Of a DNA stretch of 64,000 nt, positions 1 to 64,000 are shown in pieces. The number at the start of each line of letters is the position of its first letter. Positions within the stretch are counted from its first letter, which is position 1. The stretch covers positions 4,622 to 68,621 of the forward strand of contig CAJUGF010000001.1 of NCBI GenBank assembly GCA_910585915.1, given 5' to 3'. Below the pieces are notes generated by a model. It made no database searches. It saw only the letters and a program-made list of their open reading frames with translations, and was not told the DNA's origin. The translations under genes and the position numbers were made by a program. The DNA comes from an uncultured Bacilli bacterium. Its GTDB lineage: Bacteria > Bacillota_I > Bacilli_A > RF39 > UBA660.

Positions 1-63
1 ATGATATGTTGATATTATAAATAATAAAATCAAGTAAAATAGTTGATTATAAGGAAGTATTGT

Positions 64-1548
64 ATGGAAAAGAAAAAAGTGTGGTTGTTAGTAAGTATTA
101 TGGGAGTATTTTTAGTAGCAGTGGGAGTGAGTTTTGCTCTTTGGTATATGAGGGCAGAACAAACAAGTACGAATGAAGTAATGAGTGATTGTTTTAAAAT
201 TGAATTTGAAAGTGGTATTGGTATTACTTTGAATCAAGCATATCCGATGATTGATAAAGAGGGGTTAAAAAATGATCCATATACTTTTACTTTGAAGAAT
301 ATATGTAATAGTAGTGCTAGGTATCAAATTAATTTAGAAACCTTGAATGTAAGTGGAAAAGCATTACCAGATGGATATTTAAAAGTTAATCTAGAAGAAG
401 ATGGTGTTTCAGTCATTACAACGAAGTTAGAAGAAAGTATTCAAGTGGATGTAACAATAGAAGGGGCTATGAAAGCCTATAAATTATTAACTGAAGTACT
501 GGGTCCAAACGAAGAAAAAGAATTTAATTTAAGACTATGGATGCATGAAGATGTTGGAGTAAGTGATGATAGTATGAATGCTAGTTTTGCTGGAAAAATT
601 AGTGTGACTACAAGTTATAAGAAAACGGAGCCAACCATAGCAGATGCAATAAAAAGTATGCCTATTGTAACAAGTGGGACTGGATTGTATGAAGTGAATC
701 ATCCAGAAAGTGAGTTTATTGAAGAACTTTCTCAGGAATTATCTGAAAAACAAAAAGCTAATTTAAAGATGACAGAATATCGTTATGCTGGAAGGAATCC
801 CAATAATTATGTTAGTTTTAATAATGAGTTATGGCGCATTATAGGTTTAGTAAATACCCCAGAAGGGCAACGCGTTAAAATTAGATCCACTGGTTCGGCT
901 ATCACAGCAGCGTGGAACACAAATGGATCTACTACAGAGCACGATGCGAATGAATGGGGAAATTCTACTTTGATGACCTATTTCAATCATGGGAATTATT
1001 TTAATAATAGTCTTACAAGTGAAGCTAAAGAAATGATTGATACAATTACATGGAATACAGGAAGCACAGGGGATTATAGTAATATTAATGTTATGTCTTT
1101 TTATAACTTAGAGAGAAGTAATCAAAAGAATTGTAGTACAGGAGATTCCTGTAATGACATTATAGTGAAACCTACTATTTGGAAAGGTAATGTAGCATTA
1201 ATGTATCCAAGTGATTATGGCTATTCTACAAGTGGTAATGATGCAGATCATAGGCTTACTTGTTTAAATACATCTTTAGATAGTGGATGGTTATATAATT
1301 GGAGTTGCATGAACAATTCTTGGATTTTTTATACTGCTTACATATGGACACTTACAGCAGCTGCGAGAACAAGTAGTGCCTCAGGAGTATTTGGCATGGA
1401 TCAAGGGGGACATGTATATGATTCGACTGCTTCAAGAGAAACATGGAGTTATCCAGTTGTTTATCTAAAATTAAATATCGATATTACATCGGGTGATGGG
1501 ACAGTGGGAGCGCCTTATGAGCTAACTTATAGAAATGAAGAATTATAA
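64..1548 (+). CDS. Secreted/surface-anchored protein, mosaic paralog family member (N-domain A + C-domain B)
   Basis: RBS AAGGAAG then ATG at 64. Lys-rich N-terminus then a hydrophobic segment (signal peptide or signal anchor). Residues about 30-200 resemble the N-terminus of the 49767 protein. Residues about 215-500 resemble the C-terminus of the 43215 protein (YRYAG.NPNNYV.FNNELWR.IGLVNTPEGQR.KI). Confidence 0.6.
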   Translation: MEKKKVWLLVSIMGVFLVAVGVSFALWYMRAEQTSTNEVMSDCFKIEFESGIGITLNQAYPMIDKEGLKNDPYTFTLKNICNSSARYQINLETLNVSGKALPDGYLKVNLEEDGVSVITTKLEESIQVDVTIEGAMKAYKLLTEVLGPNEEKEFNLRLWMHEDVGVSDDSMNASFAGKISVTTSYKKTEPTIADAIKSMPIVTSGTGLYEVNHPESEFIEELSQELSEKQKANLKMTEYRYAGRNPNNYVSFNNELWRIIGLVNTPEGQRVKIRSTGSAITAAWNTNGSTTEHDANEWGNSTLMTYFNHGNYFNNSLTSEAKEMIDTITWNTGSTGDYSNINVMSFYNLERSNQKNCSTGDSCNDIIVKPTIWKGNVALMYPSDYGYSTSGNDADHRLTCLNTSLDSGWLYNWSCMNNSWIFYTAYIWTLTAAARTSSASGVFGMDQGGHVYDSTASRETWSYPVVYLKLNIDITSGDGTVGAPYELTYRNEEL

Positions 1549-1617
1549 ATCTTTTTATATTTCGGTGATAGGATTTTTAAGCTTGCTTTTTTAAAAATTT
1601 TCAGTTATTATAATCCA

Positions 1618-3231
1618 ATGAAATGGGTGGTAATTATGAATTTAAAGACAAGAAAGAGAATATTGGCTTCTATTTTGTCAATTACAGTACCTTTTGGGAT
1701 GAATGATATAGAATATGTTTCTAATGACATAGTGAATTCTAAAGAAAACGGGCAAAATTCAACATCGTCTGATTATCCTTTTTGTGAAAATAACACTTAT
1801 GGTGATTTCAATTTGTATGAAGCAAAGGCGTTAATGAAACAAAATTTGATTCAAGAATTTTTAGATTATTATGAAAATTTATCAATTTCTTATTATAATG
1901 CTAATATTCATTCTTCAAAAGAAGAAATATCTGCTTTTTTTCAAAATGTACAAAATAAACAGCAATGTGATTATGTTTTTGATGGTAAAGAAGAAGAATT
2001 AATTCAAACAATTCAAGCTAATTCTCGTGATGTTGCCAATGCCAATTCAAAGTATGTTTCAATTTTTGAGGGAGAAAACGAGGATCTTTCTAATTTTGTT
2101 TTTCAACGCATTCTTTCAAAAATCATTGCTCATTCCTTTAATAATGTTAATGAAGATCTTTGTCGATTTCAAGATTTAGGAATTGTATTTGGAAATGTAA
2201 ATGGCTCTACCCAGGAGCAAGGATTTAATATTTTTACTTTTATTTACAATCCAGAACAAAATATTTTGGTTTTGGATAAAGAAGCGATGGAAAAAGTTGC
2301 TTTCGCTGAAAATATTACTTATCCAGAGGAATTTGAGCATGTTTTGCTCCATGGATTAAATCGTGCACGAATGTTTTCTTGTTCTATCGATCAATTCTAT
2401 ATTCCTAGTGCCGTTCTTTTAGAAGCGGCTTCGGAAACAGAATTGTATTATTCTGAAAAGGATCAAACTGGCTATTTGAATCATTTTGGTAACTTATTAT
2501 ATTATCGAAAATTAAATCATGAAGCTCTTCTTTTGCTTCTTGGTGTGTTTCAAGAAAATTTTAGTATGGAGGAATATTATCGAGCTATTTGTGATAGTGA
2601 TGTTGCTTCATTTCAATCCTTGTTTGGATTAGAAACGAAAGAGGATGCAGTAGAGTTTTATCATATTTTAGAGTCAATGGATTTTGTTTTTCATGGTAAT
2701 GATTATTATAATCAACATTCTCAAGGATTGACTTTAAATGATACGATAAAGGAAGCGGGAATGGGATATCGTGCTAAAATATTTCAAAAATTTTTAATTT
2801 CGATGTTGCATTATAAAGAAAAGCATGTTGATTTTTCTTTGAATGACCAATTGCTATTCCTTGCTATTGCTAGAAATTTGATTATTCAAGATGTTAACTA
2901 CTATGAAAATGATAGAGCTTATTGTGATTTAGAGTTTGCAAAAATGATTTATGATATGGAAGAACAATATATTTCTTTTTTGAGTCAATATTATGAAAAA
3001 AGTATTGATGCAATTCGCTATTGCGATGGAGAGAATGATTCTTTTATTGAGGATCTTGGATTATTTTATAGAGAACATCGTCAAACATATAAAGTACGAA
3101 AATTGTTTGAACAATATCCTGTTTTAAGTGTTATTTGCTATGAAAGTGAATGTAAGGTAAGAGATTATCGAAGATTTTTAGAAGAAAATGATTTTGCGAT
3201 GAAGCGAACTATTTATCAAGGAGATTTGTGA
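1618..3231 (+). CDS. Hypothetical protein, probable secreted/lipoprotein (signal-peptide-like N-terminus); start may be the ATG at 1636
   Basis: Long ORF with AT-rich codon usage matching neighbours. N-terminus KTRKRILASILSITVPFG is signal-like. No recognisable catalytic motifs. Confidence 0.45.
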   Translation: MKWVVIMNLKTRKRILASILSITVPFGMNDIEYVSNDIVNSKENGQNSTSSDYPFCENNTYGDFNLYEAKALMKQNLIQEFLDYYENLSISYYNANIHSSKEEISAFFQNVQNKQQCDYVFDGKEEELIQTIQANSRDVANANSKYVSIFEGENEDLSNFVFQRILSKIIAHSFNNVNEDLCRFQDLGIVFGNVNGSTQEQGFNIFTFIYNPEQNILVLDKEAMEKVAFAENITYPEEFEHVLLHGLNRARMFSCSIDQFYIPSAVLLEAASETELYYSEKDQTGYLNHFGNLLYYRKLNHEALLLLLGVFQENFSMEEYYRAICDSDVASFQSLFGLETKEDAVEFYHILESMDFVFHGNDYYNQHSQGLTLNDTIKEAGMGYRAKIFQKFLISMLHYKEKHVDFSLNDQLLFLAIARNLIIQDVNYYENDRAYCDLEFAKMIYDMEEQYISFLSQYYEKSIDAIRYCDGENDSFIEDLGLFYREHRQTYKVRKLFEQYPVLSVICYESECKVRDYRRFLEENDFAMKRTIYQGDL

Positions 3232-3297
3232 TTTTTCTTTGAAATTCTAATATAATCTGTTATAATACATATGGATTTAAAAGGAGGCAAGAAAAGT

Positions 3298-3471
3298 ATG
3301 GCTAAAAATATAAATAGACAATATGTTGGTCTTAAATGTAGTAGATGTGGCAAACAAATTCGTCCTACTGTAAAAAATAAGAAAAATACGACTGATAAAT
3401 TAGAATTAAAAAAGTATTGCCCTAATTGTCGTAAAGCAGTAGTATTTAAAGAAACTAAATTAGGTAAATAA
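3298..3471 (+). CDS. rpmG: 50S ribosomal protein L33
   Basis: RBS AAAGGAGG upstream of ATG at 3298. Small basic protein with two CxxC pairs (CSRCGK ... CPNCRK) and KKYCPxC, typical of L33. Confidence 0.8.
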   Translation: MAKNINRQYVGLKCSRCGKQIRPTVKNKKNTTDKLELKKYCPNCRKAVVFKETKLGK

Positions 3472-3490
3472 TAGAAAAAGGTGAGTCATA

Positions 3491-4051
3491 ATGCTTATTA
3501 ATATTAATGATATTAAAAATGGAATGACAGTTATTGTTGATGGGAATTTGTGTTTAATTCAAGAGTTTCAACATGTTAAACCTGGTAAAGGAAGTCCATT
3601 TATTAAAATTAAATTGAAAAATTTAAGAACAGGAAGTATTGTAGAAAATACTTATAATACGAATATTAAAATTGAAAGAGCACATGTAGATAAGATGCCA
3701 ATGCAGTTTTTATATGCTGATGGATCTAATTATGTATTTATGAATACAGAAACATATGAGCAATTAGAAGTTCCTGCTACTAAATTAGAAAGTGAATCTA
3801 GATTTTTAAAAGAGGGTATGGAAATTCAGATTGATCAATATGAAGGTGAAATTTTGGGGGTAACTTTACCAGAAAAGATTGAATTTGAGATTGTAGAAAC
3901 AGAACCAGCTGTCAAAGGAAATACTACGAATAATGCAATGAAGGATGCTACAATCGAAACTGGCTATGTTGTTAAAGTACCTTTGTTTATTAATCAAGGA
4001 GAAAAGATTGTTATTTCTACTAGTGATGGAAAGTATTCTGGAAGAGCTTAA
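3491..4051 (+). CDS. efp: Elongation factor P
   Basis: RBS AAGGTGA. Motif EFQHVKPGKGSPFIKIKLKNLRTGS, with the conserved KPGKG loop, and overall EF-P length and domain order. Confidence 0.93.
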   Translation: MLININDIKNGMTVIVDGNLCLIQEFQHVKPGKGSPFIKIKLKNLRTGSIVENTYNTNIKIERAHVDKMPMQFLYADGSNYVFMNTETYEQLEVPATKLESESRFLKEGMEIQIDQYEGEILGVTLPEKIEFEIVETEPAVKGNTTNNAMKDATIETGYVVKVPLFINQGEKIVISTSDGKYSGRA

Positions 4052-4065
4052 AGCTCTTTTTTTTC
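4043..4065 (+). terminator. Intrinsic terminator after efp
   Basis: Hairpin AGAGCT-taa-AGCTCT followed by a T8 run; the efp stop codon lies in the loop. Confidence 0.6.
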
Positions 4066-4100
4066 GTCATTTTTTTTGTTATACTATTTAAAATAGGGAA

Positions 4101-5774
4101 GTGTTGAGTGTGAAAGAAAATATACGCATGTTTCAAGAGTGGTATCGTCTTTGTAAGCCAAATAAAGCTTATTGGTTTTTTCAGTTTGCTACAGTAATTG
4201 TTATTAGTATTTGTTTGGTTTGTGAATCGATGTATGTAGCTAAGGTTACTACTAGTTTGGCTGAGGGAAATATTAGAATGGCAATATTTTGCTTGACACT
4301 TGGACTTTTATTTGTTTTGTTGCGTCAATTTTCTTGGATACTTAATTATAAAAATATGTATCATTTGATTGGTGATATTTATAAACGCTTGGAAATGAAA
4401 ATATTTCACAAAATAATTCATGGTAAAGAGAAAAATTTTGAAGCAATATCGAAAGAAAAATTAATTAATATTTTTCATAGTGATGCTTATGAAACCGCTA
4501 AATTTAGTGATCATATCTGTTCTAGATTTCGTTATTTGCTTTCTACATTATTAACTTTGGGTTACGTTTGTACAGTTTCTCTTCCAATTGCATTTGTTAT
4601 TCTTTTGATTATTATGGTTAATTACAAAATTCTTAATTGGATTAATGGGCGTATTAGTTTAGCAACAAAAGAAACAAAAGAAGCTGTCGATGCAGAATTT
4701 GAAACATTTTCTGAAATAATTTTATCTAAAAATATGATTGATTCTTATGATTTAACAAAGAAGATGGAACGAGAATTTCGAAAGAAAAATGATAATTTTA
4801 TGGTTCTTCAACAAAAGAAGAATATGGCTACTTCTATGTTAGAAAATAACTTTTTTGGTTATTATAAAACTGTTATTTACGGTATTACTTTGCTTTTAAT
4901 ATATTTGTTATCTTCTGGCAATCTTTCTTTAACTGTATATTTAATTGTAGTGTCTTATTTGACAGATAGTATTACAAATAGTAAAGATTTTATGGGAATT
5001 TTAACGGAATTAAAAAATGCTTATGTTACTTGTAATCGAGTTAATATTATTTTGAATTTTGATGAAAAAGAGGAGTTCTCTTTTGGTAATATTAAAGTGA
5101 ATGATATTTTGGGAGAAATAGATTTTATGAATGTTTCAGTGAATGCTTCTGAGATATTTGATTTTGAAGTGAATGATTTAAAAAATGTAAGTTTCCATAT
5201 TTCTTCCAATCAAACTGTTTTATTTCATGGAGCAAGGAGTAGTGGAAAACGAACGATATTTTATTTGCTTCGTCGGGTGATTATGCCAATGGAAGGTGAG
5301 ATATACGTTGATAAATATAAAATACAAGATTATCAGGAAAAAGTATATCGTAGAAATGTAAATTATTTAACAACTAAACCATTTTTTTATCATGGTTCTA
5401 TTCTCAGTAATTTAAAGTTAGTTCAATCAAATAATGAAAAAATAATTGATAGTTTGAAGGAAGTGGAACTATATGATTATATTATGGGTCTTCCGATGGG
5501 ATTAAAGTCAGAGGCGAATGCTTTACCACCTCGTGAGCAATATTTATTGGGGTTGGCCAGACTTTTACTTATGAATAGTGAAATTCTAGTTTTATATGAA
5601 TTTCCTAATTATTTAAGCAGTAAAGATAAGATGTTTATTAAAAATATTTTAATGAATATGCATGGTAAAAAAACCATTCTAGTGTTTTCGGCTAATGTAG
5701 ATATTGCTGATATTGCCGATCAGGTTTATGAGGTTGAACGTGGACGAGTTAATCTACATACTAAAAGAAGTTAA
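4101..5774 (+). CDS. ABC exporter-like half transporter (TMD+NBD) with degenerate ATPase motifs; start ambiguous (GTG at 4101/4110 or ATG at 4128)
   Basis: N-terminal 6-TM exporter-type domain. C-terminal NBD-like region with Walker A GARSSGKRT (K-R instead of K-S/T), signature LPPREQ instead of LSGGQ, Walker B ILVLYE (D to Y), and the H-loop His missing (TILVFSANV). Confidence 0.6.
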   Translation: MLSVKENIRMFQEWYRLCKPNKAYWFFQFATVIVISICLVCESMYVAKVTTSLAEGNIRMAIFCLTLGLLFVLLRQFSWILNYKNMYHLIGDIYKRLEMKIFHKIIHGKEKNFEAISKEKLINIFHSDAYETAKFSDHICSRFRYLLSTLLTLGYVCTVSLPIAFVILLIIMVNYKILNWINGRISLATKETKEAVDAEFETFSEIILSKNMIDSYDLTKKMEREFRKKNDNFMVLQQKKNMATSMLENNFFGYYKTVIYGITLLLIYLLSSGNLSLTVYLIVVSYLTDSITNSKDFMGILTELKNAYVTCNRVNIILNFDEKEEFSFGNIKVNDILGEIDFMNVSVNASEIFDFEVNDLKNVSFHISSNQTVLFHGARSSGKRTIFYLLRRVIMPMEGEIYVDKYKIQDYQEKVYRRNVNYLTTKPFFYHGSILSNLKLVQSNNEKIIDSLKEVELYDYIMGLPMGLKSEANALPPREQYLLGLARLLLMNSEILVLYEFPNYLSSKDKMFIKNILMNMHGKKTILVFSANVDIADIADQVYEVERGRVNLHTKRS

Positions 5775-5775
5775 A

Positions 5776-5816
5776 AATAAAAAACAAGCTTAGTTCATCT
5801 GAGCTTGTTTTTCATC
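5776..5816. terminator. Bidirectional intrinsic terminator between convergent ABC-like gene and murC
   Basis: Stem AAACAAGCT / AGCTTGTTT with an 11-nt loop, flanked by an A-run upstream and a T-run downstream. Confidence 0.6.
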
Positions 5817-7187
5817 TTTTAATGTATAACCAATTTGGTTTATTGTCCCTGCACCAATGGTGATGATGATATCATTTTCTTTAATGTTATCTTTTAGGTA
5901 ATTTAATATTTTTTCATAACTATTTAGAAAGATACAGTTTGTATTTTTCTTTTTTATTATAGTTTCCAAATCTTTGGAAGAGATATTATTTTCATTGGTT
6001 TCTCTGGCTGCATAGATCTCAGAAAGAATAATATGATCAAATTGTGATAAAATTTCAGCAAATTCATTTAAATGAGCTGTAGTTCTAGAGTAAGTGTGGG
6101 GTTCAAATATAGCCCAAGTTTCATGATGAGGTATGTCTTGACTACATTTATAAGTTGCTTCAATTTCAGTTGGATGGTGAGCATAATCATCAAAAATAGG
6201 AATATTTTTATATGTTCCAATTTTTTCAAATCGGCGATTTGCTCCTGTAAATTGTAATAGGCCATTTTGAATATTCTTTAAGTTTATTTTATATAAATCA
6301 CAGGTAGCAATTGTAGCTAGAGCATTTTGTATGTTATGAGTACCTAACACATTTAATTCAAAGGTTCCATAAAAATTTTGTTCTTTTAAAACATCAAATT
6401 TCGGAAATCCAAATTTATTTTTTTGAATGTTGATGGCTGTAAATGTAGCTTTGGGATTTTCTATTCCATAAGAAATCAAATTATGTGTTGTGTTTTTGAT
6501 AATATCGTAAGTGTTTTCATCATCAAGATTAGCAATAATTGTACCTGTTTCATTTAATCTTTCTGTAAATTTTTGAAATGATTTTTTGATGTTATCAATG
6601 TTTTGAAAATAATCTAAATGATCGTTATCTATATTTAGGATTATCTCTGTGTGAGGATGAAATTTAAGAAAAGAATCTACATATTCACAAGCTTCTAAAA
6701 TAAAGTATTCACTTTTTCCAGTTTTATTATTTCCTTTTATTTGTTTTAAATAAGCTCCTACTTCAATCGTAGGGTCTAGATTGGCTTCTAAAAAACAGGT
6801 GGCAATCATAGACGTAGTTGTCGTTTTTCCATGTGTTCCACTGATACATATACATTCTTGATAGCACTTGGTAAGTTCCCCTAAAAATTCACTGCGTTCC
6901 ATCATTGGTTTTCCCACTTGTTTTGCATACATGTATTCTTCATCGTTTGCTGGAATAGCAGCTGTATAAACTACTAAATCTGCTTGATCAATTATTTTAT
7001 TCTGATGACCAATCGTGATATTAATTCCTATCTTTTGAAGATGTTTTGTATTCTCGCTTTCTTTCGCATCGCTTCCTGTAATTATAAAGCCGAAATGGGT
7101 TAGGTGTTCTGCAAGACCACTCATACTTACACCACCAATTCCAATCATATGAATTTTATTCCATTGTTTTAAATTGTCTAATGTCAT
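5790..7187 (-). CDS. murC: UDP-N-acetylmuramate--L-alanine ligase
   Basis: N-terminus IHMIGIGGVSMSGLA (Mur ligase Rossmann), GTHGKTTTTSMIA P-loop, overall MurC length. ATG at 7187 is preceded by AAAAGAGGT. Confidence 0.9.
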   Translation of the reverse strand: MTLDNLKQWNKIHMIGIGGVSMSGLAEHLTHFGFIITGSDAKESENTKHLQKIGINITIGHQNKIIDQADLVVYTAAIPANDEEYMYAKQVGKPMMERSEFLGELTKCYQECICISGTHGKTTTTSMIATCFLEANLDPTIEVGAYLKQIKGNNKTGKSEYFILEACEYVDSFLKFHPHTEIILNIDNDHLDYFQNIDNIKKSFQKFTERLNETGTIIANLDDENTYDIIKNTTHNLISYGIENPKATFTAINIQKNKFGFPKFDVLKEQNFYGTFELNVLGTHNIQNALATIATCDLYKINLKNIQNGLLQFTGANRRFEKIGTYKNIPIFDDYAHHPTEIEATYKCSQDIPHHETWAIFEPHTYSRTTAHLNEFAEILSQFDHIILSEIYAARETNENNISSKDLETIIKKKNTNCIFLNSYEKILNYLKDNIKENDIIITIGAGTINQIGYTLKDEKQAQMN

Positions 7188-7335
7188 AAAAAAACCTCTT
7201 TTCACTCATTATTATATCGTATGTCTTGATAATGTAAAAGGCACAATTTTTGTTTTTCTTGGAAGATTGTTTAGAGTTTTAAGATTTAAGCTTTGTGTTT
7301 TTTCTGTCAAATTTGGTATTTTTGTTTTTCTATAC

Positions 7336-7364
7336 TTTACAATCATATTAAAATCATGTACTAT
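7336..7364 (+). promoter_or_regulatory. Candidate sigma-A promoter of the mraZ/dcw operon
   Basis: TTTACA (-35), 17-bp spacer, TACTAT (-10), immediately upstream of the MraZ box array. Confidence 0.45.
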
Positions 7365-7365
7365 A

Positions 7366-7401
7366 GTGGTAGATAGTGGCACAAGGTGGAAGAAAGTGGG
7401 G
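7366..7401 (+). promoter_or_regulatory. MraZ operator: four direct GTGG(G) repeats at exact 10-bp periodicity
   Basis: GTGG at 7366, 7376, 7386 and 7396 (the last is GTGGGG), 9 bp before the mraZ start. This matches the known MraZ binding architecture of direct TGGG-type repeats on a 10-bp period upstream of mraZ. Confidence 0.7.
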
Positions 7402-7408
7402 CAAAGAA

Positions 7409-7843
7409 ATGTTCTTAGGGGAATATCATCATAATATTGATGAGAAAGGGCGTATTGTATTGCCTTCTAAATTTCGTACAGAACTTAAGGATAAATTTAT
7501 CATTGCCCGTGGTCTTGAAAAGTGCTTGTATGTTTATTCTTTAGATGATTGGAATGAACTAGTAAGTAAATTAAATTCTCTACCTTTTACTAAAAAAGAT
7601 GCCAGGGCCTTTGTCCGTTCTTTTTTCTCTGGTGCTACTTTCTGCGAGTTCGATAGTCAAGGAAGAACTTGCATAACCTCCCCACTTGTTAGTTATGCCG
7701 GTTTAACGAAAGAATGTGTTATAATCGGCGCTAACAATCGTATTGAAATATGGGATAAAAGTGCTTGGGAGGAAGTACTTCAATATAGTGAAGATCATTT
7801 ATCTGATATTGCAGAAAACTTATTTATGGATGTGAATGTATGA
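7409..7843 (+). CDS. mraZ: Transcriptional regulator MraZ
   Basis: MFLGEYHHNIDEKGRIVLPSKFR with the duplicated MraZ/SpoVT-AbrB fold; first gene of the dcw cluster. Confidence 0.93.
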   Translation: MFLGEYHHNIDEKGRIVLPSKFRTELKDKFIIARGLEKCLYVYSLDDWNELVSKLNSLPFTKKDARAFVRSFFSGATFCEFDSQGRTCITSPLVSYAGLTKECVIIGANNRIEIWDKSAWEEVLQYSEDHLSDIAENLFMDVNV

Positions 7844-8784
7844 AACATTATTCAGTGTTGAAGATGGAATCATTAGAATACTTAAATATTAAAGAAGATG
7901 GTATTTATGTTGATGCAACGCTTGGATATGCAGGTCATTCTAGTGAAATTTTGAAACGAATTCCAAATGGATATTTATATGCTTTTGATGCGGATATGGA
8001 AGCAATACGATATTCCGATTCTGTATTGAAAGAGATTGGAACAAATTATGAAATTATTCATGCAAATTATGAGGATATGAAAGAGGAACTTTTGAAACGG
8101 GGAGTACAAGTGGTTGATGGAATACTGTTTGATCTTGGTGTATCAAGTCCACAGATTGATTCTATGACAAGAGGTTTTTCTTTTATGAGAGAAGAAATTT
8201 TGGATATGCGGATGGATCAAACACAAGATTTTGATGCAAAGATTCTTTTAAATACGTATTCTTATGAGGCATTACGTGATATTTTCTTTCAATTTGGAGA
8301 AGAAAAGAAGAGCGCTTTGATTGCTAAAAAAATAGTGGATGTAAGAAATAAAAAACGATTTGAAACAACGATAGAGCTTGTAGAAGTAATTAAAGAAGCA
8401 GTTGGAGCAAATTATTTTTATAAAAATCATCCAGAGCGAAAAATTTTTCAAGCAATTCGTATTGAAGTGAATCATGAACTTTCTAGTTTAGAGTGTGTAT
8501 TACCAGATGCAATATCATTACTTAAACAAGGGGGAAGAATTAGTGTTATTACATTTCATTCATTAGAAGATCGTATTACCAAAAAAGTTTTTAAACAATT
8601 TAGTGAAGTAGATGACATGGTAAAAGGGTTACCTGAAATACCATATGAGTATCAACCAATGATTCAGTTGGTTCTTCGTAAACCGCTTTTGCCTAGTGAT
8701 AAAGAAGTTAATGAAAATAGTCGAAGTAAGAGTGCAAAGCTTCGAGTTATTGAAAGGATAAAAGAAAATGAAAAAGAGAAATAA
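7840..8784 (+). CDS. rsmH: 16S rRNA (cytosine1402-N4)-methyltransferase RsmH (MraW)
   Basis: HYSVL ... YVDATLGYAGHS SAM-binding motif; position after mraZ; 4-nt overlap. Confidence 0.93.
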   Translation: MKHYSVLKMESLEYLNIKEDGIYVDATLGYAGHSSEILKRIPNGYLYAFDADMEAIRYSDSVLKEIGTNYEIIHANYEDMKEELLKRGVQVVDGILFDLGVSSPQIDSMTRGFSFMREEILDMRMDQTQDFDAKILLNTYSYEALRDIFFQFGEEKKSALIAKKIVDVRNKKRFETTIELVEVIKEAVGANYFYKNHPERKIFQAIRIEVNHELSSLECVLPDAISLLKQGGRISVITFHSLEDRITKKVFKQFSEVDDMVKGLPEIPYEYQPMIQLVLRKPLLPSDKEVNENSRSKSAKLRVIERIKENEKEK

Positions 8785-9061
8785 TACAGTAAAAATTTTA
8801 AGAGGAGAAAAAATTATTTATGGAATGATTTTTTTATTAATTATTTCTATGCCTATTTGTACAGTACTTACAAAAGCCTTTTTGTCTGAAAGTAATATTC
8901 AAGTAGAACAAATGAAGTCCAAAATTGAAACCCAGACAGATAAAAATGAATCTCTAAGTATGCAGATTGATGAGTTAGCAAGTCTTGATAAAGTACAAGA
9001 AGTTGCAAGTGAAAAAGGATTGAGTTATAATAATGATAATGTTAAAGTAATTACAGAATAG
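8768..9061 (+). CDS. ftsL: Cell division protein FtsL
   Basis: 97 aa, single TM (IIYGMIFLLIISMPICTVL) followed by a coiled-coil; located between rsmH and a PBP. Confidence 0.75.
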   Translation: MKKRNNTVKILRGEKIIYGMIFLLIISMPICTVLTKAFLSESNIQVEQMKSKIETQTDKNESLSMQIDELASLDKVQEVASEKGLSYNNDNVKVITE

Positions 9062-9071
9062 GATCATTTTT

Positions 9072-11192
9072 ATGAAGAAGAGAAAAGGCAGATTTAAAAT
9101 TACAATGAATATCAATTTAAAGATAACATTGCTTGTCTTTTCTTTTTTGTTTTTGTTCATCATTATTAAACTTGCTTATGTTGTTTTAAGTGATAATGTT
9201 GATGGTATTAATTTGACTGAGTTTGCTAATAATCGAAATACTACTAAACAGACTTTGTATGCTTCGCGAGGATCAATTTATGACGTTAACGGAGATGAAC
9301 TTGCTAAAAATGTGAAGTCTTATACGGTCATTGCTTATTTGTCTTCTAGTAGAACAACGAACGAAAAGAAGCCAGAACATGTGGTGGATCCTGAGGGAAC
9401 GGCAAAGGCTTTAGCACCAATTATTCATATGAGTGAAGAAGCCATTTTGAAGTTATTAAGCCAAAAGTTATATCAAGTAGAACTTGGCCCTGGAGGAAGA
9501 GGTATTACTGAAGATACTAAAAAACAAATTGAAGATTTAGAACTTCCAGGGATTAGTTTTATTACTAGTATGAAGCGCTTTTATAAAAATAAGAGTTATG
9601 CTTCTTATTTAGTTGGTTATGCTCGAAGTGATGATAGTGGTGAGATTAAAGGTCAGATGGGGGTTGAATCTTACTATGATGATCTTTTAAAAGGAACAGA
9701 TGGTTATACAGAGTATCAACAAGATGCTGCTGGATATCCAATGCCTAATACACAGATTACAAAAGAAGCAGAAAGTGGAGCAGACATTTATTTGACAATC
9801 AATAATAATATTCAATTAATTTTGGAGAATGTATTAACCAAACTAAAAAATGAGCATAGTTTGGAGTGGGCACAGTTTTCAGTGATGGATGCTAAAACTG
9901 GAGCAATTGTAGGAAGTGCTACCGTTCCTAATTTTGATCTAAATACTTTAAAAGGGATTACTTCTTATTTGAATCCTTTAACAAGTTATCAATATGAACC
10001 TGGTTCAACGATGAAAATATTTTCTTTTATGGCAGCGATTGAAAATGGAATTTATAAGGGCGATGATACTTTTCAGTCAGGGCATATTATTTTGAATGAT
10101 GGAACACGTATTAATGATTTTAATAATGTTGGATGGGGAACTATTAATTATGATACTGGTTTTTCTTACTCTTCTAATGTAGCTGCTACTAAACTTGCTC
10201 TTAATTTAGGTGTTTCAAAGTTAAAAGATTTTTATGAAACTTGTGGTTTTGGAAAGAAAACTGGAATTACTTTACCAAGTGAAAGTATAGGATCTATTAA
10301 TTTTAATTATGAAAGTGAATTAGCTAACGCGAGTTTTGGGCAAGGGATGAGTGTTACACCAATTCAAATGCTACAGGCATTGTCAAGTCTTGTAAATGAT
10401 GGAATTATGATTAAGCCTTATATTGTTTCTAAGGTGGTTAATTCTAAAGGGGAGATCATTCAAAGTGGTCAACGAGAAGAAGTTGGACGAGTTGCTAGTG
10501 TAACTACTATTTCGCGCATGAAGAAAATGATGTATGATGTTGTTTATAATGGTTTTTCTTATAATAAAGGGTATGCTCCTAGCAATGTGACGATTGCTGG
10601 TAAAACAGGTACAGCACAGATTGCTAGTCCAAAAGGTGGCTATTTAACTGGGGAATACGATTATATTAAGAGTTTTGCTGGATTTTTTCCTTATGAAGAT
10701 CCCCAATATGTTTTATATTTTTCAACGAAACAGTTAGTTAGTAGTAGTGCAGATATTATGCAAGTTGTTTCTTCCACAATTGGAGAAATTGCAAAAGTCA
10801 TGAGTATTCAAGATAATAGTAGCGATGAGACTGTTCAAAAAGTGGTTATTATGAATAATTATATTTCTCAACAATTGGATAGTAGTCTTGAGGATTTGAA
10901 AAAATTACAATTAAACCCTATTGTATTAGGAGAAGGTAGTCATGTTATTTCACAGTATCCTAAAGTTGGAAGTAGTGTTTTACAAAAATCTAAGGTGTTT
11001 TTGCTTACTAATGATACAACTTATAAAATGCCAGATGTAATTGGTTGGAGTACGAATGATTTAATTCGTTTTTGTAATATGATTGGTCTTTCTTATCATA
11101 TGAATGGATATGGAAAAGTTGTTAGTACTAATATAGAAGCAGGTAGTATCATTGATTTGAATGTCCCTTTAGAAATTCAACTTGGAATTTAA
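9072..11192 (+). CDS. Class B penicillin-binding protein (FtsI/PBP2B-like transpeptidase) with C-terminal PASTA domains
   Basis: N-terminal TM, PBP dimerisation region, transpeptidase motifs STMK (SxxK) and SSN, KTGT(A) box, and two C-terminal PASTA-like repeats. Confidence 0.88.
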   Translation: MKKRKGRFKITMNINLKITLLVFSFLFLFIIIKLAYVVLSDNVDGINLTEFANNRNTTKQTLYASRGSIYDVNGDELAKNVKSYTVIAYLSSSRTTNEKKPEHVVDPEGTAKALAPIIHMSEEAILKLLSQKLYQVELGPGGRGITEDTKKQIEDLELPGISFITSMKRFYKNKSYASYLVGYARSDDSGEIKGQMGVESYYDDLLKGTDGYTEYQQDAAGYPMPNTQITKEAESGADIYLTINNNIQLILENVLTKLKNEHSLEWAQFSVMDAKTGAIVGSATVPNFDLNTLKGITSYLNPLTSYQYEPGSTMKIFSFMAAIENGIYKGDDTFQSGHIILNDGTRINDFNNVGWGTINYDTGFSYSSNVAATKLALNLGVSKLKDFYETCGFGKKTGITLPSESIGSINFNYESELANASFGQGMSVTPIQMLQALSSLVNDGIMIKPYIVSKVVNSKGEIIQSGQREEVGRVASVTTISRMKKMMYDVVYNGFSYNKGYAPSNVTIAGKTGTAQIASPKGGYLTGEYDYIKSFAGFFPYEDPQYVLYFSTKQLVSSSADIMQVVSSTIGEIAKVMSIQDNSSDETVQKVVIMNNYISQQLDSSLEDLKKLQLNPIVLGEGSHVISQYPKVGSSVLQKSKVFLLTNDTTYKMPDVIGWSTNDLIRFCNMIGLSYHMNGYGKVVSTNIEAGSIIDLNVPLEIQLGI

Positions 11193-11259
11193 GGAATTAT
11201 AATTCTCATCCTAAGAAAAAATAAAATTATACGAATTGGGAAGGAGAAAAGTGATTCTT

Positions 11260-12009
11260 ATGGTAAAACATTTTATTATTATGGGAAGTTCTTATGAAAC
11301 AAAACGAAAAATTGCATTAGATGTAGTTGGAGAAGAACGAGTTTGTGAAAAGGAAGTTCGTTCTATTATGGATTATTTGAAAGAAAATTGTCTTTTAAGT
11401 TCTATTTCTACACATATGATTATTACCGATTCTCCAACTTTTCAATCTGTACAAAATCATGATCATTTTTTTTCTAATGTTAGTCTAATTTCAACAAAAG
11501 AAGAATTTGTTAATCTAATTAATAAAGATCGATATTTAAAAGGAATTGATGTAGCTAATTATATAAAAACACGTATTTCTTGTACTCATTTAAAAATTGA
11601 AAAATTAACTTATCTTTGTTATGCTGATTATCTTTGTGCTTATCATAAGCCTTTATTTCAAGATAAAATATTCGCTTATGCTAAGGGACCAGTGGTACAA
11701 TCCGTTTATCGAAAGTTTAAAGGCATAAAATCTTTATTAAATGTGAGTGAGGATGATAAGAAGGAATATTCTAATAAAAGTGCTTATATGTCTGTACGTA
11801 GTAGAATTATGGTTTCAGAAGATGGATTATATAAATTGGATAGTATTAATAAAACTTTAGAGAAGTATGGCCATTTGAAAGGTCAAGAATTAGTAGAATT
11901 GACACATAGAGTGGATAGTCCATGGGTTTATTCGGGAAGTGGAAAGAAAAAATATCAAAAAATTACAGATGATATTATTTTGAAATATCATTGTAATGAG
12001 ATTCTTTGA
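11260..12009 (+). CDS. Panacea/GepA-like (DUF4065) domain protein, solo; ORF track starts at 11236 (TTG)
   Basis: Core LKIEKLTYLCYADYLCAYHKPLFQDKIFAYAKGPVVQSVYRKFKG closely matches the Panacea/SocA-GepA domain consensus (KLQKLLYyaq ... PLF.d.i.AW.yGPVvpsvY). Flanked by novel N- and C-terminal extensions. RBS GGAAGGAG. Confidence 0.75.
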   Translation: MVKHFIIMGSSYETKRKIALDVVGEERVCEKEVRSIMDYLKENCLLSSISTHMIITDSPTFQSVQNHDHFFSNVSLISTKEEFVNLINKDRYLKGIDVANYIKTRISCTHLKIEKLTYLCYADYLCAYHKPLFQDKIFAYAKGPVVQSVYRKFKGIKSLLNVSEDDKKEYSNKSAYMSVRSRIMVSEDGLYKLDSINKTLEKYGHLKGQELVELTHRVDSPWVYSGSGKKKYQKITDDIILKYHCNEIL

Positions 12010-12104
12010 TATTGTGATGTTGTGTATTTTGAAACTGGAAAAATTATCGCTTAAAGATAATTTTTTTTCTTTTAGTAATAAAAATGTTATAAATTCCATA
12101 ATTT

Positions 12105-12215
12105 GGGCTCGACAAATTTAAAAAATGTGATAAAATAACAACTTAATTAATCATTTTATGGGGGTTGTGATGTATTTTCGACAAATTGCGACAAATGTGG
12201 TGACAAATGTGTGTT
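12105..12215 (+). promoter_or_regulatory. Array of four GACAAAT direct repeats upstream of the polysaccharide locus (candidate transcription-factor binding sites)
   Basis: (C/T)GACAAAT at 12111, 12180, 12190 and 12202; the last three are on a 10-12 bp (helical) period and followed by GTG. They sit in the 290-bp intergenic region before the initiating sugar transferase gene. Confidence 0.5.
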
Positions 12216-12301
12216 AAGTTAATGTTATGATCTGTGAAGTAAAGTAGATTAATGTTATACTTTTATTAAGTTAAAGGGGATTTAAAAGGAGAGGTTGGTT
12301 T

Positions 12302-12979
12302 ATGAATCAAGAAAAGGTTTTAATTGAAAGTACGCATAGTGGAATTGCTACTTTTAAGAAGATTTGTTATGTTTGTAGTAAAAGAACATTTGATGTTTTA
12401 GTGAGTCTGATTGGAATGTTATGGTTACTTCCACTTGCTATTATTATTAAAGTAATTTATGTGTGTACAGGGGATTTTCATAGTATTTTTTATAAGCAAG
12501 AGAGAATTGGCCTTCATGGAAAAACTTTTATGCTTTATAAGTTTCGTACAATGAAACCACATGCAGATGAGTTACTTAAAATTATTCTTGCAAATAATGA
12601 AGATTTGCGTAATGAATATGAAGAAAATAAAAAAATGAAAAATGATCCTCGTATTACGAAAGCTGGTAAAATAATTCGTAAACTTTCTTTGGATGAATTT
12701 CCTCAATTTATTAATATTTTTAAGGGAGATATGAGTTTGGTTGGAAATCGTCCTTATTTACCACGTGAGAAAGAAGATATGGGAAGTTATTATAAATATA
12801 TTATTAAAACAAAACCCGGTCTTACTGGATATTGGCAAGTGAATGGTAGAAGTAATACAACGTTTATTGATCGACTTAGAATGGAGAAAAAGTATAGTAA
12901 TATTCAAAGTTTTGGTTTAGATGTCAAGATCATTTTTAAAACAATGGAACAATTTATTAAACATAATGGAGCTATGTAA
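12302..12979 (+). CDS. Polyprenyl-phosphate sugar phosphotransferase (bacterial sugar transferase, WbaP/CpsE C-terminal domain type)
   Basis: Single N-terminal TM then the Bac_transf domain motifs (KFRTM, DELPQ-like DEFPQFINIFKGDMSLVGNRP, YWQV). RBS AAAGGAGAGG. Confidence 0.88.
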   Translation: MNQEKVLIESTHSGIATFKKICYVCSKRTFDVLVSLIGMLWLLPLAIIIKVIYVCTGDFHSIFYKQERIGLHGKTFMLYKFRTMKPHADELLKIILANNEDLRNEYEENKKMKNDPRITKAGKIIRKLSLDEFPQFINIFKGDMSLVGNRPYLPREKEDMGSYYKYIIKTKPGLTGYWQVNGRSNTTFIDRLRMEKKYSNIQSFGLDVKIIFKTMEQFIKHNGAM

Positions 12980-13054
12980 TTTTATAGCTTTTTTTATTGA
13001 AAAGTTTTGAAAATTTTGGATAGTATGTTAAAATTATATTGGAAGGTAAGTTTT

Positions 13055-14233
13055 ATGAAACACGTTTTTATTATTGGATCTAAAGGTATTCCAGCTAATT
13101 ATGGAGGATATGAAACTTTTGTACATAAATTAACTGAATACCAAAAGAATAAACATCTTAAATTTCATGTAGCATGTGCAGTGGATGATTTGTCTAAACA
13201 TTCAATTGAGTTTGAATTTAATGGAGCGCATTGTTTTAATATTGAATGGCGCAGGCTTGGATCTGCACGAGCTATTTTTTATGATGTGGATGCATTAAAA
13301 TGGGCTATTCAATATGTTAAAGCCAATAAAATAGAAAAACCAATTTTTTATATTTTGGCATGTCGAATGGGGCCATTTATTCATAAATATAAGAAAATTA
13401 TTTCTAGTTTAGGTGGAAAACTTTATGTTAATCCAGATGGTCATGAATGGTTACGAAGTAAATGGAGTTTGCCAGTTAGAAAATATTGGAAGATTTCAGA
13501 AAGTTTAATGATAAAACATGCTGATTTAGTAATATGTGATAGTAAAAATATTGAAGAATATATTCATAAAGAATATAAAAAATATCATCCTAATACAACT
13601 TATATTGCTTATGGTGCAGAAACTTCTCCATCTACTTTATCTGATGATGATAATAAATGGAAGGAATGGCTTAGTAAAAATCAAGTAAAATCTAATCAAT
13701 ATTATTTGATTGTGGGAAGATTTGTACCAGAGAATAATTATGAAACTATGATTAGAGAATTTTGTAATTCAAATATTTCAAAGGATTTGGTTATTATAAC
13801 TGGGGTAAAATCTAATGATAAATTTTTTGATTATTTGAGTCAAACTACAAATTTTCAAAAGGATAAGCGTGTAAAGTTTGTTGGAACAGTTTATGATCAA
13901 GATCTTTTAAAAAAAATTCGTGAAGAAGCTTATGGATATTTGCATGGACATGAGGTTGGAGGTACCAATCCAAGTTTATTAGAAGCTTTAGGTTTAACAA
14001 AGCTAAATCTTTTATTCGATGTCGGTTTTAATCGAGAAGTGGCACTTGATACTGCTTATTATTGGACCAAAGAAAAAAATAATTTATCTAAACTTTTAGA
14101 AAAGTGCGAAAATTTGAGTGCAGCAGAGATCAATGATATTTCTAAATCTGCGAAAAAGATTATTCGGGAAAAATATAGTTGTGAGTACATTAACGAACGA
14201 TATGAAAGGTTGTTTTATGATGGAGAAAAATGA
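13055..14233 (+). CDS. Glycosyltransferase family 4 with DUF1972-type N-terminus (WchF/Cps2T-like rhamnosyl/glycosyl transferase)
   Basis: N-terminus MKHVFIIGSKGIPANYGGYETFV is typical of DUF1972-GT4 enzymes. C-terminal GT4 E..GG..P..LEA-type region (HGHEVGGTNPSLLEA). Confidence 0.75.
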   Translation: MKHVFIIGSKGIPANYGGYETFVHKLTEYQKNKHLKFHVACAVDDLSKHSIEFEFNGAHCFNIEWRRLGSARAIFYDVDALKWAIQYVKANKIEKPIFYILACRMGPFIHKYKKIISSLGGKLYVNPDGHEWLRSKWSLPVRKYWKISESLMIKHADLVICDSKNIEEYIHKEYKKYHPNTTYIAYGAETSPSTLSDDDNKWKEWLSKNQVKSNQYYLIVGRFVPENNYETMIREFCNSNISKDLVIITGVKSNDKFFDYLSQTTNFQKDKRVKFVGTVYDQDLLKKIREEAYGYLHGHEVGGTNPSLLEALGLTKLNLLFDVGFNREVALDTAYYWTKEKNNLSKLLEKCENLSAAEINDISKSAKKIIREKYSCEYINERYERLFYDGEK

Positions 14234-15047
14234 TTTTTTGTTGCAGATTCAGTCTTTAGAACTGGAAGCTTTAAAAGAATTAAAATCGTTTTGTGATAAG
14301 CATCAAATAAAGTTCTTTTTACGTGGTGGTAGTGTTATGGGAGCAATTAAGTATTCAGGATTTGTTCCTTGGGATGATGATGCAGATATTGCTATTCCTA
14401 GAGATCAGTATGATAAGTTAATAAGTCTTTGTCAGACAGAAGAATGGTCCGAAAAATTCTATATTGCCAGTTATCATTATAATTCAGAAATACATTGTTA
14501 TTTCCCAAGAGTTTTAGTTAAAAATGAGGTTTTAGAACAATTGCAATTACCAAAGAATAATCATTTAGGTTTAACCATTATTGATATTTTGCCATTAGAT
14601 GGTGCTCCAAAAAGTCGCTTTGCTCGGGAATTATATTTTTTCAAAGTTTATGTTTTAAGAGCGTTAGCAGGGGTTCATACTCTTAGTATTAAAGAAACTG
14701 TTGATATGCATGATAGCAAAAAAAGACTTGTTTTAAAATTATTAAAATTTTTTCATGTTGATTCTTTGTATTCTCAAGATCAAATATATCATGCTCTTGA
14801 TCGCTTATATAAAAGATATGACTATAAAACTTGCAAACATATAGGTACTCTTACTGGATCTTTGTATAAGAAAGAAATTTTTCCAAGAGATTATTGGGGG
14901 GAAGGCGTTTATCATAAATTTTGTGATACTGAATTTTTAGTTCCAGATGAATATGATAAATATTTGCAACAATTATATGGAAAGGATTATATGACTACTA
15001 TACCAACAGAAGAGAAGATTGCAGCAAAAAAACATATAAAAGAGTAG
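14217..15047 (+). CDS. LicD-family phosphotransferase (phosphocholine/polyol-phosphate transfer to glycopolymers)
   Basis: LRGGSVMGAIKYSGFVPWDDDADIAIPR matches the LicD nucleotidyltransferase-fold DxD motif; overlaps the upstream gene by 17 nt. Confidence 0.8.
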   Translation: MMEKNDFLLQIQSLELEALKELKSFCDKHQIKFFLRGGSVMGAIKYSGFVPWDDDADIAIPRDQYDKLISLCQTEEWSEKFYIASYHYNSEIHCYFPRVLVKNEVLEQLQLPKNNHLGLTIIDILPLDGAPKSRFARELYFFKVYVLRALAGVHTLSIKETVDMHDSKKRLVLKLLKFFHVDSLYSQDQIYHALDRLYKRYDYKTCKHIGTLTGSLYKKEIFPRDYWGEGVYHKFCDTEFLVPDEYDKYLQQLYGKDYMTTIPTEEKIAAKKHIKE

Positions 15048-15059
15048 TATGAGAAATTT

Positions 15060-15935
15060 ATGATAGGGTTTGTTATTTTACATTATATGGCTTATGATGA
15101 AACCATAAAATGTACAGAGAAAATTTTAGAAAATGTGAGAGAAGAAAAAAAAATTGTAATTGTTGATAATGCGTCTAGTAATGGTTCAGGGCAAAAGTTA
15201 AAAGAATATTTTGCTAATAATGATGATGTTATTGTAATTTTACAATCATCTAATTTAGGATTTGCTAAAGGAAATAATATTGGATTTCAATATATAAAGA
15301 GTAATTTTAATTGTGATTATTTAGTGATACTTAATAACGATGTAGAGATATCTGATCAATGTTTTAAAGAAAAATTGGATGATGCTTATCAAAAATATGA
15401 TTTTGATGTTTTGGGACCTGATATTTATTGTACCACTTTAGATGTTCATCAAAGTCCTAAAAGGTTATCTTCTTATACTTACAATGAAGTTGTAAGTGAA
15501 TTAGATAAATATAGAAAAAAATCTCAAAGCAAGTATGTTACTGCATTTAAATGTTATTTGAAGAAAATTCCTTTTTTAAAGAAAATGGTACATGGGAAAA
15601 GACGTGGAAGACAGCAGATTGATTATAATAAAACTTATTTTAATGTTCCATTACATGGCTCTTGTGTTGTTTATTCAAAAAAATTTATAGAAAAAAGATC
15701 CTATGCTTTTTTTGATCAAACTTTTATGTATTTTGAGTTAGAAATATTGGATTATGAATGTCATAGAGATTCTATGAAAACGGTGTATTATCCAGCTATT
15801 AAAGTTTTACATCATCATAATGTTTCAACTAATCTGGCATATAAATCTGAACTTCAAAAAGTTCATTTTATGAATCAATGTATATGTGAATCATTAGAAA
15901 AATTTGTAGAACTAATGGAAAAGGATAGAAATTAA
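15060..15935 (+). CDS. Glycosyltransferase family 2
   Basis: VIVDNASSNGS, LNNDVE (DxD-like) and the GT-A architecture. Confidence 0.8.
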   Translation: MIGFVILHYMAYDETIKCTEKILENVREEKKIVIVDNASSNGSGQKLKEYFANNDDVIVILQSSNLGFAKGNNIGFQYIKSNFNCDYLVILNNDVEISDQCFKEKLDDAYQKYDFDVLGPDIYCTTLDVHQSPKRLSSYTYNEVVSELDKYRKKSQSKYVTAFKCYLKKIPFLKKMVHGKRRGRQQIDYNKTYFNVPLHGSCVVYSKKFIEKRSYAFFDQTFMYFELEILDYECHRDSMKTVYYPAIKVLHHHNVSTNLAYKSELQKVHFMNQCICESLEKFVELMEKDRN

Positions 15936-15949
15936 AAGAGGGTGAATTA

Positions 15950-17293
15950 ATGGAATACTTAGTATTACTGTTTATTACAGAAATTTTCTTTTTAATGATT
16001 TCTTATTTTTCGACTGGGAGAGATATTTTAAGACCTATAAATGTTATGCTTGGAATGTTTTGTTTAAGTACTTTCATTGCGCTTTTGAATGTATTTAATT
16101 GGAATATTGTTTATTCATGGCGCTCTTATTTTATTCTTTCCACAGGGTTATTAGTAGCTTTAATGGCAGATGTTTTTGCTTATAAAAAAAATGATAAGAA
16201 GGCTATTGTTTCAAAAAGAGAGTTAAAAAAAATTGACATTTCTACTTATAAAATTTATTTTATTATTTTGGTTGAATTGGTGATTCTTTTCTTGTATTAT
16301 CGAGAAATAAGACGGCTTGCTATTTTAGATGGTTATGTGGATGGTGCAAACTTATTATGGCATTTTCGAAATATTACTTCTTATACAAGTGAGGAGAGCT
16401 TACGAGGAATTATTAGTTTATTAATTAAATTCATTGATGCTGTTGCTTATGTTTTATCATTTGTTTTGATTAATAATTTATTTTCTAAAAAAATTAAAAA
16501 AAGTGAAGTAGTGCTTTTCTCAATTCCTATTTTATTGTTTGCAGGTAAGGTGTTAATGAGTTCTGCTAGAATGGAATTATTACGTTGGGGAGCTTATTCT
16601 TTTGTTGTAAGTTATATATTGTATAAATATAAAGTTGGATGGGATAAAAATACTACTAAGAGATATGTTACTAAAGGTCTAATTTTAATTCCTGTTGTTT
16701 TATTATTATTTTATTATGCTTCTAGTATTATTGGACGTTCAACAACACGTTCTATGTTTGATTATATATCTACTTATGCAGGTGGTTCTATTCAACATTT
16801 TAATCAATATATTGATTCACCTACCACGACTGAACATTTTGGAGAGGAGACTTTCCCTGCCGTTTATACTATGTTTAAAAGAATCGGATTAACTGATTAT
16901 AGTCGTCCTGTGCATTTGGAAATGCGTCAATTGGGAGTAACTCAGGGCAATGTTTATACTTTTTTTCGCAGACCTTATAATGATTTTGGATATTTTGGAA
17001 TGTTGATTTTTACTTTTATTTTGATTTTTTTCTTTTCTAATGTGTATTCAAAATTTAAGTATAAACACAATAGTTATAGAAATGATTGCGTAATAATTTT
17101 TTACAGTTATTTATTTTATTGGATTGTTCTTTCTTCAGTAGAGCAATATTCAATTGGTTTTGTATCAATGGGTACTGTTTTAACTCTTATTTATTTTCGA
17201 TTATTATATTTCTTTTTTATTCAACTAAAAATACAAAAGTCGAAAATTATTATATATAAAAGCAAAGAGGGGATTTTGAATGAAGGAGAGTAA
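15950..17293 (+). CDS. Polytopic membrane protein, probable Wzy-type polysaccharide polymerase
   Basis: About 10-12 predicted TM helices with one larger loop; its position between the glycosyltransferases and the flippase suggests Wzy. Functional call by context only. Confidence 0.5.
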   Translation: MEYLVLLFITEIFFLMISYFSTGRDILRPINVMLGMFCLSTFIALLNVFNWNIVYSWRSYFILSTGLLVALMADVFAYKKNDKKAIVSKRELKKIDISTYKIYFIILVELVILFLYYREIRRLAILDGYVDGANLLWHFRNITSYTSEESLRGIISLLIKFIDAVAYVLSFVLINNLFSKKIKKSEVVLFSIPILLFAGKVLMSSARMELLRWGAYSFVVSYILYKYKVGWDKNTTKRYVTKGLILIPVVLLLFYYASSIIGRSTTRSMFDYISTYAGGSIQHFNQYIDSPTTTEHFGEETFPAVYTMFKRIGLTDYSRPVHLEMRQLGVTQGNVYTFFRRPYNDFGYFGMLIFTFILIFFFSNVYSKFKYKHNSYRNDCVIIFYSYLFYWIVLSSVEQYSIGFVSMGTVLTLIYFRLLYFFFIQLKIQKSKIIIYKSKEGILNEGE

Positions 17294-18671
17294 ATTAACT
17301 AAAGGTATGCTATATGTTTTAATGGCAAATATTGTGAATTTAATTTTTACATTGGCTACTAATTTTTTACTTCCGAAATATTTGTCTGTTGATACTTATG
17401 CTGCTATTAAAACTTTTCAATTATATGTTACTTATATTGGCTTTTTTCATTTTGGTTTTGTAGATGGAGTTTATTTGAAATTTGGTGGAAAGAATTTAGG
17501 AGCTTTGGATAAAAAAGAAACTATGCGTTCTTTGGCTACTTTGCGTATTTTCCAATTTTTACTTTCATTGTTTTTCATTCTTTTTGCTTTGGTTATTGAT
17601 GATATGATTTTGTTAATGTTTTCATTAGCCATTCTTCCTTTAAATGTAACTTCTTATTTTAAAATGCTTTATCAGTCAGTGGGGGAATTCCAAAAATATA
17701 GTAAGATTACTAATTATGTTGCAGTTTTAACTTTTGTAGTAAATATGATTTTATTATTCTTTTTCCGTAGTGCATCGTTTATGGCTTATTTATTTTGGTA
17801 TGTTTTAATAGATTTGTTTGTTTGGTTTCTTTTAGAATTTAGTTTTTGTAAAGTTTTAAATGAAAAAATTCGTCTATTTTATTTTTCTTTTCAAGAATTC
17901 TTTTCTAATATAAAATCTGGTTTTTCTTTGATGCTTGGAAATTTTGCTTCATTTATTTTAACAGGGCTTGACCGTTGGTTTGTAAAAATATTGATGTCTA
18001 CTATATCATTTGCTCAATATTCGTTTGCTGTGAGTGTCGAAAATATGCTTAACGTGGCTTTGACACCTATCTCTATACCTTTATATAATTATTTTTGTAA
18101 TGAAGATTCCTCTAAAAAAATAAATTTTGTATATCAAGGTATGGTTTTATTTGGGGTAGTTATTGTTTCATCAGCTTTTGTTGTTAAATTTATTCTGGAA
18201 GTATTTTTGACTAATTATTTAGATTCATCTGTCATTATATTTTATTTATTTGCTGCTCAAATATTTCAAATTTTAATTAAGTCTGTGTATGTCAATTTAT
18301 ATAAGGCTAGGAAGCAACAAAAGAAGTATTTTCATCGTTTGTTGTTCGTTGTTTTTTCAGGAATTGTTTTTAATATTGTTTTTTATCTTTTATTAAAAAA
18401 TATTTCAGCTTTTGCCATTGGAACTTTATTTTCTTCTATTTTGTGGTTTCTTTTTTCAAGATGGGATTTTAAAGATATTGGAAATCAATTTCAACTTTTT
18501 CTATTTTTAATTTTAGAAACATTGTTATTTTTATCTTGTGGAATTTTGTTAAATTCTATATGGGGATTTTTATGTTATGTGATAGGTTCTCTTTTCTTTA
18601 GTTTTATTTTTATGGGGGATTATATTATTAACTTATTTAAAATGCTTAAAAGTAAAATTTTGTCAAAATGA
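17280..18671 (+). CDS. Polysaccharide flippase (Wzx / MOP superfamily)
   Basis: 463 aa with about 12-14 TM helices and the Lys-rich N-terminus typical of Wzx; locus context. Confidence 0.6.
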   Translation: MKESKLTKGMLYVLMANIVNLIFTLATNFLLPKYLSVDTYAAIKTFQLYVTYIGFFHFGFVDGVYLKFGGKNLGALDKKETMRSLATLRIFQFLLSLFFILFALVIDDMILLMFSLAILPLNVTSYFKMLYQSVGEFQKYSKITNYVAVLTFVVNMILLFFFRSASFMAYLFWYVLIDLFVWFLLEFSFCKVLNEKIRLFYFSFQEFFSNIKSGFSLMLGNFASFILTGLDRWFVKILMSTISFAQYSFAVSVENMLNVALTPISIPLYNYFCNEDSSKKINFVYQGMVLFGVVIVSSAFVVKFILEVFLTNYLDSSVIIFYLFAAQIFQILIKSVYVNLYKARKQQKKYFHRLLFVVFSGIVFNIVFYLLLKNISAFAIGTLFSSILWFLFSRWDFKDIGNQFQLFLFLILETLLFLSCGILLNSIWGFLCYVIGSLFFSFIFMGDYIINLFKMLKSKILSK

Positions 18672-18758
18672 TTTACATAAAATGTTAATTTTTTATGTAA
18701 TTTTATTTGAAATAGATTATAATCATGATATATTCAATATAGTGTGGAGGGATTTTTA

Positions 18759-19460
18759 ATGGAAGAAATTAATATTGGAGAATTTTTCTCATTTGTTAAG
18801 AAACATTTAATCTTTTTTGTTTCTATGATTTTAATGATTTTAGTTATTTGTATTTTGTATTTTATAGTAATTAAAAAGCCAATATATTCATCTGATGTAT
18901 CTTTAACTTTAACTGGAGTTAATGATTCTCAAGGTAGAGTTACAACCAATGATATTACTTTAAATACAAAAATGTTACCTACCTATCAAGAGGTAATTAC
19001 AAGTCGTAAGGTACTTGATCAAGTAATTAATAATTTAAAGCTTAATAAAACCGTTTCCGAGCTTGTTGGACATATTAAAATTCAAGCTAATACGGATTCG
19101 ATGGTTTTAAATATTACGGTTACGGATGAGAATCGAGTGATTGCTAAAGATATTGCTAATGAAGTGGCTAGTATTTTTGGGGAAGAAATTAAAATTTATG
19201 GTATTACGAGTGTTACTATTTTAGATAAGGCTATTGTAAATGATACACCTATAAATATTAATTATACTAAATCAATTTTGATTAGTTTGTTGGCTGGAAT
19301 ATTTATTTCTTTGGTTTGTTTGTTTATTGTCTTTTATTTAGATACTACGGTAAAAGGTATGGAACAAGTTAATACAAAGTTAGGTCTTGTTGTCTTGGGT
19401 GGAGTTCCACTTCATACAGAAAATACCAAGGGAGTTAGAAAGGGGTTAAAACGTAAATGA
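18759..19460 (+). CDS. Chain-length determinant / BY-kinase modulator (CpsC/YwqC-like Wzz domain)
   Basis: N-terminal TM, periplasmic Wzz-like region, second TM near the C-terminus, basic tail (KGVRKGLKRK); the stop overlaps the start of the kinase gene. Confidence 0.75.
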   Translation: MEEINIGEFFSFVKKHLIFFVSMILMILVICILYFIVIKKPIYSSDVSLTLTGVNDSQGRVTTNDITLNTKMLPTYQEVITSRKVLDQVINNLKLNKTVSELVGHIKIQANTDSMVLNITVTDENRVIAKDIANEVASIFGEEIKIYGITSVTILDKAIVNDTPININYTKSILISLLAGIFISLVCLFIVFYLDTTVKGMEQVNTKLGLVVLGGVPLHTENTKGVRKGLKRK

Positions 19461-20131
19461 AAAATGAATTAATTGTTGATCAAAATCCTAAATCTTCAGT
19501 AGCAGAAGCAATTCGTATTGTTCGTACTAATCTTCAATTTTCTTCAGCAGATAAAGAAGTTAAAACAATTTTAGTAACTTCGTCGATCGCAGGAGAAGGA
19601 AAAAGTTTTATTAGTTCTAATTTGGCTATTGCTTTTGCTCAAAATGGAAAAAAAGTATTATTAATTGATTGTGATTTACGAAGAGGCCGTTTACATCGAA
19701 TTTTTAATCTTGAAAATGATAAAGGGCTTTCTAATCTTTTGATTTCTGATATTCAAGCAAATTTTTCAGGATATTTACAGAAGACTAGAATTAAAAATTT
19801 ATTTTTATTGTCTAGTGGTAGTGTTCCTCCAAATCCTAGTGAACTTTTGGATTCTAAGAAAAATGAAACTCTTATTGAACTTTTAAGTAAAAAGTTTGAT
19901 TATATTATTTTTGATGGAACTCCAGTTGGAGGATTAACTGATTCGGTTATTATGGCTAAATATGTAGATAAGGTAGCTATTGTATGTGCTGTTAATTATA
20001 CAAAGGTTGATCAACTTGTTAATACACAAAAGACTTTAGAGAATATTGAAGCAGATATTGCAGGTGTTATTGTTAATAAGATTCCTGATATGCATAGTAG
20101 TTATTATGGCAATTATTATGTAGAAGATTAA
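19457..20131 (+). CDS. Tyrosine-protein kinase (CpsD/YwqD BY-kinase, P-loop ATPase)
   Basis: Walker A SSIAGEGKSF, Walker A' LLIDCDLRR, and a C-terminal Tyr cluster YYGNYYVED. Confidence 0.88.
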   Translation: MKNELIVDQNPKSSVAEAIRIVRTNLQFSSADKEVKTILVTSSIAGEGKSFISSNLAIAFAQNGKKVLLIDCDLRRGRLHRIFNLENDKGLSNLLISDIQANFSGYLQKTRIKNLFLLSSGSVPPNPSELLDSKKNETLIELLSKKFDYIIFDGTPVGGLTDSVIMAKYVDKVAIVCAVNYTKVDQLVNTQKTLENIEADIAGVIVNKIPDMHSSYYGNYYVED

Positions 20132-20176
20132 TTGAAACTGGATTATAATTTTCAGTTTTTTCTTTTGGAGGATTGT

Positions 20177-20611
20177 ATGAAATATAAACGTGTATTAAAA
20201 TGGATATTTTTATTATTTTGGATGATTCTTATTTTTTCTTTTTCTTCTCAAAATGGTAGTACAAGTTCTTCTGTTTCTAATTTTTTTGTTTCTTTTTTTG
20301 AAAATCATTGTTTTTTGGCAGTTGATTTAGTATTTTTAATACGAAAGGGTGCTCATTTTTTTGAATATTTTATTTTAGGTGTTTTAGTTCTTTTTTTAAT
20401 TCGAGAATATGTTCTACAGGAATGGAGAGCATTATTGTATTCTTTTTGTTGTTGTCTTTTTTATGCTATTAGTGATGAGATTCATCAGCTTTTTGTTGTT
20501 GGAAGAAGTGGAAGAGTTATGGATGTTATTATTGATGGTTGTGGAGCACTTTTAGGAATTTTAATTTTTAGTTTTCTTCTGCTATTGAAAAAAAAGTCAA
20601 GAAAAAATTGA
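20177..20611 (+). CDS. VanZ-family membrane protein
   Basis: 4 TM; GAHFFEY ... DEIHQLFVVGRSGRVMDVIIDGCGALLG matches the VanZ-like signature. Confidence 0.7.
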   Translation: MKYKRVLKWIFLLFWMILIFSFSSQNGSTSSSVSNFFVSFFENHCFLAVDLVFLIRKGAHFFEYFILGVLVLFLIREYVLQEWRALLYSFCCCLFYAISDEIHQLFVVGRSGRVMDVIIDGCGALLGILIFSFLLLLKKKSRKN

Positions 20612-20875
20612 TATTTTGTCATTTTTGGTGTAAACTATGTAGTATAGTAGAGGGATTTGTCGAATGCCTTTTGTTGCATTGTCCTCTTTGCTTTTTATAA
20701 TAGTTTTTTTGAGGTGACTGGTATGATTTTTTTTCTTATAGGTAGTTTCTTTTTTTGTTATTCTTTTTGCGTTTCAGCATCTAAAGAAACTGTTGAGTTG
20801 GAGGAATGTTAATCTAAAGTTTGCATTCTGAGTGCTTTTTTGATATAGTTGTTCAGAAAGATAGTAGGGATGTTT

Positions 20876-22330
20876 ATGGCAAAAAGTAAGGGAAACAATA
20901 GATTAAGTACTAATACTTTTCGTATTTTTCGTATTGGTGGTTATGTAAGTTTTTTGCTCCTTATGATTTTTGATTATTTTTTATATCAGTTGGATGTATT
21001 GCCAAGCAAATATTTATTTTTGCTTTTGATTGTGACTTTATTAGTGGAGTTATTTGCTATTGGAGCAATTTTATTTTTTAAGAAGCCTCTTAAGATTGCA
21101 GGATTTGTTGTTGTTATAATTTTTGGCCTATTTAGTGGAATCGGTATTTATTATGGATATCATGCAAATTCTTTTTTAAATGATTCTTTTCGAAATAGTA
21201 AGCTTAATTCTTCTGCTACTTATTATATAATTGTTCCAAATGATAGTAATATCTCTTCAATAAACGATATTGATTCAACCTTTTCTTATTTGTCTGGAAC
21301 TTATTTAATTGATCAAGCTCTTATTAGTTTTCAGGAGAAAAAAAATATTCAAATGACTTCTTATGATGATGCACTTACTATGTTTCAGGATTTAAAAAGT
21401 CATTTGATTTTAGGTGCTTTAGTAGATCAGACTTCTTATCAATTGATTTTAGAAATGAAAAATGAATTTGTAGAAAGTGATTTTAAAGTAATTGATTCTT
21501 TTGAGGTTCAAATGGAAGTAGAAAATGATACGATTAGTAATAGTTCTGATAAGTTTCAAGTTTATATTGGGGGAAATGATTTTACGAATAGTTTAATGGA
21601 CTTTAATATGATTGTGACTATTAATACGAAGAGTCATCGAATTTTATTTACGAGTATTCCTCGTGATTATTATATTCCAGTTTTTGGATATGATGGAAGA
21701 CGTGATACATTAAGTTTTATGGGTGCCCGAGGTATTGAAGTTAATCGTAGGTCTTTGGCTGATTTTTTAGGAATGGATTTAAATTATTTTATGAAGCTTG
21801 AAACGAAGAGTTTGGTAGGTATTGTAGATCAAGTGGGGGGAATTACTTATTGTTCTGATCGAAGTTTTACTACTACGCATGCAACAATATTGGATACTTA
21901 TGATGATTCTAAGGGGAATAAGTTAGATGTTAAAAAAGGATGCCAGAAATTAAATGGGATTGAAGCTTTGACTGTTGCTCGTGAACGCCTTGCATTTCCA
22001 GGTGGAGATCGTCAACGTCAAAAGAATTGTCAACAAATTATTATGGCAATTTTCAAACAACTGATTAGCACTAATACTATTACTAATTATAATAATATTT
22101 TAAGTTCTTTAAGTGATTTATATCAAACTAATATTCCAAGAGAGATCATTACTGATTTAATTAAAGAAACCATTGCTGGAGCAGAGTGGGATATAGAGAA
22201 TCAATCTATGGATGGAAGTGATTCTAATAATTTTGTTCATTTGTCTAATTTAAGAAGCTATGTTATGATTCCTAACCCTGATTCTGTGGAAGAAGCAAAA
22301 ATAAAAATGAAGGATATTTTAGATTCTTAG
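20876..22330 (+). CDS. LytR-CpsA-Psr (LCP) family glycopolymer-peptidoglycan ligase
   Basis: N-terminal TM segments then the LCP core (ILFTSIPRDYYIPVFGYDGRRDTLSF ... LVGIVDQVGGI). Confidence 0.85.
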   Translation: MAKSKGNNRLSTNTFRIFRIGGYVSFLLLMIFDYFLYQLDVLPSKYLFLLLIVTLLVELFAIGAILFFKKPLKIAGFVVVIIFGLFSGIGIYYGYHANSFLNDSFRNSKLNSSATYYIIVPNDSNISSINDIDSTFSYLSGTYLIDQALISFQEKKNIQMTSYDDALTMFQDLKSHLILGALVDQTSYQLILEMKNEFVESDFKVIDSFEVQMEVENDTISNSSDKFQVYIGGNDFTNSLMDFNMIVTINTKSHRILFTSIPRDYYIPVFGYDGRRDTLSFMGARGIEVNRRSLADFLGMDLNYFMKLETKSLVGIVDQVGGITYCSDRSFTTTHATILDTYDDSKGNKLDVKKGCQKLNGIEALTVARERLAFPGGDRQRQKNCQQIIMAIFKQLISTNTITNYNNILSSLSDLYQTNIPREIITDLIKETIAGAEWDIENQSMDGSDSNNFVHLSNLRSYVMIPNPDSVEEAKIKMKDILDS

Positions 22331-22404
22331 GAATTTATATATCTTTTTTTCTTGGTAATTGGAAGCATACGTGTTATAATATTTCCACTTTTGGTGGGGT
22401 GCAT

Positions 22405-22950
22405 ATGAATATTTTAAACGATAAACATATTTCAAAAATGGATGCGATTACTTTGGATTATACTTATAAGTATCCTAGAGAGTATCCAGGGAAAACTATG
22501 TGTGGGGTTTCTTCTGATAGTCTTCAATATCATTATGAAATTTTACTTCAAATGATGTTAAAAGAGCAAATTCCAGATATTTTTTCTATTTTTAAATTAC
22601 TTCAAGGGTACGAAGTATTTAAGGCACAAGAAGAACTTGCTAGTCTTGGAGATATGTCATTGCATAGAGTTATAGGTGATGAAAATTTTAGTGGTTTCTT
22701 TTGCTTTTTTTGCCCATTAAAATTATCAGATAGTCAATTATTAAGATTACGAATGTGGTATGAATATACTAAAATTAGATCGTGTTGTTTGAATTTTCAT
22801 GTCTTATCTTATCAAGGATTTGTTGATTATGAAGCTACTTCTGATGTTCAATCTTATTTTCAACAACAACAAATTATGGATGATGAATTTGTGTTATCTC
22901 TTGTTAAAAAATATCCTAATTATTGTGATTTTTATGATATAGCATCTTAA
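22405..22950 (+). CDS. Hypothetical protein
   Basis: ORF with RBS GGTGGGGTG; Cys-rich; no recognisable domain. Confidence 0.4.
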   Translation: MNILNDKHISKMDAITLDYTYKYPREYPGKTMCGVSSDSLQYHYEILLQMMLKEQIPDIFSIFKLLQGYEVFKAQEELASLGDMSLHRVIGDENFSGFFCFFCPLKLSDSQLLRLRMWYEYTKIRSCCLNFHVLSYQGFVDYEATSDVQSYFQQQQIMDDEFVLSLVKKYPNYCDFYDIAS

Positions 22951-23014
22951 ATATTAAATATGGGTGTTTGTTCTAAAACATGATATTTTCTATATATTTT
23001 ATATAGGTGATACC

Positions 23015-24922
23015 ATGTTTTTTAATGATGTTCATACTAGAATTCGTTTTGTTTTTTTAGTGGTTTTATGTATTTTACTTGCGATTGTGATTCGGGTATT
23101 TTATATTCAAGTATTTCAATATGAAAAACTTCATGATTTAGCATCTTCATTATGGAGTAGGGAACTTCCTATTACAGCCGATCGAGGAGAAATTGTGGAT
23201 CGTAATGGAAAAGTCTTAGCAACTAATATTACGACGACTTCTTTGGTTATTATTCCTAATCAGGTTGTTAATCCAGAAGAGGTCTCCAAAAAGCTTTCTG
23301 ATATTTTAAAGTGTGATTATGAAGCAATGCTTCGTCATGTTACAAAGAAGACAAGTATTGAACGAGTTCATCCAGAGGGACGTCAGCTTTCTTATGATAT
23401 TGCTTCACAAATTGATGATTTGAATTTGGATGGGGTTTATTTGGTTAAGGAAAGTAAACGATATTATCCTTATGGAAATGTTCTTTCACATGTTTTAGGT
23501 TATGTAGGAATTGATAATCAAGGTTTATCAGGTCTTGAAATGACTTATGATCAATATTTAACAGGAGAAAATGGAGCAATTAAGTATTTTTCAGATGGTA
23601 AGGGAAATCGTTTGGAAATGACAGAGGTATATGAGGAGCCTCAAAATGGAATTAATTTGCAATTAACAATTGATTTAGATATTCAGCTTGCGGTTGAACG
23701 TGAACTTGATAATATTATGACTAAGTATACACCAGAACATGCTCTTATTATGGCAATGAATCCAAAAACTGGTGAAATTTTAGCAATGGGTAGTCGTCCT
23801 AGTTTTGATTCAAATGATTATCAATCTTATTCTACTGAGGTTATTAATCGAAATTTACCTATTTGGATGACTTATGAACCAGGATCAACTTTTAAAATCA
23901 TGACGCTTGCTGCTTCGATGGAAGAAAAAACGATTAATTTGTTTGAGGATCAATATTTTGATGGAGGAGCAATTACAGTTGAAGGTGCCACCATTCATTG
24001 TTGGAAACATGGTGGACATGGAGCACAAACATTTTTAAATGTAGTTGAAAATTCTTGCAACCCTGGGTTCGTTGTAATGGGACAGAAACTAGGGACAGAA
24101 ACACTTATGAAGTATATTCGAAATTTTGGTTTTGGGTCTAAAACTGGTATTGATTTAAATGGAGAAAGTAATGGTATTTTATTTAAAAATGAAAATATGG
24201 GGCCCGTAGAGCTTGCAACAACTAGTTTTGGGCAAGGTATTTCGGTTACTCCGATTCAACAAGTTACAGCAGTATCTGCAGTAGTAAATGGTGGAACTCT
24301 TTATCAGCCTTATATTGTTGGAAGTATGTTAGAGCCAGAAACTAATTCCATAATCCAAAAAAATGAACCAAAGGTAGTTCGTCAGGTGATTAGCGAAGAA
24401 TCTAGTAAGATGGTGCGTTATGCTCTTGAAAGTGTTGTGGCTCATGGAAGTGGAAGAAATGCTTATATTGAAAATTATCGTGTTGGGGGAAAAACGGGAA
24501 CGGCGCAAAAGGTTTTAAATGGAGCATATCAAGCGGGAAATTATATTTTATCTTTTATTGGATTTATGCCAGCAGATGATCCTGAAATTGTGGTTTATGT
24601 AGCTGTAGATCATCCTGTTGGAGTTGTGCAATATGGAGGAACTGTATCTGCACCTATTGCTAAAAGTGTCTTACAAACGGCCATTGAAGTACTCGATATT
24701 GATCCAAGTAGTGAAGGTATGGAAAAAGAGTATAATTGGATGGACACAAAATATGTGACTTTACCTGATGTTACAGGGATGACTTTGGATGAAGCTAAGA
24801 AAGTTTTAAAAGGATTTAATTTGGAATATTCTGGAGATGGAGAAACTGTTTTGTATCAAAGTCCAAGTGCAGGGTATTATGTTCGAGAGGGAGGAACAGT
24901 TAAATTAATGCTTCAATCATAA
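23015..24922 (+). CDS. Class B penicillin-binding protein (second FtsI/PBP2x/SpoVD-like transpeptidase) with C-terminal PASTA domain
   Basis: TM anchor, STFK (SxxK), SCN, KTGTA, and a C-terminal PASTA-like segment (VTLPDVTGMTLDEAKKVLKG). Confidence 0.88.
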   Translation: MFFNDVHTRIRFVFLVVLCILLAIVIRVFYIQVFQYEKLHDLASSLWSRELPITADRGEIVDRNGKVLATNITTTSLVIIPNQVVNPEEVSKKLSDILKCDYEAMLRHVTKKTSIERVHPEGRQLSYDIASQIDDLNLDGVYLVKESKRYYPYGNVLSHVLGYVGIDNQGLSGLEMTYDQYLTGENGAIKYFSDGKGNRLEMTEVYEEPQNGINLQLTIDLDIQLAVERELDNIMTKYTPEHALIMAMNPKTGEILAMGSRPSFDSNDYQSYSTEVINRNLPIWMTYEPGSTFKIMTLAASMEEKTINLFEDQYFDGGAITVEGATIHCWKHGGHGAQTFLNVVENSCNPGFVVMGQKLGTETLMKYIRNFGFGSKTGIDLNGESNGILFKNENMGPVELATTSFGQGISVTPIQQVTAVSAVVNGGTLYQPYIVGSMLEPETNSIIQKNEPKVVRQVISEESSKMVRYALESVVAHGSGRNAYIENYRVGGKTGTAQKVLNGAYQAGNYILSFIGFMPADDPEIVVYVAVDHPVGVVQYGGTVSAPIAKSVLQTAIEVLDIDPSSEGMEKEYNWMDTKYVTLPDVTGMTLDEAKKVLKGFNLEYSGDGETVLYQSPSAGYYVREGGTVKLMLQS

Positions 24923-25031
24923 TTTAGTGATTTTTCTATATAATAAAATAGGTGTAAAATTGTGTCAAAAAGTAAAGCAGATCAAAGGTTTGTCACAAGA
25001 GCATGTTATAATAAGATATGAGGTGAGCGTT

Positions 25032-26024
25032 ATGCTAATTCTTGCCAAAGCAGCCATGGCGATGATGCTTGGATTTATTTTTTCAATTTTGTGTGCATTA
25101 ATTTTAATTCCACTTCTTCGGAAATTGCATGTTGGACAAAGTGTTAGTAAAACGCTTGGTGAGCGTCATTTGAAAAAAGATGGTGTCCCTACAATGGGAG
25201 GGCTCATTTTTATTATTCCAGTGATCGTTTCGTTAGTTTTTTTATATTTTAATAAAAGCATTCAAATAAATCATAATTTGATTATTTTGGTTTTGGTCTT
25301 TTTAGCATATGCTGGACTGGGATTTATTGATGATTTTTTAAAAATTCATTTTCGAAATAATACTGGACTTAAAATAACTAGTAAGTTATTAATTCAAATG
25401 GTGATTGCTCTTGTATTTTTTTATATTTTTATGAAAAATGGTGGAGAACCTATTCTTCGAATTACATCACTCCGTTTGGTTATTCCAATGGGGTGGATGT
25501 TTGGTTTATTTATTTTATTCTTGTTAGTTGGTACTAGTAATGCTGTTAATATTACTGATGGATTGGATGGATTAGCTGGGGGACTTTGTGTTATTGCTTT
25601 CTTTGCATTTGGAGTCATTTCTTGGAATACTGGATGGATGGAAGGATACCAAGAGATTGCCATTTTCTGCTTTATTTTAGTAGGAAGTTTGCTTGGATTT
25701 TTACTTTTTAATACACATCCTGCAAAAATTTTTATGGGTGATTTAGGGAGCCTTGCGTTAGGAGGAGCTCTTGCTACTATTGCTATTTTAACACGACATG
25801 AATTGTCTTTGGGCCTTGTTGGAGGGGTATTTGTAGTGGAGACGATTTCTTCATTTATTCAAATTGTTTCCATTCGCAAATTTCATAAAAAAATATTTAA
25901 AATGGCACCTTTGCATCATCATTTTGAACAACTTGGATGGGCAGAAACAGATATTGTTAAATTGTTTTGGGTTATTGGTCTTATTTTGGCAATGGCAGCG
26001 ATTACGTATGGAGTGTGGATTTAA
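25032..26024 (+). CDS. mraY: Phospho-N-acetylmuramoyl-pentapeptide-transferase
   Basis: RBS GAGGTGA; 10-TM MraY fold, with DD motif region (NAVNITDGLDGLA) and HHHFE. Confidence 0.92.
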   Translation: MLILAKAAMAMMLGFIFSILCALILIPLLRKLHVGQSVSKTLGERHLKKDGVPTMGGLIFIIPVIVSLVFLYFNKSIQINHNLIILVLVFLAYAGLGFIDDFLKIHFRNNTGLKITSKLLIQMVIALVFFYIFMKNGGEPILRITSLRLVIPMGWMFGLFILFLLVGTSNAVNITDGLDGLAGGLCVIAFFAFGVISWNTGWMEGYQEIAIFCFILVGSLLGFLLFNTHPAKIFMGDLGSLALGGALATIAILTRHELSLGLVGGVFVVETISSFIQIVSIRKFHKKIFKMAPLHHHFEQLGWAETDIVKLFWVIGLILAMAAITYGVWI

Positions 26025-26047
26025 CAGATAGTTTATCTGTTTTTTGT
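26025..26047 (+). terminator. Intrinsic terminator after mraY
   Basis: ACAGATA-gtt-TATCTGT hairpin plus a T6 run. Confidence 0.55.
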
Positions 26048-26098
26048 TGTAAATTTTTACTTTTTGTTTTATTATAATCCCAATTTGGGAGGATTAAG

Positions 26099-27004
26099 AT
26101 GAGTGACCAATTTAATGAAGCAGTAACGCAAAATATGGAAAAATCTTATGAGCGTGAGGATCAATTTTTTTTAGAATATTATAATTATTTAAAACAGTAT
26201 CCCACTGTTATTTCACGATTTCACCGACTTTGTCGAAATCTTTCAAGAGATTTAAGGATTATTTTAAAAGCTGAAATTTTGCCAACTCTTTCTTTTTATG
26301 ATCAACAGAAATACTATGATATGTTATCAGATTTTGATATGCGTATTTTGGACGAAGCTTTAGATTGTATTCGTGAAATTGCAACTTCAAAAGATTCACA
26401 AAAGGAATTAAGAAAATGGGCAAAACTTCCTTGGTTTGATATTCAAAATTATGATGATGAATATTATACTGTAACTTTTTTAGGGCATCAATATTCTTTT
26501 CAATCACTTCGATTTCTTTATGGTAGTGATGTAGAGAAAATTTGTGATTTTCATCGAATGGAACATTACTCTGTTCATGATGAAGTAGGGTATGATGCAT
26601 ATGCACCTGGAAATTTGGATTATGCTTGTCATTTTTCTAGTTATCATTTTGCATTGATGCATCCAAATCTTTATGCTATGACTAGTTTATGTCCTCATAC
26701 AGTAAATGATGGTGTCTGGTATCATAGTTATAATCTGTCTGGTAATGAAAAGACAGTGTATGATGTTGCGAATGGATTTATTATGGATTATGATTGTTTT
26801 CAAAAACTTTTGGAACCAATTAATTTGGATCAAACTTTAGGTGCAAGCATTTTAGAAAGAGAAAAGGAATTACTTCAGGCAGATAATTTTTTTTACCAGA
26901 TGTATGGCGATTATTGCCCATTAAAAGGGTTTGCTTTCCAAAATTTCGATCGAATGGAACAAGCTGAACAGGCAAAACTTTTAAAAAATATTTCCAGATT
27001 TTAA
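26099..27004 (+). CDS. Hypothetical protein (Cys/His/Tyr-rich, no TM)
   Basis: RBS GGGAGGA; no recognisable domain. It occupies the slot where murD is commonly found between mraY and ftsW. Confidence 0.45.
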   Translation: MSDQFNEAVTQNMEKSYEREDQFFLEYYNYLKQYPTVISRFHRLCRNLSRDLRIILKAEILPTLSFYDQQKYYDMLSDFDMRILDEALDCIREIATSKDSQKELRKWAKLPWFDIQNYDDEYYTVTFLGHQYSFQSLRFLYGSDVEKICDFHRMEHYSVHDEVGYDAYAPGNLDYACHFSSYHFALMHPNLYAMTSLCPHTVNDGVWYHSYNLSGNEKTVYDVANGFIMDYDCFQKLLEPINLDQTLGASILEREKELLQADNFFYQMYGDYCPLKGFAFQNFDRMEQAEQAKLLKNISRF

Positions 27005-27021
27005 AAAGGGGAGGATTTTCT

Positions 27022-27837
27022 ATGACGCAGTATTCTGTGCTACCAAAAAAATATCAATTTGACCTATTACCTCAAATTGATAGCTATTCTCATTGTCGTA
27101 TTTATGACAATGAACTTATTATTAAAGAATATGAATCATGTTGTTATAATTTGTCAGTGCTTGATCAAATTATTCATTTGGATTTGCCTGGATATTCTTT
27201 TGCAGAAAGAATTTATTGTAATGAGGATTTATCTAAATTTTATCTTGTTGGTCCATTTTATAAAGATTATTGTAGTATAAGCGATGCTAATTTTATTATA
27301 TCTGATAAGGTTAATGGATTAATTGTTATGAAAAAAATGTTACTTCATTTAAAAGAGGCACATAAAAAAGGTTTTAATCCTTATGATAATCATGGAGGAA
27401 ATTATATAGTAAATTCTTTTTTGAATGTTTTAGGAATTGACTGTGATTATTCTTGTTTTCGAAAGCAATTTACTTTTGTTATTGATTCTATTCCAGCATA
27501 TTTTGAAGATTTTTTTGATAATGATATGTTTATAGATTTTCAATTTTCATCTTATTATTTGAACCTATTTGATAAGTTTCAGATGTTAGATATGTTCTTT
27601 TATTATCTTCGATTTAATGAATTTAGAAGGTATAATATTTTTGGAATTGAGGTTTTGAATCAAATTAAACCTATTTTAAGAGATATTCCTTTACCCAATA
27701 ATGTTCAAAATTATTTACAAAAGTTATTTTGTGGAATGATACCAAATTTCGATGATTATTTTATTGAAGAACTTATTGATCCTTTGATTTGTTACTATGC
27801 TAATCAAAATGTGAGAAAGAGAAAAGGAGAAGAATAA
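27022..27837 (+). CDS. Hypothetical protein with possible protein-kinase-like (PKL) fold
   Basis: RBS GGGGAGGA. HLKEAHKKGFNPYDNHGGNYIVN resembles the catalytic-loop pattern of APH/Kdo/RIO-type kinases (H..D....N.hv). The following LGIDCDYS resembles the DFG-equivalent IDxD. Tentative. Confidence 0.35.
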   Translation: MTQYSVLPKKYQFDLLPQIDSYSHCRIYDNELIIKEYESCCYNLSVLDQIIHLDLPGYSFAERIYCNEDLSKFYLVGPFYKDYCSISDANFIISDKVNGLIVMKKMLLHLKEAHKKGFNPYDNHGGNYIVNSFLNVLGIDCDYSCFRKQFTFVIDSIPAYFEDFFDNDMFIDFQFSSYYLNLFDKFQMLDMFFYYLRFNEFRRYNIFGIEVLNQIKPILRDIPLPNNVQNYLQKLFCGMIPNFDDYFIEELIDPLICYYANQNVRKRKGEE

Positions 27838-27886
27838 TCTTCTTTTTTTTTCATAATATTTTATAGGCGTCAAAAGGAGGAGAAAA

Positions 27887-28972
27887 ATGAAAAATAAGAA
27901 AATGGATTATTTTTTGTTTTTTGCTGTTCTTTTGATTGGAGTCTTTGGAATGATTATGATTTATTCTGCAAGTAGTATTTGGGCAGAATATAGGTTTCAT
28001 GATGCATTTAAATTTGTGAAAGCACAAGCCGTTTTCTTTCTTGTAGGGATTATACTTATCAATGTGATATCAAAGATTGATTATCATTTGTATCTTAAAT
28101 ATTCAAATAAAATTTTAGCCATTTGTTTTCTTTTACTAGTGTTAGTATTAATTCCTGGCATCGGAACAATTCGAAATGGATCTCGAAGTTGGTTTGGGCT
28201 TGGTGGTTTTGGTATTCAACCTTCTGAGTTTGCTAAGATTGGTTTAATTATTTATACTGCTAAGTATTTATCAAAGCACCAAAGAGAGATGCGAGATATT
28301 AAGAAGGGTGTTTTACCAATTTTGATGGTTATTGGCGTTTTTTTCTTACTTATTATGTTGGAACCTGATTTTGGAACAGCTATGGTTATTGTTTTAACAT
28401 TAGTGTGTATGATTTTTGTAAGTGGCGTTAAGATTTCCTTCTTTGTAAAAATGGGCCTTTTAGGGATTTTAGGAATTGTTGCACTTATTATTGTTGCACC
28501 ATATCGAATGGCAAGAATTGTTTCATTTTTAAATCCATGGACAGATCCTTTAGGAAGTGGATTTCAAATTATTCAATCGCTTTATGCAATTGGACCTGGG
28601 GGATTACTTGGGCAAGGATTTTTGAATAGTCATCAAAAGCATTTTTATTTGCCAGAGCCACAAACAGATTTTATTTTTTCAATTATTAGTGAAGAATTCG
28701 GCTTTCTTGGTGTTTTGATTGTGGTTAGTTTTTTCTTTTTCATTTTTTATCGTACTTTAAAGATTAGCATGAGTACAAATGATGCTTTTGGAAAATATTT
28801 ATCTTTTGGTCTTTCTTTTGGTATTATTATTCAAGCTGTTTTGAATTTATGTGTTGTTATTGGATTAATTCCTGTCACAGGAGTTACTTTGCCATTTTTA
28901 TCTTATGGAGGAAGTAGTTTACTCGTAAGTATGGCGAGTATTGGAATTATTTTAAATATTAGCAAAAATTAA
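27887..28972 (+). CDS. ftsW: SEDS-family peptidoglycan glycosyltransferase FtsW/RodA
   Basis: RBS AAAGGAGG; 10-TM SEDS protein with PFLSYGGSSLL-type C-terminal motif. Confidence 0.9.
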   Translation: MKNKKMDYFLFFAVLLIGVFGMIMIYSASSIWAEYRFHDAFKFVKAQAVFFLVGIILINVISKIDYHLYLKYSNKILAICFLLLVLVLIPGIGTIRNGSRSWFGLGGFGIQPSEFAKIGLIIYTAKYLSKHQREMRDIKKGVLPILMVIGVFFLLIMLEPDFGTAMVIVLTLVCMIFVSGVKISFFVKMGLLGILGIVALIIVAPYRMARIVSFLNPWTDPLGSGFQIIQSLYAIGPGGLLGQGFLNSHQKHFYLPEPQTDFIFSIISEEFGFLGVLIVVSFFFFIFYRTLKISMSTNDAFGKYLSFGLSFGIIIQAVLNLCVVIGLIPVTGVTLPFLSYGGSSLLVSMASIGIILNISKN

Positions 28973-29072
28973 CTATAGTTATAATGATTAGATTTTTATG
29001 AGTTTTTTGAAATTTTAGTGTTGCCAAACTAACTGTTCAATGTCATAATAATTTTCGAAGGTGATTTTTAAC

Positions 29073-32000
29073 ATGAAATTAACAAAGGAACAACAAAAAT
29101 TGTGGAATGTATATCATTATGCTTTTCCCTCTATAGATCAATTTTTAGATTTTTATAATCATGCTTTTAATGATTCGAAGCAAAATGTGAAGATAAGTTT
29201 TCAACAGTTGATGCAGCAGTATTTAAAAAAACATATGAATGTTGATTTAATGATGAATTATCTTAATCAGTTGAATATCAATTATAATTCTTCTAGTCAA
29301 GAAATTCGTATTAAATTACGTCCTTTTTATCAATTATTAGATCAATTGGATTATTGTTTAGCAATGGATGATGCAGCAGTATTAATTGAGTATCCTTTGT
29401 TTCAAACTTTATTTTCTAAACTTTTTGGTCAAAATAAAATAATAGCTGAGGATCAATTTCAAAAATTGGCGAATGATAGTATTTATTTTGAAATTTTATG
29501 TCGTGTTTATTTAGATTGTCATGATATTGAAGTAGATGAATCTTTAAATAATAAAGATGATAGAACTTTATCTAAGACAAAGATTTTGACTCATGAGGAG
29601 GAAATTGAATTAGCGAAAAGAATTGAAGCTGGTGATATAAAGGCTCAAGAAACTTTTATTTTAGCAAATCAACAATTAGTTAAGTATGTTGCAAAGAGTT
29701 ATATTGGAAATGGTCTTGAATTTGATGATTTGTTTCAAGAAGGAATCATAGGACTTATGACAGCTATTCAAAAGTTTGATTATCAAAAAGGTTATAAATT
29801 TTCTACTTATGCTGTTTGGTGGATTCGTCACGCAATATATCATGCTATAAGAAAGGCTAGAGCGATTCCAGTACCAACTTATCGCGAACAAGAATATAAT
29901 CATATTATGAAGGTGCATGCTCAACTGGTGAATGAGCTTCAACGGAAACCATCTTTAGATGAATGGGCAAATCATTTAGGAATGGAGAAAGAAAGCTTGC
30001 AAGAAATAGTCAACTCTATTCCTAATGTAGTATCATTCGAAAGCAAAGTATCGAGTGAAGATGATAAAGAACTTGGGGATTTTTATGAAGATTCAAAGGC
30101 ACGTTTTGAGGAAGATGTCGTTCAAAGACAATATGTTTCGGAAATATTAAAATTGAGTAAAGAAATATTAAGTGAAAAAGAATATCAAGTTTTATTACTT
30201 CGATTTGGATTAGCTGATGGAACCAGTTATACTTTAGAAGAAGTTGGAAGAAAATTTAATGTAACAAGAGAAAGAATTCGTCAAATTGAAGCTAAGGCAT
30301 TAATAAAATTGAAGCATAGTTTGAAATATGAAAAGAATAAAACATTACATTTAGCTGAGAATGAACCTAACTTAGAAGAAGTTGGAAAAAAATTTAATGT
30401 AACGAGAGAGAGAACTCGTCAAATTGAGAACGCTATGAATGAACCTAGCTTAGAAGAAGTTGGAAATAAATTTAATGTAACAAGTGAGAGAACTTGTCAA
30501 ATTGAGAACACTATGAATGAACCTAACTTAGAAGAAGCTGAGAAAAAAATTAATGTAACAAGAGAGAGAACTTGTCAAATTGAGAACGTTATGAATGAAC
30601 CTAACTTAGAAGAAGCTGGGAAAAAAATTAATGTAACAAGAGAGAGAACTTGTCAAATTGAGAACACTATGAATGAACCTAGTTTAGAAGCGAAAAAAAA
30701 ATATACAAAGTTTGATATTCATCTTCTTCATTCTTCCCTTTCTATATCTTTACTTGTGGATTTTATTAAACTTTTTCCAAAACATGATCAAAAACTGTAT
30801 TGCTGTTTGAGAGGAATTCAGTTGTCTCAAAAAGATATCGTTCCAATAGAAGATGATTCATTTAATGATAAACAAAAGAAATATATCACTATTATTGAAA
30901 ACGATCTGAAGGCTATGGCATGTGAATATTTTTATTATATTAAAAAACGAAAATGTGATAAGGAAGTTGCTTTAAAGCATCTTGCAAAAGTTATGGTAAT
31001 AAAATTTCTTCGTTTTCGATATCCTAATTCTACACTATCTATGATTATGGATGCAGTGAAAAAACTTCCGTTAGAACAACGTCAGGCTATATATCGAGTG
31101 CATGGTGAAGATTTGTGTTCTTATTTGTTAGGTGTAGGTGTCAGACAAAAAAAATCAAGTTTGTTAAATCTTGCCTATAAAGATATTGCTGCTATTTTAA
31201 ATGAACATGAAGTGGTTCATATCAAGACAAGAAGTAATACTTTGTTTTTACTTATGGAGAAATATCCAGAGATTTCTTTAGAACAATGGATTTTAAATAT
31301 ACAATCTTTGCCAAAAAAACAAAGAGAAATTATGCAGTATGTTCATGGAGAGAGCCTCGATCAGAATCGATCTTTTTCAAGTCAAGACAAAGTGAGGCAA
31401 TATGCTAACTATCAAAATGGACTTCGAAGTTTAGAACAATTGGCAAATGGAACTAGAAGAGTTATTACACTAAAGGAACAAAAGAAAAATATGCTGTTTT
31501 TACTTATGGAGAAATATCCAGAGATTTCTTTAGAACAATGGATTTTAAATATACAATCTTTGCCAAAAAAACAAAGAGAAATTATGCAGTATGTTCATGG
31601 AGAGAGCCTCGATCAGAATCGATCTTTTTCAAGTCAAGACAAAGTGAGGCAATATGCTAACTATCAAAATGGACTTCGAAGTTTAGAACAATTGGCAAAT
31701 GGAACTAGAAAAGTTATTACACCAAAAGAAAAATTGTTCAAAATATTGAAAGTTGATAATGTTCAGATTTTAAATGAAGCATTAGAGCAACTTGAACTTT
31801 TTGAAAGGGATGTATTTTATTCTGTACATGGACAAACATTTGAAGAGTATCATGAGATTTCTAATTTTCAAGAGTATGAAAGAGTGTTTGAAAAACTAAG
31901 TGGAATAATGTTAGAAATACAAAAAGGGAAAAAGGATACCTTACTATCTTTACTTATGAAGAAGTATCCTGATATTACGAAAAAGCACTGGCATGTTTTT

Positions 32001-33080
32001 ATTAATGCTTTATCACCCAAGCAAAAGGAAGTTATTTATGAGGTAAATGGTGTAGATCTTGATGAAAGTAATTGGATTTCTAGGAATTTACCTTCCAAAA
32101 TTTATGAACGTTATTATTATGCAATTCAAAATTTGGAAGCACTAGCACAAAAAGCCTTTAATAAAACGGAGGAAAGAGATAAAAACATTATTGATGTTTA
32201 TGGAACTGAAAGAGTACGTTTTATTTTTCAATTTTTGAATAAAGAAGAATTATCTGTCTTTTTGTATCGTCATGGTGCTGATTTGAATGAATGCAATGAA
32301 TTTCCAGAACATTTAAATCATTTAAGAAATATGTATATTTGTACTATTGAAAAAATGAAAAATTTGTTAGAAATTTATACTGATTTATTGCAAGAATTTT
32401 TAGATTGTGTAGGACTTGCTTCTTTTGAAGAGGCACAGCATTTTATTTCGCTTTTAAGCATTGAAGAACAAGCAATTATTTATCAGCGGAGAGGAGAAAA
32501 ATTAAATACATTAAATTCTTTTATCTATGGTAAATCATTTGCTTATTATAAACGGCAGTATGATGATGCAGTGCAACATTTAAAAAAATTAAAGAAAGAA
32601 GATAATCAAAGAAAAGAATATAATCAAAGAAAAGAAGAAATTATTAATAGAGAAATTTTAGAATCTCAAAAGAAAATATTACTTGATGCAAAATTAAGTC
32701 AATATCAACAAAGTCTTTATTGTGAGTTTTTCCAATTATATGGAACTTTGATAAATGAATATGATTTAATGCGTGTTATTAATAAATCTCTTCTTTCTTA
32801 TACTTCTAGTGAGGGACTTTCTGTTGAAGTGTCAAGTCATTTTAAAGTTGAGACAGCGGTTTTAGAAATGTTAGTTTGTCAATATCAAATGGTGCAGAGT
32901 CAAGAATTGTTTGAGGCAATTAATAGTATTTTAAGTGTAAACTTAGCAGAAAAGTATTCATTTGTTAAAAAGAATATTATGTCTCCAGTGATTTATGCAG
33001 TGTTTCAAAAATATGTTGATCAACAGTTAATTTTTGAGGGGCTTGAAAAACCAGTTATTAAAGCTTATCAGATGAATTAA
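29073..33080 (+). CDS. Giant sigma-70-family protein: N-terminal unknown domain + complete sigma regions 2-4 + tandem region-4 repeats + ~900-aa C-terminal extension
   Basis: Residues about 175-420 carry canonical sigma regions 2.1-2.4 (DLFQEGIIGLMTAIQKFDYQKGYKFSTYAVWWIRHAI), region 3 and region 4 (LLLRFGLADGTSYTLEEVGRKFNVTRERIRQIEAKALIKLK). After that come ~4.3 in-frame 26-aa repeats (about four copies) re-copying the 4.2 helix, then multiple LPxxQRxxxxxxHGEDL-type modules. Confidence 0.8.
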   Translation: MKLTKEQQKLWNVYHYAFPSIDQFLDFYNHAFNDSKQNVKISFQQLMQQYLKKHMNVDLMMNYLNQLNINYNSSSQEIRIKLRPFYQLLDQLDYCLAMDDAAVLIEYPLFQTLFSKLFGQNKIIAEDQFQKLANDSIYFEILCRVYLDCHDIEVDESLNNKDDRTLSKTKILTHEEEIELAKRIEAGDIKAQETFILANQQLVKYVAKSYIGNGLEFDDLFQEGIIGLMTAIQKFDYQKGYKFSTYAVWWIRHAIYHAIRKARAIPVPTYREQEYNHIMKVHAQLVNELQRKPSLDEWANHLGMEKESLQEIVNSIPNVVSFESKVSSEDDKELGDFYEDSKARFEEDVVQRQYVSEILKLSKEILSEKEYQVLLLRFGLADGTSYTLEEVGRKFNVTRERIRQIEAKALIKLKHSLKYEKNKTLHLAENEPNLEEVGKKFNVTRERTRQIENAMNEPSLEEVGNKFNVTSERTCQIENTMNEPNLEEAEKKINVTRERTCQIENVMNEPNLEEAGKKINVTRERTCQIENTMNEPSLEAKKKYTKFDIHLLHSSLSISLLVDFIKLFPKHDQKLYCCLRGIQLSQKDIVPIEDDSFNDKQKKYITIIENDLKAMACEYFYYIKKRKCDKEVALKHLAKVMVIKFLRFRYPNSTLSMIMDAVKKLPLEQRQAIYRVHGEDLCSYLLGVGVRQKKSSLLNLAYKDIAAILNEHEVVHIKTRSNTLFLLMEKYPEISLEQWILNIQSLPKKQREIMQYVHGESLDQNRSFSSQDKVRQYANYQNGLRSLEQLANGTRRVITLKEQKKNMLFLLMEKYPEISLEQWILNIQSLPKKQREIMQYVHGESLDQNRSFSSQDKVRQYANYQNGLRSLEQLANGTRKVITPKEKLFKILKVDNVQILNEALEQLELFERDVFYSVHGQTFEEYHEISNFQEYERVFEKLSGIMLEIQKGKKDTLLSLLMKKYPDITKKHWHVFINALSPKQKEVIYEVNGVDLDESNWISRNLPSKIYERYYYAIQNLEALAQKAFNKTEERDKNIIDVYGTERVRFIFQFLNKEELSVFLYRHGADLNECNEFPEHLNHLRNMYICTIEKMKNLLEIYTDLLQEFLDCVGLASFEEAQHFISLLSIEEQAIIYQRRGEKLNTLNSFIYGKSFAYYKRQYDDAVQHLKKLKKEDNQRKEYNQRKEEIINREILESQKKILLDAKLSQYQQSLYCEFFQLYGTLINEYDLMRVINKSLLSYTSSEGLSVEVSSHFKVETAVLEMLVCQYQMVQSQELFEAINSILSVNLAEKYSFVKKNIMSPVIYAVFQKYVDQQLIFEGLEKPVIKAYQMN
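30358..30695 (+). repeat. In-frame tandem repeat, 78-bp unit x ~4.3, inside the giant sigma gene
   Basis: ATGAATGAACCTA(A/G)(C/T)TTAGAAGAAG ... recurs at 30435, 30513, 30591 and 30669, with a partial first copy at about 30358. It encodes NEP(N/S)LEE(V/A)GKK(F/I)NVTRERT(R/C)QIEN.M, a fragment of the region-4.2 HTH. Confidence 0.9.
31240..31745 (+). repeat. Near-perfect 252-bp tandem duplication (2 copies) inside the giant sigma gene
   Basis: A block of about 200 identical bases (AAATATCCAGAGATTTCTTTAGAACAATGG ... GGCAAATGGAACTAGAA) occurs at about 31257 and again at about 31509. It encodes LLMEKYPEISLEQWILNIQSLPKKQREIMQYVHGESLDQNRSF ... twice. Confidence 0.9.
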
Positions 33081-33201
33081 GTTATTTTTTGATCTTGTTT
33101 GTGATATAATTTTATTAGATTTATTCATACCTTTTACTTTTAATTTATTAATAGTCATTCGTGTACGGTTTAAATCAATATGTTTTGAAGGAGGTACTTG
33201 A

Positions 33202-33390
33202 GTGGCTGATAAGAATATAACTTGTAAGATGTGTGGACAAGAATTTACTTTTACTGTTGGAGAACAAGAATGGTATTCAGAGCGTAATTTGAATGAACCA
33301 AAGTATTGTAAGACTTGTCGTGCAGAAAGAAGAAAACAAAAAGAAAAACAAAATAATATTCATAATGATTCGGTAAAGAAAGCTGCATAG
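33202..33390 (+). CDS. Small zinc-ribbon protein (zf-trcl-like, CxxC ... CxxC)
   Basis: RBS GAAGGAGG then GTG. CKMCGQEFTFTVGEQEWY ... CKTCR matches the probable zinc-ribbon small-protein family. Confidence 0.6.
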   Translation: MADKNITCKMCGQEFTFTVGEQEWYSERNLNEPKYCKTCRAERRKQKEKQNNIHNDSVKKAA

Positions 33391-33455
33391 CTTTTTTTCT
33401 TTTTGATAAACAAATGAATATAATTATAGTATAATGTATAAAAGGAGTCGTTAAT

Positions 33456-34532
33456 ATGAAAATCATAGTATCGGCAGGTGGTAGTTTTGGACATATTAAT
33501 CCTGCTTTAGCGATTATAAAAAAATTTCAAGAAAAGGAAAAAGATTTGGAAGTTTTATATATTGGTACCCATAATCGAATGGAAAAGGAGATTGTTCCAA
33601 AGGAGGGTATTCCTTATGAAGAAATTGAGATTTATGGTTTTACTAAGAATATGAAGCGCAACTTTAAAAATATCGGTTGTATTTATCATGCTACTAAAAA
33701 AGTTGAAAAGATTATAGATAAGTTTCAGCCAGATGTTGTAATTGGAGTAGGCGGCTATGTTACTTATCCAGTTTTGAAAGCTGCTCATAAAAAACATGTT
33801 AAGACTTTTATTCATGAGCAAAATAGTATTCCAGGAAAGAGTAATAAGATGATTGCTCGTTATGCCGATTTGATTGGTGTTACTTTTCAGACTTCGAAGT
33901 CGTATTTTAAAACAAAAGGCAAAATTGTTTATACTGGACACCCTTGTGGAGCGCAGGCTTTGTTAGAACCTAAACTTAATAAAAGTGATTTTGGTCTTTC
34001 AAAAACAAAGAAACTTGTTATTGTTATGGCAGGAAGTCTTGGAAGTTCTTCTTTGAATCGAAAGATGAAAGAAATGTTATACCAAGTAGGTCGTGAAAAT
34101 TTTGAAGTTTTATATGTGACAGGAAAAGCAAATTATGAGGAGTTTATGGAGGGGAAAAAGTTTCCCGATAATGTTTTTGTAAGACCCTATATTGATCATT
34201 TAGTTGGACTATTGAAATCTGCTGATGTTGTTATTTCAAGAGCTGGAGCTGCGTCTTTGTATGAACTTATTGCACTTCACATTCCAAGTATTATTGTTCC
34301 AAGTCCGAATGTAGCAAATAATCATCAGTATTATAATGCGAAAGAGATGAGTGAAAAGGGAGCTTTTGTGATGATTGAAGAAAAAAATTTGAATGCGGCT
34401 TTGATACTTCAAAAAATAAAAGAAATGTTAGATGATAGTGCGAAACGCATAGAATTAATTCAAAATATGAAGAAGTTGTCTATATTGGATAGTTCAGAAA
34501 TCATCTATCGTGAAATAAAGGAAATGATCTGA
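33456..34532 (+). CDS. murG: UDP-N-acetylglucosamine--N-acetylmuramyl-(pentapeptide) pyrophosphoryl-undecaprenol N-acetylglucosamine transferase
   Basis: MKIIVSAGGSFGHINPALAI (GT28 N-domain G-loop) and the C-terminal GT28 domain. Confidence 0.92.
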   Translation: MKIIVSAGGSFGHINPALAIIKKFQEKEKDLEVLYIGTHNRMEKEIVPKEGIPYEEIEIYGFTKNMKRNFKNIGCIYHATKKVEKIIDKFQPDVVIGVGGYVTYPVLKAAHKKHVKTFIHEQNSIPGKSNKMIARYADLIGVTFQTSKSYFKTKGKIVYTGHPCGAQALLEPKLNKSDFGLSKTKKLVIVMAGSLGSSSLNRKMKEMLYQVGRENFEVLYVTGKANYEEFMEGKKFPDNVFVRPYIDHLVGLLKSADVVISRAGAASLYELIALHIPSIIVPSPNVANNHQYYNAKEMSEKGAFVMIEEKNLNAALILQKIKEMLDDSAKRIELIQNMKKLSILDSSEIIYREIKEMI

Positions 34533-35425
34533 TGAAAGAAACGCTTATGAATTTTGGAGAAGTATTAGAGAATGTTTCTCTAAAAAATTATAATACATTT
34601 CGAATTGGTGGAATGGCTTCTTTTATAATTTTTCCTAAAACGGTTTGTGATGTTCAAAATCTTATTTATTTTTTGAAAGAGAAAAACATTAAATATTTCG
34701 TTTTAGGAAATGGTTCTAATGTTATTTTTTCTGATCAACTATTTGATGGTGTGATTGTGAATTTAAAAAAAATGGATGCTATTATTTATCAGGGAACACA
34801 AGTTATTTGTGAATCGGGAGTTATGATGCCAAGGCTTGCGATGGATGTTATATCTCATGGGCTTAAGGGGTTTGAATGGGCAGCAGGTATTCCAGGCACT
34901 GTTGGAGGATGCGTTTATGGAAATGCCGAAGCCTACAAAGAATCAACGTTTGACTTTTTATTGGAAGTTCAAGTTTTAACTCCTGAAGGCGATTTAAAAA
35001 TTTTAAAAAAAGCAGATCTTTCTTATGGCTATCGTACTAGTTTTTTTAAAGAAAATCCAGGATATGTTTTATTAAGTGCTACTTTTTCTTTGGAATATGG
35101 TGACAAGGAAGAAAGTATGGAAAAAATATTATGCCGTAAGGAAAAGCGTATGGAGACTCAACCTTTGGACTATCCAAGTGCAGGAAGTGTTTTTCGAAAT
35201 CCATCTTCTGATAATCCAAGTGGAAAGATTATTGAGAGTATTGGGATGAAAGGATATATAATTGGTGGGGCAGAAGTGAGTAAAAAACATGCTAATTTTA
35301 TAGTTAATACAGGAAATGCTACTAGTAATGATGTTAGAAATTTGGTAGAATTAGTTCATCAGAGGGTTCAGAAAGAAACAAATATTGATTTAGTAATGGA
35401 ACAAGAATTCGTTGGGTGGGACTAA
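34532..35425 (+). CDS. murB: UDP-N-acetylenolpyruvoylglucosamine reductase
   Basis: FAD-binding NYNTFRIGG ... LGNGSNV and the C-terminal MurB domain; start overlaps the murG stop. Confidence 0.9.
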   Translation: MKETLMNFGEVLENVSLKNYNTFRIGGMASFIIFPKTVCDVQNLIYFLKEKNIKYFVLGNGSNVIFSDQLFDGVIVNLKKMDAIIYQGTQVICESGVMMPRLAMDVISHGLKGFEWAAGIPGTVGGCVYGNAEAYKESTFDFLLEVQVLTPEGDLKILKKADLSYGYRTSFFKENPGYVLLSATFSLEYGDKEESMEKILCRKEKRMETQPLDYPSAGSVFRNPSSDNPSGKIIESIGMKGYIIGGAEVSKKHANFIVNTGNATSNDVRNLVELVHQRVQKETNIDLVMEQEFVGWD

Positions 35426-35426
35426 G

Positions 35427-36134
35427 ATGAAAGAGAAAAAGACTAAAACAAAGCGTAAATTAAGACTTCATAATTTTTTTCGGATTTGTTTTGTTTTAGC
35501 TCTTTTTTTTGTTTTGGGTTGTTATTTTTATTTTCTTCCTATTAAAAATATTGTTATTACTGGAACAAATTACATTACTGACAATGAAATTATTGATGTA
35601 GCTGGGATCAAGAATTATCCTCCTTTATTTCAAACTAGTAGTCGTAAACTTATTCAGGATATTGAAACTTTGGATTTCGTATCATCTGTAAAAATTCATA
35701 AAAGTGTTTTTGGGCGATTGACTATTGAAGTTTTTGAGGAGAAGCCTTTATTTTATAGTAGAAATTCAGAAAAGCTGATTTTTGCTAGTGGTAAAGAGAT
35801 TATTTCACAGGAATTAAAGGGAGTAGCAGTACTTGTTAACTATGTTCCAAATGAAATTTATGAGAGATTACTTAAAGAGATGGATGCAACGAATTCAGAT
35901 GTTTTAAAAATGATTAGTGAGATTGAGTATCAGCCGTGGATGAGCGATGATGTAGTGATAGATGATACACGCTTTTTCCTTCGAATGAATGATGGAAATG
36001 TTGTCTATGTTAATCTTATTAATTTTGAAAAGTTAAATAATTATATGACCATTTATTCGACTCTAGGAGAAAATAGTGGTATATTACAATTGGATTCATC
36101 ATTAGGAAATGGCATTACATTTGCACCATTTTAA
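35427..36134 (+). CDS. divIB: Cell division protein DivIB/FtsQ
   Basis: Basic N-terminus, single TM, POTRA-like segment; position after murB. Confidence 0.75.
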   Translation: MKEKKTKTKRKLRLHNFFRICFVLALFFVLGCYFYFLPIKNIVITGTNYITDNEIIDVAGIKNYPPLFQTSSRKLIQDIETLDFVSSVKIHKSVFGRLTIEVFEEKPLFYSRNSEKLIFASGKEIISQELKGVAVLVNYVPNEIYERLLKEMDATNSDVLKMISEIEYQPWMSDDVVIDDTRFFLRMNDGNVVYVNLINFEKLNNYMTIYSTLGENSGILQLDSSLGNGITFAPF

Positions 36135-36143
36135 GGGGGATTT

Positions 36144-36752
36144 ATGAAAGAGAATTATCATAAAAAAATGCTAGAAATTATTTCAGAAAATCAAAAGAAG
36201 CAAATTATACCAACATTACTTTTACATACGTGTTGTGCACCATGTTCTACAACGGTTATTGCAAGATTGTCTTCTCATTTTAATATTACGGTATTTTATT
36301 ATAATCCTAATATTGAACCTTATGAGGAATATTTAAAGAGAAAGAGTGAACAGATTCGCTTTTTAGAGGAATTTGAATCTGTAAATCCAATCAATTTTTT
36401 AGATTGCGATTGGGATAATGATTCTTTTTTAGAAATGGCTGTTGGCTTAGAAGATGAGCCCGAAGGCGGAAAACGATGTCATAAATGTTATTATCATCGT
36501 CTTTTGAAAACAGCAGAGATTGCTAAAGAACAAAATTTTGATTATTTTACTACTTCTTTAACAATCAGTCCCTATAAAAATAGTCAAGTTATTAATAAGA
36601 TAGGGGAGCAGTTACAAAAACAGTATGGTGCCAGTTATTTATTTTCTGACTTTAAAAAAGAGAATGGTTATTTGGAAAGTATCATGAATAGTAAAAAATA
36701 TGAATTGTATCGTCAAGATTATTGTGGATGTCATTACTCTCAGAATAATTAA
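36144..36752 (+). CDS. queH: Epoxyqueuosine reductase QueH (DUF208)
   Basis: LLLHTCCAPCS ... CHKCYYHRL ... YCGCHYS cysteine pattern and the length of the QueH family. Confidence 0.8.
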   Translation: MKENYHKKMLEIISENQKKQIIPTLLLHTCCAPCSTTVIARLSSHFNITVFYYNPNIEPYEEYLKRKSEQIRFLEEFESVNPINFLDCDWDNDSFLEMAVGLEDEPEGGKRCHKCYYHRLLKTAEIAKEQNFDYFTTSLTISPYKNSQVINKIGEQLQKQYGASYLFSDFKKENGYLESIMNSKKYELYRQDYCGCHYSQNN

Positions 36753-36878
36753 TTTTTTTGAATTTTACTATTATTTTATCGATGTTAGAATCAACATTTA
36801 TTCTAAGAAAATAGATGGTCTTAACTGTGCAAAGTTATAGTGCTGTTTTATATCCTCATGAGCGAGAATTCTTCATCA

Positions 36879-37586
36879 TTATTGTTTTCTTTTTCGGATC
36901 ATAATAGGGAATTTTTCTATGTGATTTGGATAGGATTCAATTTTGATTTCTTTACCATATTCTTCATGATAATATATACAGACATCTTCGCACCAATAGT
37001 CACCAATCCATTTAGGAATTCTGGAGTTAGAGTGATTGCATCCACAAAATGCTATTAATAAATTTTTATTTTCTTGAATTGCTTTATCAATTATTGTTGT
37101 TGTAGCTTTGCATGGGTGATGAGCGAAGAGAGTATCAATGTTCTCGATATTAGTATTTAATGTGAAGTTTTCTCTTATAAGATTAATATCTGGAAGAATA
37201 CTTGGAATGGTTTTGGGATCATAGATAGTTAAATTCTTTTTATTTTCTCTTAAAACTGGGAGAATTAGGGAAGATATTTGTGGGTATTTTCCTGCACCTA
37301 TTTCACAGCAGTTTCCGTTAAGGAATCCTAATTCTTTTAATCTATTAGCAAGATATTTGTATTGATCATATTTAGGATGTAAGATGTTAAATTTAGAAAG
37401 AATTTGTCTACAAGAGTCTGGAGTGTAACCATTTATTCCTATAAATTCTGGATTTTTTAAGATAAATAATATATCTTTTGTTAATTCTGGATCATAGAAT
37501 TCTTGATATTCTTTTAAGTAGTTTAAAATATTTTCTTTTTGCTCTAAAAGTAATTGGATATTAATTTTTTCTTTGATTGTGTTCAT
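36879..37586 (-). CDS. Hypothetical protein, possible class I SAM-dependent methyltransferase-like with Cys-rich C-terminus
   Basis: CCEIGAGKYPQIS resembles methyltransferase motif I. Acidic residue after a beta-strand (LTIYDP). C-terminal CGCNHSNS ... CEDVC may bind metal. Tentative. Confidence 0.35.
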   Translation of the reverse strand: MNTIKEKINIQLLLEQKENILNYLKEYQEFYDPELTKDILFILKNPEFIGINGYTPDSCRQILSKFNILHPKYDQYKYLANRLKELGFLNGNCCEIGAGKYPQISSLILPVLRENKKNLTIYDPKTIPSILPDINLIRENFTLNTNIENIDTLFAHHPCKATTTIIDKAIQENKNLLIAFCGCNHSNSRIPKWIGDYWCEDVCIYYHEEYGKEIKIESYPNHIEKFPIMIRKRKQ

Positions 37587-37725
37587 AATAAAGTTCTGTC
37601 TCCTTTTTTAACTTTTTTTATTCTAATCTTATTATTTTAAAAGTCAATATAAATTTTTTTGTTATCTTTTGTCAAAAGCATTTTTTGTTTTTTTGAAAAA
37701 TGCTACAGTATTTGTGGTGATTTTT

Positions 37726-37953
37726 ATGCGATTTTATTATAAGAATGAAACTTTGTATGTGGATGTGGAGATGAAGCTTGATGAGGAGAATAGAAAACGT
37801 TTTAAACGAAGAATTTTTCGGATTATTGATGATTATGATATTGACCATGTTGTAGTGAGAAATTATCAGATTAGTTTAGAGCAAAAAAAAATTCTCCAAG
37901 AAATTAAAGATGAATATCATCAAAAATTTGATGGAGAATTAGTAATTACTTAA
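37726..37953 (+). CDS. Small hypothetical protein
   Basis: Short ORF (ORF track 37669..37953); charged; no recognisable domain. Confidence 0.3.
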   Translation: MRFYYKNETLYVDVEMKLDEENRKRFKRRIFRIIDDYDIDHVVVRNYQISLEQKKILQEIKDEYHQKFDGELVIT

Positions 37954-37965
37954 TTGTTTTTTTTA

Positions 37966-39162
37966 TTATTCTTTCAATAGTTTTGTTATCATCATTGTTG
38001 ATGGGACGTCTCCTGTTGCATTTAAACATGTAGCTGGAGCATCGATTAACCAAGCAATGGTAGTCAGAATTAAGTAGGCTTCAGCTGGGAATCCAAAGAT
38101 GGATAGAATTAGCATTTCACTGATTAATCCTCCAGAAGGTATTCCTGACATAGCCATACATATAAATGTTGAAAGTAAAATAGTAATGATTATATTTGTT
38201 GGTGTAAAAAAGTTTCTTCCAAAAATGGCAAATAAGAACATTATTTTTAATACTGTTCCCATACTTGACCCTTCCATATGGGTAGCAGCACCAATTGATA
38301 AACTAACACTACTAATTTCTTCTTTAATTTTTAATTTTTTTGTTGTTTCAATGTTTACTGGAAGTGTTGCAATGGAAGAACAAGTAGCAAGAGAGGTTAG
38401 AGCAGGAGAAGAAATATTTTTCCATAGTGCTTTGACACCTTTTTTTCCTTTTGCAAAAAATGCATATAAACTATAGAATGCAACAAAATATATGAGACAT
38501 GCAATTAGATAAATAATCAAGTATGATGCATAGGATCCAATTAATTCAGGTCCCATCTCAGCAATTAAATTAGCGAAGAAAGCTAAAATTCCAATTGGAG
38601 CATAGTACATAATGATATCAATCATTTTTAATAAACTTTCTGTTCCAGCTTCTAAGATCTTTCGCATTGCTTCTCCTTTTTCTTTTGCTGCAGAGACGCC
38701 AAAACCAAATAAACTAGCAAAAATAATTAGTGGAATTAGATTTTTTCTTGATAATATTTCAGAAAAGTCTGAAACTGTAAAGGTGTCAACAATTTTTTCT
38801 GTAATATCTACTGAATCCATCTCTACTGTTTCAGTAGGAATGGTTGTTTCAATTTTGGGTTTTGTAATACTAAATGTTCCTAGCATAAAGATGGAACTAA
38901 TTAAACTGGTTGTTAAAAAGACAATGAGTGTTGTTTTTACAAGACGGCCAAATTTTTTGCCACTACCAAATTTGGCAATTGCACTTGCTATTAGAAAAAA
39001 TACTAAAGGAACAACAATTGTAAATAAAAGATTTACGAAAATGTCACCGAGTGGTTTAATATAATGTACATGATCTTTCCAGAATAACCCTAAGAGGGTT
39101 CCTAGAATCATGGCGATGATTAAGACATAGGATGATTTCCATTTGAATTTAAATTTTTTCAT
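37966..39162 (-). CDS. Dicarboxylate/amino acid:cation symporter (DAACS family; SstT/GltP-like)
   Basis: 398 aa polytopic protein with DAACS-like re-entrant-loop regions (SGGLISEMLIL, ATHMEGSSMGT). Confidence 0.7.
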   Translation of the reverse strand: MKKFKFKWKSSYVLIIAMILGTLLGLFWKDHVHYIKPLGDIFVNLLFTIVVPLVFFLIASAIAKFGSGKKFGRLVKTTLIVFLTTSLISSIFMLGTFSITKPKIETTIPTETVEMDSVDITEKIVDTFTVSDFSEILSRKNLIPLIIFASLFGFGVSAAKEKGEAMRKILEAGTESLLKMIDIIMYYAPIGILAFFANLIAEMGPELIGSYASYLIIYLIACLIYFVAFYSLYAFFAKGKKGVKALWKNISSPALTSLATCSSIATLPVNIETTKKLKIKEEISSVSLSIGAATHMEGSSMGTVLKIMFLFAIFGRNFFTPTNIIITILLSTFICMAMSGIPSGGLISEMLILSIFGFPAEAYLILTTIAWLIDAPATCLNATGDVPSTMMITKLLKE

Positions 39163-39448
39163 AAATTCCCTCCTATCCTCATTATATCTATAGATTTAGC
39201 AAAATAGAAACAAAAATTTACAGAATTTGACACTTTTGGGTGTTTATTTCTTGAAAATTGCTATTTTTTGCGAATGAAACTTATACTTTGGACATAAAAA
39301 TGCTTGTAGATATGTAAAGTTTTTGATAAAATACAAGTGGCTTTTAGTAAGCAAATAGACATGTAGTTTGAAAATTATATTCGAGTGCCGAAGAGGTGTA
39401 TATAGTTTGGTGATAATTACAGATGTTTAAACAAAGGAGGATTTTATT

Positions 39449-40384
39449 ATGGCCGTAGTTTCTATGAGTAATCTTTTAGAAGCTGGAGTTCATTTTGGAC
39501 ATCAAACAAAAAGATGGAATCCAAAGATGAAACCTTATATCTTTGCAGCAAGAGAAGATATTTATATAATTGACTTGCAAAAGACAGCTGAAAAGCTTGA
39601 AGAAGCTTATCCAGTAGTGAAAACCATTGCTGAAAATGGTGGTACTTTTCTTTTTGTAGGTACTAAAAAACAAGCGAGTGAAGTAGCCAAAGAAGAAGCT
39701 TTAAGAAGTAATTCATTTTATGTTACTGAAAGATGGCTTGGTGGAACACTTACAAATTTCCGTACTATTCGTAGACGTGTAAAACGTTTAGAAGAAATTG
39801 AAGCAATGGAGAAAAATGGTACATTTGAAGTGTTACCAAAAAAAGAAGTTATTGGACTTAAGAAAGAATATGAAAAGTTAAATCGTTTACTTTCAGGTAT
39901 TCGTGGCATGGTTAAGATACCACAAGCTATGATTATTGTAGATCCTAAGAAGGAAATTAATGCAATTCGTGAAGCACGTAAACTTAATATTCCAGTATTT
40001 GGTTTAGTAGATACCAATTGTGATCCTGATGACGTTGATTATGTAATTCCTGGTAATGATGATGCAGTTCGTTCTGTTAAAGTTGTTTTAGGAGTTTTAA
40101 ATAATGCTATTTGTGAAGCCAATCATTTAGAAATGGTTGATTATGTTACAGAAGAGGATAAGAAAAAAGTAAAAGAAGTGAAGGATGAAGTAAAAACTTC
40201 TGATGTTATGGGGACTGCTTTGCAAGAAGAAAAGAAGGAAGTAAAGGAAGTAGCAAAAGAAGATAACAATGAAGATCTTTCTAAAAAAACTTTGACTGAG
40301 CTAAAAGCTATGGCGAAAGAAGCAAATGTTAAAGGGTATAGTACTATGAAAAAGGATGAACTTATTGCATCTTTAACAAAATAA
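39449..40384 (+). CDS. rpsB: 30S ribosomal protein S2 with Lys/Glu-rich C-terminal extension
   Basis: [32 protein letters not shown]; RBS AAAGGAGG; about 60 extra residues ([14 protein letters not shown] ...) relative to typical S2. Confidence 0.95.
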
Positions 40385-40404
40385 GATAATAGGAGGAATA
40401 ACTT

Positions 40405-41280
40405 ATGATTACCGCAGAAATGGTAAAAAATTTAAGAGAAGCAACTGGTGCTGGCATGATGGATTGTAAGAAAGCATTATCTGAGTGTAACGGAGATATG
40501 GATGCTGCAATTGATTTTTTAAGAGAAAAAGGAATTGCAAAAGCTAATAAAAAAGAATCTCGTATTGCAGCAGAAGGTCTTGCTAGTATTTTTATTGATG
40601 GAAATAAGGCTGTTATTTTAGAAGTGAATTCTGAAACTGATTTTGTTAGTAAAAATGAAGAATTCCAAGGTATGATTGAAGAAATTGGATCTGCTATTTT
40701 ATCAGGAACAGCAACTACAATGGAAGAGGCTTTAGCGCTTTCTTGTAATGGAGGGACTGTTCAAGATTTGATTGTATCTAAGACTGCAAAAATTGGAGAA
40801 AAATTATCTTTTCGTCGTTTCGTTGTTATGGAAAAGAGTGATGATGAAGTTTTTGGAGCTTATTTACATTTAGGTGGAAGAATTGCAGCTTTATCAAAAC
40901 TATCTAATACAAGTGAAGATGTGGCAAAAGATGTTTCAATGCAAGCAGCTGCTATGAGTCCTCGTTATGTATTTAGAACTGATGTACCAGAGGATGAAGT
41001 TGCACGTGAAAAAGAAGTGTTAAAAGAGCAAGCAATGAATGAAGGAAAAACTGAAGAAATCGCTGCTAAGATGGTTGATGGAAGACTTCATAAGTTCTTT
41101 AAAGAAATTTGTCTTGCAGAACAAGCTTTCATTAAAGATGGCGATGTTGATGTTCAAACATATGTAAAAAATAACGGTGGAGAAATTAAAGAAGTCGTTC
41201 GTTATGAAGTAGGAGAAGGCATTGAAAAAAAGCAAGAAGATTTTGCACAAGAAGTAATGAATCAAGTCAATGGAAATTAG
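40405..41280 (+). CDS. tsf: Elongation factor Ts
   Basis: MITAEMVKNLREATGAGMMDCKKAL UBA-like N-terminus and the EF-Ts dimerisation core. Confidence 0.93.
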   Translation: MITAEMVKNLREATGAGMMDCKKALSECNGDMDAAIDFLREKGIAKANKKESRIAAEGLASIFIDGNKAVILEVNSETDFVSKNEEFQGMIEEIGSAILSGTATTMEEALALSCNGGTVQDLIVSKTAKIGEKLSFRRFVVMEKSDDEVFGAYLHLGGRIAALSKLSNTSEDVAKDVSMQAAAMSPRYVFRTDVPEDEVAREKEVLKEQAMNEGKTEEIAAKMVDGRLHKFFKEICLAEQAFIKDGDVDVQTYVKNNGGEIKEVVRYEVGEGIEKKQEDFAQEVMNQVNGN

Positions 41281-41285
41281 TTTTT

Positions 41286-41318
41286 AAAGAAGTTTTATTG
41301 AAAAACTTCTTTTTTTTG
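41286..41318 (+). terminator. Intrinsic terminator after tsf
   Basis: AAAGAAGTTTT-attg-AAAACTTCTTT hairpin plus a T7 run. Confidence 0.65.
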
Positions 41319-41379
41319 ACACTATCTTTAAGAGATAGACTTTTTTTCACTTCTTCTTTTTGTTATACTAGTTTTAGAG

Positions 41380-41982
41380 ATGATATTTATGAATACAAAA
41401 AAGCCAATGTCTAGTTTGCAAAAGTGCTTTTATGCAGTAAGTTTTATAGTACTGATTGCAGCTTTTGTTTTTCTTGGTACAAAAAATTATAAAATTAAGG
41501 AATTGTCTGATGCAGAACAATTTTCGCGAGAATATCGGACAGTTTCTTCTGATAATTTGTTTCAGGTATTTGATTCTGCGGAAGCTTTGACATTTTTAGA
41601 AAAAGGAACAGGTATTCTATTTTTGGGATTTCCAGATAATAAGTGGAGTTCTAGTATTGCAGAAATGCTTGATCAAGTGAGTCACGAGTATAATTACCCA
41701 GTAAATTATTTTAATTTTTATGATGAACGTGAGAATAGACATGATAATTATTTGGGGATTTTAACTGAAGTAGATGAGTATTTGAATTTGGATGATAAAG
41801 GTAGACTTAACTTGTATGCTCCAACGATTATTGGTGTAGTAAAAGGGGATGTTATTTATTTTGATGATGAGACAACTTTTATGAATCAAAAAATGGAACC
41901 AAGTGATTATTGGACACCTTCTCAAAAAGAGAAGAAAATGTTGCGTTTACGCTCACTTTTTTTAGAAATGAAAGGAAAGTAG
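41380..41982 (+). CDS. Membrane-anchored hypothetical protein, possible thioredoxin-like fold with degenerate CxxC (WSSS)
   Basis: N-terminal TM. GILFLGFPDNKWSSSIAEMLDQ resembles the thioredoxin active-site region (FWA.WCGPC) with Cys replaced by Ser. Tentative. Confidence 0.35.
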   Translation: MIFMNTKKPMSSLQKCFYAVSFIVLIAAFVFLGTKNYKIKELSDAEQFSREYRTVSSDNLFQVFDSAEALTFLEKGTGILFLGFPDNKWSSSIAEMLDQVSHEYNYPVNYFNFYDERENRHDNYLGILTEVDEYLNLDDKGRLNLYAPTIIGVVKGDVIYFDDETTFMNQKMEPSDYWTPSQKEKKMLRLRSLFLEMKGK

Positions 41983-41985
41983 AAT

Positions 41986-42483
41986 ATGGATGAGAAAGTT
42001 GTAAAGGTTATATCTTGTTCGGTTGCGGTGGCAGTGATGATTTTATTGCTTAGTGGGGATATGATTATATCTCAGTTTATTCGAGTTAATCCTAATCAAG
42101 ATATGATAGTAGAGGAAACTAGTTTTTGTGAGCAAAGATTTTGTTTGCAAGCTTTATCTAATCAAATAAAATATCATGATACTGTTTTTGTGCTTATTGG
42201 TCAAAGCGAAGAAGAATCTTGTAGTCAAATTCTTTCTATATTTGAAGAGACCATTGCAGAATATCCAGCAGTTTATGGGTCTTATTTTGATTTTCAACAG
42301 TTTATTTTTGAAGAGGATGAGTATCAAGCTTTTTTGGCTTTGATTAATGATGAGTCTTTGTTATCACAATCTTTTTCTGTTTTGATTTTTCAAGGTGGTG
42401 AATTTAAGGAATTGATAGATATATCTTCTTTAGAAAGATTGAAAGAACAATTAATTGATAAAATTCAATTGTATTCGAATTAA
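41986..42483 (+). CDS. Membrane-anchored hypothetical protein, weak paralog of the preceding gene (SEEESCS instead of CxxC)
   Basis: N-terminal TM; DTVFVLIGQSEEESCSQILSIFEE aligns loosely with the corresponding segment of the upstream protein. Confidence 0.3.
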   Translation: MDEKVVKVISCSVAVAVMILLLSGDMIISQFIRVNPNQDMIVEETSFCEQRFCLQALSNQIKYHDTVFVLIGQSEEESCSQILSIFEETIAEYPAVYGSYFDFQQFIFEEDEYQAFLALINDESLLSQSFSVLIFQGGEFKELIDISSLERLKEQLIDKIQLYSN

Positions 42484-42603
42484 GGGGAGTTATCTTTTTC
42501 ATAATCTAGGTTTATTGGGGTAAGATAAGAATGGTTTTTGTTGATTATGTTTTCTTAGTTTTATATAATAACAATATAGAAAAAAATTAGAAAGAGAGTT
42601 TTT

Positions 42604-43137
42604 ATGATATCAGAAATTGAACAAAAAATGAAAAAAACAATTGATGCTCTGGAGGGAAGATTATTAAATATTCGAGCAGGGAGAGCAAATCCAGCAATGT
42701 TAAATGGCATTATGGTAGAGTATTATGGAGTTCCAAGCGCTATTACAGCACTAGCAAATGTTACAGTGCCAGAGGCTCGGCAACTTATGATTAAACCTTT
42801 TGATAAAAGTGTTTTAAAAGAAATTGAAAGAAGTATTAATGAAGCAAATATGGGAATTACTCCTATTAATAATGGAGAGGTTATCATTTTAACAATTCCT
42901 GAACTTACAGAGGAAAGACGAAAAGATTATGTAAAGCAAGCAAAAAGTATTTGTGAGGATGCGAAAGTAGCACTTAGAAATATTCGTCAAGATGCAAATA
43001 ACGAAATTAAAAAAGCAGAGTTTCCTGAAGATCAAGAAAAAGCTGAACTAAGTAATGTTCAAGATTTGATTCAAGAATATAACAAAGTAGTTGATGAAAA
43101 GTTAAGGGAAAAAGAGCAAGAGTTAATGAAATTTTAA
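42604..43137 (+). CDS. frr: Ribosome recycling factor
   Basis: MKKTIDALEGRLLNIRAGRANPAMLNGIMVEYYG and overall RRF length. Confidence 0.93.
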   Translation: MISEIEQKMKKTIDALEGRLLNIRAGRANPAMLNGIMVEYYGVPSAITALANVTVPEARQLMIKPFDKSVLKEIERSINEANMGITPINNGEVIILTIPELTEERRKDYVKQAKSICEDAKVALRNIRQDANNEIKKAEFPEDQEKAELSNVQDLIQEYNKVVDEKLREKEQELMKF

Positions 43138-43214
43138 AAGAATAAAAATACTTTTTACAAAGTGTGTTTTTTATGATAGACTATTGTTAGTATAGATGAT
43201 TTGGTGATGATGCT

Positions 43215-44849
43215 ATGAACTATAAAAATATGTTAAAGAGAGAAACTAAAGTTATTGCTTACGTTGTTATTTGTTTAACTCTCGTAGTAATTGGTGTTAG
43301 TTATGCCATGTTTTTGCAAGTTAATAAGAATACTGATAATCAAGTAGTGGAAACAGGTTCTTTAGTTATTACTTATAAAAATGGCAACGGGGAAATGATT
43401 CAAGATAATGCTTGTTTGGAACCAATGACAGATGAGGATGCTTCTATTATGATAGAATGTAGTTATCAGTTAAGCATTTTAAACAGTGGATCTTTGCCTG
43501 CTAATTATAAATTGAATATTTTTGATAATTTGGAAGGTTTAAGTGGAAATGAAGTTTTTGTTAGCCATGATATTTTACGTGTTGGATTGAAAAAAGGGGT
43601 TGAGACTTTAAATCCTTTTAAGATAGAAACATTGTCTAATTTGCCACATACTGATGAAACAGCGTCTGAAACGGCTCAGAATAATATTCGTTATATATTA
43701 GATACTGGGGTATTAGAGCCTGGTGAAAATATTACTTATAGTGTTCAGATTTGGCTGAATGATGATAAGGCTAGTACAGCACTTTCGAATCAATTTGTTT
43801 CTTTGAAAATTGAAGTTGATAGTGTTGTTGCTGAGAATGTTGATGTTGGCAATGATAATTCTAGTGAAATCAAAGGTTTTTTTGAAGAAAAAGTGGTCAC
43901 TAATGGAGAAGGAGTATACAAAGTAGAACATCCTGATAGTGAATTAACAGAAGCTTTTTCAAATGATTTGTCAGAAGCTCAAAAAAATAATTTAAAGCAA
44001 ATAGAGTATCGATATGCTGGGGCTAATCCAAATAATTATGTAACATTTAACAATGAGTTATGGCGGGTGATTGGCTTAGTAAATACCCCAGAAGGACAAA
44101 GAATTAAAATAATAAGAAATGAAAGTATTGGAGAGTATTCTTGGGATAGTAGTGACAGTAGTACTAATGATGGATATGGAATTAATGAATGGAGTCAAGC
44201 AGACATAATGCATTTATTAAATGATGGTCCATACTACAATCGTACTAGTGGAATTTGTTATAATGCTCAAAATAATGCTACTATAGATTGTGACTTTAGT
44301 AATTCTGGTTTAAGTGATCAAGCAAAGAATATGATCGAAACAATCACTTGGAATACTGGAAGTAATGACGTAGCAACACATACATATGAACATATTAATA
44401 CAACAGAATTTTATAGTTTTGAACGAAGTGGAAATACTGGAAAAGTTTGTAATAGTGGAACTTATTGTAATGATACATTAACAAGAACAACTACATGGAA
44501 AGGTATGATTGGGTTAATGTATTCAAGTGACTATGGATATGCTACGAGTGGTGGGACAACAATAAATAGGATATCTTGTTTAAATTCTGAATTGTATAAT
44601 TGGAATAATAGTGAAGATTGTTATCAAAATAATTGGTTAAATAATTCAAGCATTTCTCAATGGATTATATCTCCTATAGCTGATGCAGATCTTGCTCATA
44701 GTTCTTTTGTTGTAGGAGTTAATAAACGCGTTGGAAATGGTATTGTTGCTGGGGCACGTGGTGTTAAACCAACTTTATTTCTTAAATCTAATATAAAAAT
44801 AGTTGATGGATTAGGAACACAAGAAAATCCTTATCAATTAAAAGCTTAA
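43215..44849 (+). CDS. Secreted/surface protein, mosaic paralog family member (divergent N-domain A + C-domain B)
   Basis: N-terminal signal/anchor. C-terminal about 330 aa homologous to the C-terminal half of the 64..1548 protein (EYRYAGANPNNYVTFNNELWRVIGLVNTPEGQRIKI, ITWNTGS). Confidence 0.6.
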   Translation: MNYKNMLKRETKVIAYVVICLTLVVIGVSYAMFLQVNKNTDNQVVETGSLVITYKNGNGEMIQDNACLEPMTDEDASIMIECSYQLSILNSGSLPANYKLNIFDNLEGLSGNEVFVSHDILRVGLKKGVETLNPFKIETLSNLPHTDETASETAQNNIRYILDTGVLEPGENITYSVQIWLNDDKASTALSNQFVSLKIEVDSVVAENVDVGNDNSSEIKGFFEEKVVTNGEGVYKVEHPDSELTEAFSNDLSEAQKNNLKQIEYRYAGANPNNYVTFNNELWRVIGLVNTPEGQRIKIIRNESIGEYSWDSSDSSTNDGYGINEWSQADIMHLLNDGPYYNRTSGICYNAQNNATIDCDFSNSGLSDQAKNMIETITWNTGSNDVATHTYEHINTTEFYSFERSGNTGKVCNSGTYCNDTLTRTTTWKGMIGLMYSSDYGYATSGGTTINRISCLNSELYNWNNSEDCYQNNWLNNSSISQWIISPIADADLAHSSFVVGVNKRVGNGIVAGARGVKPTLFLKSNIKIVDGLGTQENPYQLKA

Positions 44850-44855
44850 TTTTGG

Positions 44856-44882
44856 AAAAAAGATCAAAATGATCTTTTTTCT
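44856..44882 (+). terminator. Intrinsic terminator
   Basis: AAGATC-aaaat-GATCTT hairpin plus a T6 run. Confidence 0.55.
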
Positions 44883-44964
44883 TTTGTTTTCTAGAAAAAA
44901 TTGTTGATTGGAAGAAAAACTGGTGATATAATTTATGGTAGAAATTGAAGGGAGGGTATAATTT

Positions 44965-45150
44965 ATGACTAAAGTTGTAGTAACTAATAATAATATTGAT
45001 GGAGCTTTAAAGAAATTTAAAGTAAAAGTTGCTAGAAGTGGTGTCCCTTCTGAATTAAAGAAAAGAAAACACTATGAAAAACCAGGCGTTAAGAGAAGAG
45101 AAGCGAAGAAAGAAATGATTCGTAATGCTAGAAAACATAGAAGTTATTAG
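44965..45150 (+). CDS. rpsU: 30S ribosomal protein S21
   Basis: 61 aa, basic, KRREAKKEMIRNARKHRSY C-terminus typical of S21; RBS GAAGGGAGGG. Confidence 0.85.
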   Translation: MTKVVVTNNNIDGALKKFKVKVARSGVPSELKKRKHYEKPGVKRREAKKEMIRNARKHRSY

Positions 45151-45158
45151 GTGATTTT

Positions 45159-45611
45159 ATGTCTTTAACAGAAATTATTTCCAATGATTTTAAAACATGT
45201 ATGAAAGAACAAGATAAATTCTCTCTAGGTGTTTTAAGAATGCTTAAAAGTGCATTACAAATGGAACAAATTAATAAGAAACATGATTTATGTGATGATG
45301 AAGTATTAGCTGTTATTAAAAAACAAGTGAAGGTTCGTAAAGATTCTATTTTAGAGTATCAAAAATATGATCGCAAGAATGAAATTGAAATGTTAGAAAA
45401 GGAAATTAATGTTTTATCAAAATATTTGCCAGAAGAATTGAGTGAAGAAGTTGTTTTGAATGAAATTGATTGTGTATTTTCAGAAATTCAGCCAACTAGT
45501 ATGAAAGATATGGGACGGGTGATGAAGCTTTTAACTGAGCGAATTGGTAGTCAAACAGATATGTCCCACGTTAGTTTTCTTGTTAAAGAACGAATTATGA
45601 AAGGTAGCTAA
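45159..45611 (+). CDS. GatB/YqeY-domain protein
   Basis: Conserved pairing with rpsU in Firmicutes; the N-terminal helical YqeY domain pattern. Confidence 0.7.
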   Translation: MSLTEIISNDFKTCMKEQDKFSLGVLRMLKSALQMEQINKKHDLCDDEVLAVIKKQVKVRKDSILEYQKYDRKNEIEMLEKEINVLSKYLPEELSEEVVLNEIDCVFSEIQPTSMKDMGRVMKLLTERIGSQTDMSHVSFLVKERIMKGS

Positions 45612-45695
45612 TTGCTATTTTTTCTTTTTATTTGAAAAAAATGAAATTTTATGTATAATATTGTTAGTATATTTTATTTAAAGGGGGAGTAATCC

Positions 45696-46265
45696 ATGAA
45701 AAAGAAACAGTTTTTGGCGGTTGCAATCGTTTTTTGTTTAATCGTTTTATCATTTTCTGTTAGGAGTACTTTTGCTAAGTATAAGTCTTCTGTTACTGTA
45801 ACAGATGATACTAGGGTTGCTAGATGGGGTATTAATATGTCAAATGAGATTAATTTGCTTGAGAATTCCTCTTTGGTTGGAGAGACTACTACTATTGCTC
45901 CAGGAAGTTCTGGCATCTATCGTTTTCGTGTTGATGGAACAACTGAAACGAGTCATAAGTTAAAAATAAATGTATCTGGGGAAGATCATGTAGGTCGGAT
46001 TGTGTATTATTTGGATGATCCAAATAAACAGATGGGAATGGATTTTGACACTTTAAAAGTTTTTTTACAGGGTATTGTAACTGATGAAGTTATTGAACCT
46101 AATGGAAAACCTATGTTTGATTTTGATCATACTATTACTTGGGAATGGCCTATGGGGGATGCTGATTCTACTGATTATAGTATTTTTAAAGATAAAGATG
46201 GAAATACTGTTCAACCTTTTGTAACTTTGAATGTTGAGGTTATTGCTGAACAAGTAACTAAGTAG
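45696..46265 (+). CDS. Small secreted protein (possible TasA/camelysin-like beta-sandwich; tentative)
   Basis: RBS AAGGGGGAG. Signal peptide MKKKQFLAVAIVFCLIVLSF followed by STFAKYKSS, reminiscent of the FAxFSD motif of TasA-family N-termini. Followed by a signal peptidase gene. Confidence 0.4.
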   Translation: MKKKQFLAVAIVFCLIVLSFSVRSTFAKYKSSVTVTDDTRVARWGINMSNEINLLENSSLVGETTTIAPGSSGIYRFRVDGTTETSHKLKINVSGEDHVGRIVYYLDDPNKQMGMDFDTLKVFLQGIVTDEVIEPNGKPMFDFDHTITWEWPMGDADSTDYSIFKDKDGNTVQPFVTLNVEVIAEQVTK

Positions 46266-46286
46266 GTTTCTGATGGGAGAATAAAA

Positions 46287-46817
46287 ATGGATTGGTTAGA
46301 GATTAAGGAATTTTTAAAAGATACTTTTAAAGTTGTCTTTTTTATTGTTATTGTGTTATTTTTTATTCAATATGTTTTTTCGGTTACAACGGTTGTAGGG
46401 GATTCTATGAATCCCACCTTACATAATGAAGAATATCTTTTTTTAAATAAATTGAAGTATCGTATTTCTGATATTAAAAGAGGAGATGTTATTTCATTAA
46501 AGTATGAAAATACAAAATATTTGATAAAGCGTGTTATTGGTTTGCCTGGAGATACAGTACTGATTCAAAATAATCACGTTTATATCAATGGAACGATGTA
46601 CGAAGAATCATATTTATCTAGTGATTTGGAATATGATGATTTCTCTTTATCTAGTTTAGGATATGATAAAATACCAGAAGATATGTATTTTGTTTTAGGT
46701 GATAATCGAAGTAATTCTATGGATAGTAGAGAAATTGGCTTAATATCTCGAGATGATGTTATAGGAGAAATAGTATTTCGCTTTTGGCCACTTAATCGAT
46801 TTAAATTCGTTTCTTAG
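46287..46817 (+). CDS. lepB: Signal peptidase I (S26, bacterial P-type)
   Basis: N-terminal TM, catalytic GDSMNPTL (Ser) and KRVIGLPGD (Lys) boxes, and GDNRSNSMDSR box E. Confidence 0.88.
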   Translation: MDWLEIKEFLKDTFKVVFFIVIVLFFIQYVFSVTTVVGDSMNPTLHNEEYLFLNKLKYRISDIKRGDVISLKYENTKYLIKRVIGLPGDTVLIQNNHVYINGTMYEESYLSSDLEYDDFSLSSLGYDKIPEDMYFVLGDNRSNSMDSREIGLISRDDVIGEIVFRFWPLNRFKFVS

Positions 46818-47020
46818 AACTTACATTTTTTTGTAAGTTTTTTACATATTTAGACATATTATATAAACATTTTAATAGTTTATTTTTTCTTTTGGGCATT
46901 TTCTTTCCCTTGTTTATTGCGTTTTTTTCTGTCAAGTGATTTTCTTTAAAAAAATGTAACTTTTTGTTGCAGTTTTTTTTGTTTCAACGTATAATTATTA
47001 TGATAGGAAGGGTAAGATAT

Positions 47021-49252
47021 ATGAATAAACGTAAAGGAACTATTATTGCAATTTTATTGATTCTTTTTTTAGGAACAGGATCATTTGTTTTCGCTAATCC
47101 TAGTGAGAAAGAACTTGATAAAGGAAATAGCAATAATAGAAATACTACCAATAGTAATAGTGAAAAGAAGGAAAATAAAAAGGAAAGTGGTATCACTATA
47201 GATAATGATTCTGAAATTAACGATGATGATCAAGATGATAGTGATAGTATGGGCGTTTTAGCTCCTGTTCTTGAAACAACTACTTATCAGGGAAATCGTA
47301 ATCATTATGGTAGTGGTAATATAACTTCTTCAAATAATGTTGTTGATTCTAATAAACCAGGAAATGATAATACGGTTTCAACTGATCATAATTATGACAA
47401 TGCGTATAAAGCAGTTGATGAAGCTAATGCTTCTATGACAGAAGAAAATTATCAAAAAGCTTTAGAAATTGTCAATCAATTGCCTGATGGCCCAAAGAAA
47501 GATGAATTGTTAGAACAATTGGATGTTATACATAAACTAATTCAAATTTCTTCTATGTTAAATGAATTAAAAGTTATGGTTCAAAGTGCTTCAGGAAAGA
47601 GTGACATCCAAAAAGCTCAAGAGTTTTTGGAGAAGAATGATTTAGAGAAAAAGATTCAATCTCTACCAAATAGTGAAAAAAAGCAAGCATTTATGAATGA
47701 ATTAAATCAAATTTTGAATATTTTAAATGATAACGATGCGCCATCTGTTACAGGTATTCGTAATGGTGAAGTGATTAATCATAATTTGAATGTTAAAGTT
47801 ACAGATAATCTTGAAACAAGTATTCTTTTAAATGATCAAGAGATGTCTTTAGAAGAATTAAATGGTGATTTAGCTGAGGGTGAATATGATCTTGTTGTTA
47901 TTGATCAATCATTTAATGAAACTAATCTTCATTTTATTGTAGATAAAACGGCACCTGTTATTTCTGGTATTTTAAATCAAGCGCTTTATAATGCATCAGA
48001 TATTGTTAAAATTCAAGTAGAGGATGCTCATGGATTTGTTTATCATTTTGAGAGAAATGGTAAAGCAGAGGAATATACTTTAGGGCAGAGTATTTTAGAA
48101 GATGGAGAGTATTCTTTCTATGCTTATGATGAGGCTGGTAATGTTAGTGAACTTTATGGTTTTACAATCGATAGAGTAGCACCAACAGCATCTGTTTCTT
48201 ATAATATTACAGATCGCACTAATCAGGATGTAATCGGAACTCTTATTAATCCTTCTGAGGAAATAACTGTATTAAATAATGGTGGAAGTTTATCTTATAC
48301 TTTTGCAGAAAATGGTGAATTTGTATTTGAGATTTCTGATAAAGCTGGAAATAAAACTGAAATAGTTGCCAATGTTAAAAATATTGATAAAGATGCACCA
48401 CTTGTTAAAGATTTTGGTATTTTGAATTATAGTCGAGTTGGTACTAATCAAAAACTATCAGTTGCTTCTTATAAAGATGTAATTTGGGCTTATACTGTAT
48501 TTGAAGAAAAATTAGGTACAGCTCCAACAATGAAATTTTATGATCAAGAGGTAAATAGCCAATTTAGTGAGGAATATTCTACTGATGGTAAATATGTTTA
48601 TATTGCTTCTTATGAAGTTCCTTTGGATGTAGAAGAAGGAGAAGTGTTGATTGCAGTTTCTAATTATGCAGATGATCTTGGTAATGTTGGAAGTGTGCTT
48701 TCTAATCAAAGTATCATTTCTTCAGAATATGCTTCTGTTTATGTTTTGAATACTCCTGGATTTATATTCCAAAATAAAGGATATTTTAATCAAAAAGAGA
48801 TCCTTATCAAAGATCCTGATTATGATTATATGATGGTACGTAGTATTACTCCACCTATGATGAAAAAGGTAGAGGAAAATCATTTTACTATTCCTGATGG
48901 AGCATCTGTGTTTATGTTTATTGTATATTACAAAGATGGCTCTTCTGTACCATTTACTATGACATATGATGGTTTCTCTCCTCAAATTAATGGTACAGGT
49001 GTACAAGAAAATGATACACTTAATATTACCGATGGTGGAAGTTATCAAGAGGTTAATTTATCTGTTTATGATCAATATTTAGATCACGTTATCGTATCAA
49101 AAACGGTAAATGGTGTAACAACAGAAGATAAATTTGAGTTTACTGATTTATATGCAACCAAGGATTTACATTATGATGAAAGTGGAGATTATAATATTGT
49201 TGCTTATGATCGAGCTGGTAATGAAACAAGTATTCAATTTACAATTCAATGA
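47021..49252 (+). CDS. Large secreted adhesin-like protein with Asn/Ser/Asp-rich linker and three Big_5-like Ig domains (DxAGN motifs)
   Basis: Signal peptide ending FVFA-NPSE; low-complexity N-region. Repeated modules end in YAYDEAGNVSE ... DRVAP, ISDKAGNKTE ... DKDAP and VAYDRAGNETS, the conserved motif of bacterial Ig-like Big_5-type domains. Confidence 0.65.
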   Translation: MNKRKGTIIAILLILFLGTGSFVFANPSEKELDKGNSNNRNTTNSNSEKKENKKESGITIDNDSEINDDDQDDSDSMGVLAPVLETTTYQGNRNHYGSGNITSSNNVVDSNKPGNDNTVSTDHNYDNAYKAVDEANASMTEENYQKALEIVNQLPDGPKKDELLEQLDVIHKLIQISSMLNELKVMVQSASGKSDIQKAQEFLEKNDLEKKIQSLPNSEKKQAFMNELNQILNILNDNDAPSVTGIRNGEVINHNLNVKVTDNLETSILLNDQEMSLEELNGDLAEGEYDLVVIDQSFNETNLHFIVDKTAPVISGILNQALYNASDIVKIQVEDAHGFVYHFERNGKAEEYTLGQSILEDGEYSFYAYDEAGNVSELYGFTIDRVAPTASVSYNITDRTNQDVIGTLINPSEEITVLNNGGSLSYTFAENGEFVFEISDKAGNKTEIVANVKNIDKDAPLVKDFGILNYSRVGTNQKLSVASYKDVIWAYTVFEEKLGTAPTMKFYDQEVNSQFSEEYSTDGKYVYIASYEVPLDVEEGEVLIAVSNYADDLGNVGSVLSNQSIISSEYASVYVLNTPGFIFQNKGYFNQKEILIKDPDYDYMMVRSITPPMMKKVEENHFTIPDGASVFMFIVYYKDGSSVPFTMTYDGFSPQINGTGVQENDTLNITDGGSYQEVNLSVYDQYLDHVIVSKTVNGVTTEDKFEFTDLYATKDLHYDESGDYNIVAYDRAGNETSIQFTIQ

Positions 49253-49263
49253 GGTAATTAACT

Positions 49264-49659
49264 ATGGCTTATATGAAGTTTAAAGAGCTGACAAAATATT
49301 TTGATTTTAAGGAGGAGATAACAAAACTTGATTTGTTACCTCCTTATACAAAAGAGTACGTAAATGACAAGGAACATGTTTTTTTGGCTTATAAAAATAG
49401 TAAAGATTATATTGTTTTTACTGATAAAAAATTGATTTTATTCGATCGTGATCCATTAGCAATGTATTATAAAAAGGTCCATATTGTTCCTTATAAATCT
49501 ATATCTACTAGTGCAATTAATTTTTTGCCTGGTAAAGTAGAACTTTTATTTAGTTTGGATAGTGGTTATCAATTGCATCTTAATTTTGTTTCAATGAATC
49601 ATGAAAAGAAGGAAAATCTAAAACAAATTTATAATGTGATGATGAATTATAATTTGTAA
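49264..49659 (+). CDS. Small hypothetical protein (possible bacterial PH-like domain)
   Basis: 131 aa, no TM. The KKLILFDRD ... VPYKSIS pattern is compatible with bPH-type beta-sandwiches. Tentative. Confidence 0.3.
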   Translation: MAYMKFKELTKYFDFKEEITKLDLLPPYTKEYVNDKEHVFLAYKNSKDYIVFTDKKLILFDRDPLAMYYKKVHIVPYKSISTSAINFLPGKVELLFSLDSGYQLHLNFVSMNHEKKENLKQIYNVMMNYNL

Positions 49660-49686
49660 AGAAGCAAAAATTGCTTCTTTTTTTTA
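49660..49686 (+). terminator. Intrinsic terminator
   Basis: GAAGCAA-aaatt-TTGCTTC hairpin plus a T9 run. Confidence 0.65.
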
Positions 49687-49766
49687 CAGTTTTTTAATTA
49701 TTACTGGATATTTTTGTATCAGTGTGATATATTCATTTTAGGATAGAGATGGATCAAGGTGAGATT

Positions 49767-51389
49767 ATGAATAAGAAGAAGGTATGGTTATTTTCTGGAA
49801 TTATAGGGATATTATTATTATCAATGGGAATTAGTTTTGCATTATGGTTTCAAGTTTTTGAACAACAGGATACCAATGTTGTTCAATCTGCATGTTTTAA
49901 AGTAGAATTTACAGAAGGAAATGGAATTTCTTTAAGTAATGAGTTTCCAGTTTCTGATTCAGAAGGTTTACTTAAGACTCCTTATACTTTTTCTATAAAG
50001 AATATTTGTGATGATAGTGCAAGTTATCAAATTAATTTAGAATCGTTGATTCCTGAAGGAACGAGATTACCAGATCAATATTTAAAAGTTAATTTACAAG
50101 AAAATAATATATCAAGGGTAACAACAAAATTAGACAAGGAAGTTAATGTAGAAATGGAAACCGCAGTAACTATTAGTGGTGCTACTGATGCTTATAAATT
50201 ATATACAGGAATTTTAAATCCAAACGAAACCATAGAATTTAGTTTGAGATTATGGATGGATCATACGGTTACACAGCATGATGAAAATAGTATGAATGCT
50301 AATTTTTCAGCAAAGATTAATGTAATTACTGGATATTATCAGGATAGACGTGGTACTATGATGGCTGTTGTTTATAATCAACCTGTTGCTTATTTTTCAT
50401 ATCGAGAAGATATTACTAAAGTTATTATAGAAGATGTAATGGAACCAAAAGAAACTGAATTATTTTGGGATGTATCTGAGAATCAAGATGGTAGTGTTAT
50501 GAGTTATTTAATACCAAATGATGATAGTACAACTTACACTTTGTATTTGCAATCGGATGGTGGTATTAAGGCTAATCCTAAATCATCCCATTTGTTTTAT
50601 CGTTTTTCTAAGTTAGAGACTATTGAGGGATTGGAGCATTTAGATACTAGTAATGTTACAAGGATGAATGCTATGTTTTATGAGTGCTATAATCTACAAG
50701 AACTTGATTTAAAAACTTTTGATACTAGTAAAGTTATCGATATGTCTTTACTTTTTGCTGATTGTCAAAAGTTAACAAAGCTAGAAGTGGGATATTTAGA
50801 TACTAGTAATGTTACTAGTATGAAATCAATGTTTTATGGTTGCAGAGTTTTAACCAGTTTAGATTTAAGTCATTTTGATACCAGTAAGGTAACTGATATG
50901 CTTGGAATGTTTTCATATTGTTCTAAATTAAAATCTCTTGATTTAAGTCATTTTGATACAAGTAATGTTACTAGTATGGAATCAATGTTTTATTCTTGTG
51001 TCGAGTTAGTATCTTTAACTTTTGGAGATTCCTTTTTCACTAACAATGTTTTGAATATGAGTAAAATGTTTTATAGCTGTTCTAGTATTACTGATTTAAA
51101 CTTATCTGGTTTTGACACAAGTAAAGTTACTACTATGGGGGGAATGTTTGTATATTGTATTTCATTAGAGAAATTAGATTTAAGTTCTTTTAATACACAA
51201 AATGTTTCAAGTTATAATTCATATCATTTAGATTCAAATTATGGAATGTTTTATGGATGTTCTAAATTATCTAATATTATTTATGGAGATAATTTTGTTT
51301 ATAAGGAAGGTGCTCATGTTGATTCTATGTTTGATCGATGCCCTGCTAATCATCCATCACATGAATCATGGAATGGAGTGTCTTTCTAG
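49767..51389 (+). CDS. Surface protein: paralog-family N-domain A fused to BspA-type leucine-rich repeats
   Basis: N-terminus closely parallels the 64..1548 protein (CFK.EF..G.GI.L ... YQINLE.L ... YLKVNL). The C-terminal half has about 8 repeats of the LD(L/T)S.FDTSNVT.M..MFY.C pattern, the BspA/LRR_5 signature. Confidence 0.75.
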   Translation: MNKKKVWLFSGIIGILLLSMGISFALWFQVFEQQDTNVVQSACFKVEFTEGNGISLSNEFPVSDSEGLLKTPYTFSIKNICDDSASYQINLESLIPEGTRLPDQYLKVNLQENNISRVTTKLDKEVNVEMETAVTISGATDAYKLYTGILNPNETIEFSLRLWMDHTVTQHDENSMNANFSAKINVITGYYQDRRGTMMAVVYNQPVAYFSYREDITKVIIEDVMEPKETELFWDVSENQDGSVMSYLIPNDDSTTYTLYLQSDGGIKANPKSSHLFYRFSKLETIEGLEHLDTSNVTRMNAMFYECYNLQELDLKTFDTSKVIDMSLLFADCQKLTKLEVGYLDTSNVTSMKSMFYGCRVLTSLDLSHFDTSKVTDMLGMFSYCSKLKSLDLSHFDTSNVTSMESMFYSCVELVSLTFGDSFFTNNVLNMSKMFYSCSSITDLNLSGFDTSKVTTMGGMFVYCISLEKLDLSSFNTQNVSSYNSYHLDSNYGMFYGCSKLSNIIYGDNFVYKEGAHVDSMFDRCPANHPSHESWNGVSF

Positions 51390-51467
51390 TAAAGAGTAAA
51401 TATATTTTTATATTTGCTTTTTTTTAATGAAATTTCATTTTTTTCATATACTTTAGTGGTGAAGAAT

Positions 51468-51710
51468 ATGCAATTGATTAATCGAGTGCGCAATTTTTTA
51501 GTTGATCAAAATTATTATATTGATATTTATGAAAATAAAGTTCATATTTTTCATTATGTTGATATTATTAAATTACAGGATGAAGAGATTGTGCTACAAA
51601 TGGATGGCTTTCAAATTGTTTTAACAGGAGCAAATTTTCGGGTGGGGCGTTTAGAAAATCGTGAAATTTTAATTTCTGGTATTATAGAAAATTTGAAATT
51701 TGTGAGATGA
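51468..51710 (+). CDS. yqfC: YqfC/YabP-family sporulation protein
   Basis: About 80 aa. QDEEIVLQMDGFQIVLTGANFRVGRLENREILISGIIENLKF matches the YabP/YqfC beta-barrel family; followed by yqfD. Confidence 0.7.
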   Translation: MQLINRVRNFLVDQNYYIDIYENKVHIFHYVDIIKLQDEEIVLQMDGFQIVLTGANFRVGRLENREILISGIIENLKFVR

Positions 51711-52849
51711 AACATTATATTTGGATGGAAGTAAAAACAACGAATGAAAGTCGTTTGTTAGTAAAACTATTTAAAGCTGGCATTAATGTGTATGGTATTA
51801 CTTATGGAAATGGTGTTATTCGGTTTCAAATATGTGTAGAGGATCGAAAGTTATTAAAAAAAATTCCGGGATATGCGTTTCACAAAGTTCGAGATAGTGG
51901 TTTGTTTGCATTACTTGCTTATTTTAAAAAAAGAATTTTAGTATTATTGGGGATTATTTTGTTTGTTCTTTTTCTTTTTTTGGTTTCTCATGTGATGGTA
52001 TCTGTTCAAGTCATTCATTCTAATAAAGAAATTCGAGATTTGGTAACAAAATCTTTAGAGGATTATGGTATTCATCGACTTACATGGAAGAAAAATTTTC
52101 AGGAAATTGAAAATATTAAACAGCAAATTTTAAATGATTATCCTAATCAATTAGAATGGTTGGAAATAGAAGTAAGTGGGATGAAGTATATTGTCAGGAT
52201 TGAAGAACGTATTATTACGAATCCAGATGAAAAGAAGAAGCAATGTCATTTGATTGCAACAAAGTCTGCTATTGTTAAAAAAATGTTGTTTTCAAGTGGG
52301 GAAGCTAAGGTTTTAGTGAATGACTTTGTAAAAGATGGAGACATTTTAATTAGTGGAGAGCTAATTCATAATGAAGAGGTGAAAGGATTTGTTTGTGCAA
52401 CGGGGGATGTTTATGGGGAAGTTTGGTATACAGTGAAGGTAAGTTTACCACTTATTTATGAGGAAACAGAAGAAACTGGTAAAGTACGATGGAACTTTGG
52501 ATGGTCTAAAGGAGATCTTGATCATATTGTTTTTCGACCACGAGTTCAAAGTTATATAACCGAGAAAAAGCCATTGTTTACTCTTTTTGGAATTCAGTTT
52601 TCCTTTTTGAAGCAAAAGGAGGTTACCATTACACAGAAGACTTATACTGAAGAAGAAGCCATTAATAAAGCCCTTTTACTTGTTGATGAGAAAATGAAAC
52701 AGCAAATTGATCAAAATGATGAAATAACTACAAAAAAAGTTTTGAAAAAACAGCTGAATGATAGTACAATGGATATAGAAGTTTTTGTGTCTGTTGTTGA
52801 AAAAATTAGTAGACAGGAAGAATTTCAAGAGATCAAAGAAGAGGGTTAA
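51707..52849 (+). CDS. yqfD: Sporulation protein YqfD-like (stage IV sporulation family)
   Basis: About 380 aa with a single central TM; conserved pairing with yqfC upstream of ybeY/era, as in Bacillus. Confidence 0.65.
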   Translation: MKHYIWMEVKTTNESRLLVKLFKAGINVYGITYGNGVIRFQICVEDRKLLKKIPGYAFHKVRDSGLFALLAYFKKRILVLLGIILFVLFLFLVSHVMVSVQVIHSNKEIRDLVTKSLEDYGIHRLTWKKNFQEIENIKQQILNDYPNQLEWLEIEVSGMKYIVRIEERIITNPDEKKKQCHLIATKSAIVKKMLFSSGEAKVLVNDFVKDGDILISGELIHNEEVKGFVCATGDVYGEVWYTVKVSLPLIYEETEETGKVRWNFGWSKGDLDHIVFRPRVQSYITEKKPLFTLFGIQFSFLKQKEVTITQKTYTEEEAINKALLLVDEKMKQQIDQNDEITTKKVLKKQLNDSTMDIEVFVSVVEKISRQEEFQEIKEEG

Positions 52850-52852
52850 ATT

Positions 52853-53470
52853 ATGATACTAAATTTACTAACGAATGCAATTGCTAAGGTATGGCCGATG
52901 ATGACTATTTTTTTAGTAGTGTTGATTGCTATTCGTATTTCTTATATTCGTATTAATCATGAACGTTTTTGTTTTTATCGAGAGTTTTGGAATTTAATTT
53001 TTGTGGTTTATGCTATGATTTTATTCCAGCTTTTAACTGACTCTGAGATTAATACTAGTGGAGGATTAAATTTAGTTCCTTTTACTGAAATGTTTCGTTA
53101 TAAATTTGGTAGCACTTTGTTTTATTCTAATGTGGTAGGAAACATTTTGATTTTTTTGCCTTTTGGTTATTTTGTATCTGGCTATGTAAAGGCTACTAAA
53201 ATTAGTCATATATTGTTTTTGAGTGCAATTAGTAGTTTGACAGTTGAATTGGTACAATTACAAATTGGAAGAAGTTTTGACATTGATGATATCATATTAA
53301 ACGTAGTAGGGGCTATTCTTGGTTTTTTACTTTATGTTGCTTTGAATGCAATCAAGAAGCATATGCCTAAAATTCTTCAGAGTGATCTTTTTTATAATAT
53401 TATTTGTATTGTTTTATGTGTTATTTTTGTATTATATTTTATAAAGATTATTGGACTTGGGTGGTTATGA
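52853..53470 (+). CDS. VanZ-like family membrane protein
   Basis: Polytopic; C-terminal GRSFDIDDIILNVVGAILGF is the VanZ-like signature. Confidence 0.65.
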   Translation: MILNLLTNAIAKVWPMMTIFLVVLIAIRISYIRINHERFCFYREFWNLIFVVYAMILFQLLTDSEINTSGGLNLVPFTEMFRYKFGSTLFYSNVVGNILIFLPFGYFVSGYVKATKISHILFLSAISSLTVELVQLQIGRSFDIDDIILNVVGAILGFLLYVALNAIKKHMPKILQSDLFYNIICIVLCVIFVLYFIKIIGLGWL

Positions 53471-53910
53471 TGAAAAATGTTATCATTAATGATAGTTATG
53501 GTTATGAAGATTATGATTATTTAAATGAAGTATTAGAAGAAACTTTAAAGCATGAAGGGGCTACTGGGTCTATTCTATCCATTGTTTTTGTTGATGAAGA
53601 GGAGATACAAGATCTTAATCGTGAGTATCGTGGACGAGATGCAGTTACTGATGTTATTAGTTTTGCTTTTGAAGATAATGAGAATCACTTGCCAAATGAT
53701 GTACGTGTTTTAGGAGATATTTATATTTGTATTCCAAGAATGAAAGAACAGGCGAAGGAGTATGGCCATAGTGAAAAGCGGGAGTTATCTTTTTTAGTAG
53801 TGCATGGAATGCTTCATTTACTTGGATATGATCATATGGATGCTTTAGAAGAAAAAAGGATGTTTGCTTTGCAAGATGAAATTTTAGAAAGTCTTGACAT
53901 TCTTCGGTAG
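53467..53910 (+). CDS. ybeY: Endoribonuclease YbeY (rRNA maturation factor)
   Basis: HGMLHLLGYDH zinc-binding motif; about 148 aa; precedes era. Confidence 0.9.
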   Translation: MMKNVIINDSYGYEDYDYLNEVLEETLKHEGATGSILSIVFVDEEEIQDLNREYRGRDAVTDVISFAFEDNENHLPNDVRVLGDIYICIPRMKEQAKEYGHSEKRELSFLVVHGMLHLLGYDHMDALEEKRMFALQDEILESLDILR

Positions 53911-53929
53911 TTTGTAGTAGGAGGGTTTT

Positions 53930-54817
53930 ATGAAAAGTGGTTTTGTAAGTTTAATTGGTCGCCCTAATGTTGGAAAAAGTACACTTTTAAATACATTAAT
54001 TAATGAAAAGATTGCGATTACTTCTAATAAAGCACAAACAACAAGAAATATTATTCAAGGGATTTATAATGAGCCAGGATATCAGATTGTTTTCATGGAT
54101 ACTCCAGGTATTCATAAACCACAAGGAAAACTTGGAAAAATTTTGAATAAAGAGTCTTATTCTTTGACGAAAGATGTTGATGTGGTGCTTTTTGTGATTG
54201 ATGCTTCTACAGGGATTGGTCCTGGGGATAAGTTTATTATGGAAAGTTTAAAAACTAGCAAAGTTCCTGTTATTTTGGTAATGAATAAGATTGATAAAAT
54301 TTCTGATGAACAATTGATTTTGATGATTAATGAGTACAAAGACTATTTTAATTTTTCTGATATTGTACCAATTAGTGCGATTAAAAATGATAATGTAGAT
54401 CGTTTGGTCAATGTAATTAAAAAGTATTTAAAAGATGATGTCATGTATTTTGATGAAAAGACAAAAACGAGTAATAGTATTTATTTTATGGTTAGTGAAC
54501 TGGTTCGAGAGAAGCTTTTGCATGTTACGATTGAAGAAGTTCCTCATAGTTTGACTTGTATTACTACAAATTATGAAGAGGAAAAAGATTTGGTACGTAT
54601 TGCGGTTGATATTATTGTGGATCGTGATTCGATTAAGAAAATTGTTATTGGTCGTCATGGAGAACGTTTAAAAAAAGTAGGTACTCTTGCACGAAAAGAA
54701 ATGGAAGCGATGGTTCATAAAAAAGTGTATTTGGAGCTTTATGTAAAGACGGTTAAGAATTGGCGAGAAAAGGAAAAATATTTAAAGGAATTGGGTTTTC
54801 AAGATTTTGAAGCATAA
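53930..54817 (+). CDS. era: GTPase Era
   Basis: G1 GRPNVGKST, G3 DTPG, G4 NKID, and the C-terminal KH domain. Confidence 0.93.
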   Translation: MKSGFVSLIGRPNVGKSTLLNTLINEKIAITSNKAQTTRNIIQGIYNEPGYQIVFMDTPGIHKPQGKLGKILNKESYSLTKDVDVVLFVIDASTGIGPGDKFIMESLKTSKVPVILVMNKIDKISDEQLILMINEYKDYFNFSDIVPISAIKNDNVDRLVNVIKKYLKDDVMYFDEKTKTSNSIYFMVSELVREKLLHVTIEEVPHSLTCITTNYEEEKDLVRIAVDIIVDRDSIKKIVIGRHGERLKKVGTLARKEMEAMVHKKVYLELYVKTVKNWREKEKYLKELGFQDFEA

Positions 54818-54972
54818 AATATAAAACTTATGAATAGAATTCTATCATGGGAAGCATAATAATATTAGAAAAGGTGATAGAATGAATGCAAAAGAATTGT
54901 GGAATATGTTTCGAAAAACGGGGAAAATTGAATATTATTTAGCATATAAAAAAGCAGAAAAGAAGTGAGAGA

Positions 54973-55704
54973 ATGATTACAAAGGTGGAAGGTTTTATCC
55001 TAAGTGAAGTAAGTTATGGAGAAACTTCTAAGGTAATCAATATCTTAACAAAAGAATATGGCCTGGTAGGCGTCATGTGTAAGGGTGCGAAAAGTATGAA
55101 AAGTAAATTACGTGCTCTTACGATGCGTTTTACTTATGGCTTTTTTTATCTTTATAAAAAAGAAGGAAAACTATCTTTACTAAAAGATGTTGATATAATT
55201 GATTCTTTTGATCATCTTCATACTGATATTTTTCTAATTGGATATCTAAATTACTTATCAGAACTTACAGGACAAGTTTATAAAGAAAGCCATGATTTGT
55301 CACTGTTTTCTCTTTTTTTGGAAACTATTCGAAAAATTGATTCAGGATTAGATCCAATGGTACTTACTAATATTTTAGAAGTAAAGTATTTGGATTATTT
55401 GGGTGTAGGTCTTAATTTAGATGGTTGTAATAAGTGTGGCAGAACGAATGGGATTGTGACAATTGATCCTGATATTGGTGGGTATTTATGTGATCATTGT
55501 TTAAAGGATGAAAGGGTTGTTTCATTAAAGACAGTTAAGATGTTACGCATGTATTATTATGTGGATATTAAAAGTATTACTGAACTTAAAATTAGTGATG
55601 AAGTGAAACAGGACATTAATCTTTTTTTGAATCGTTATTATGACCGATATACAGGAATTTATTTAAAAAGTAAGGATTTTTTGTTTAAATTAAAAAATTT
55701 ATGA
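54973..55704 (+). CDS. recO: DNA repair protein RecO
   Basis: N-terminal OB fold (GFILSEVSYGETSKVINILTKEYGLV) and C-terminal zinc finger CNKCG ... CDHC. Confidence 0.85.
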   Translation: MITKVEGFILSEVSYGETSKVINILTKEYGLVGVMCKGAKSMKSKLRALTMRFTYGFFYLYKKEGKLSLLKDVDIIDSFDHLHTDIFLIGYLNYLSELTGQVYKESHDLSLFSLFLETIRKIDSGLDPMVLTNILEVKYLDYLGVGLNLDGCNKCGRTNGIVTIDPDIGGYLCDHCLKDERVVSLKTVKMLRMYYYVDIKSITELKISDEVKQDINLFLNRYYDRYTGIYLKSKDFLFKLKNL

Positions 55705-55753
55705 TTCCCTTTTTCAAAAAAGTATGGTACTATCTTGTTTACGGGTGATTTTT

Positions 55754-56443
55754 ATGACATTGAATGATTTTAAGCAAGAAGCAATATTAGAGGTAAAAAA
55801 ACAAGCTTTAAACCATGTTTTTTATGCAGAGGATATTAAAAATAACTTTTCTAATGTACGAAAGTTTGAAGAAAAATATCAAATATCATTGTTAGAAGCT
55901 GAACAAGTTTTAGAATATTGGAATCAATTAGTGAGAGAACAAAAGTATTCTTCAATGGTGGCTTTGAATGCAAAAGAATATCTTAATTTAATAACAGAAG
56001 AGCAAGGAAGAAATTTTTTGATGAATGCTTTAAGAATAATGGTTCCTATTTCTGGGAATGAAGATTTTTGGATTGCGCGATTGTATCAATGTAATGGTTT
56101 ATTTGAAATTATCAAGGCAATGATAGAACCAAGTATGGTAGCATCTGAAAAAGCTTATCAATTTATTACGTCTCATTTTTCTTTTACATCTCAAGTAATG
56201 GATCAAATGGATGAATCCATTAGCCCATTATTGTTAAATGAAGAGTTTTTAAAGTATTGTAGTTATTTGTTAAAAAGTAATTCTCCTTTGTTACAAGAGG
56301 ATGGTTTTGTAAGGCAACTGTTGCTTTTAATGCGTGTAAACGGAATGCATGAGGGATATTGTTATAATGATTTATCATCTTTAAAAGCTAATTTCTTTCA
56401 TATGAATCGAAATTTAGCAAGAAGAATTACTGATAATTTTTAG
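55754..56443 (+). CDS. Hypothetical protein, tandem paralog A
   Basis: Shares motifs with the next gene (QEAILEVKKQALNHVFYAEDIKNNF vs NQAIDAVGQQALHHIFYAKNFRENL; EEFLKYCSYLLKSNSPLLQEDGF vs DQFLSYCNYLINHRSALMLENEY). Confidence 0.45.
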   Translation: MTLNDFKQEAILEVKKQALNHVFYAEDIKNNFSNVRKFEEKYQISLLEAEQVLEYWNQLVREQKYSSMVALNAKEYLNLITEEQGRNFLMNALRIMVPISGNEDFWIARLYQCNGLFEIIKAMIEPSMVASEKAYQFITSHFSFTSQVMDQMDESISPLLLNEEFLKYCSYLLKSNSPLLQEDGFVRQLLLLMRVNGMHEGYCYNDLSSLKANFFHMNRNLARRITDNF

Positions 56444-56462
56444 AATAATTAGGAGGTAGATT

Positions 56463-57197
56463 ATGGAGTTAAGATCTTTTTCTAATCAGGCAATTGATGC
56501 GGTAGGGCAGCAAGCATTACATCATATATTTTATGCAAAGAATTTTCGCGAAAATTTAGAGGAAGTTATTAATTTTGAACAAGAGCAAGGTGTTTATCTT
56601 CATCATTTGATTGATATTTGGTATTATTTGCTTGGAATTAGTGAAGATAATTTGTATATGCCAATCGTTCGTCAAAATGTAGAACAGTATATTCGATATT
56701 ATTGGCTTAAGCATCGTGTGGTACCATTAGAGAAGTTTTACATGACAGATAAAATATTAAAGGGTAATCGTGAAATATTTCTAAAAGATTTTCCAAGTTT
56801 TGCAATTTGGAAGGAAAAAGCGTGTTTCGAAAGTTTAAGAAGTCGTAAGTTTTTGTATTTTTTTGCTAGTCACAAAAAAATAACACAAGAAGTTTTAGAT
56901 TTTTATTTTTCAATGTTTGGAATTACAACAGCTATTATGAGTGAGGAAAAAAAAGAATTTTTACGTTTGATTTGTGATGATCAGTTTTTGTCATATTGTA
57001 ATTATTTGATTAATCATCGTTCTGCTTTGATGTTGGAAAATGAGTATTTTTTTAAGGTGAGAGAAGTTTTAGAAGCCAATATGGATTATACTTTTACTAG
57101 TGCTCCTCATGCTATTTCTGGAACTTTTTTTGAGGAAAATGAACGTGTATTAAAACGTGTAAATGAATTAAATCCAACAGATGATATTTACAGATGA
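56463..57197 (+). CDS. Hypothetical protein, tandem paralog B
   Basis: RBS AGGAGG; paralogous to 55754..56443. Confidence 0.45.
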   Translation: MELRSFSNQAIDAVGQQALHHIFYAKNFRENLEEVINFEQEQGVYLHHLIDIWYYLLGISEDNLYMPIVRQNVEQYIRYYWLKHRVVPLEKFYMTDKILKGNREIFLKDFPSFAIWKEKACFESLRSRKFLYFFASHKKITQEVLDFYFSMFGITTAIMSEEKKEFLRLICDDQFLSYCNYLINHRSALMLENEYFFKVREVLEANMDYTFTSAPHAISGTFFEENERVLKRVNELNPTDDIYR

Positions 57198-57209
57198 TGA
57201 TTCTGTTTC

Positions 57210-57239
57210 TTGACTTTTTTCGTTTTTTTATTTTATAAT
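57210..57239 (+). promoter_or_regulatory. Sigma-A-type promoter for the T-box leader
   Basis: TTGACT (-35), 18-bp spacer, TATAAT (-10). Confidence 0.6.
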
Positions 57240-57245
57240 TTGGTT

Positions 57246-57385
57246 ATACAAGCGTTGAAGGCCTTGGAAAGCTAGAGCTATATAATTTAAGAGAGATTCT
57301 TCCAATGAATAAGTAGGGTGGAACCGCGGCTGAAACCGTCCCTATGAATTTTTTGGAGTTTTTTTATTTAGAGAGGGAGATGTTT
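57246..57385 (+). promoter_or_regulatory. T-box riboswitch leader (candidate Gly specifier GGC) upstream of the LOG-GNAT-glyQS operon
   Basis: Conserved T-box sequence AATGAATAAGTAGGGTGGAACCGCGG at 57305-57329. An AGAGA element at about 57290. A GGC codon in the upstream stem region (about 57260). U-runs (GAATTTTTTGGAGTTTTTTT) before the first ORF. Confidence 0.65.
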
Positions 57386-57386
57386 T

Positions 57387-57902
57387 TTGAATATTTTTGT
57401 TGGATGTTCTTCTAGAGAAGAAATTGCAAAAGATTATTTAGATCTTGCTACAGAAGTAGGAGATCGTTTAAAAGGAGTTCATTTCATTATTGGTGGATCT
57501 TTACATGGTATGATGGGTAGTGTAGTTAAACATATTCCTAAACCAGATATTACACAAATTATTTTAAAAGATTATGTGAATGAAGGAGAATCTTATTCAT
57601 CAAGTTATCAAATTTGTGAAACTTCTTTTGAAAGAATGGAACACATTTGGAATGCTACTGATATTTTTTTAATTTTACCAGGTGGAACAGGAACACTTGG
57701 AGAAATTATTACTTTTTTAGAAGAAAATCGAATGAAGAAAGAAAAGAAAAAAATTATAGTATTTAATTATCAAGGATTTTATGATGATATTATAGCATTT
57801 GTAGAAAAAACTAAGGAAAAGAAATTTTGTAATGATGATATTTTGGCTGGACTTTCTTTTGCAAATTGTTTGGATGAAGTTGTAGAATTGATGAAAGGAT
57901 AA
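57387..57902 (+). CDS. LOG-family (TIGR00730) nucleotide-binding protein / putative nucleotide 5-prime-monophosphate nucleosidase
   Basis: IIGGSLHGMMGSV and PGGTGTLGEI motifs characteristic of LOG/YvdD Rossmann proteins; TTG start in the ORF track. Confidence 0.7.
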   Translation: MNIFVGCSSREEIAKDYLDLATEVGDRLKGVHFIIGGSLHGMMGSVVKHIPKPDITQIILKDYVNEGESYSSSYQICETSFERMEHIWNATDIFLILPGGTGTLGEIITFLEENRMKKEKKKIIVFNYQGFYDDIIAFVEKTKEKKFCNDDILAGLSFANCLDEVVELMKG

Positions 57903-57906
57903 GCAT

Positions 57907-58437
57907 ATGAAATATTTTAAAAAAATTGATGGTGAACGTATTTATTTGTCACCAGTATCTATAGATGATGCAGAGATTTATACAAAATGGATGAATGATG
58001 AAACGATTTGTAAGAATACAAATGCTCTTGCAAGGATTGTGCCACTTCAAAAGGAACAAGAATTTCTTAATCAAGCGAATGATATTTTAGCAATTGTTCG
58101 AAAAGAAGATGATGAACTTTTAGGAAATATTAGTTTTGGGCGAGTTGATTATCATAATCGTAATGCCGAAATTGGTTTGTTTATAGGAGAGATGGAAAAT
58201 CGTCATAAAGGATATGGCACAGAAGCTTTGAAATTAATGTTAGATTATGGTTTTAATCAATTAAATTTTCATGCCATAACATTAAGCGTTTTATCTTTTA
58301 ATGAAGAAGCTATTCAATGTTATGAAAAATTAGGATTTCAAGTTGTTGGTAGGATTAAAGAGGTAATGTATTATCATAATGTTTATTATGATCGAATTAT
58401 TATGGAAATATTAGAAAGTGATTGGAGGAATTTATGA
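57907..58437 (+). CDS. GNAT-family N-acetyltransferase
   Basis: HKGYGTEALKLMLDYGF (acetyl-CoA binding Q/RxxGxG/A-like) and the RimJ/RimL-like architecture. Confidence 0.7.
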   Translation: MKYFKKIDGERIYLSPVSIDDAEIYTKWMNDETICKNTNALARIVPLQKEQEFLNQANDILAIVRKEDDELLGNISFGRVDYHNRNAEIGLFIGEMENRHKGYGTEALKLMLDYGFNQLNFHAITLSVLSFNEEAIQCYEKLGFQVVGRIKEVMYYHNVYYDRIIMEILESDWRNL

Positions 58438-59822
58438 TGCGTGCGCAAACAATGGAAGAATTGGTTAATTATTGTAAACAATATGGTTTTATATTTCAAG
58501 GAAGTGAAATTTATGGGGGGTTATCTAATACTTGGGATTATGGTCCATTGGGAATTGAGCTTAAGGAGAATGTAAGAAGAGCTTGGTGGAAGAAATTTAT
58601 ACAAGAAAATCCATATAATTATGGAATTCAAAGTGCAATTTTGATGAATCCTAAGGTTTGGGAAGCGACTGGACATGTTCAAAATTTTCATGATCCTTTA
58701 ATGGATTGTAAAAAATGTAAGATGCGTCATCGTGCTGATAAGATTGTTGATGCTTATTTACATGAACAAGGTTTAGAGGAAAGTAGTGATGGTTGGAGTA
58801 ATGAAAAATTAGAAAGTTTTATTAAAGAAGCTGGTATTACTTGTCCTAATTGTGGAGCTTGTGATTTTACAGAAATTCGTCAATTTCAAATGATGTTTAA
58901 AACTTTTATGGGAGTTACAGAAGATGCGACATCTACTATTTATTTAAGACCAGAAACAGCACAAGGAATGTTTGTTAATTTTTTGAATGTTCAAAGGAGT
59001 ATGAGGCTTAAACTTCCTTTTGGAATTGGGCAGACTGGTAAGAGTTTTCGTAATGAAATAACCCCAGGAAATTTTACGATTCGTACTCGTGAATTTGAAC
59101 AAATGGAATTAGAATTCTTTTGTAAACCTGGAGAGGATTTGGAATGGTTTGGATATTATAAAAGTTTTTGTATGGATTTTTTGACTAGTCTTGGGCTTAG
59201 TAAAGAGAATTTAAGATATCGTGATCATAAGAAAGAGGAGTTATCTTTTTATTCTGTAGCTACGACAGATATTGAATACCGCTATACTCATGGCTTTGAT
59301 GAATTGTGGGGAATAGCGGATCGAACAGATTATGATTTGTCTGTTCATCAGGACTATTCTAATAATGATTTACGTTATTTAGATCCTGAAACAAATGAAA
59401 AATATTTACCTTATGTTATTGAACCAGCTGTGGGCCTTGATCGAATGATTTTAGCTTTTTTAACGGAAGGTTATCAAAAGGAAATGCTAGAAGGAGAGGA
59501 ACGGACCGTTTTAAAAATTCATCCTTTTTTAGCACCAATTAAGGTGACAGTTCTTCCATTGATTAAGAAGATACATGGAAATAAAGCACGAGAGATTTAT
59601 GGGGATCTTGCAAAGTATTTTCAAGTATCTTATGATGAAGCTGGAAGTATTGGTAAGAGATATCGTAGAAGTGATGCTATTGGTACTCCTTTTTGCATTA
59701 CTATTGATGATGAAACGTTAAATAATAAAACGGTTACAGTCAGGGATCGAGATACAATGGAGCAAATTACTTTACCGATTTCTGAGTTAAATGATTATAT
59801 TTTGGAGCGAATTCAATTTTAA
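58434..59822 (+). CDS. glyQS: Glycine--tRNA ligase (alpha2 dimeric class II type)
   Basis: N-terminus MEELVNYCKQYGFIFQGSEIYGGLSNTWDYGPLG, class II motifs (FRNEITPGNFTIRTREFEQMELEFF), and a zinc-knuckle C..C ... C..C insertion; ATGA overlap with the GNAT gene. Confidence 0.93.
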   Translation: MMRAQTMEELVNYCKQYGFIFQGSEIYGGLSNTWDYGPLGIELKENVRRAWWKKFIQENPYNYGIQSAILMNPKVWEATGHVQNFHDPLMDCKKCKMRHRADKIVDAYLHEQGLEESSDGWSNEKLESFIKEAGITCPNCGACDFTEIRQFQMMFKTFMGVTEDATSTIYLRPETAQGMFVNFLNVQRSMRLKLPFGIGQTGKSFRNEITPGNFTIRTREFEQMELEFFCKPGEDLEWFGYYKSFCMDFLTSLGLSKENLRYRDHKKEELSFYSVATTDIEYRYTHGFDELWGIADRTDYDLSVHQDYSNNDLRYLDPETNEKYLPYVIEPAVGLDRMILAFLTEGYQKEMLEGEERTVLKIHPFLAPIKVTVLPLIKKIHGNKAREIYGDLAKYFQVSYDEAGSIGKRYRRSDAIGTPFCITIDDETLNNKTVTVRDRDTMEQITLPISELNDYILERIQF

Positions 59823-59846
59823 ATAAAATATATGATAAAATGATTG

Positions 59847-59888
59847 AAATCCTATTTCTTGTTTGAGTAAGAAATAGGATTTTATTTT
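59847..59888 (+). terminator. Intrinsic terminator after glyQS
   Basis: AATCCTATTTCT / AGAAATAGGATT 12-bp stem followed by a T-rich run. Confidence 0.7.
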
Positions 59889-59911
59889 CAATTTGTTAAA
59901 AATGAGGAGAT

Positions 59912-60622
59912 ATGGTAAGATATGGTAAGGATTTTGGGGTGTACTGTATGAATCAAAAAAGATTTGCTGAAGGTATTTGTTTTACAAAATTATTTTGGAT
60001 TTTTTTACTTGGCTCAATTTTTGGTGCATATTATGAACAAATCTTAAATTTATTTATTCATTATCATTACCATCACGAGTTTGTTTGGCAATTACGTCGT
60101 GGCGTTATTTATGGTCCTATCAGCCCAATTTACGGTGTAGGAGCGGTTTTGTTTACTATTTTATTACTTCGTAAGGAAAAAAGTAATTTTAGTATCTTTT
60201 TAAAAGGGGCTTTGATTGGTGGATCTTTTGAATATTTGATTAGTTTTTTTCAGGAAACTTTTTTTGGTACTATTTCGTGGGATTATAGTCAGGATTTTTT
60301 AAATATTAATGGAAGGACTACGATTCCGTATATGATTGTGTGGGGACTTTTAGCGCTTTTATTTGCTAAAGTTATATATCCTACGATTTCTAATATTATT
60401 GAATCTTTTCCGCAAAAATTTGGAGATGTTTTTACTGGTATTTTGGTAGTGTTGTTAGTTTTAGATTTTTTTGTTTCTTGGGGATCTTTAATTCGACAAA
60501 CATTACGTCATAAGGGATATGAACCAATTACATTTGTGGGAACATTTTTTGACAAACATTATAATGACGAAGTATTACGACAATATTATGCAAATATGAA
60601 GGTTATTAAAGTGAATAAGTGA
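59912..60622 (+). CDS. Polytopic membrane protein (possibly DUF1113 / putative ABC-transporter type IV family)
   Basis: 5-6 TM; YGPISPIYGVGA segment. Family assignment tentative. Start may be the ATG at 59948. Confidence 0.45.
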   Translation: MVRYGKDFGVYCMNQKRFAEGICFTKLFWIFLLGSIFGAYYEQILNLFIHYHYHHEFVWQLRRGVIYGPISPIYGVGAVLFTILLLRKEKSNFSIFLKGALIGGSFEYLISFFQETFFGTISWDYSQDFLNINGRTTIPYMIVWGLLALLFAKVIYPTISNIIESFPQKFGDVFTGILVVLLVLDFFVSWGSLIRQTLRHKGYEPITFVGTFFDKHYNDEVLRQYYANMKVIKVNK

Positions 60623-60717
60623 TGTTCCTTGTTCTAATTCAACATAGGCTTTTCCTTAAAGTTTAAGTAAGGATTTATGTTTTTTTTATGAAAGGCTGAG
60701 TGATAGGTGAAGTATTT

Positions 60718-61521
60718 ATGATGATTAAAAATGTGGAGTTAACCAGTGATATTCAAAGGGATTATGTACAAATGGTACATAAAATTCCGAAACTTACTGT
60801 CAAGGAAGAAAAATCTTTATTTGAGGGATATTATAATAGTAAAGATTCTCATCTTAAAGATGAAAATTCAATGTTGGAATTTAGTTATGAAGGAAAATCT
60901 TTTCATTTTGATAAAAATGATATTTCATCTTATGAATTTATGGCAGTATGTAAAGAAATTTTGAAACCTTCTTACTATCTTGTTTTATATTATCGTTATT
61001 TTTGTCTTGATCCAAAGTCTTTAAGTTTTATTGCTCATATGTTTTTTTCAACAAGACAGAATATTTCGGTTTTAATTGAGCGTGCTTTTTATGTGTTGAA
61101 ACCTTATTTAAATTGTTCAAAGGAGTATTTAAGAGTCCTTGAATGCTTAATGTCTAAGGAAGGGGATAATTTTAAATATTTGAATGTGCATCCGATTGAT
61201 CCAAAGGATATTGTTCGGTTTTGGTATGCATATCCTTATTTGAATTTGAAAGAACGAGAAGTTTTAAGAGAACACTTGCTTGGAAAGTATGATGTGTTAA
61301 CTTTTCCACTTTATCAATTGCTTGAAATGTCTAAAAAAGAATATAGTGTATGTTTGAATTCTTTACAAGAAAAGTTGGAAGTAATATTTTCTGATTATCA
61401 AAAATATTATAAGCAAGAAGAGTTATGTATTCGTGCATACAAAACAAAGATTTATAATATGGATTTGAATAGTAAGTTTTGTTTTTTTGATGATGATATT
61501 AAACGACGTTTAACTATATAA
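60718..61521 (+). CDS. Sigma-factor-like protein lacking region 2 (paralog of the C-terminal part of the next gene)
   Basis: Region-1.2-like N-terminus (DYVQMVHKIPKLTVKEEKSLFEGY), a region-4-like HTH (STRQNISVLIERAFYVLK), and a shared C-terminal module (DIVRFWYAYPYLNLKEREVLREHLLGKYD). No region 2 core. Confidence 0.55.
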   Translation: MMIKNVELTSDIQRDYVQMVHKIPKLTVKEEKSLFEGYYNSKDSHLKDENSMLEFSYEGKSFHFDKNDISSYEFMAVCKEILKPSYYLVLYYRYFCLDPKSLSFIAHMFFSTRQNISVLIERAFYVLKPYLNCSKEYLRVLECLMSKEGDNFKYLNVHPIDPKDIVRFWYAYPYLNLKEREVLREHLLGKYDVLTFPLYQLLEMSKKEYSVCLNSLQEKLEVIFSDYQKYYKQEELCIRAYKTKIYNMDLNSKFCFFDDDIKRRLTI

Positions 61522-61601
61522 AGAGAGTAAGATAATATTTTTTAGAAGAACTCTTGTTATTCAAATCTTTTTCTTTTATAATACTTTTCGAGGTGGGGGG
61601 A

Positions 61602-62831
61602 ATGGTTTCTAATAATAGCATGTTTTCTTTTTCTAATTTAGAAACTGATTATTTAACGATGATACACGGTATTCCGCTTCTTTCTTCTAATCAACTACTT
61701 GCATTGTTTTCTGAATATAAAAGTACATTAAATGAAGATATTTTGAAGCAAATTGTGGAGCATAACTTGCGATTAGTACCTGGAATCGCGAAATTGTATT
61801 TGAATAAATGTAATCATTTGAAATTCATGGATCTTATTCAAGAGGGAAATTATGGTCTTATGAAAGCAGCACGATCCTTTGATCCAAATTATGGTACTGC
61901 TTTTTCCACATTTGCTACTTCTTATATTCATGGATATATTAAGAATGCAATTGCAATGCAAGAGCGTTTGATTAAAGAAGATCCACGCTTTGTTAGTCAA
62001 TTGATGCGATATCAAAAACTAAAAAGGAAATATCAAAATTGTGAAGAGGAAGCACCTTCTGATGAAGAATTATGTTCTATATTAGGTGTTTCTTTTGATA
62101 CTTTACGATTGTTTGAAGAAGTTAATGTTAGAAAAATTACAAGTCTTGATGCCAAACTTAAAGAAGATGCTGATGATTGTTTGCTTGATGTCATTTCAAG
62201 TGCGGAAGATGTGTCTACTGAGATGGTTGATAATTATATGGATCAAGAAATTATGGTTTTATGTAAATGGCTTTTAAAATCTGTTTCATATTTTGTGTTA
62301 TATTATCAATATTTTTCGAAGAAAGTAATACTTTTAAGTGATCTTGGAAATCTTATGGGGAGTAGACGTCAGAATGCTTCTCAATATCTTAAAAAAGCAA
62401 TTCAACAACTAAAACCTTATTTTACGTCTTCTTCACTTTATTCTGAAACTTTACAAGCTATTAAAACGAGGGAAGGTAAGAATTATAGTTTTTTATCTTT
62501 GAAACCAATTTCTCCTCAAGATATTACTAAATATCTTTATGCTTATCCTTTTTTGATGCCTATAGAACAGAAAGTGCTTTATTGGGAATTGTTTGGAAAG
62601 TATGAAAGAGAATGTCCTTTTGTTTATGATTTACTTTGTATGAGTAAAGGTGAATATTATTCAACTTTGTCTTCTTTACAGTTTAGATTAAAAGAAATAT
62701 TCCAGAATTATAAAATGTATAAAGACTATGAAAAACAATGTATTGAAACTCATAAAGCGAAAATTTATAAACTTGATTTGCATTATGAGTTAGTAGATAA
62801 TAAGCTTGTTAAATCTTTTAATTCAAAGTAA
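61602..62831 (+). CDS. Atypical sigma-70-family factor with ~150-aa C-terminal extension
   Basis: RBS GAGGTGGGGGG. Region 2 (LRLVPGIAKLYLNKCNHLKFMDLIQEGNYGLMKAARSFDPNYGTAFSTFATSYIHGYI). Region-4-like HTH (SRRQNASQYLKKAIQQLK). The C-terminal module (DITKYLYAYPFLMPIEQKVLYWELFGKYE) is shared with the 60718 protein. Confidence 0.7.
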   Translation: MVSNNSMFSFSNLETDYLTMIHGIPLLSSNQLLALFSEYKSTLNEDILKQIVEHNLRLVPGIAKLYLNKCNHLKFMDLIQEGNYGLMKAARSFDPNYGTAFSTFATSYIHGYIKNAIAMQERLIKEDPRFVSQLMRYQKLKRKYQNCEEEAPSDEELCSILGVSFDTLRLFEEVNVRKITSLDAKLKEDADDCLLDVISSAEDVSTEMVDNYMDQEIMVLCKWLLKSVSYFVLYYQYFSKKVILLSDLGNLMGSRRQNASQYLKKAIQQLKPYFTSSSLYSETLQAIKTREGKNYSFLSLKPISPQDITKYLYAYPFLMPIEQKVLYWELFGKYERECPFVYDLLCMSKGEYYSTLSSLQFRLKEIFQNYKMYKDYEKQCIETHKAKIYKLDLHYELVDNKLVKSFNSK

Positions 62832-62902
62832 TTAGTTTGCGAGGGAGTTTTTAGCGTGTTATAATAAGTGTATCGAATTTCTATTTTGGAAAGAGGATTA
62901 TT

Positions 62903-64000
62903 ATGAGAGATGTAGAAATAAAAAATGTAAAAGGTACCTTTGATTATTTACCCAAAGAACAAAAAATGAGAGATTATGTTACCAGAACTTTATCTGATGT
63001 TTTTGAAATGTTTGGGTATTTGCCAGTTGTTACTCCTACACTTTGTTATTATGATGTTTTAGCTAGTAAGTATGGTGGAGGAGCAGAAATATTAAAAGAG
63101 GTTTATAAGTTGTCTGATCAAGGTAAAAGGGATCTTGCTCTTCGCTATGATTTAACAGTTCCGTTTGCTAAGCTAATTGCTTTGACAAAAGATTTATCTA
63201 TGCCATTTAAACGATATGAAATTGGGAAAGTTTTTAGAGATGGTCCAGTAAAAATAGGAAGAAATCGTGAGTTTATTCAATGTGATGTTGATGTAGTAGG
63301 AATTAAAGATGTTTTGGTAGATGCAGAACTTATTAGTCTTTATGTTTTTGCATTTGATTCGTTTGGTATTGATTATGTGGTTGACTATAATAATCGGAAG
63401 TTAATGACAGGTATTTTAGAAGAATGTGGAGTTTGTCATGAAAAAATGACAGAAGTTATTACAATTATAGATAAGTTTAAGAAATTAACTAAAGAAGATA
63501 TTCAAAAGGAATTCCAAAATGTTGGAATGAGTCATGAGCAAATTGAAAGTTTGTATGAGTATTTTAATTTAGGCTTTGATGGTATTTTAGAACGTTTTCG
63601 AAATACATCAAATGAAATGGTTCAAATGGGTATTCAAGAACTTCAAGAAGTTCAAAATTATTTGAAAGCTTTAGGAATTCAAGAACACACCAATATTGAT
63701 TTGACGCTTGCTCGAGGGCTTAATATTTATACAGGAACTGTTTTTGAAGTATTTGCAAAAAATAGTAAAGTAACTTCCGCTATTGGTGGTGGGGGAAGAT
63801 ATGATAATATTATTACTAATTTTGTGGATGATGGGAATGAATATCCAGCGATTGGATGTAGTTTTGGATTAGATGCTATAGTGGAAGTGTTGAAAGAACA
63901 AGATGAAAATCGTTTCCGTAATAATTTGGATTTATTTATTGTTCCTTTAAATACTAAAAAAGAATCTTTGAAATTGGCTAATGAGTTACGAAAGTTTGGA
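62903..64000 (+). CDS. hisS: Histidine--tRNA ligase (5-prime partial in window; continues beyond 64000)
   Basis: RBS AAGAGGA. MRDVEIKNVKGTFDYLP ... LRYDLTVPFAKLIA (class II motif 1/2, HisRS-specific), ... GGGGRYD. Confidence 0.9.
   Translation, partial: MRDVEIKNVKGTFDYLPKEQKMRDYVTRTLSDVFEMFGYLPVVTPTLCYYDVLASKYGGGAEILKEVYKLSDQGKRDLALRYDLTVPFAKLIALTKDLSMPFKRYEIGKVFRDGPVKIGRNREFIQCDVDVVGIKDVLVDAELISLYVFAFDSFGIDYVVDYNNRKLMTGILEECGVCHEKMTEVITIIDKFKKLTKEDIQKEFQNVGMSHEQIESLYEYFNLGFDGILERFRNTSNEMVQMGIQELQEVQNYLKALGIQEHTNIDLTLARGLNIYTGTVFEVFAKNSKVTSAIGGGGRYDNIITNFVDDGNEYPAIGCSFGLDAIVEVLKEQDENRFRNNLDLFIVPLNTKKESLKLANELRKFG

What the first reader, a model, noticed from the sequence alone, without database searches (positions are those of the whole stretch)
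12105..12215. Helically phased GACAAAT direct-repeat array in the leader of the polysaccharide operon
There are four copies of (C/T)GACAAAT, one at 12111 and three at 12180, 12190 and 12202 (10-12 bp spacing, two followed by GTGG or GTGTG). They lie in an otherwise unremarkable 290-bp AT-rich spacer. This looks like a multi-site operator for a dimeric or oligomeric DNA-binding regulator (response regulator, or a sigma-like protein's HTH) controlling the glycopolymer locus. No regulator gene is adjacent, so the array could be a target of the unusual sigma-like proteins in this window or of a regulator elsewhere.
Basis: seen in the sequence. Interest (0 to 1): 0.55.

Follow-up and report, generated by a model that had tools for sequence, protein, structure and literature searches.

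The report
Tandem Spo0A-like boxes before polysaccharide operon
The repeated GACAAAT motif is real and conserved in related gut bacteria and in true Bacillus species, and it most likely forms a row of docking sites for the sporulation master regulator Spo0A inside a three-promoter control region for a cell-wall sugar-polymer operon; this is a sensible but unsurprising piece of gene regulation.

Summary
GACAAAT occurs at 12111, 12180, 12190 and 12202 on the + strand, with 10- and 12-bp spacing. Single-window statistics are only suggestive: 0 of 2000 shuffles for this motif, but about 8% once any comparable 7-mer is allowed. Comparative data make the case. Two species-level relatives (83% and 71% identity in the adjacent gene) keep three GACAA cores at the same spacing while the spacers have diverged. 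More distant relatives keep one to three units. Copy 1 is the -35 hexamer (TCGACA) of a conserved upstream promoter, P1. Copies 2-4 lie upstream of and over a -35-like hexamer that always sits 20-22 bp, too far, from a second extended -10 (P2). A third extended -10 promoter (P3) and a WalR-type direct repeat follow. Read on the other strand, the 42-unit consensus is TTTGTC(G/A)AAT, which is the Spo0A '0A box' TGTCGAA. The window has one perfect and two 6/7 boxes, one pair 3 bp apart. Similar tandem boxes sit in capsule loci of Mesobacillus and Bacillus. The best reading is reverse-oriented Spo0A boxes that repress P1 and activate P2 (confidence about 0.45). I could not verify spo0A in this uncultured lineage. 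This is a new member of a known kind, of modest interest.

The parts
12109..12117 (+). Copy 1. TCGACA is the -35 hexamer of promoter P1. On the - strand it reads TGTCGAG, a 6/7 match to the 0A box.
   Evidence: The promoter scan scores it 10/12 with a TG extension. CTCGACA is conserved in L012, L092, L097, L099, L019, L093, L095, L096, L100 and L021, but is TGGACT in L091 and TATACA in L011.
12128..12136 (+). P1 extended -10 (TGaTAAAAT).
   Evidence: The only polymorphism among 10 near-identical strains is A/C at 12133 (TAAAAT or TACAAT); both versions are good -10 hexamers.
12177..12186 (+). Box A (copy 2), TTCGACAAAT. On the - strand it reads ATTTGTCGAA, a perfect 7/7 0A core.
   Evidence: The aligned positions are TTCGACAAAG in L091 and TTTGACAAAG in L097.
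12187..12196 (+). Box B (copy 3), TGCGACAAAT. On the - strand the core is TGTCGCA (6/7), 3 bp from box A.
   Evidence: It aligns with TGTGACAAAT in L091, TGTGACAAAA in L097 and TGTGACTTAA in L012.
12199..12208 (+). Box C (copy 4), GGTGACAAAT. GTGACA is a -35-like hexamer lying 20 bp upstream of the P2 -10 hexamer. Its match to the 0A box is only 4/7.
   Evidence: A TTGACA, nTGACA or TTTACA hexamer lies 20-22 bp upstream of the P2 -10 in all 12 lineages compared.
12212..12228 (+). Conserved direct repeat TGTTAA-gttaa-TGTTAT. It fits the WalR/VicR consensus TGTWAH-N5-TGTWAH and overlaps the P2 extended -10.
   Evidence: It is conserved in the window, L012, L099, L092 and L019, with one mismatch in L011 and L091. 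The consensus is as quoted in PMC4168254. The window count is not above chance: 2 against 1.2 expected.
12223..12231 (+). P2 extended -10 (TGtTATGAT).
   Evidence: TATNAT or TATAGT, with a TG extension in most lineages, is conserved in all 12 lineages.
12253..12261 (+). P3 extended -10 (TGtTATACT), 30 bp downstream of the P2 -10.
   Evidence: TGnTATAAT or TATACT is conserved in all lineages.
12286..12304 (+). Ribosome-binding site AAAGGAGAGG and the ATG of the initiating sugar transferase (Bac_transf), the first gene of the polysaccharide locus 12302-22330.

Best explanation
Copies 2-4 form a conserved row of same-orientation binding boxes. Their 42-unit consensus is ATT(C/T)GACAAA(A/T), which is the reverse complement of the Spo0A '0A box' (TTTGTC(G/A)AA). 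The boxes sit in the control region of a cell-wall polysaccharide operon that carries three sigma-A-type promoters, P1, P2 and P3.

Proposed mechanism (inferred, not shown). During growth, P1 fires, and probably P3 too. When phosphorylated Spo0A accumulates, it binds as head-to-tail dimers to the tandem boxes. The box that forms the -35 of P1 (plus, in a sister clade, a second box inside the P1 spacer) would occlude P1. Boxes A-C lie at about -58, -48 and -36 relative to P2, over a -35-like hexamer placed 20-22 bp from the -10. They would let RNA polymerase use P2, as at the Spo0A-activated spoIIG and spoIIE promoters of B. subtilis.

What is shown: the motif, its conservation, its register relative to conserved promoter elements, and its recurrence in capsule loci of spore-forming Bacillaceae. 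What is inferred: the identity of the binding protein and the direction of regulation.
For: 1. Sequence. The - strand reads ATTTGTCGAA at 12177-86 (7/7 to TGTCGAA), TGTCGCA at 12187-93 and TGTCGAG at 12108-14 (6/7 each). All three keep G2, C4 and G5, the bases contacted by Spo0A according to PMC3485338.
2. Boxes A and B are separated by 3 bp. That is the arrangement reported for Spo0A-protected tandem boxes (PMC2731898).
3. Footprint in relatives. L091 (83% aa identity in the adjacent gene) and L097 (71%) keep three GACAA cores with 10 and 12-13 bp spacing. 18 of 21 motif columns are invariant, while the spacers differ (TGC, GTGGT, GTGTG against GTGT, AACAT, ATCTG).
4. A sister clade (L019, L093, L095, L096, L100) has two boxes 10 bp apart at P1: CTCGACAAAAT(A/G/T)CGACAAA. 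L096 has a perfect TGTCGAA there.
5. The 42-unit count matrix gives T, T, C/T before GACAAA. This is the whole 0A core, not only GACAAAT.
6. CGACA/TGTCG is about 14-fold denser in these leaders than in the rest of about 155 kb of clade sequence, and 25 of the 26 leader boxes with at most 1 mismatch are in one orientation.
7. A -35-like hexamer lies 20-22 bp from the P2 -10 in 12 of 12 lineages. From my own knowledge, spoIIG has 22 bp and spoIIE 21 bp.
8. Tandem boxes of the same kind lie between capB and capC in true spore-formers: Bacillus sp. JJ1122 TTCGACAAAGTGTGACAAAAT, Mesobacillus sp. AQ2 TTCGACTAGAATTCGACAAAAT, and B. infantis-like ATGACAAATGACGACAATTT.
9. The window carries yqfD (220 bits) and a weak yqfC. 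Walled relatives of this part of class Bacilli mostly retain spo0A (PMC10868615).
10. No RNA explanation was found: there is no Rfam hit, and the leader fold has z = -1.08.
Against: The presence of spo0A in this MAG could not be checked; no Spo0A gene lies in any fetched locus. The best-conserved part of each unit is GACAAA, which covers TGTC and the T-rich flank of the 0A box. The G5 position is C or T on the + strand in nearly equal numbers (23 against 17). Box C matches the 0A box at only 4/7, and several relatives have plain TTGACA, which is simply the sigma-A -35 consensus. The third spacing is 12-13 bp, not 10. The single-window statistics are marginal after look-elsewhere correction. 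No transcription start or binding data exist. The spoIIG and spoIIE spacer lengths come from my memory, because the primary papers were not held.
Confidence: 0.45

Rival explanations
1. The array is an operator for a different direct-repeat-binding regulator encoded elsewhere. Candidates are an OmpR/PhoB-family response regulator or the sporulation factor SpoIIID, whose consensus (WWRRACAR-Y, idealised GGACAAG, from my memory) shares the GACAA core.
For: The invariant core across species is GACAA(A/G) rather than the CGAA half of the 0A box. Spacings of 10-13 bp suit tandem winged-helix dimers. A neighbouring conserved block fits the WalR/VicR consensus, so response-regulator control of this leader is plausible in general. 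SpoIIID is known to bind at the dcw-cluster genes spoVD and spoVE (PMC517825), and this locus sits between the two PBP genes of a dcw cluster.
Against: No known OmpR-family consensus fits. On the - strand the units read TGTCGA, TGTCGC and TGTCAC, which break the W at position 4 of the WalR consensus TGTWAH. PhoP's TT(A/T/C)ACA excludes G at position 3 (from my memory). The base before GACA is C or T, where SpoIIID prefers a purine. SpoIIID normally acts at sigma-E and sigma-K promoters, whereas all three promoters here are sigma-A type with TG-extended -10 elements.
Confidence: 0.25
2. There is no dedicated regulator. The units are just sigma-A -35-like hexamers (TTGACA variants) of overlapping or redundant promoters, multiplied by local duplication and kept by weak selection or drift.
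For: Copy 1 is clearly a -35 hexamer. Eight lineages have a perfect TTGACA at the proximal unit. The number of units varies from 1 to 3 between lineages. Look-elsewhere statistics are marginal.
Against: None of boxes A-C is 16-18 bp from a usable -10; the proximal one is held at 20-22 bp in all 12 lineages. C rather than T before GACA is conserved (CTCGACA in 10 lineages) in a 29% GC genome where CG is rare, which a pure -35 would not favour. Cores are conserved while spacers diverge in three species. The element recurs in unrelated Bacillaceae loci.
Confidence: 0.2
3. The array is an RNA-level element. Copies 2-4 are transcribed from P1 as part of a roughly 160-nt leader and bind an RNA-binding or antitermination factor.
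For: The array lies at about +37 to +66 of the predicted P1 transcript. In Bacillaceae the related boxes lie inside an operon, between capB and capC, and are presumably transcribed.
Against: The leader has no Rfam match even at E<=10, and neither does the Bacillus intergenic region; EAR/epsC was not found. Leader folding is no better than shuffles (z = -1.08). No terminator follows. The conserved features downstream are promoter elements. A 19-codon uORF at 12158-12217 is not conserved in L091 or L097.
Confidence: 0.05
4. The array is an MraZ operator. MraZ, the dcw-cluster regulator encoded 5 kb upstream, binds phased direct repeats, and copies 3 and 4 are followed by GTGG or GTGT.
For: MraZ is encoded in the window. 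Phased direct repeats are its known mode of binding (from my own knowledge).
Against: The organism's own MraZ boxes are visible upstream of mraZ: four GTGG at 7367, 7377, 7387 and 7397, exactly 10 bp apart. In the polysaccharide leader, GTGG occurs once. The GTG-containing spacers are not conserved in L091 or L097, whereas GACAA is.
Confidence: 0.03

Closest known systems
Spo0A binding sites (0A boxes, TGTCGAA) at Spo0A-activated sigma-A promoters such as B. subtilis spoIIG and spoIIE, and at repressed promoters such as abrB and phage phi29/Nf A2c
   Same: The 7-bp core is present: one perfect and two 6/7 boxes in the window. Boxes are tandem, head-to-tail and 3 bp apart. They are in reverse orientation over a -35-like hexamer. 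The distance from that hexamer to the -10 is overlong, 20-22 bp. A box also coincides with the core of a second promoter, which suits repression. The lineage carries sporulation genes.
   Different: The downstream operon is a wall or capsule polysaccharide locus, not a sporulation gene. In B. subtilis, Spo0A controls eps only indirectly (from my own knowledge). The conserved part of the unit is shifted towards TTTGTC. Position 5 is G or A. One spacing is 12-13 bp. Binding and the presence of spo0A are untested.
WalR/VicR (and SaeR-type) OmpR-family direct-repeat sites, TGTWAH-N5-TGTWAH
   Same: These are direct repeats with a helical period of about 11 bp in promoters of cell-envelope genes. 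The adjacent conserved block 12212-12228 fits this consensus exactly.
   Different: The GACAAAT units themselves do not fit the consensus on either strand. The WalR-like block is a separate element, and its second half may simply be the extended -10 of P2.
MraZ boxes of the dcw promoter
   Same: They are a phased array of short direct repeats in the same gene cluster.
   Different: The motif differs (GTGG at strict 10-bp spacing, 7367-7400), and the GTGG-like spacers of the array are not conserved.
SpoIIID sites (GGACAAG type)
   Same: They share the GACAA(A/G) core, occur as multiple sites per promoter, and are known at dcw sporulation genes.
   Different: SpoIIID prefers a purine before GACA and acts at sigma-E and sigma-K promoters. 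The promoters here are sigma-A type.

Membership tests
Spo0A 0A-box operator | Match to the 7-bp core TGTCGAA, retaining G2, C4 and G5 | tested here: met
   12177-83 matches 7/7; 12187-93 and 12108-14 match 6/7 with G2, C4 and G5 intact. The fourth copy matches only 4/7, with G5 lost (contacts from PMC3485338).
Spo0A 0A-box operator | Tandem same-orientation boxes about 10 bp apart (3-bp separation) | tested here: met
   Boxes A and B are separated by 3 bp. The same holds in L091, L097, L035 and the P1 pair of L019, L093, L095, L096 and L100. This matches PMC2731898. The third box is 12-13 bp away.
Spo0A 0A-box operator | The organism encodes Spo0A | not testable with these tools
   The species is known only as MAG GCA_949518705.1 and Logan contigs. 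No Spo0A lies in the fetched loci. Indirect support comes from yqfD and yqfC in the window and from spo0A being common in walled relatives (PMC10868615).
Spo0A 0A-box operator | Binding by Spo0A~P, or by its DNA-binding domain, and Spo0A-dependent expression | not testable with these tools
   This needs EMSA or footprinting and reporter assays.
Spo0A-activated sigma-A promoter (spoIIG/spoIIE type) | A -35-like hexamer 21-22 bp from the -10, overlapped by reverse-oriented 0A boxes | tested here: inconclusive
   The spacer is 20-22 bp in 12 of 12 lineages, with the proximal unit over the hexamer. However, the proximal box is a weak 0A match in the window, and the reference values are from my memory.
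MraZ operator | Three or more GTGG-type repeats at a 10-bp period, as upstream of this organism's own mraZ | tested here: not met
   The genuine boxes are at 7367-7400. The array has a single GTGG, and its conserved core is GACAA.
WalR/VicR site | TGTWAH-N5-TGTWAH | tested here: not met
   The GACAAAT units do not meet it on either strand. The neighbouring block 12212-12228 does, but the window-wide count is not above chance.
Known cis-regulatory RNA (e.g. EAR/epsC, riboswitch, leader) | An Rfam covariance-model match or a stable conserved fold | tested here: not met
   No relevant hit at E<=10. The fold z-score is -1.08.

The most novel reading that the evidence does not exclude
The boxes are not Spo0A sites. 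Instead they are the operator of a so far unrecognised regulator, conserved from Bacillaceae to uncultured small-genome gut Bacilli (RFN20-, RF39- or Erysipelotrichales-like). It would recognise tandem TT(C/T)GACAAA repeats and form a pan-Bacilli regulon of wall or capsular polysaccharide loci. The nearly identical 19-mer TTCGACAAAGTGTGACAAA in Bacillus sp. JJ1122 and in L091 would be its signature.
Probability: 0.15. Interest if true: 0.6.

Novelty: new member of a known kind. Interest (0 to 1): 0.35.

Why it matters
If Spo0A binds here, an uncultured, small-genome gut lineage would link surface-polysaccharide expression directly to the decision to enter stationary phase or sporulation. In B. 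subtilis that link is only indirect, through SinI/SinR and AbrB. The conserved leader (P1, boxes, P2, P3) precedes polysaccharide loci whose glycosyltransferase content varies between species. It therefore looks like the common regulatory 'head' of a serotype-like variable locus, which is useful for predicting when these gut bacteria change their surface. It is also a cheap test case, because Spo0A DNA-binding domains from cultured species could be used directly. It would not overturn any current view.

Tried and rejected
- Structured leader RNA or known riboswitch/EAR: no Rfam hits in the window leader or in the Bacillus intergenic region, and the fold is not better than shuffles.
- Leader peptide: the 19-codon ORF at 12158-12217 is not conserved in L091 or L097.
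- MraZ operator: the organism's real MraZ boxes are GTGG x4 at 7367-7400.
- ECF-sigma -10 (CGAC): there is no GAAC-type -35 at the right distance (read).
- Recent neutral tandem duplication: rejected, because three species share the three-unit layout with diverged spacers.
- Near-identical strains (10 contigs) were uninformative, showing a single SNP.
- The metagenome scan with the sugar transferase returned only relatives at or below 61% identity, with no alignable leader.
- Attempts to name the organism and to find spo0A in fetched DNA failed.
- Literature searches by raw sequence strings returned only primers.
- The primary spoIIG papers were not held.
- One of the three Bacillaceae look-ups returned no DNA.

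Full report
1. The observation. The sequence contains GACAAAT at 12111, 12180, 12190 and 12202, all on the + strand. The copies are preceded by C, C, C and T and are spaced 10 and 12 bp apart in the three-copy block. Copies 3 and 4 extend to an exact GACAAATGTG, and copies 1 and 2 share an exact TCGACAAATT. The window-wide count of the 7-mer is at expectation (17 against 16.7), but these four are the only + strand copies. In 2000 dinucleotide-preserving shuffles, four copies in 100 bp never occurred, and three in 30 bp occurred once. That test ignores the fact that the motif was chosen after looking. When any 7-mer of comparable complexity is allowed, 25 of 300 shuffles (8%) contain a three-in-30-bp cluster, and one other real example lies in coding sequence. 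The window alone therefore gives suggestive, not decisive, statistics.

2. Context. The window is about 29% GC with strong positive GC skew. It carries a dcw cluster: mraZ, mraW, ftsL and a PBP gene, then a SocA/Panacea gene (11236-12009), then a polysaccharide locus (12302-22330). That locus encodes an initiating sugar transferase, DUF1972 and GT1, LicD, GT2, two unknown membrane proteins, Wzz, a tyrosine-kinase-like ATPase, VanZ and an LCP protein. It is followed by a second PBP gene, mraY, ftsW/spoVE, a 1339-aa sigma-70-like ORF, murG, murB and ftsQ. yqfD (220 bits) and a weak yqfC lie further on. The same DNA occurs in MAG GCA_949518705.1 and several Logan assemblies. Across 10 such contigs the 292-bp spacer is identical except for an A/C polymorphism at 12133, inside a -10 hexamer. 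The nearest species in public genomes are labelled uncultured Erysipelotrichaceae, Tenericutes or Bacilli.

3. Promoter anatomy. The scan finds TCGACA-16 bp-TAAAAT with a TG extension, scoring 10/12. Copy 1 of the motif is therefore the -35 hexamer of a promoter, which I call P1. I fetched orthologous leaders through the sugar-transferase gene from 12 further species-level lineages and aligned or anchored them. These features are conserved:
- P1, as (C)TCGACA-16/17-TGnTA(A/G/C)AAT.
- A second extended -10 (P2; TGTTATGAT in the window, 12223-31).
- A third extended -10 (P3; TGTTATACT, 12253-61), 30 bp further on.
- The block TGTTAAGTTAATGTTAT between the array and P2.
In every lineage a TTGACA-like hexamer sits 20-22 bp upstream of the P2 -10 hexamer. 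That is too far for ordinary sigma-A use. In the window this hexamer is GTGACA, inside copy 4.

4. Is the array conserved? Yes. Anchored on P2, the sequences read:
- window: TTCGACAAAT TGCGACAAAT gtgg TGACAAAT
- L091 (83% aa identity in the adjacent gene): TTCGACAAAG TGTGACAAAT aaca TGACAAAT
- L097 (71%): TTTGACAAAG TGTGACAAAA atctc CGACAAGT
- L012, L099 and L011: GTTGACAAAA TGTGACTTAA aatt TTACAAAC
The spacing is 10 then 12-13 bp throughout. 18 of the 21 a-priori motif columns are invariant across the window, L091 and L097, while the intervening bases differ. More distant lineages keep only the proximal unit at P2. One subclade, in which the locus lies next to nrdD (L019, L093, L095, L096, L100), instead has two units 10 bp apart at P1: CTCGACAAAAT(A/G/T)CGACAAA. 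In the closest relative, L091, copy 1 is not conserved as GACAAAT (it is TGGACT). It therefore belongs to P1 rather than to the three-copy array.

5. What the unit looks like. Counting 42 units from 15 lineages gives the consensus A-T-T-(C/T)-G-A-C-A-A-A-(A/T)-T. Its reverse complement is A(A/T)TTTGTC(G/A)AAT, which contains the Spo0A 0A box TGTCGAA. According to PMC3485338, that core is flanked by A/T and is contacted at G2, C4 and G5. In the window the - strand reads TGTCGAA (12177-83, perfect), TGTCGCA (12187-93) and TGTCGAG (12108-14), each keeping G2, C4 and G5. Copy 4 reads TGTCACC (4/7). Boxes A and B are 3 bp apart, as in Spo0A-protected tandem boxes of phage Nf and phi29 (PMC2731898). 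Boxes within one mismatch of TGTCGAA are three-fold denser in the 13 leaders than in the remaining 151 kb of the same loci. TGTCG/CGACA is about 14-fold denser there. All but one of the leader boxes point the same way. These counts are inflated by shared ancestry; I estimate about five independent origins. In the window, 6 of 12 TTGTCG copies fall in the 8% of the sequence that is intergenic. They include a perfect ATTTGTCGAA at 20655-64, just upstream of a promoter-like site for the LCP gene.

6. An independent occurrence. I scanned all fetched loci (1.2 Mb) for GACAA-N4-8-GACAA. The scan found TTCGACAAAGTGTGACAAAAT in Bacillus sp. JJ1122 (L035), in the 108-bp gap between the CapB-like kinase and the CpsB/CapC phosphatase of its capsule locus. 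It shares 19 consecutive bases with L091. Two further Bacillaceae at the same position have TTCGACTAGAATTCGACAAAAT (Mesobacillus sp. AQ2, L182) and ATGACAAATGACGACAATTT (a B. infantis-type contig, L183). So tandem, same-orientation, 10-11-bp-spaced TT(C/T)GAC(A/T) boxes recur in polysaccharide loci of bona fide spore-formers. In Mesobacillus the conserved part is TTCGAC, the 0A half, rather than the AAA tail.

7. Mechanism proposed. The layout matches what is known for Spo0A. Boxes that coincide with a core promoter repress it; abrB and phi29 A2c are examples, and here the target would be P1. Reverse-oriented boxes over and upstream of a -35-like hexamer 21-22 bp from the -10 activate a sigma-A promoter; spoIIG and spoIIE are examples, though I cite those spacer values from memory because the primary papers were not held. 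Relative to a P2 start near 12238, the boxes lie at about -58, -48 and -36. I therefore propose a Spo0A~P-dependent switch from P1 to P2. P3, and possibly a WalR-type regulator acting on TGTTAA-N5-TGTTAT (12212-28, consensus as quoted in PMC4168254), would add further inputs. The motif, its register and its conservation are shown. The protein, the start sites and the sign of regulation are inferred.

8. Weak points. I could not show that this lineage has spo0A. The indirect support is yqfD and yqfC in the window, and the report that walled RFN20, RF39 and Erysipelotrichales lineages generally keep spo0A (PMC10868615). The G5 position is G in only 23 of 42 units. Plain TTGACA, the sigma-A -35 consensus, is common. 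The third spacing is 12-13 bp.

9. Rivals.
- Another direct-repeat regulator or SpoIIID (shares GACAA(A/G); known at spoVD and spoVE). The purine preference before GACA and the sigma-A nature of the promoters argue against SpoIIID.
- No regulator, only redundant -35-like hexamers. The fixed 20-22-bp offset, the conserved C before GACA in a CG-poor genome, and the Bacillaceae recurrence argue against this.
- An RNA element. There is no Rfam hit, the fold z-score is -1.08, and the uORF is not conserved.
- MraZ. The genuine MraZ boxes are four GTGG at 7367-7400, a different motif.

10. Verdict. The array is most likely a set of reverse-oriented Spo0A-type boxes embedded in a conserved three-promoter leader, and copy 1 is the -35 of a separate promoter. 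This is a new instance of a known kind of element. It is interesting mainly because it would tie surface-polysaccharide expression directly to Spo0A in an uncultured gut lineage. Interest is 0.35.

Noticed in passing
window 7367-7400: There are four GTGG repeats exactly 10 bp apart (ataGTGGtag ataGTGGcac aagGTGGaag aaaGTGGg) immediately upstream of or overlapping the listed GTG start of mraZ (7376). This is a textbook MraZ operator. The true mraZ start is probably downstream of the listed one.
   Followed up: partly
window 29061-33080: A 1339-aa ORF inside the dcw cluster carries a complete sigma-70 set (regions 1.2, 2, 3 and 4 at aa 170-419) followed by about 900 aa with no Pfam match. A WalR-like TGTTAATTTCATGTTAA lies on the - strand at 29068-29084, at its 5' end.
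   Followed up: no
window 11236-12009 and 12039-12065: A SocA/Panacea-domain gene (the N-terminal 120 aa have no Pfam match) lies between the PBP gene and the polysaccharide leader only in this species. Relatives L091, L092, L097, L099, L011 and L012 go straight from the PBP gene to the leader. It is followed by an AT-rich hairpin, AAAAATTATC-7-GATAATTTTT, plus a T run.
   Followed up: partly
window 12133: The only difference in the 292-bp spacer among 10 near-identical strains is A/C in the P1 -10 hexamer (TAAAAT against TACAAT).
   Followed up: yes
window 20655-20664: A perfect extended 0A-type box, ATTTGTCGAA, in forward orientation, lies in the gap between VanZ and LCP, about 8 bp upstream of a TTGCAT-16-TATAAT promoter-like site for the LCP gene. 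More generally, 6 of the 12 TTGTCG copies in the window lie in the 8% of the sequence that is intergenic; the others are at 3426 and 33315.
   Followed up: partly
window 12212-12228: TGTTAAGTTAATGTTAT fits the WalR/VicR consensus (TGTWAH-N5-TGTWAH), and also GTTAA-N6-GTTAT of SaeR type. It is conserved in most relatives. It overlaps the P2 extended -10 and lies at about -56 to -40 of P3.
   Followed up: partly
L035:3868-3890; L182:1094-1116; L183:1111-1132: Tandem TT(C/T)GAC(A/T) boxes lie between the capB-like kinase and the capC phosphatase genes of capsule loci in Bacillus sp. JJ1122, Mesobacillus sp. AQ2 and a B. infantis-type contig. They are followed by a conserved TTTACC-n-ATTA.
   Followed up: partly
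window 12302-22330 compared with L091, L092, L097, L093, L095 and L100: The leader and the initiating sugar transferase are conserved, while the downstream glycosyltransferase genes differ between species, giving a serotype-like variable locus. In one subclade the whole locus sits next to nrdD instead of inside the dcw cluster. One MAG (JAAVZT01) has two such loci (L021, L032) with related leaders.
   Followed up: partly
window 12160-12164: A G run (GGGGG) between P1 and the array is conserved in L091, L097 and L092, in an otherwise AT-rich leader. Its function is unknown.
   Followed up: no
window 28785-28821: CTTTTGG occurs three times within 30 bp inside the ftsW/spoVE coding sequence. It is the only other three-in-30-bp cluster of a non-trivial 7-mer in the window.
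   Followed up: no

What the first reader, a model, noticed from the sequence alone, without database searches (positions are those of the whole stretch)
12302..22330. Complete Wzy-dependent glycopolymer (capsule / wall polysaccharide) locus inserted inside the dcw cluster between two class-B PBP paralogs
Ten genes split the canonical mraZ-rsmH-ftsL-PBP | mraY-ftsW-murG-murB-divIB order. They are the initiating sugar-P transferase, DUF1972-GT4, LicD, GT2, Wzy, Wzx, CpsC, CpsD BY-kinase, VanZ and an LCP ligase. Two full-length PASTA-bearing PBPs (9072..11192 and 23015..24922) flank the locus. The LCP ligase and LicD suggest the product is covalently attached to peptidoglycan and decorated with phosphocholine or polyol-phosphate. 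In well-studied Bacillota such loci lie elsewhere (cps or tag regions). Co-localisation with division genes implies transcriptional coupling of envelope glycopolymer synthesis to septal PG synthesis. No CpsB-type phosphatase for the BY-kinase is present in the locus.
Basis: partly seen in the sequence, partly recalled or inferred. Interest (0 to 1): 0.7.

Follow-up and report, generated by a model that had tools for sequence, protein, structure and literature searches.

The report
Surface-polysaccharide locus inside division gene cluster
An uncultured spore-forming gut bacterium keeps an ordinary capsule-type polysaccharide gene set between the two penicillin-binding-protein genes of its cell-division cluster; related species have it at the same site, so it is an inherited, species-variable hot spot rather than a one-off insertion.

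Summary
Window 12302-22330 encodes, on one strand, a small initiating sugar-phosphate transferase, a Cps2T/WchF-type DUF1972 glycosyltransferase, LicD, a GT2, Wzy, a divergent Wzx, CpsC, the tyrosine kinase CpsD, VanZ and a Cps2A-like LCP ligase. It lies between mraZ-rsmH-ftsL-PBP and PBP-mraY. No CpsB gene exists anywhere in the window.

The interpretation needs correcting.
- The two PBPs are only 31% identical. They are the old division-PBP/SpoVD pair, not a duplication around an insert.
- Three sister species were traced on single contigs. All have a polysaccharide locus in the same interval (13-38 kb). The ends are conserved (transferase at 5'; CpsC-CpsD-VanZ-LCP at 3') and the central genes are unrelated, as in serotype cassettes.
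- More distant relatives carry unrelated cargo at this junction, or have a split cluster.
- There are no mobility genes or flanking repeats, and the GC dip is only about 2 points below the window mean.
- The locus has its own promoter-like region, conserved across four species, preceded by a terminator-like hairpin. Coupling to the mra promoter is therefore unsupported.

The closest analogue is the pneumococcal cps locus, flanked by pbp2x and pbp1a. This is a new member of a known kind, of modest interest.

The parts
7376..9061 (+). mraZ, rsmH and ftsL: the 5' part of the dcw cluster
   Evidence: PF02381, PF01795 and a weak DivIC hit
9072..11192 (+). Division-type class-B PBP (PBP2B/PBP2X-like) with two PASTA stretches
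   Evidence: Pfam. Best NCBIfam match is strep_PBP2X at 388 bits, below its cutoff. 31% identical to the second PBP.
11260..12009 (+). SocA/Panacea-domain antitoxin gene, orphan in this genome; not part of the polysaccharide pathway
   Evidence: PF13274, 7.6e-14. Strain L103 has a 197-aa ORF with a weak RelA_SpoT hit just upstream of its copy.
12025..12080 (+). AT-rich hairpin followed by a U-run; candidate terminator ending the mraZ-PBP-SocA unit
   Evidence: RNA fold -11.7 kcal/mol, z = -2.8. The scan requires at least 3 G-C pairs and so cannot detect it.
12100..12265 (+). cps 5' control region: TCGACA-16-TGTGATAAAAT (12109-12136), four GACAAAT repeats (12111-12208), and two extended -10 boxes, TGTTATGAT (12223-12231) and TGTTATACT (12253-12261)
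   Evidence: Both TGTTATA boxes are conserved in four species whose upstream gene differs (SocA, PBP or NrdD).
12302..12979 (+). Small polyprenyl-phosphate sugar-1-phosphate transferase with one hydrophobic segment; the initiating enzyme
   Evidence: PF02397, 5.8e-60. 65-75% identical in three sister species.
13055..14233 (+). DUF1972/GT4 glycosyltransferase, Cps2T/WchF-type (beta-1,4-rhamnosyltransferase family)
   Evidence: NF046071 at 617 bits, cutoff 500
14220..15047 (+). LicD-family phosphotransferase; adds a phospho-substituent of unknown identity
   Evidence: PF04991, 3.1e-34
15060..15935 (+). GT2 glycosyltransferase
   Evidence: PF00535, 3.2e-16
15950..17293 (+). Wzy repeat-unit polymerase
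   Evidence: TIGR04370 at 162.7 bits, cutoff 40; about 11 hydrophobic segments
17280..18671 (+). Divergent Wzx (MOP-family) flippase
   Evidence: No direct family hit. About 12 hydrophobic segments. 28 of 58 homologues hit PF01943.
18759..19460 (+). CpsC/Wzd chain-length co-polymerase with two hydrophobic segments
   Evidence: PF02706; TIGR01006 at 1.6e-37
19457..20131 (+). CpsD/Wze bacterial tyrosine autokinase
   Evidence: TIGR01007 at 198.5 bits, cutoff 108. Walker A and C-terminal Tyr cluster visible in the sequence. 98% aa identical to the sister species.
20177..20611 (+). VanZ-family membrane protein, a constant partner of the LCP gene across the clade; function unknown
   Evidence: PF04892. 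LCP and VanZ are adjacent, or separated by one gene, in many relatives.
20876..22330 (+). LCP (LytR-CpsA-Psr) ligase with Cps2A-like architecture (N-terminal membrane segments, accessory domain, LCP domain)
   Evidence: PF03816. NF051849 aligned over residues 33-492 at 204.6 bits, below its cutoff of 650.
22352..22380 (+). Promoter-like site TTGGTA-17-TGnTATAAT ahead of the 181-aa gene and spoVD
   Evidence: TGTTATAATAT is identical in the sister species.
22405..22950 (+). Orphan 181-aa cytoplasmic protein at the 3' edge of the locus
   Evidence: No family hit. Only 3 homologue clusters found. It lies between VanZ and LCP in L001. The structure model was unusable.
23015..24922 (+). SpoVD-type class-B PBP with one PASTA domain
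   Evidence: TIGR02214 at 749 bits, cutoff 688
24927..26024 (+). mraY; the dcw cluster resumes here
   Evidence: TIGR00445 at 315 bits

Best explanation
This is a standard Wzy-dependent locus for a peptidoglycan-anchored surface heteropolysaccharide (a capsule or wall polysaccharide). It occupies an evolutionarily conserved hot spot between the division PBP gene (pbpB/pbp2x type) and spoVD in an uncultured, spore-forming gut Bacilli lineage related to Candidatus Ventrenecus.

Inferred pathway, from family assignments. The small transferase puts a hexose-1-phosphate on undecaprenyl phosphate. The Cps2T-type enzyme adds what is probably rhamnose. The GT2 adds a further sugar and LicD adds a phosphodiester-linked substituent. 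Wzx flips the unit and Wzy polymerises it. CpsC/CpsD tyrosine autophosphorylation tunes polymerisation. The Cps2A-like LCP enzyme transfers the polymer to peptidoglycan.

Shown here: the gene identities, the position, and the comparative pattern. The locus was inherited at this site within the genus-level clade. Its central genes have been exchanged between species while the ends stay conserved, as in serotype cassettes.

Inferred from conserved sequence motifs: the locus is most likely transcribed from its own promoter region rather than from the mra promoter.
For: Gene identities. The same arrangement appears in independent assemblies of the species. Three sister species were traced on single contigs. 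Ga0080692_1000082: PBP, then Bac_transf, DUF1972, GT2, Stealth, GT4, a 375-aa protein, Polysacc_synt, UDP-glucose dehydrogenase, CpsC, CpsD, VanZ, LCP, a 174-aa protein, then SpoVD; 13.1 kb. BATT21-1 scaffold_51: 25.9 kb. Ga0136175_10000794: 38.1 kb. Mosaic conservation against the first of these: transferase 72%, Cps2T 55%, CpsC 76%, CpsD 98%, LCP 58%; LicD, GT2, Wzy and Wzx have no detectable counterpart. The species representatives L001 and L004 (SpoVD 83-85% identical) also carry CpsC-CpsD-VanZ-LCP upstream of SpoVD. The PBPs are ancient paralogues. There are no flanking repeats and no mobility genes. The composition shift is weak. A conserved promoter-like region and an upstream hairpin are present.
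Against: No product chemistry or expression data exist, and the organism is uncultured. The Wzx assignment is by transitive homology only. Sugar-nucleotide genes (rml), donor genes for the LicD substrate, and any phosphatase for CpsD are absent from the window, and the rest of the genome could not be examined. The promoter and terminator are sequence motifs, not mapped transcript ends. All genes from mraZ to queH share one strand, so read-through cannot be excluded. Only four species were traced across the full PBP-to-SpoVD interval.
Confidence: 0.8

Rival explanations
1. The locus is a recent horizontally acquired island that split a previously contiguous pbpB-spoVD pair in this genome only.
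For: GC is 27.4% in the locus against 31.9% and 33.9% in the flanking dcw genes. A toxin-antitoxin remnant (SocA) lies at the 5' junction. More distant relatives have only 2.6-3.6 kb between the two PBP genes, filled with unrelated genes (L029, L043, L074).
Against: Three sister species have a cps-type locus in the same interval with homologous end genes. No integrase or transposase is present and there are no direct repeats. GC3 and codon usage are within the range of neighbouring genes. Gene content is identical in every sampled strain of the species.
Confidence: 0.05
2. One reading: polysaccharide synthesis is transcriptionally coupled to septal peptidoglycan synthesis because the mra promoter reads through the locus.
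For: About 27 genes from mraZ to queH are co-oriented with short gaps. No G+C-rich intrinsic terminator was found in intergenic DNA between 7 and 26.5 kb. In pneumococci, capsule synthesis is organised by the divisome and by CpsD at the septum (PMC10233549, PMC4574921), so coupling would make biological sense.
Against: A hairpin with a U-run follows the SocA gene, and a similar one follows the PBP gene in L096 (seen by eye in the alignment). A 292-nt gap carries promoter-like boxes that are conserved in four species even where the upstream gene is nrdD rather than a dcw gene. A second conserved TGnTATAAT box precedes the 181-aa gene and spoVD. In two sister species, five unrelated genes, three on the opposite strand, separate the PBP gene from the locus.
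Confidence: 0.15
3. The product is the cell's main, possibly essential, wall-anchored secondary polymer (a functional stand-in for teichoic acid) rather than a dispensable capsule.
For: LCP and VanZ stay linked upstream of spoVD even in relatives that lack nearby CpsC/CpsD. A sister species has LicD plus a TagF-like Glyphos_transf gene in the equivalent locus. LicD points to a phosphodiester-containing polymer. No other glycopolymer locus is present in the 74-kb contig.
Against: The Wzy/Wzx/CpsC/CpsD machinery and between-species cassette replacement are typical of capsules and exopolysaccharides. Only one contig of the genome was examined, so other polymer loci may exist.
Confidence: 0.3
4. 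The polysaccharide is sporulation-related (a spore-surface glycan) and is co-regulated with spoVD.
For: It is adjacent to spoVD and near spoVE-like ftsW. The organism carries yabP and yqfD.
Against: The promoter-like boxes are of the housekeeping extended -10 type. The enzymes are those of vegetative capsule loci. In the Ventrenecus clade the junction is broken without loss of spoVD-mraY linkage.
Confidence: 0.05

Closest known systems
Streptococcus pneumoniae cps locus (dexB-cps-aliA), flanked by pbp2x and pbp1a
   Same: Both are Wzy-dependent loci with an LCP ligase (CpsA), CpsC, CpsD, a WchF/Cps2T-type rhamnosyltransferase, Wzx and Wzy. Both have conserved end genes and a type-variable centre. 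Both lie close to PBP genes: pneumococcal pbp2x is about 8 kb upstream and pbp1a about 7 kb downstream (PMC3537446), and pbp2x sits in the mraW-ftsL-pbp2x-mraY dcw fragment (PMC8136486).
   Different: Here the locus lies directly between the division PBP gene and spoVD-mraY, inside a still co-linear dcw cluster. The regulatory genes are at the 3' end, in the order transferase...CpsC-CpsD-VanZ-LCP, rather than cpsA-B-C-D at the 5' end. CpsB is absent. The initiating transferase is the short form with one hydrophobic segment. VanZ and an orphan 181-aa gene are constant extras. Variation was seen between species, not yet within a species.
Bacillus subtilis-type dcw cluster (mraZ-mraW-ftsL-pbpB-spoVD-murE-mraY-murD-spoVE-murG-murB-divIB)
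   Same: The anchor genes come in the same order. The two class-B PBPs match the two-PASTA division PBP plus one-PASTA SpoVD pair (the B. subtilis order is from general knowledge).
   Different: murE and murD are missing from the cluster. Three junctions (pbpB|spoVD, mraY|ftsW, ftsW|murG) carry 1.8-11.8 kb of cargo that differs between related species.
Clostridioides difficile cell-wall glycopolymer (PSII/anionic polymer) locus with LCP ligases
   Same: Both belong to low-GC spore-formers and encode an LCP-dependent, wall-anchored polysaccharide locus that influences the envelope (PMC5065235, PMC10100865; titles and abstracts only).
   Different: The C. difficile locus is not in the dcw cluster. 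Its gene content was not compared here.

Membership tests
Wzy-dependent polysaccharide assembly locus | Initiating polyprenyl-phosphate sugar-phosphate transferase | tested here: met
   PF02397 at 202 bits
Wzy-dependent polysaccharide assembly locus | Wzy repeat-unit polymerase | tested here: met
   TIGR04370 at 162.7 bits, cutoff 40
Wzy-dependent polysaccharide assembly locus | Wzx (MOP superfamily) flippase | tested here: inconclusive
   The protein itself hits no Pfam, NCBIfam or PDB profile. 28 of 58 full-length homologues hit PF01943, and the protein has about 12 hydrophobic segments.
Gram-positive CpsABCD-type capsule regulation module | CpsC co-polymerase plus CpsD BY-kinase with Walker motifs and a C-terminal tyrosine cluster | tested here: met
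   PF02706; TIGR01007 at 198.5 bits, above its cutoff; GEGKS and YYGNYY visible in the sequence
Gram-positive CpsABCD-type capsule regulation module | CpsB PHP-type phosphotyrosine phosphatase encoded in the locus | tested here: not met
   No PF19567 protein in the locus, and no tblastn match in the window. Relatives L024, L025, L028, L031 and L032 do encode CpsB next to CpsCD.
Gram-positive CpsABCD-type capsule regulation module | cpsA(LCP)-B-C-D block at the 5' end of the locus | tested here: not met
   The order here is transferase first, with CpsC-CpsD-VanZ-LCP last.
LCP (LytR-CpsA-Psr) glycopolymer-peptidoglycan ligases | LCP catalytic domain on an N-terminally membrane-anchored protein | tested here: met
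   PF03816 at 91 bits; TIGR00350 at 71.3 bits, cutoff 62.3; N-terminal hydrophobic segments. Ligase activity itself is not testable here.
dcw (division and cell wall) cluster | Co-linear mraZ-rsmH-ftsL-class B PBP ... mraY-ftsW-murG-murB-divIB | tested here: met
   The cluster is interrupted at three junctions and lacks murE, murD and murF.
SpoVD (sporulation-specific class-B PBP) | Passes the equivalog model and has a single C-terminal PASTA domain | tested here: met
   TIGR02214 at 749.1 bits, cutoff 688; one PASTA domain. A role in sporulation was not tested.
Mobile genomic island | Integrase or transposase, flanking direct repeats, or a tRNA target | tested here: not met
   No tRNA genes, no convincing flanking repeats, and no recombinase among the annotated genes.

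The most novel reading that the evidence does not exclude
In this lineage the pbpB|spoVD junction is the fixed home of the cell's only surface glycopolymer locus. Transcription leaving the locus feeds into the 181-aa gene, spoVD and mraY. Synthesis of the wall polymer and of lipid I, which compete for undecaprenyl phosphate, would then be hard-wired together. Linkage would also make PBP alleles and polysaccharide type travel together during recombination, as in pneumococci. The CpsB-less kinase module with its constant VanZ and orphan partners would be a distinct regulatory variant.
Probability: 0.12. Interest if true: 0.55.

Novelty: new member of a known kind. Interest (0 to 1): 0.3.

Why it matters
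Capsule-type polysaccharides shape how gut bacteria interact with phages and the host immune system. This uncultured Bacilli lineage has no described surface structures. The results show that its polysaccharide locus sits at a conserved site in the division cluster and changes content between species. That gives a ready marker for serotype-like typing of these organisms in metagenomes. It also provides a second, independent case, after the pneumococcus, of capsule genes linked to PBP genes. It does not reveal new biochemistry.

Tried and rejected
- A metagenome scan with CpsD as a mid-locus anchor returned only 7 distant, short loci and gave no synteny information.
- The structure prediction of the orphan 181-aa protein, made to test whether it could replace CpsB, gave pLDDT 49.9. 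It was not taken to a fold search.
- A profile of the Wzx-like family found nothing among solved structures.
- Rfam and tRNA scans of the window found nothing.
- The repeat search for island boundaries gave only AT-rich chance matches.
- CpsD is 98% identical in protein to the sister species, which at first suggested recent inter-species transfer. I rejected this because nucleotide identity is only 84-88%, slightly above the 73-83% of spoVD, which points to purifying selection.
- The consensus terminator scan is uninformative in this 29% GC genome, because it demands at least 3 G-C pairs.
- PADLOC gave no hits for the SocA gene, the orphan 181-aa protein, or the two unknown genes between mraY and ftsW.

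Full report
**Source and setting.** The window is part of contig CATDNY010000001.1 of MAG GCA_949518705.1. It has 29.5% G+C. The closest named relatives are uncultured 'Bacilli bacterium' MAGs and Candidatus Ventrenecus. The contig carries sporulation genes: a SpoVD equivalog, a SpoVE/FtsW-type gene, yabP and yqfD.

**The observation.** Pfam and NCBIfam confirm the ten gene calls.
- 12302-12979: a 225-aa Bac_transf initiating transferase with one hydrophobic segment.
- 13055-14233: a DUF1972/GT4 enzyme that passes the Cps2T beta-1,4-rhamnosyltransferase equivalog model (617 bits, cutoff 500).
- 14220-15047: LicD.
- 15060-15935: a GT2 glycosyltransferase.
- 15950-17293: a repeat-unit polymerase (TIGR04370).
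- 18759-19460: CpsC.
- 19457-20131: CpsD, which passes TIGR01007 and shows Walker A GEGKS and a C-terminal YYGNYY cluster.
- 20177-20611: VanZ.
- 20876-22330: an LCP protein that aligns end to end with the Cps2A model.

The presumed Wzx (17280-18671) matches no curated family directly, even at E = 1. It does have about 12 hydrophobic segments. It also belongs to a family of 1885 representative sequences, and 28 of 58 aligned members hit PF01943 Polysacc_synt. I accept it as a divergent Wzx, on transitive evidence only.

One is a SocA/Panacea antitoxin gene (11260-12009). The other is an orphan 181-aa gene (22405-22950) with only three homologue clusters among 5.8 billion proteins.

There is no CpsB in the window. 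A CpsB from a relative (PF19567, 3e-51) finds nothing by tblastn. The same gene order is seen in independent assemblies from about ten sequencing runs or samples, so the arrangement is real.

**The two PBPs.** They share 31% identity. The downstream one passes the SpoVD equivalog model (749 bits, cutoff 688) and has one PASTA domain. The upstream one has two PASTA stretches and is closest to PBP2X-type division enzymes. This is the pbpB-spoVD pair that sits side by side in the Bacillus-type dcw cluster (general knowledge). It is not a duplication created by, or flanking, an insertion.

**Comparative synteny.** I used SpoVD as an anchor across GTDB species representatives (80 loci). I also looked up contigs from both the PBP side and the SpoVD side.

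Three sister species could be followed across the whole interval on single contigs:
- PBP 82% and SpoVD 88% identical: 13.1 kb with Bac_transf, DUF1972, GT2, Stealth, GT4, a 375-aa membrane protein, Polysacc_synt, UDP-glucose dehydrogenase, CpsC, CpsD, VanZ, LCP and a 174-aa protein.
- PBP 75% and SpoVD 85% identical: 25.9 kb.
- PBP 77% and SpoVD 87% identical: 38.1 kb.

In the last two, a metallophosphatase, thymidine kinase and nrdG/nrdD genes lie between the PBP gene and the polysaccharide locus. In all three, the locus starts with a homologous transferase (65-75% identity) and ends with CpsC-CpsD-VanZ-(x)-LCP-(x). Against the closest species, the end genes are conserved: transferase 72%, Cps2T 55%, CpsC 76%, CpsD 98%, VanZ 47%, LCP 58% and the orphan 45%. 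LicD, GT2, Wzy and Wzx have no counterpart. That is the architecture of a type-variable capsule locus.

Within the species, every sampled contig has the same content.

Farther out, the junction holds other things:
- a 751-775-aa protein plus DUF1292 (L029, L043);
- a 741-aa and a 238-aa gene that look, by eye, like a pyruvate formate-lyase and its activase; the second also gave a blastp hit to the NrdG activase reference (L074);
- hybrid histidine kinases and response regulators (L027).

In the Ventrenecus clade the cluster is broken at this point. mraZ...PBP is followed by glf and unrelated genes, while LCP-VanZ stays upstream of spoVD-mraY. Another group has two CpsC-CpsD-CpsB triplets upstream of spoVD.

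The pbpB|spoVD junction is therefore a long-standing breakpoint and cargo site. The polysaccharide locus is its inherited occupant in the window's genus-level clade.

**Signs of recent insertion.** They are weak. G+C is 27.4% in the locus against 31.9% and 33.9% in the flanking dcw genes, but GC3 and codon usage overlap those of the neighbours. There are no tRNA genes, no recombinase genes and no credible flanking repeats.

**Transcription.** All genes from mraZ to queH share one strand. The consensus scan found no intergenic G+C-rich terminator, but that scan cannot see AT-only stems. Directly after the SocA gene is a hairpin with a U-run (-11.7 kcal/mol, z = -2.8). The 292-nt gap before the transferase gene contains:
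- TCGACA-16-TGTGATAAAAT;
- four GACAAAT repeats;
- two extended -10 boxes, TGTTATGAT and TGTTATACT.

Both TGTTATA boxes are conserved in all four species, even where the upstream gene is nrdD. A further TGnTATAAT box before the orphan gene and spoVD is identical in the sister species. These are motifs, not mapped transcript ends. They do favour an autonomous cps operon and a separate start for spoVD-mraY over read-through from the mra promoter.

**Mechanism.** The pathway is inferred from family membership. Undecaprenyl-phosphate is primed by the transferase. The unit is extended by the Cps2T-type enzyme (probably with rhamnose) and by the GT2. LicD adds a phospho-substituent whose identity cannot be read from the sequence. 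Wzx then flips the unit, Wzy polymerises it, CpsC/CpsD control the process, and the LCP enzyme transfers the polymer to peptidoglycan.

Nucleotide-sugar genes, LicD donor genes and a CpsD phosphatase must be encoded elsewhere, if at all. Only this one contig could be inspected. Whether the polymer is a dispensable capsule or the main wall polymer cannot be decided. TagF-like and LicD genes in a sister locus, and the constant LCP-VanZ pair, keep the second reading alive.

**Comparison with known systems.** The nearest analogue is the pneumococcal cps locus. It lies about 8 kb downstream of pbp2x and about 7 kb upstream of pbp1a (PMC3537446), and pbp2x sits in the mraW-ftsL-pbp2x-mraY fragment of the split streptococcal dcw cluster (PMC8136486). 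In that organism the divisome and CpsD organise capsule synthesis at the septum (PMC10233549, PMC4574921). A functional link between division and capsule is therefore established biology, but nothing here tests it.

The present locus differs in five ways:
- it is embedded inside a still co-linear dcw cluster;
- it carries the regulatory genes at the 3' end;
- it lacks CpsB;
- it uses a short transferase;
- it has VanZ and an orphan gene as fixed companions.

A full-text search found no paper combining 'dcw cluster' with capsule, polysaccharide and LCP. The placement therefore seems undescribed, but it is a matter of gene neighbourhood, not a new kind of system.

**Verdict.** This is a new member of a known kind, with interest about 0.3.

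Noticed in passing
window 29073-33080 (+), between ftsW/spoVE and the zf_Tbcl gene before murG: A 1335-aa sigma-factor-like giant. It has an unknown N-terminal domain, then an RpoD-like core covering regions 1.2-4 (residues about 170-425; 293 bits, below the RpoD cutoff; partial MzaA hits). Next come five tandem copies of the region-4.2 helix-turn-helix fragment (NEPxLEExGKKxNVTRERTxQIEN). The last roughly 800 aa hold at least six repeats of a region-4.1-like module (LPxKQREIxYxxHGExL). Length varies within the species (1225 against 1335 aa). The sister species has a 1130-aa version, and other relatives have unrelated cargo at this site.
   Followed up: partly
window 11260-12009; locus L103 12183-13531: The SocA/Panacea antitoxin gene at the PBP|cps junction has no toxin partner in the window. 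Another strain of the same species has a 197-aa ORF with a weak RelA_SpoT hit (23.6 bits, below the cutoff) directly upstream. This suggests a small-alarmone-synthetase toxin plus Panacea antitoxin pair that has decayed here.
   Followed up: partly
window 26099-27837 and 29061-33390; loci L107, L110, L111: Besides pbpB|spoVD, the mraY|ftsW and ftsW|murG junctions also carry species-variable cargo. In the window these are two unknown proteins (301 and 271 aa) and the giant sigma-like protein. One relative has a RelB toxin-antitoxin gene instead. Another has thyA, a dCMP-deaminase fusion and DHFR. A 62-aa treble-clef zinc-finger gene (zf_Tbcl) before murG is conserved. murE, murD and murF are absent from the cluster, and murC lies divergently upstream of mraZ.
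   Followed up: partly
window 19457-20131 compared with L108 6523-7194: CpsD is 98% identical in protein to the sister species. That is more than MraY (90%), FtsW (91%), SpoVD (88%) or the division PBP (82%). Nucleotide identity is only 84-88%, so the cause is very strong purifying selection on the kinase rather than recent transfer.
   Followed up: yes
window 22405-22950: An orphan 181-aa cytoplasmic protein sits at the 3' edge of the locus. Only three homologue clusters exist in 5.8 billion proteins. It contains an invariant LRLRMWYEY motif. In L001 it lies between VanZ and LCP, so it belongs to the polysaccharide locus. The AlphaFold model was unusable at pLDDT 49.9.
   Followed up: partly
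window 12111-12208: Four direct GACAAAT repeats, three of them spaced 10-12 nt apart, lie just upstream of the conserved extended -10 boxes of the cps control region. They are shared with the closest sister species and could be an operator for an unidentified regulator.
   Followed up: no
window 52853-53470: A second VanZ-family gene lies next to yqfD-ybeY-era. The same neighbourhood is found in the Ventrenecus-clade contig L100.
   Followed up: no

Follow-up and report, generated by a model that had tools for sequence, protein, structure and literature searches.

What occupies the place of murD between mraY and the ftsW/spoVE-type SEDS gene in this 64,000-nt stretch of DNA (the window) from an uncultured Bacilli bacterium, and does it bear any relation to the wall-synthesis genes on either side? 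In B. subtilis the order is murE-mraY-murD-spoVE-murG-murB, whereas here it runs PBP, mraY, two slot genes and SEDS, and between the second PBP and mraY there is likewise no murE. The original prediction had placed in this slot two genes for cytoplasmic proteins of 301 and 271 aa, here called ORF1 and ORF2, each with a strong RBS, and in these respects our analysis agreed with it throughout. The coordinates are exactly as claimed (Table 1), and the RBS reads GGGAGG, 7 nt 5' of the ATG, for ORF1 and GGGGAGG, 5' of the ATG, for ORF2. Neither protein has a TM segment, the maximum Kyte-Doolittle values over 19 residues being 0.70 and 0.94, as compared to 2.72 for MraY. As a description, set against the gene order of B. 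subtilis, talk of an occupied murD slot is correct.

Table 1. Features of the mraY-ftsW slot and of related genes in the window, with positions counted from the first letter of the window
Feature	Position	Strand	Description
murC	5790-7205	-	TIGR01082 2e-133
mraY	24927..26024	+	Glycos_transf_4 7.4e-37 plus MraY_sig1 (Pfam); upstream slot boundary
8-bp hairpin over mraY stop codon	26023..26041	+	followed by T-run 26042-26047; weak terminator-like
Promoter-like element	26047..26078	+	TTGTAA, 17-nt spacer, TATTAT; 9/12 match (consensus only)
ORF1	26099..27004	+	301 aa, ATG start; cytoplasmic, no assigned family
ORF1 C-terminal domain	26606..26848	+	candidate triad Cys177 (26627-26629), His209 (26723-26725), Asp222 (26762-26764)
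ORF2	27022..27837	+	271 aa, ATG start; soluble divergent Hanks-type protein-kinase-like domain
K35 codon	27124..27126	+	beta3 (VAIK-equivalent) Lys; 24/24; aligned to the MARK2 VAIK Lys
Catalytic segment H114 to D142	27361..27447	+	alphaE His H114, loop PYD122-NHGG-N127, metal-binding I-D140-C-D142
D184-K185 codons	27571..27576	+	D184 aligns with the subdomain IX (alphaF) Asp (4eqm: D of DIYSIG)
15-bp A/U-rich hairpin over ORF2 stop codon	27819..27852	+	T-run; terminator- or attenuator-like
ftsW/spoVE-type SEDS gene	27887..28972	+	Pfam FTSW_RODA_SPOVE 8.5e-119; downstream slot boundary
Giant sigma gene	29061-33080		one gene beyond ftsW

Position is the one argument for taking the two ORFs as the remnants of a degraded murD, and we rejected this explanation, which is almost certainly wrong. 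Neither ORF matched Mur_ligase, Mur_ligase_M, Mur_ligase_C or TIGR01087 in Pfam and NCBIfam at E<=1, and a tblastn search with the window's own MurC as the query recovered murC alone, the sole Mur ligase within the 64 kb. Moreover, each ORF is intact and has been conserved in several species, and the fold identified for ORF2 is a different one. The lack of any Mur-ligase signal in either ORF is what had been anticipated from the letters of the sequence.

The identity of ORF2 emerges from its relatives. ORF2 itself has no match in Pfam, PF00069 included, or in NCBIfam at E<=1, and its homology to kinases is therefore transitive through its family, which consists of about 23 clusters at 50% identity. 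Pfam Pkinase is matched by 18 of 24 family members (E<=1, best 3.3e-9), whereas APH (PF01636, best 1.9e-4), Kdo (PF06293, 3.3e-4) and RIO1 (PF01163, 5.3e-5) are each matched by three, and all of these matches are out-scored by Pkinase. A few members also give a weak choline-kinase match. A stringent profile made from 14 sequences of the family matched 61 PDB chains at E<=0.01, and the best 60 of these 61 are all protein kinases, either eukaryotic-type or bacterial Hanks-type, with no APH, Kdo or RIO structure among those 60. The top match is S. aureus PknB (4eqm), for which the stringent profile gives 2e-6 and the full one 3.8e-11. The earlier view of ORF2 as kinase-like is upheld by these matches to solved kinases and by the retention of K35, D122, N127 and D140, but its assignment to an APH/Kdo/RIO type is not, since, judged by profile comparison, the family is nearer to the Hanks-type Ser/Thr kinases. 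The AF2 model of ORF2, built from a four-sequence alignment, is unreliable (pLDDT 44) and served for qualitative purposes only. Some apparent relatives were set aside: a weak BLAST match of ORF2 to a 537-aa protein at 1618-3231 was rejected, with no catalytic motif aligned; the "kinase-POTRA fusion" P0016 is probably an assembly chimera, given its 1.4x coverage and a composition break; and the deltaproteobacterial locus L002 is a pattern artefact, an antisense frame of a membrane protein.

Scoring conservation on the alignment of the 24 family sequences, where the mean column identity is 29%, we found that the invariant columns are limited to K35, N127 and D140, so the ORF2 motif is more than a chance resemblance. 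Nearly as well conserved are D122, D184 and K185 (23/24 each) and H114 (22/24). In the profile searches, the loop lines up with HRDLKxxN, and the metal site with DFG, in p38gamma, MARK2 and S. aureus PknB, which bears out the proposal that the D...N stretch is the catalytic loop and IDxD the metal-binding site. D122 and N127 are five residues apart, with P and Y standing where HRD has H and R, and D140 follows 13 residues after N127, as D-C-D in ORF2 and as D-F-D in most of the family; position 142 is D or E in 21/24. The motif H...YDNHGGNYIVN...LGIDCDYS described earlier is present, but the spacings given for it, x9 and x7, were slightly too long, and the true string is H114-x6-YDNHGGNYIVN(121-131)-x5-LGIDCDYS(137-144). 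The beta3-Lys/alphaC-Glu pair, which had been suggested as a check, is represented by its Lys, K35, and not by its Glu: position 48 is E or D in 10/24, and the neighbouring columns hold no conserved acid. The region before beta3 (LLPQIDSYSHCRIY) contains no glycine-rich loop GxGxxG, and the family alignment has no conserved Gly column there. Finally, no invariant Glu or Arg was seen in the regions expected to hold the APE motif and the subdomain XI Arg, where the alignment is gappy.

These losses, i.e. of the glycine-rich loop, the conserved alphaC Glu, the HRD that has become P-Y-D and the APE motif, would fit a pseudokinase acting as a nucleotide-binding or structural scaffold for wall-synthesis proteins, comparable to the pseudokinase domain of the mycobacterial MviN or to EssB/YukC, and documented bacterial pseudokinases do have degraded G-loops and scaffold roles (PMC12599244). 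However, the reviewed pseudokinase families have each lost at least one of the K, D, N, D catalytic positions (PMC12599244), and the retention of all four in the ORF2 family, invariant or nearly so amid such low column identity, is the reverse of what sets those families apart. We therefore consider a pseudokinase unlikely, with the caveat that a missing G-loop together with a weak alphaC acid (10/24) is often seen in pseudokinases.

A further alternative, unlikely in our estimate, is that ORF2 phosphorylates not a protein but a small molecule, which might be a sugar, a nucleotide-sugar or a lipid-linked wall precursor, for example the undecaprenyl-linked intermediates made by MraY, whose gene adjoins the slot. 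Modification of a lipid-linked intermediate was the second of the two roles, besides a regulatory one, that the original prediction had put forward. ORF2 belongs to the same superfamily as APH, Kdo (WaaP) and RIO and has similar D-x-H-x-x-N and I-D-x-D/E motif forms; the loop form of its family, D-[IL]-H/K-x-x-N, and the I-D-x-D metal site are forms common in APH, choline-kinase and Kdo-type enzymes. The forms D-I-H-x-x-N and I-D-x-D thus recall small-molecule kinases as well. The weak APH, Kdo, RIO1 and choline-kinase matches in a few members, the absence from the family of an APE motif or a conserved activation segment, and the D-x-D variant known in the sugar kinase POMK (PMC12599244) point in the same direction. 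On the other side, the APH, Kdo and RIO matches are both weak and rare (3/24 each, 5e-5 to 3e-4) when set against those to Pkinase (18/24, 3e-9), the best 60 PDB matches are all protein kinases, and the core pair of alphaE His and alphaF Asp is retained. Furthermore, we know of no Bacillota wall pathway that needs a small-molecule kinase step of this kind.

Among protein kinases, the best profile match of ORF2 is to the PASTA kinases (S. aureus PknB/Stk1, 4eqm; PrkC; StkP), whose part in regulating wall synthesis and division is well known. They have in common with ORF2 the beta3 Lys, the catalytic Asp and Asn, the metal-binding Asp, the alphaE His and the alphaF Asp, but ORF2, at about 270 aa, is without a TM segment and without a PASTA or other sensor domain, and it lacks GxGxxG, a conserved alphaC Glu and APE, with P-Y-D standing for H-R-D and D-C/F-D for D-F-G. 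B. subtilis PrkD/YbdM and YabT are likewise small, of the Hanks type and devoid of an extracellular sensor, and PrkD consists of a kinase domain alone, about 256 aa long; unlike ORF2, they have canonical motifs, are recognised by Pfam Pkinase and are encoded outside the dcw cluster. The DYD kinases and pseudokinases and POMK offer another comparison, for they have no alphaC Glu, and the second acid of their D-x-D is the proposed partner of the basic residue in beta3 (PMC12599244). The ORF2 family resembles them in having D140-x-D/E142 in 21/24 and no conserved alphaC acid, but the DYD proteins are membrane-associated with a beta3 Arg and POMK is without the beta3 Lys, while ORF2 is a soluble protein whose beta3 Lys is invariant. 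A kinase or kinase-like gene linked to SEDS polymerase and class B PBP genes also has its parallel in the pstP-rodA-pbpA-pknA-pknB locus, where all Actinobacteria keep the kinases linked to rodA and pbpA and where the kinase genes are served by promoters of their own (PMC6554272). That locus, in contrast to the one described here, is related to the elongasome and is not part of the dcw cluster, and pknA and pknB encode canonical, membrane-anchored kinases paired with a PP2C phosphatase and FHA proteins, whereas the genes next to ORF2 encode neither a phosphatase nor an FHA protein nor any known substrate.

The genomic address of ORF2 is shared by its homologs down to 34-39% identity, and mraY-[slot]-ftsW synteny was found in the window and at L019, L003/4, L007/8, L011/12, L013/14 and L001. 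Among relatives the slot may carry ORF1 and ORF2 together, either of them alone, or a pair of ORF1 paralogs, and the two genes are always at this address. Since either gene can be present there alone, ORF1 and ORF2 are not an obligate pair, and the original treatment of the two as a unit does not hold. Nor is the giant sigma gene their immediate neighbor, as had been stated; it does lie nearby, but one gene further on, past ftsW, in a slot between ftsW and murG that in relatives holds a giant sigma gene, thyA-dfrA or nothing. As ORF2 homologs keep their place in genomes without a giant sigma gene, dependence of ORF2 on that gene was rejected and the suggested functional tie between them is unlikely. 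Beyond the closest clade, one more distant member of the ORF2 family was found downstream of ftsZ-spoIIGA-sigE...sigG, and others are in unrelated contexts, with thiI/iscS, beside a phosphoketolase gene or beside folD.

The variable contents of this slot and the next raise the question of whether ORF1 and ORF2 might be unrelated accessory cargo with no part in wall synthesis, e.g. a module for stress, toxin or defence functions, that has gathered where a gap in the dcw cluster permits recombination. The IS element that adjoins the ORF2 homolog in L003, the slot's own promoter-like and terminator-like elements, and the SocA/Panacea gene and polysaccharide island present in the same cluster would be consistent with this. 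We regard it as quite improbable, however, because both families hold the exact address over a wide range of identity, 34-58% for ORF2 and 47-68% for ORF1, which argues for a long vertical residence. The slot has a G+C content of 0.277, in line with the 0.26-0.34 of its surroundings, and neither ORF has a PADLOC or PHROG match or any relative in 2.9 million viral contigs, so that a defence or phage origin is without support. Nevertheless, position alone may overstate the functional linkage, because this slot and the ftsW-murG slot both vary between relatives.

The original prediction took the slot genes to be co-transcribed with mraY and ftsW, which is doubtful because hairpin/T-run elements and -10-like boxes bracket the slot, a hairpin with a T-run and then a TATAAT-like box being found both after mraY and after the last slot gene. 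The hairpin at the mraY stop codon has a dG of -6.2 kcal/mol and a z of -1.67, and has fewer GC pairs than the consensus scan requires; the same ACAGAT..ATCTGT and T-run element, with stem variants, is found in the relatives' loci L013, L011 and L019. In the promoter-like element that follows, a perfect TATAAT (26073-26078) overlaps the TATTAT about 21 nt 5' of the ORF1 ATG, and a TATAAT or TATTAT box occurs at the same position in L007, L013, L011 and L021. The hairpin at the ORF2 stop codon (dG -15.5 kcal/mol, z -3.25) was flagged by the consensus scan, was not equalled by any shuffled sequence (0/200 fold as well) and has a CATAAT box and then the ftsW RBS on its 3' side, and an equivalent hairpin and T-run follow the last slot gene in L007, L013, L020 and L021. 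No RNA family was detected by Rfam in 22000-34000. From these elements, the slot genes appear to form a small transcription unit of their own inside the dcw cluster.

ORF1 is the more isolated of the two, with homologs in only 7 clusters among 5.8 billion sequences and no Pfam or NCBIfam match in a direct scan. Its AF2 model (pLDDT 74, pTM 0.75) has a helical bundle at residues 1-110, a small beta sheet at 114-136 and an alpha/beta domain at about 170-250. With the candidate triad of its C-terminal domain, ORF1, a two-domain cytoplasmic protein, is possibly an enzyme of the Cys-His-Asp kind, transglutaminase- or papain-like in chemistry, although the segment bearing Cys177 was modelled at a pLDDT below 50. 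Comparisons with known enzymes of that kind gave no support in Pfam, in PDB profiles or by hhalign: the full-length protein and the C-terminal domain had no relevant Pfam match, such as PF01841, at E<=5-10; their profiles had no relevant match in PDB, the sole one, to ARP9 at E 0.3, being due to chance; and hhalign of the domain against approximate NGLY1 and TGM2 cores gave a probability below 1%, which is weak evidence either way. Foldseek of the model against PDB likewise returned nothing below E 0.9.

Considering these findings together, we lean towards the interpretation that ORF2 is a divergent, Hanks-like and active kinase of wall synthesis or division, that ORF1 is a separate occupant of the slot, and that the slot is transcribed on its own. 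ORF2 would bind ATP-Mg and transfer phosphate by means of K35, D122, N127 and D140, with its core stabilised by alphaE H114 and alphaF D184; lost from it are GxGxxG, the first two residues of HRD, a conserved alphaC Glu and any recognisable APE. By analogy with the DYD kinases and POMK, D142 of D140-x-D142 may hold K35 in place of the alphaC Glu. The fixed address of ORF2 between mraY and FtsW/SpoVE in the closest clade makes a role in the wall or in division the most likely one, and it can be hypothesized that the component it phosphorylates belongs to the lipid II, SEDS-bPBP or division machinery; both the catalytic activity and the substrate are what we infer from sequence and context. The PASTA kinases and the actinobacterial pknA/pknB-rodA-pbpA genes would be the parallels for such a tie between phosphorylation and wall synthesis. 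Binding of a protein substrate by ORF2 is not assured, however, because no APE/Arg salt-bridge pair is evident, and the presence of ORF2 does not require ORF1. A bolder form of the hypothesis, improbable as it stands, would make ORF2 a dedicated, sensor-less mini-kinase of an unrecognised ePK-like family in low-G+C spore-forming Bacillota, gating the supply of lipid II or the activity of SEDS by phosphorylation of MraY, FtsW/SpoVE or a lipid-linked precursor, with ORF1 as a new cytoplasmic Cys-His-Asp enzyme in the same pathway.

Ser/Thr phosphorylation is a main means by which Gram-positive wall synthesis and division are tuned, and the known kinases are PASTA membrane sensors. ORF2 would fit this link between kinases and wall synthesis in an undescribed form, and a soluble, stripped-down kinase-like protein encoded between the genes for the lipid I synthase and SEDS would point to a direct cytoplasmic control point. 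The family of about 23 clusters is annotated as hypothetical because the curated models miss it, and it offers a natural case for testing how much of a kinase core can be dispensed with, with K-D-N-D kept, the G-loop and the alphaC Glu gone, and D-x-D at the metal site. The same slot contains, in ORF1, an orphan at the level of the fold. The window as a whole has a G+C content of 29% and carries a YqfD sporulation gene, which would suit an Erysipelotrichia-like member of the Bacillota. More broadly, the dcw cluster, as a rule strongly conserved, contains slots that vary in this lineage.

Two genes, one of 301 aa (ORF1) and one of 271 aa with kinase-like features (ORF2), each preceded by a strong Shine-Dalgarno sequence, occupy the slot between mraY and an FtsW/SpoVE-type SEDS gene as first described, and the search for transmembrane segments found none in either product. 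Their G+C content is that of the surroundings. With the B. subtilis gene order as the reference for the usual places of murE and murD, both of these are missing from their places and ORF1 and ORF2 stand at the murD position, so that the claim of an occupied murD slot holds relative to that order. The window carries a single Mur ligase gene, murC, which is oriented divergently to mraZ; murD, murE and murF are absent throughout the 64 kb, and the Mur ligase genes are therefore dispersed in this genome. These genes belong to a larger dcw cluster that is interrupted at several points. Beyond the first PBP it is broken by a SocA/Panacea-domain gene and then by a polysaccharide-synthesis island (Bac_transf, DUF1972/GT1, LicD, GT2, two unannotated membrane-size ORFs, Wzz, a CpsD-like ATPase, VanZ and LytR), and the second PBP is followed by mraY, ORF1, ORF2, the SEDS gene, a giant sigma gene, a zinc-ribbon gene, murG, murB and ftsQ/divIB. 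The 183-aa protein encoded before the second PBP had no match in any library scanned; a gene of 174-192 aa without a Pfam match stands at the equivalent position in three loci from other genomes (L007, L011, L021).

Features of the slot, the surrounding dcw cluster and other genes discussed
Feature	Position	Strand	Remarks
Large ORF	43-1548	+	501 aa
Large ORF	1618-3231	+	537 aa
murC	5790-7205	-	
mraZ	7376		dcw cluster
rsmH	7840		dcw cluster
First PBP	9072-11192		two PASTA matches
SocA/Panacea-domain gene	11236-12009	+	
Polysaccharide-synthesis island	12302-22330	+	~10 kb; before second PBP and mraY
Cytoplasmic protein, family unknown	22399-22950	+	183 aa; directly 5' of second PBP
Second PBP, SpoVD-like	22964-24922		one PASTA match
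mraY	24927-26024	+	upstream border of slot
Small hairpin and T-run	26023-26047	+	overlaps mraY stop codon; dG -6.2
Promoter-like TTGTAA-17-TATTAT/TATAAT	26047-26078	+	consensus match; then ORF1 RBS
ORF1	26099-27004	+	301 aa
ORF2	27022-27837	+	271 aa
15-bp hairpin and T-run	27819-27852	+	overlaps ORF2 stop codon; dG -15.5, z -3.25
SEDS gene (FtsW/SpoVE type)	27887-28972	+	downstream border of slot
Giant sigma gene	29061-33080	+	1339 aa
Zinc-ribbon gene	33202-33390	+	62 aa; CxxC...CxxC
Large ORF	43215-44849	+	544 aa
Second long sigma-70-family gene	61554-62831	+	425 aa

ORF2 had no match in Pfam or NCBIfam, and a word-indexed search gave only three close relatives. Searching 1.84 billion representatives exhaustively with HMMER, the seed profile recovered 23 proteins (14 with E<=1e-10), and the resulting alignment of 24 sequences has a mean column identity of 29%. 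The profile of this alignment matched solved Ser/Thr kinases in the PDB, among them MARK2 and S. aureus PknB (4eqm), with E-values as low as 9e-12. K35 aligned with the VAIK Lys, PYD122...N127 with HRD...N and D140 with the DFG Asp, which bears out the kinase-like catalytic signature first read in ORF2. Since the weakest added members might themselves be ordinary kinases, we built a stringent profile anew, using only the 14 members that matched the seed at E<=6e-12. This profile matched 61 PDB chains at E<=0.01, the best 60 of the 61 all being kinases; the top match was again 4eqm (2.1e-6), in an alignment extending to residue 213 with D184 on the subdomain IX Asp. Even the four-sequence seed profile found p38gamma, its sole PDB match, in register (E 0.09). 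The AF2 model of ORF2 is poor (pLDDT 44), its order of elements being compatible with a kinase N-lobe and hinge. Member by member, Pfam gave Pkinase in 18/24 and APH, Kdo and RIO1 in three each. Taken together, these results make the fold very probably protein-kinase-like and nearer the Hanks-type kinases than the APH/Kdo/RIO group originally named. A kinase of small molecules or lipid-linked precursors, to which the few APH and Kdo matches would be congenial, is rather unlikely. Occupying the place of murD, the two genes might also be its remnant, which is exceedingly improbable given the kinase alignments of ORF2.

Only K35, N127 and D140 are invariant in the alignment, and D122, H114, D184 and K185 are each conserved in 22-23 of the 24. 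The catalytic spacing in ORF2 is D122-x4-N127-x12-D140; the motif originally described is present, with gaps of x6 and x5 instead of x9 and x7, and in distant members the strings come close to canonical, for example HSDLHSNNIMIN...LIDLDLS. The departures from canonical kinases are considerable: no glycine-rich loop was found in ORF2, HRD is replaced by P-Y-D and DFG by D-C-D (D-F-D in most of the family), and no APE/Arg pair is evident in the 24 sequences. Of the expected beta3-Lys/alphaC-Glu pair, the lysine stands in all 24 sequences, but an acidic residue (E or D) fills the alphaC position in just 10. In DYD kinases and POMK, the alphaC Glu can be replaced by the second Asp of a D-x-D motif (PMC12599244), and D142, where 21/24 members have D or E, could by analogy do the same. 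A pseudokinase scaffold, which such degeneracy might suggest, is unlikely: K-D-N-D is strictly conserved, which speaks for an active enzyme. Bacterial pseudokinase families have lost at least one of the catalytic K, D, D residues (2025 review, PMC12599244), whereas the ORF2 family has lost none and matches none of those described; DYD proteins are membrane-bound with Arg at the beta3 position, and in the DLHK family the beta3 Lys is missing.

Among the relatives, L007/8 (ORF1 identity 48%) has the full arrangement of LytR, a 174-aa unknown, PBP, mraY, ORF1, ORF2, ftsW, giant sigma, zinc ribbon, murG, murB and ftsQ. An ORF2 homolog is alone in the slot in L013/14 (39% identity, with thyA-dfrA at the giant sigma position), in L011/12 (43%, with ftsW inverted) and in L001 (34%, otherwise intact with one frameshift), a locus that lacks both ORF1 and the giant sigma gene. 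Similarly, an ORF1 homolog is alone between mraY and ftsW in L021, and L020 has two tandem ORF1 paralogs (2-247 and 258-1193) 5' of ftsW; a kinase-like gene is absent between the second of them and ftsW. The two genes are therefore separable, contrary to their original treatment as a pair; each of them stays between mraY and ftsW, and neither needs the giant sigma gene to be present. That they are unrelated accessory cargo, as the variable content of the slot could be taken to mean, is improbable beside this retained address. The single +1 frameshift of L001 (492-1308, in a MAG labelled "uncultured Tenericutes"), near residue 83, points either to misassembly or to a gene that became a pseudogene very recently. 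In L003 an IS element (41-1398; rve integrase and HTH gene) lies immediately 5' of the ORF2 homolog, at the position of ORF1 and mraY in the window. More distant ORF2-family members lie 3' of ftsZ-spoIIGA-sigE...sigG (L005), between thiI and iscS near ezrA (L009, L023), or adjoining a phosphoketolase gene (L015) or folD (L017). A fusion to an FtsQ POTRA domain was set aside as a probably chimeric contig, and 2.9 million viral contigs held no member of either family.

Co-transcription with mraY and ftsW had been proposed. A hairpin with a T-run and a promoter-like box mark each border of the slot, with a CATAAT box and the ftsW RBS coming after the downstream hairpin (elements within 27819-27870), and equivalent hairpins, T-runs and TATAAT-like boxes flank the slot in L007, L011, L013, L020 and L021 whatever gene is inside, with varying stem sequences. 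As these elements are common to the relatives, consensus and thermodynamic matches, though not proof, suggest a separate or at least attenuated transcription unit instead, with putative terminators and promoters internal to the dcw cluster.

That PASTA kinases regulate peptidoglycan synthesis in Bacillota is well established. In Actinobacteria, pstP-rodA-pbpA-pknA-pknB is conserved throughout, its kinase genes having separate promoters, and offers a precedent for linkage of a kinase to a SEDS and bPBP pair (PMC6554272). Compared with both, ORF2 has no sensor or membrane anchor, and it differs in its degenerate N-lobe motifs, its D-x-D site and its position inside the dcw cluster. It is a new and very divergent form of an enzyme type already known, in a location that is unusual and conserved. 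On the best-supported reading, we infer that ORF2 would be an active, soluble, minimal Hanks-type kinase whose targets would belong to the machinery of wall synthesis or division. A role specific to sporulation (SpoVD/SpoVE-linked) is a plausible variant, given the lone PASTA match of the upstream PBP and the position of one distant homolog after sigG.

ORF1 remains an orphan. It has only seven homolog clusters (47-68% identity), and neither it nor these matched Pfam, NCBIfam, PADLOC, PHROG or PDB profiles. Its AF2 model can be used (pLDDT 74, pTM 0.75): residues 1-110 form a confidently predicted N-terminal helical bundle, followed by a small sheet, a linker that is modelled poorly (157-178) and, at the C-terminus, an alpha/beta domain. 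Foldseek with the model found nothing, profile searches with the domain alone gave no relevant match, and hhalign of the domain against approximate sequences of two transglutaminase cores was negative. A Cys-His-Asp enzyme is a tentative lead, not a result.

The NCBIfam scan of the first two of three large ORFs without a Pfam match gave no match; both have signal- or TM-like N-termini. The zinc-ribbon gene (zf_Tbcl in relatives) lies just 5' of murG in L003, L007, L013 and L020, with or without the giant sigma gene, which is absent from the equivalent slot in L013 (thyA, dCMP deaminase and dfrA instead), L020 and L001. The second long sigma-70-family gene has a C-terminal extension past region 4. 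The giant sigma protein, also of the sigma-70 family and 1130-1285 aa in relatives (L003, L007), has regions 1.2-4 at aa 170-425, several extra region-4-like repeats (NVTRERxxQIE) beyond them, and a long C-terminus rich in repeats, where a stretch of ~95 aa is duplicated almost perfectly in tandem.
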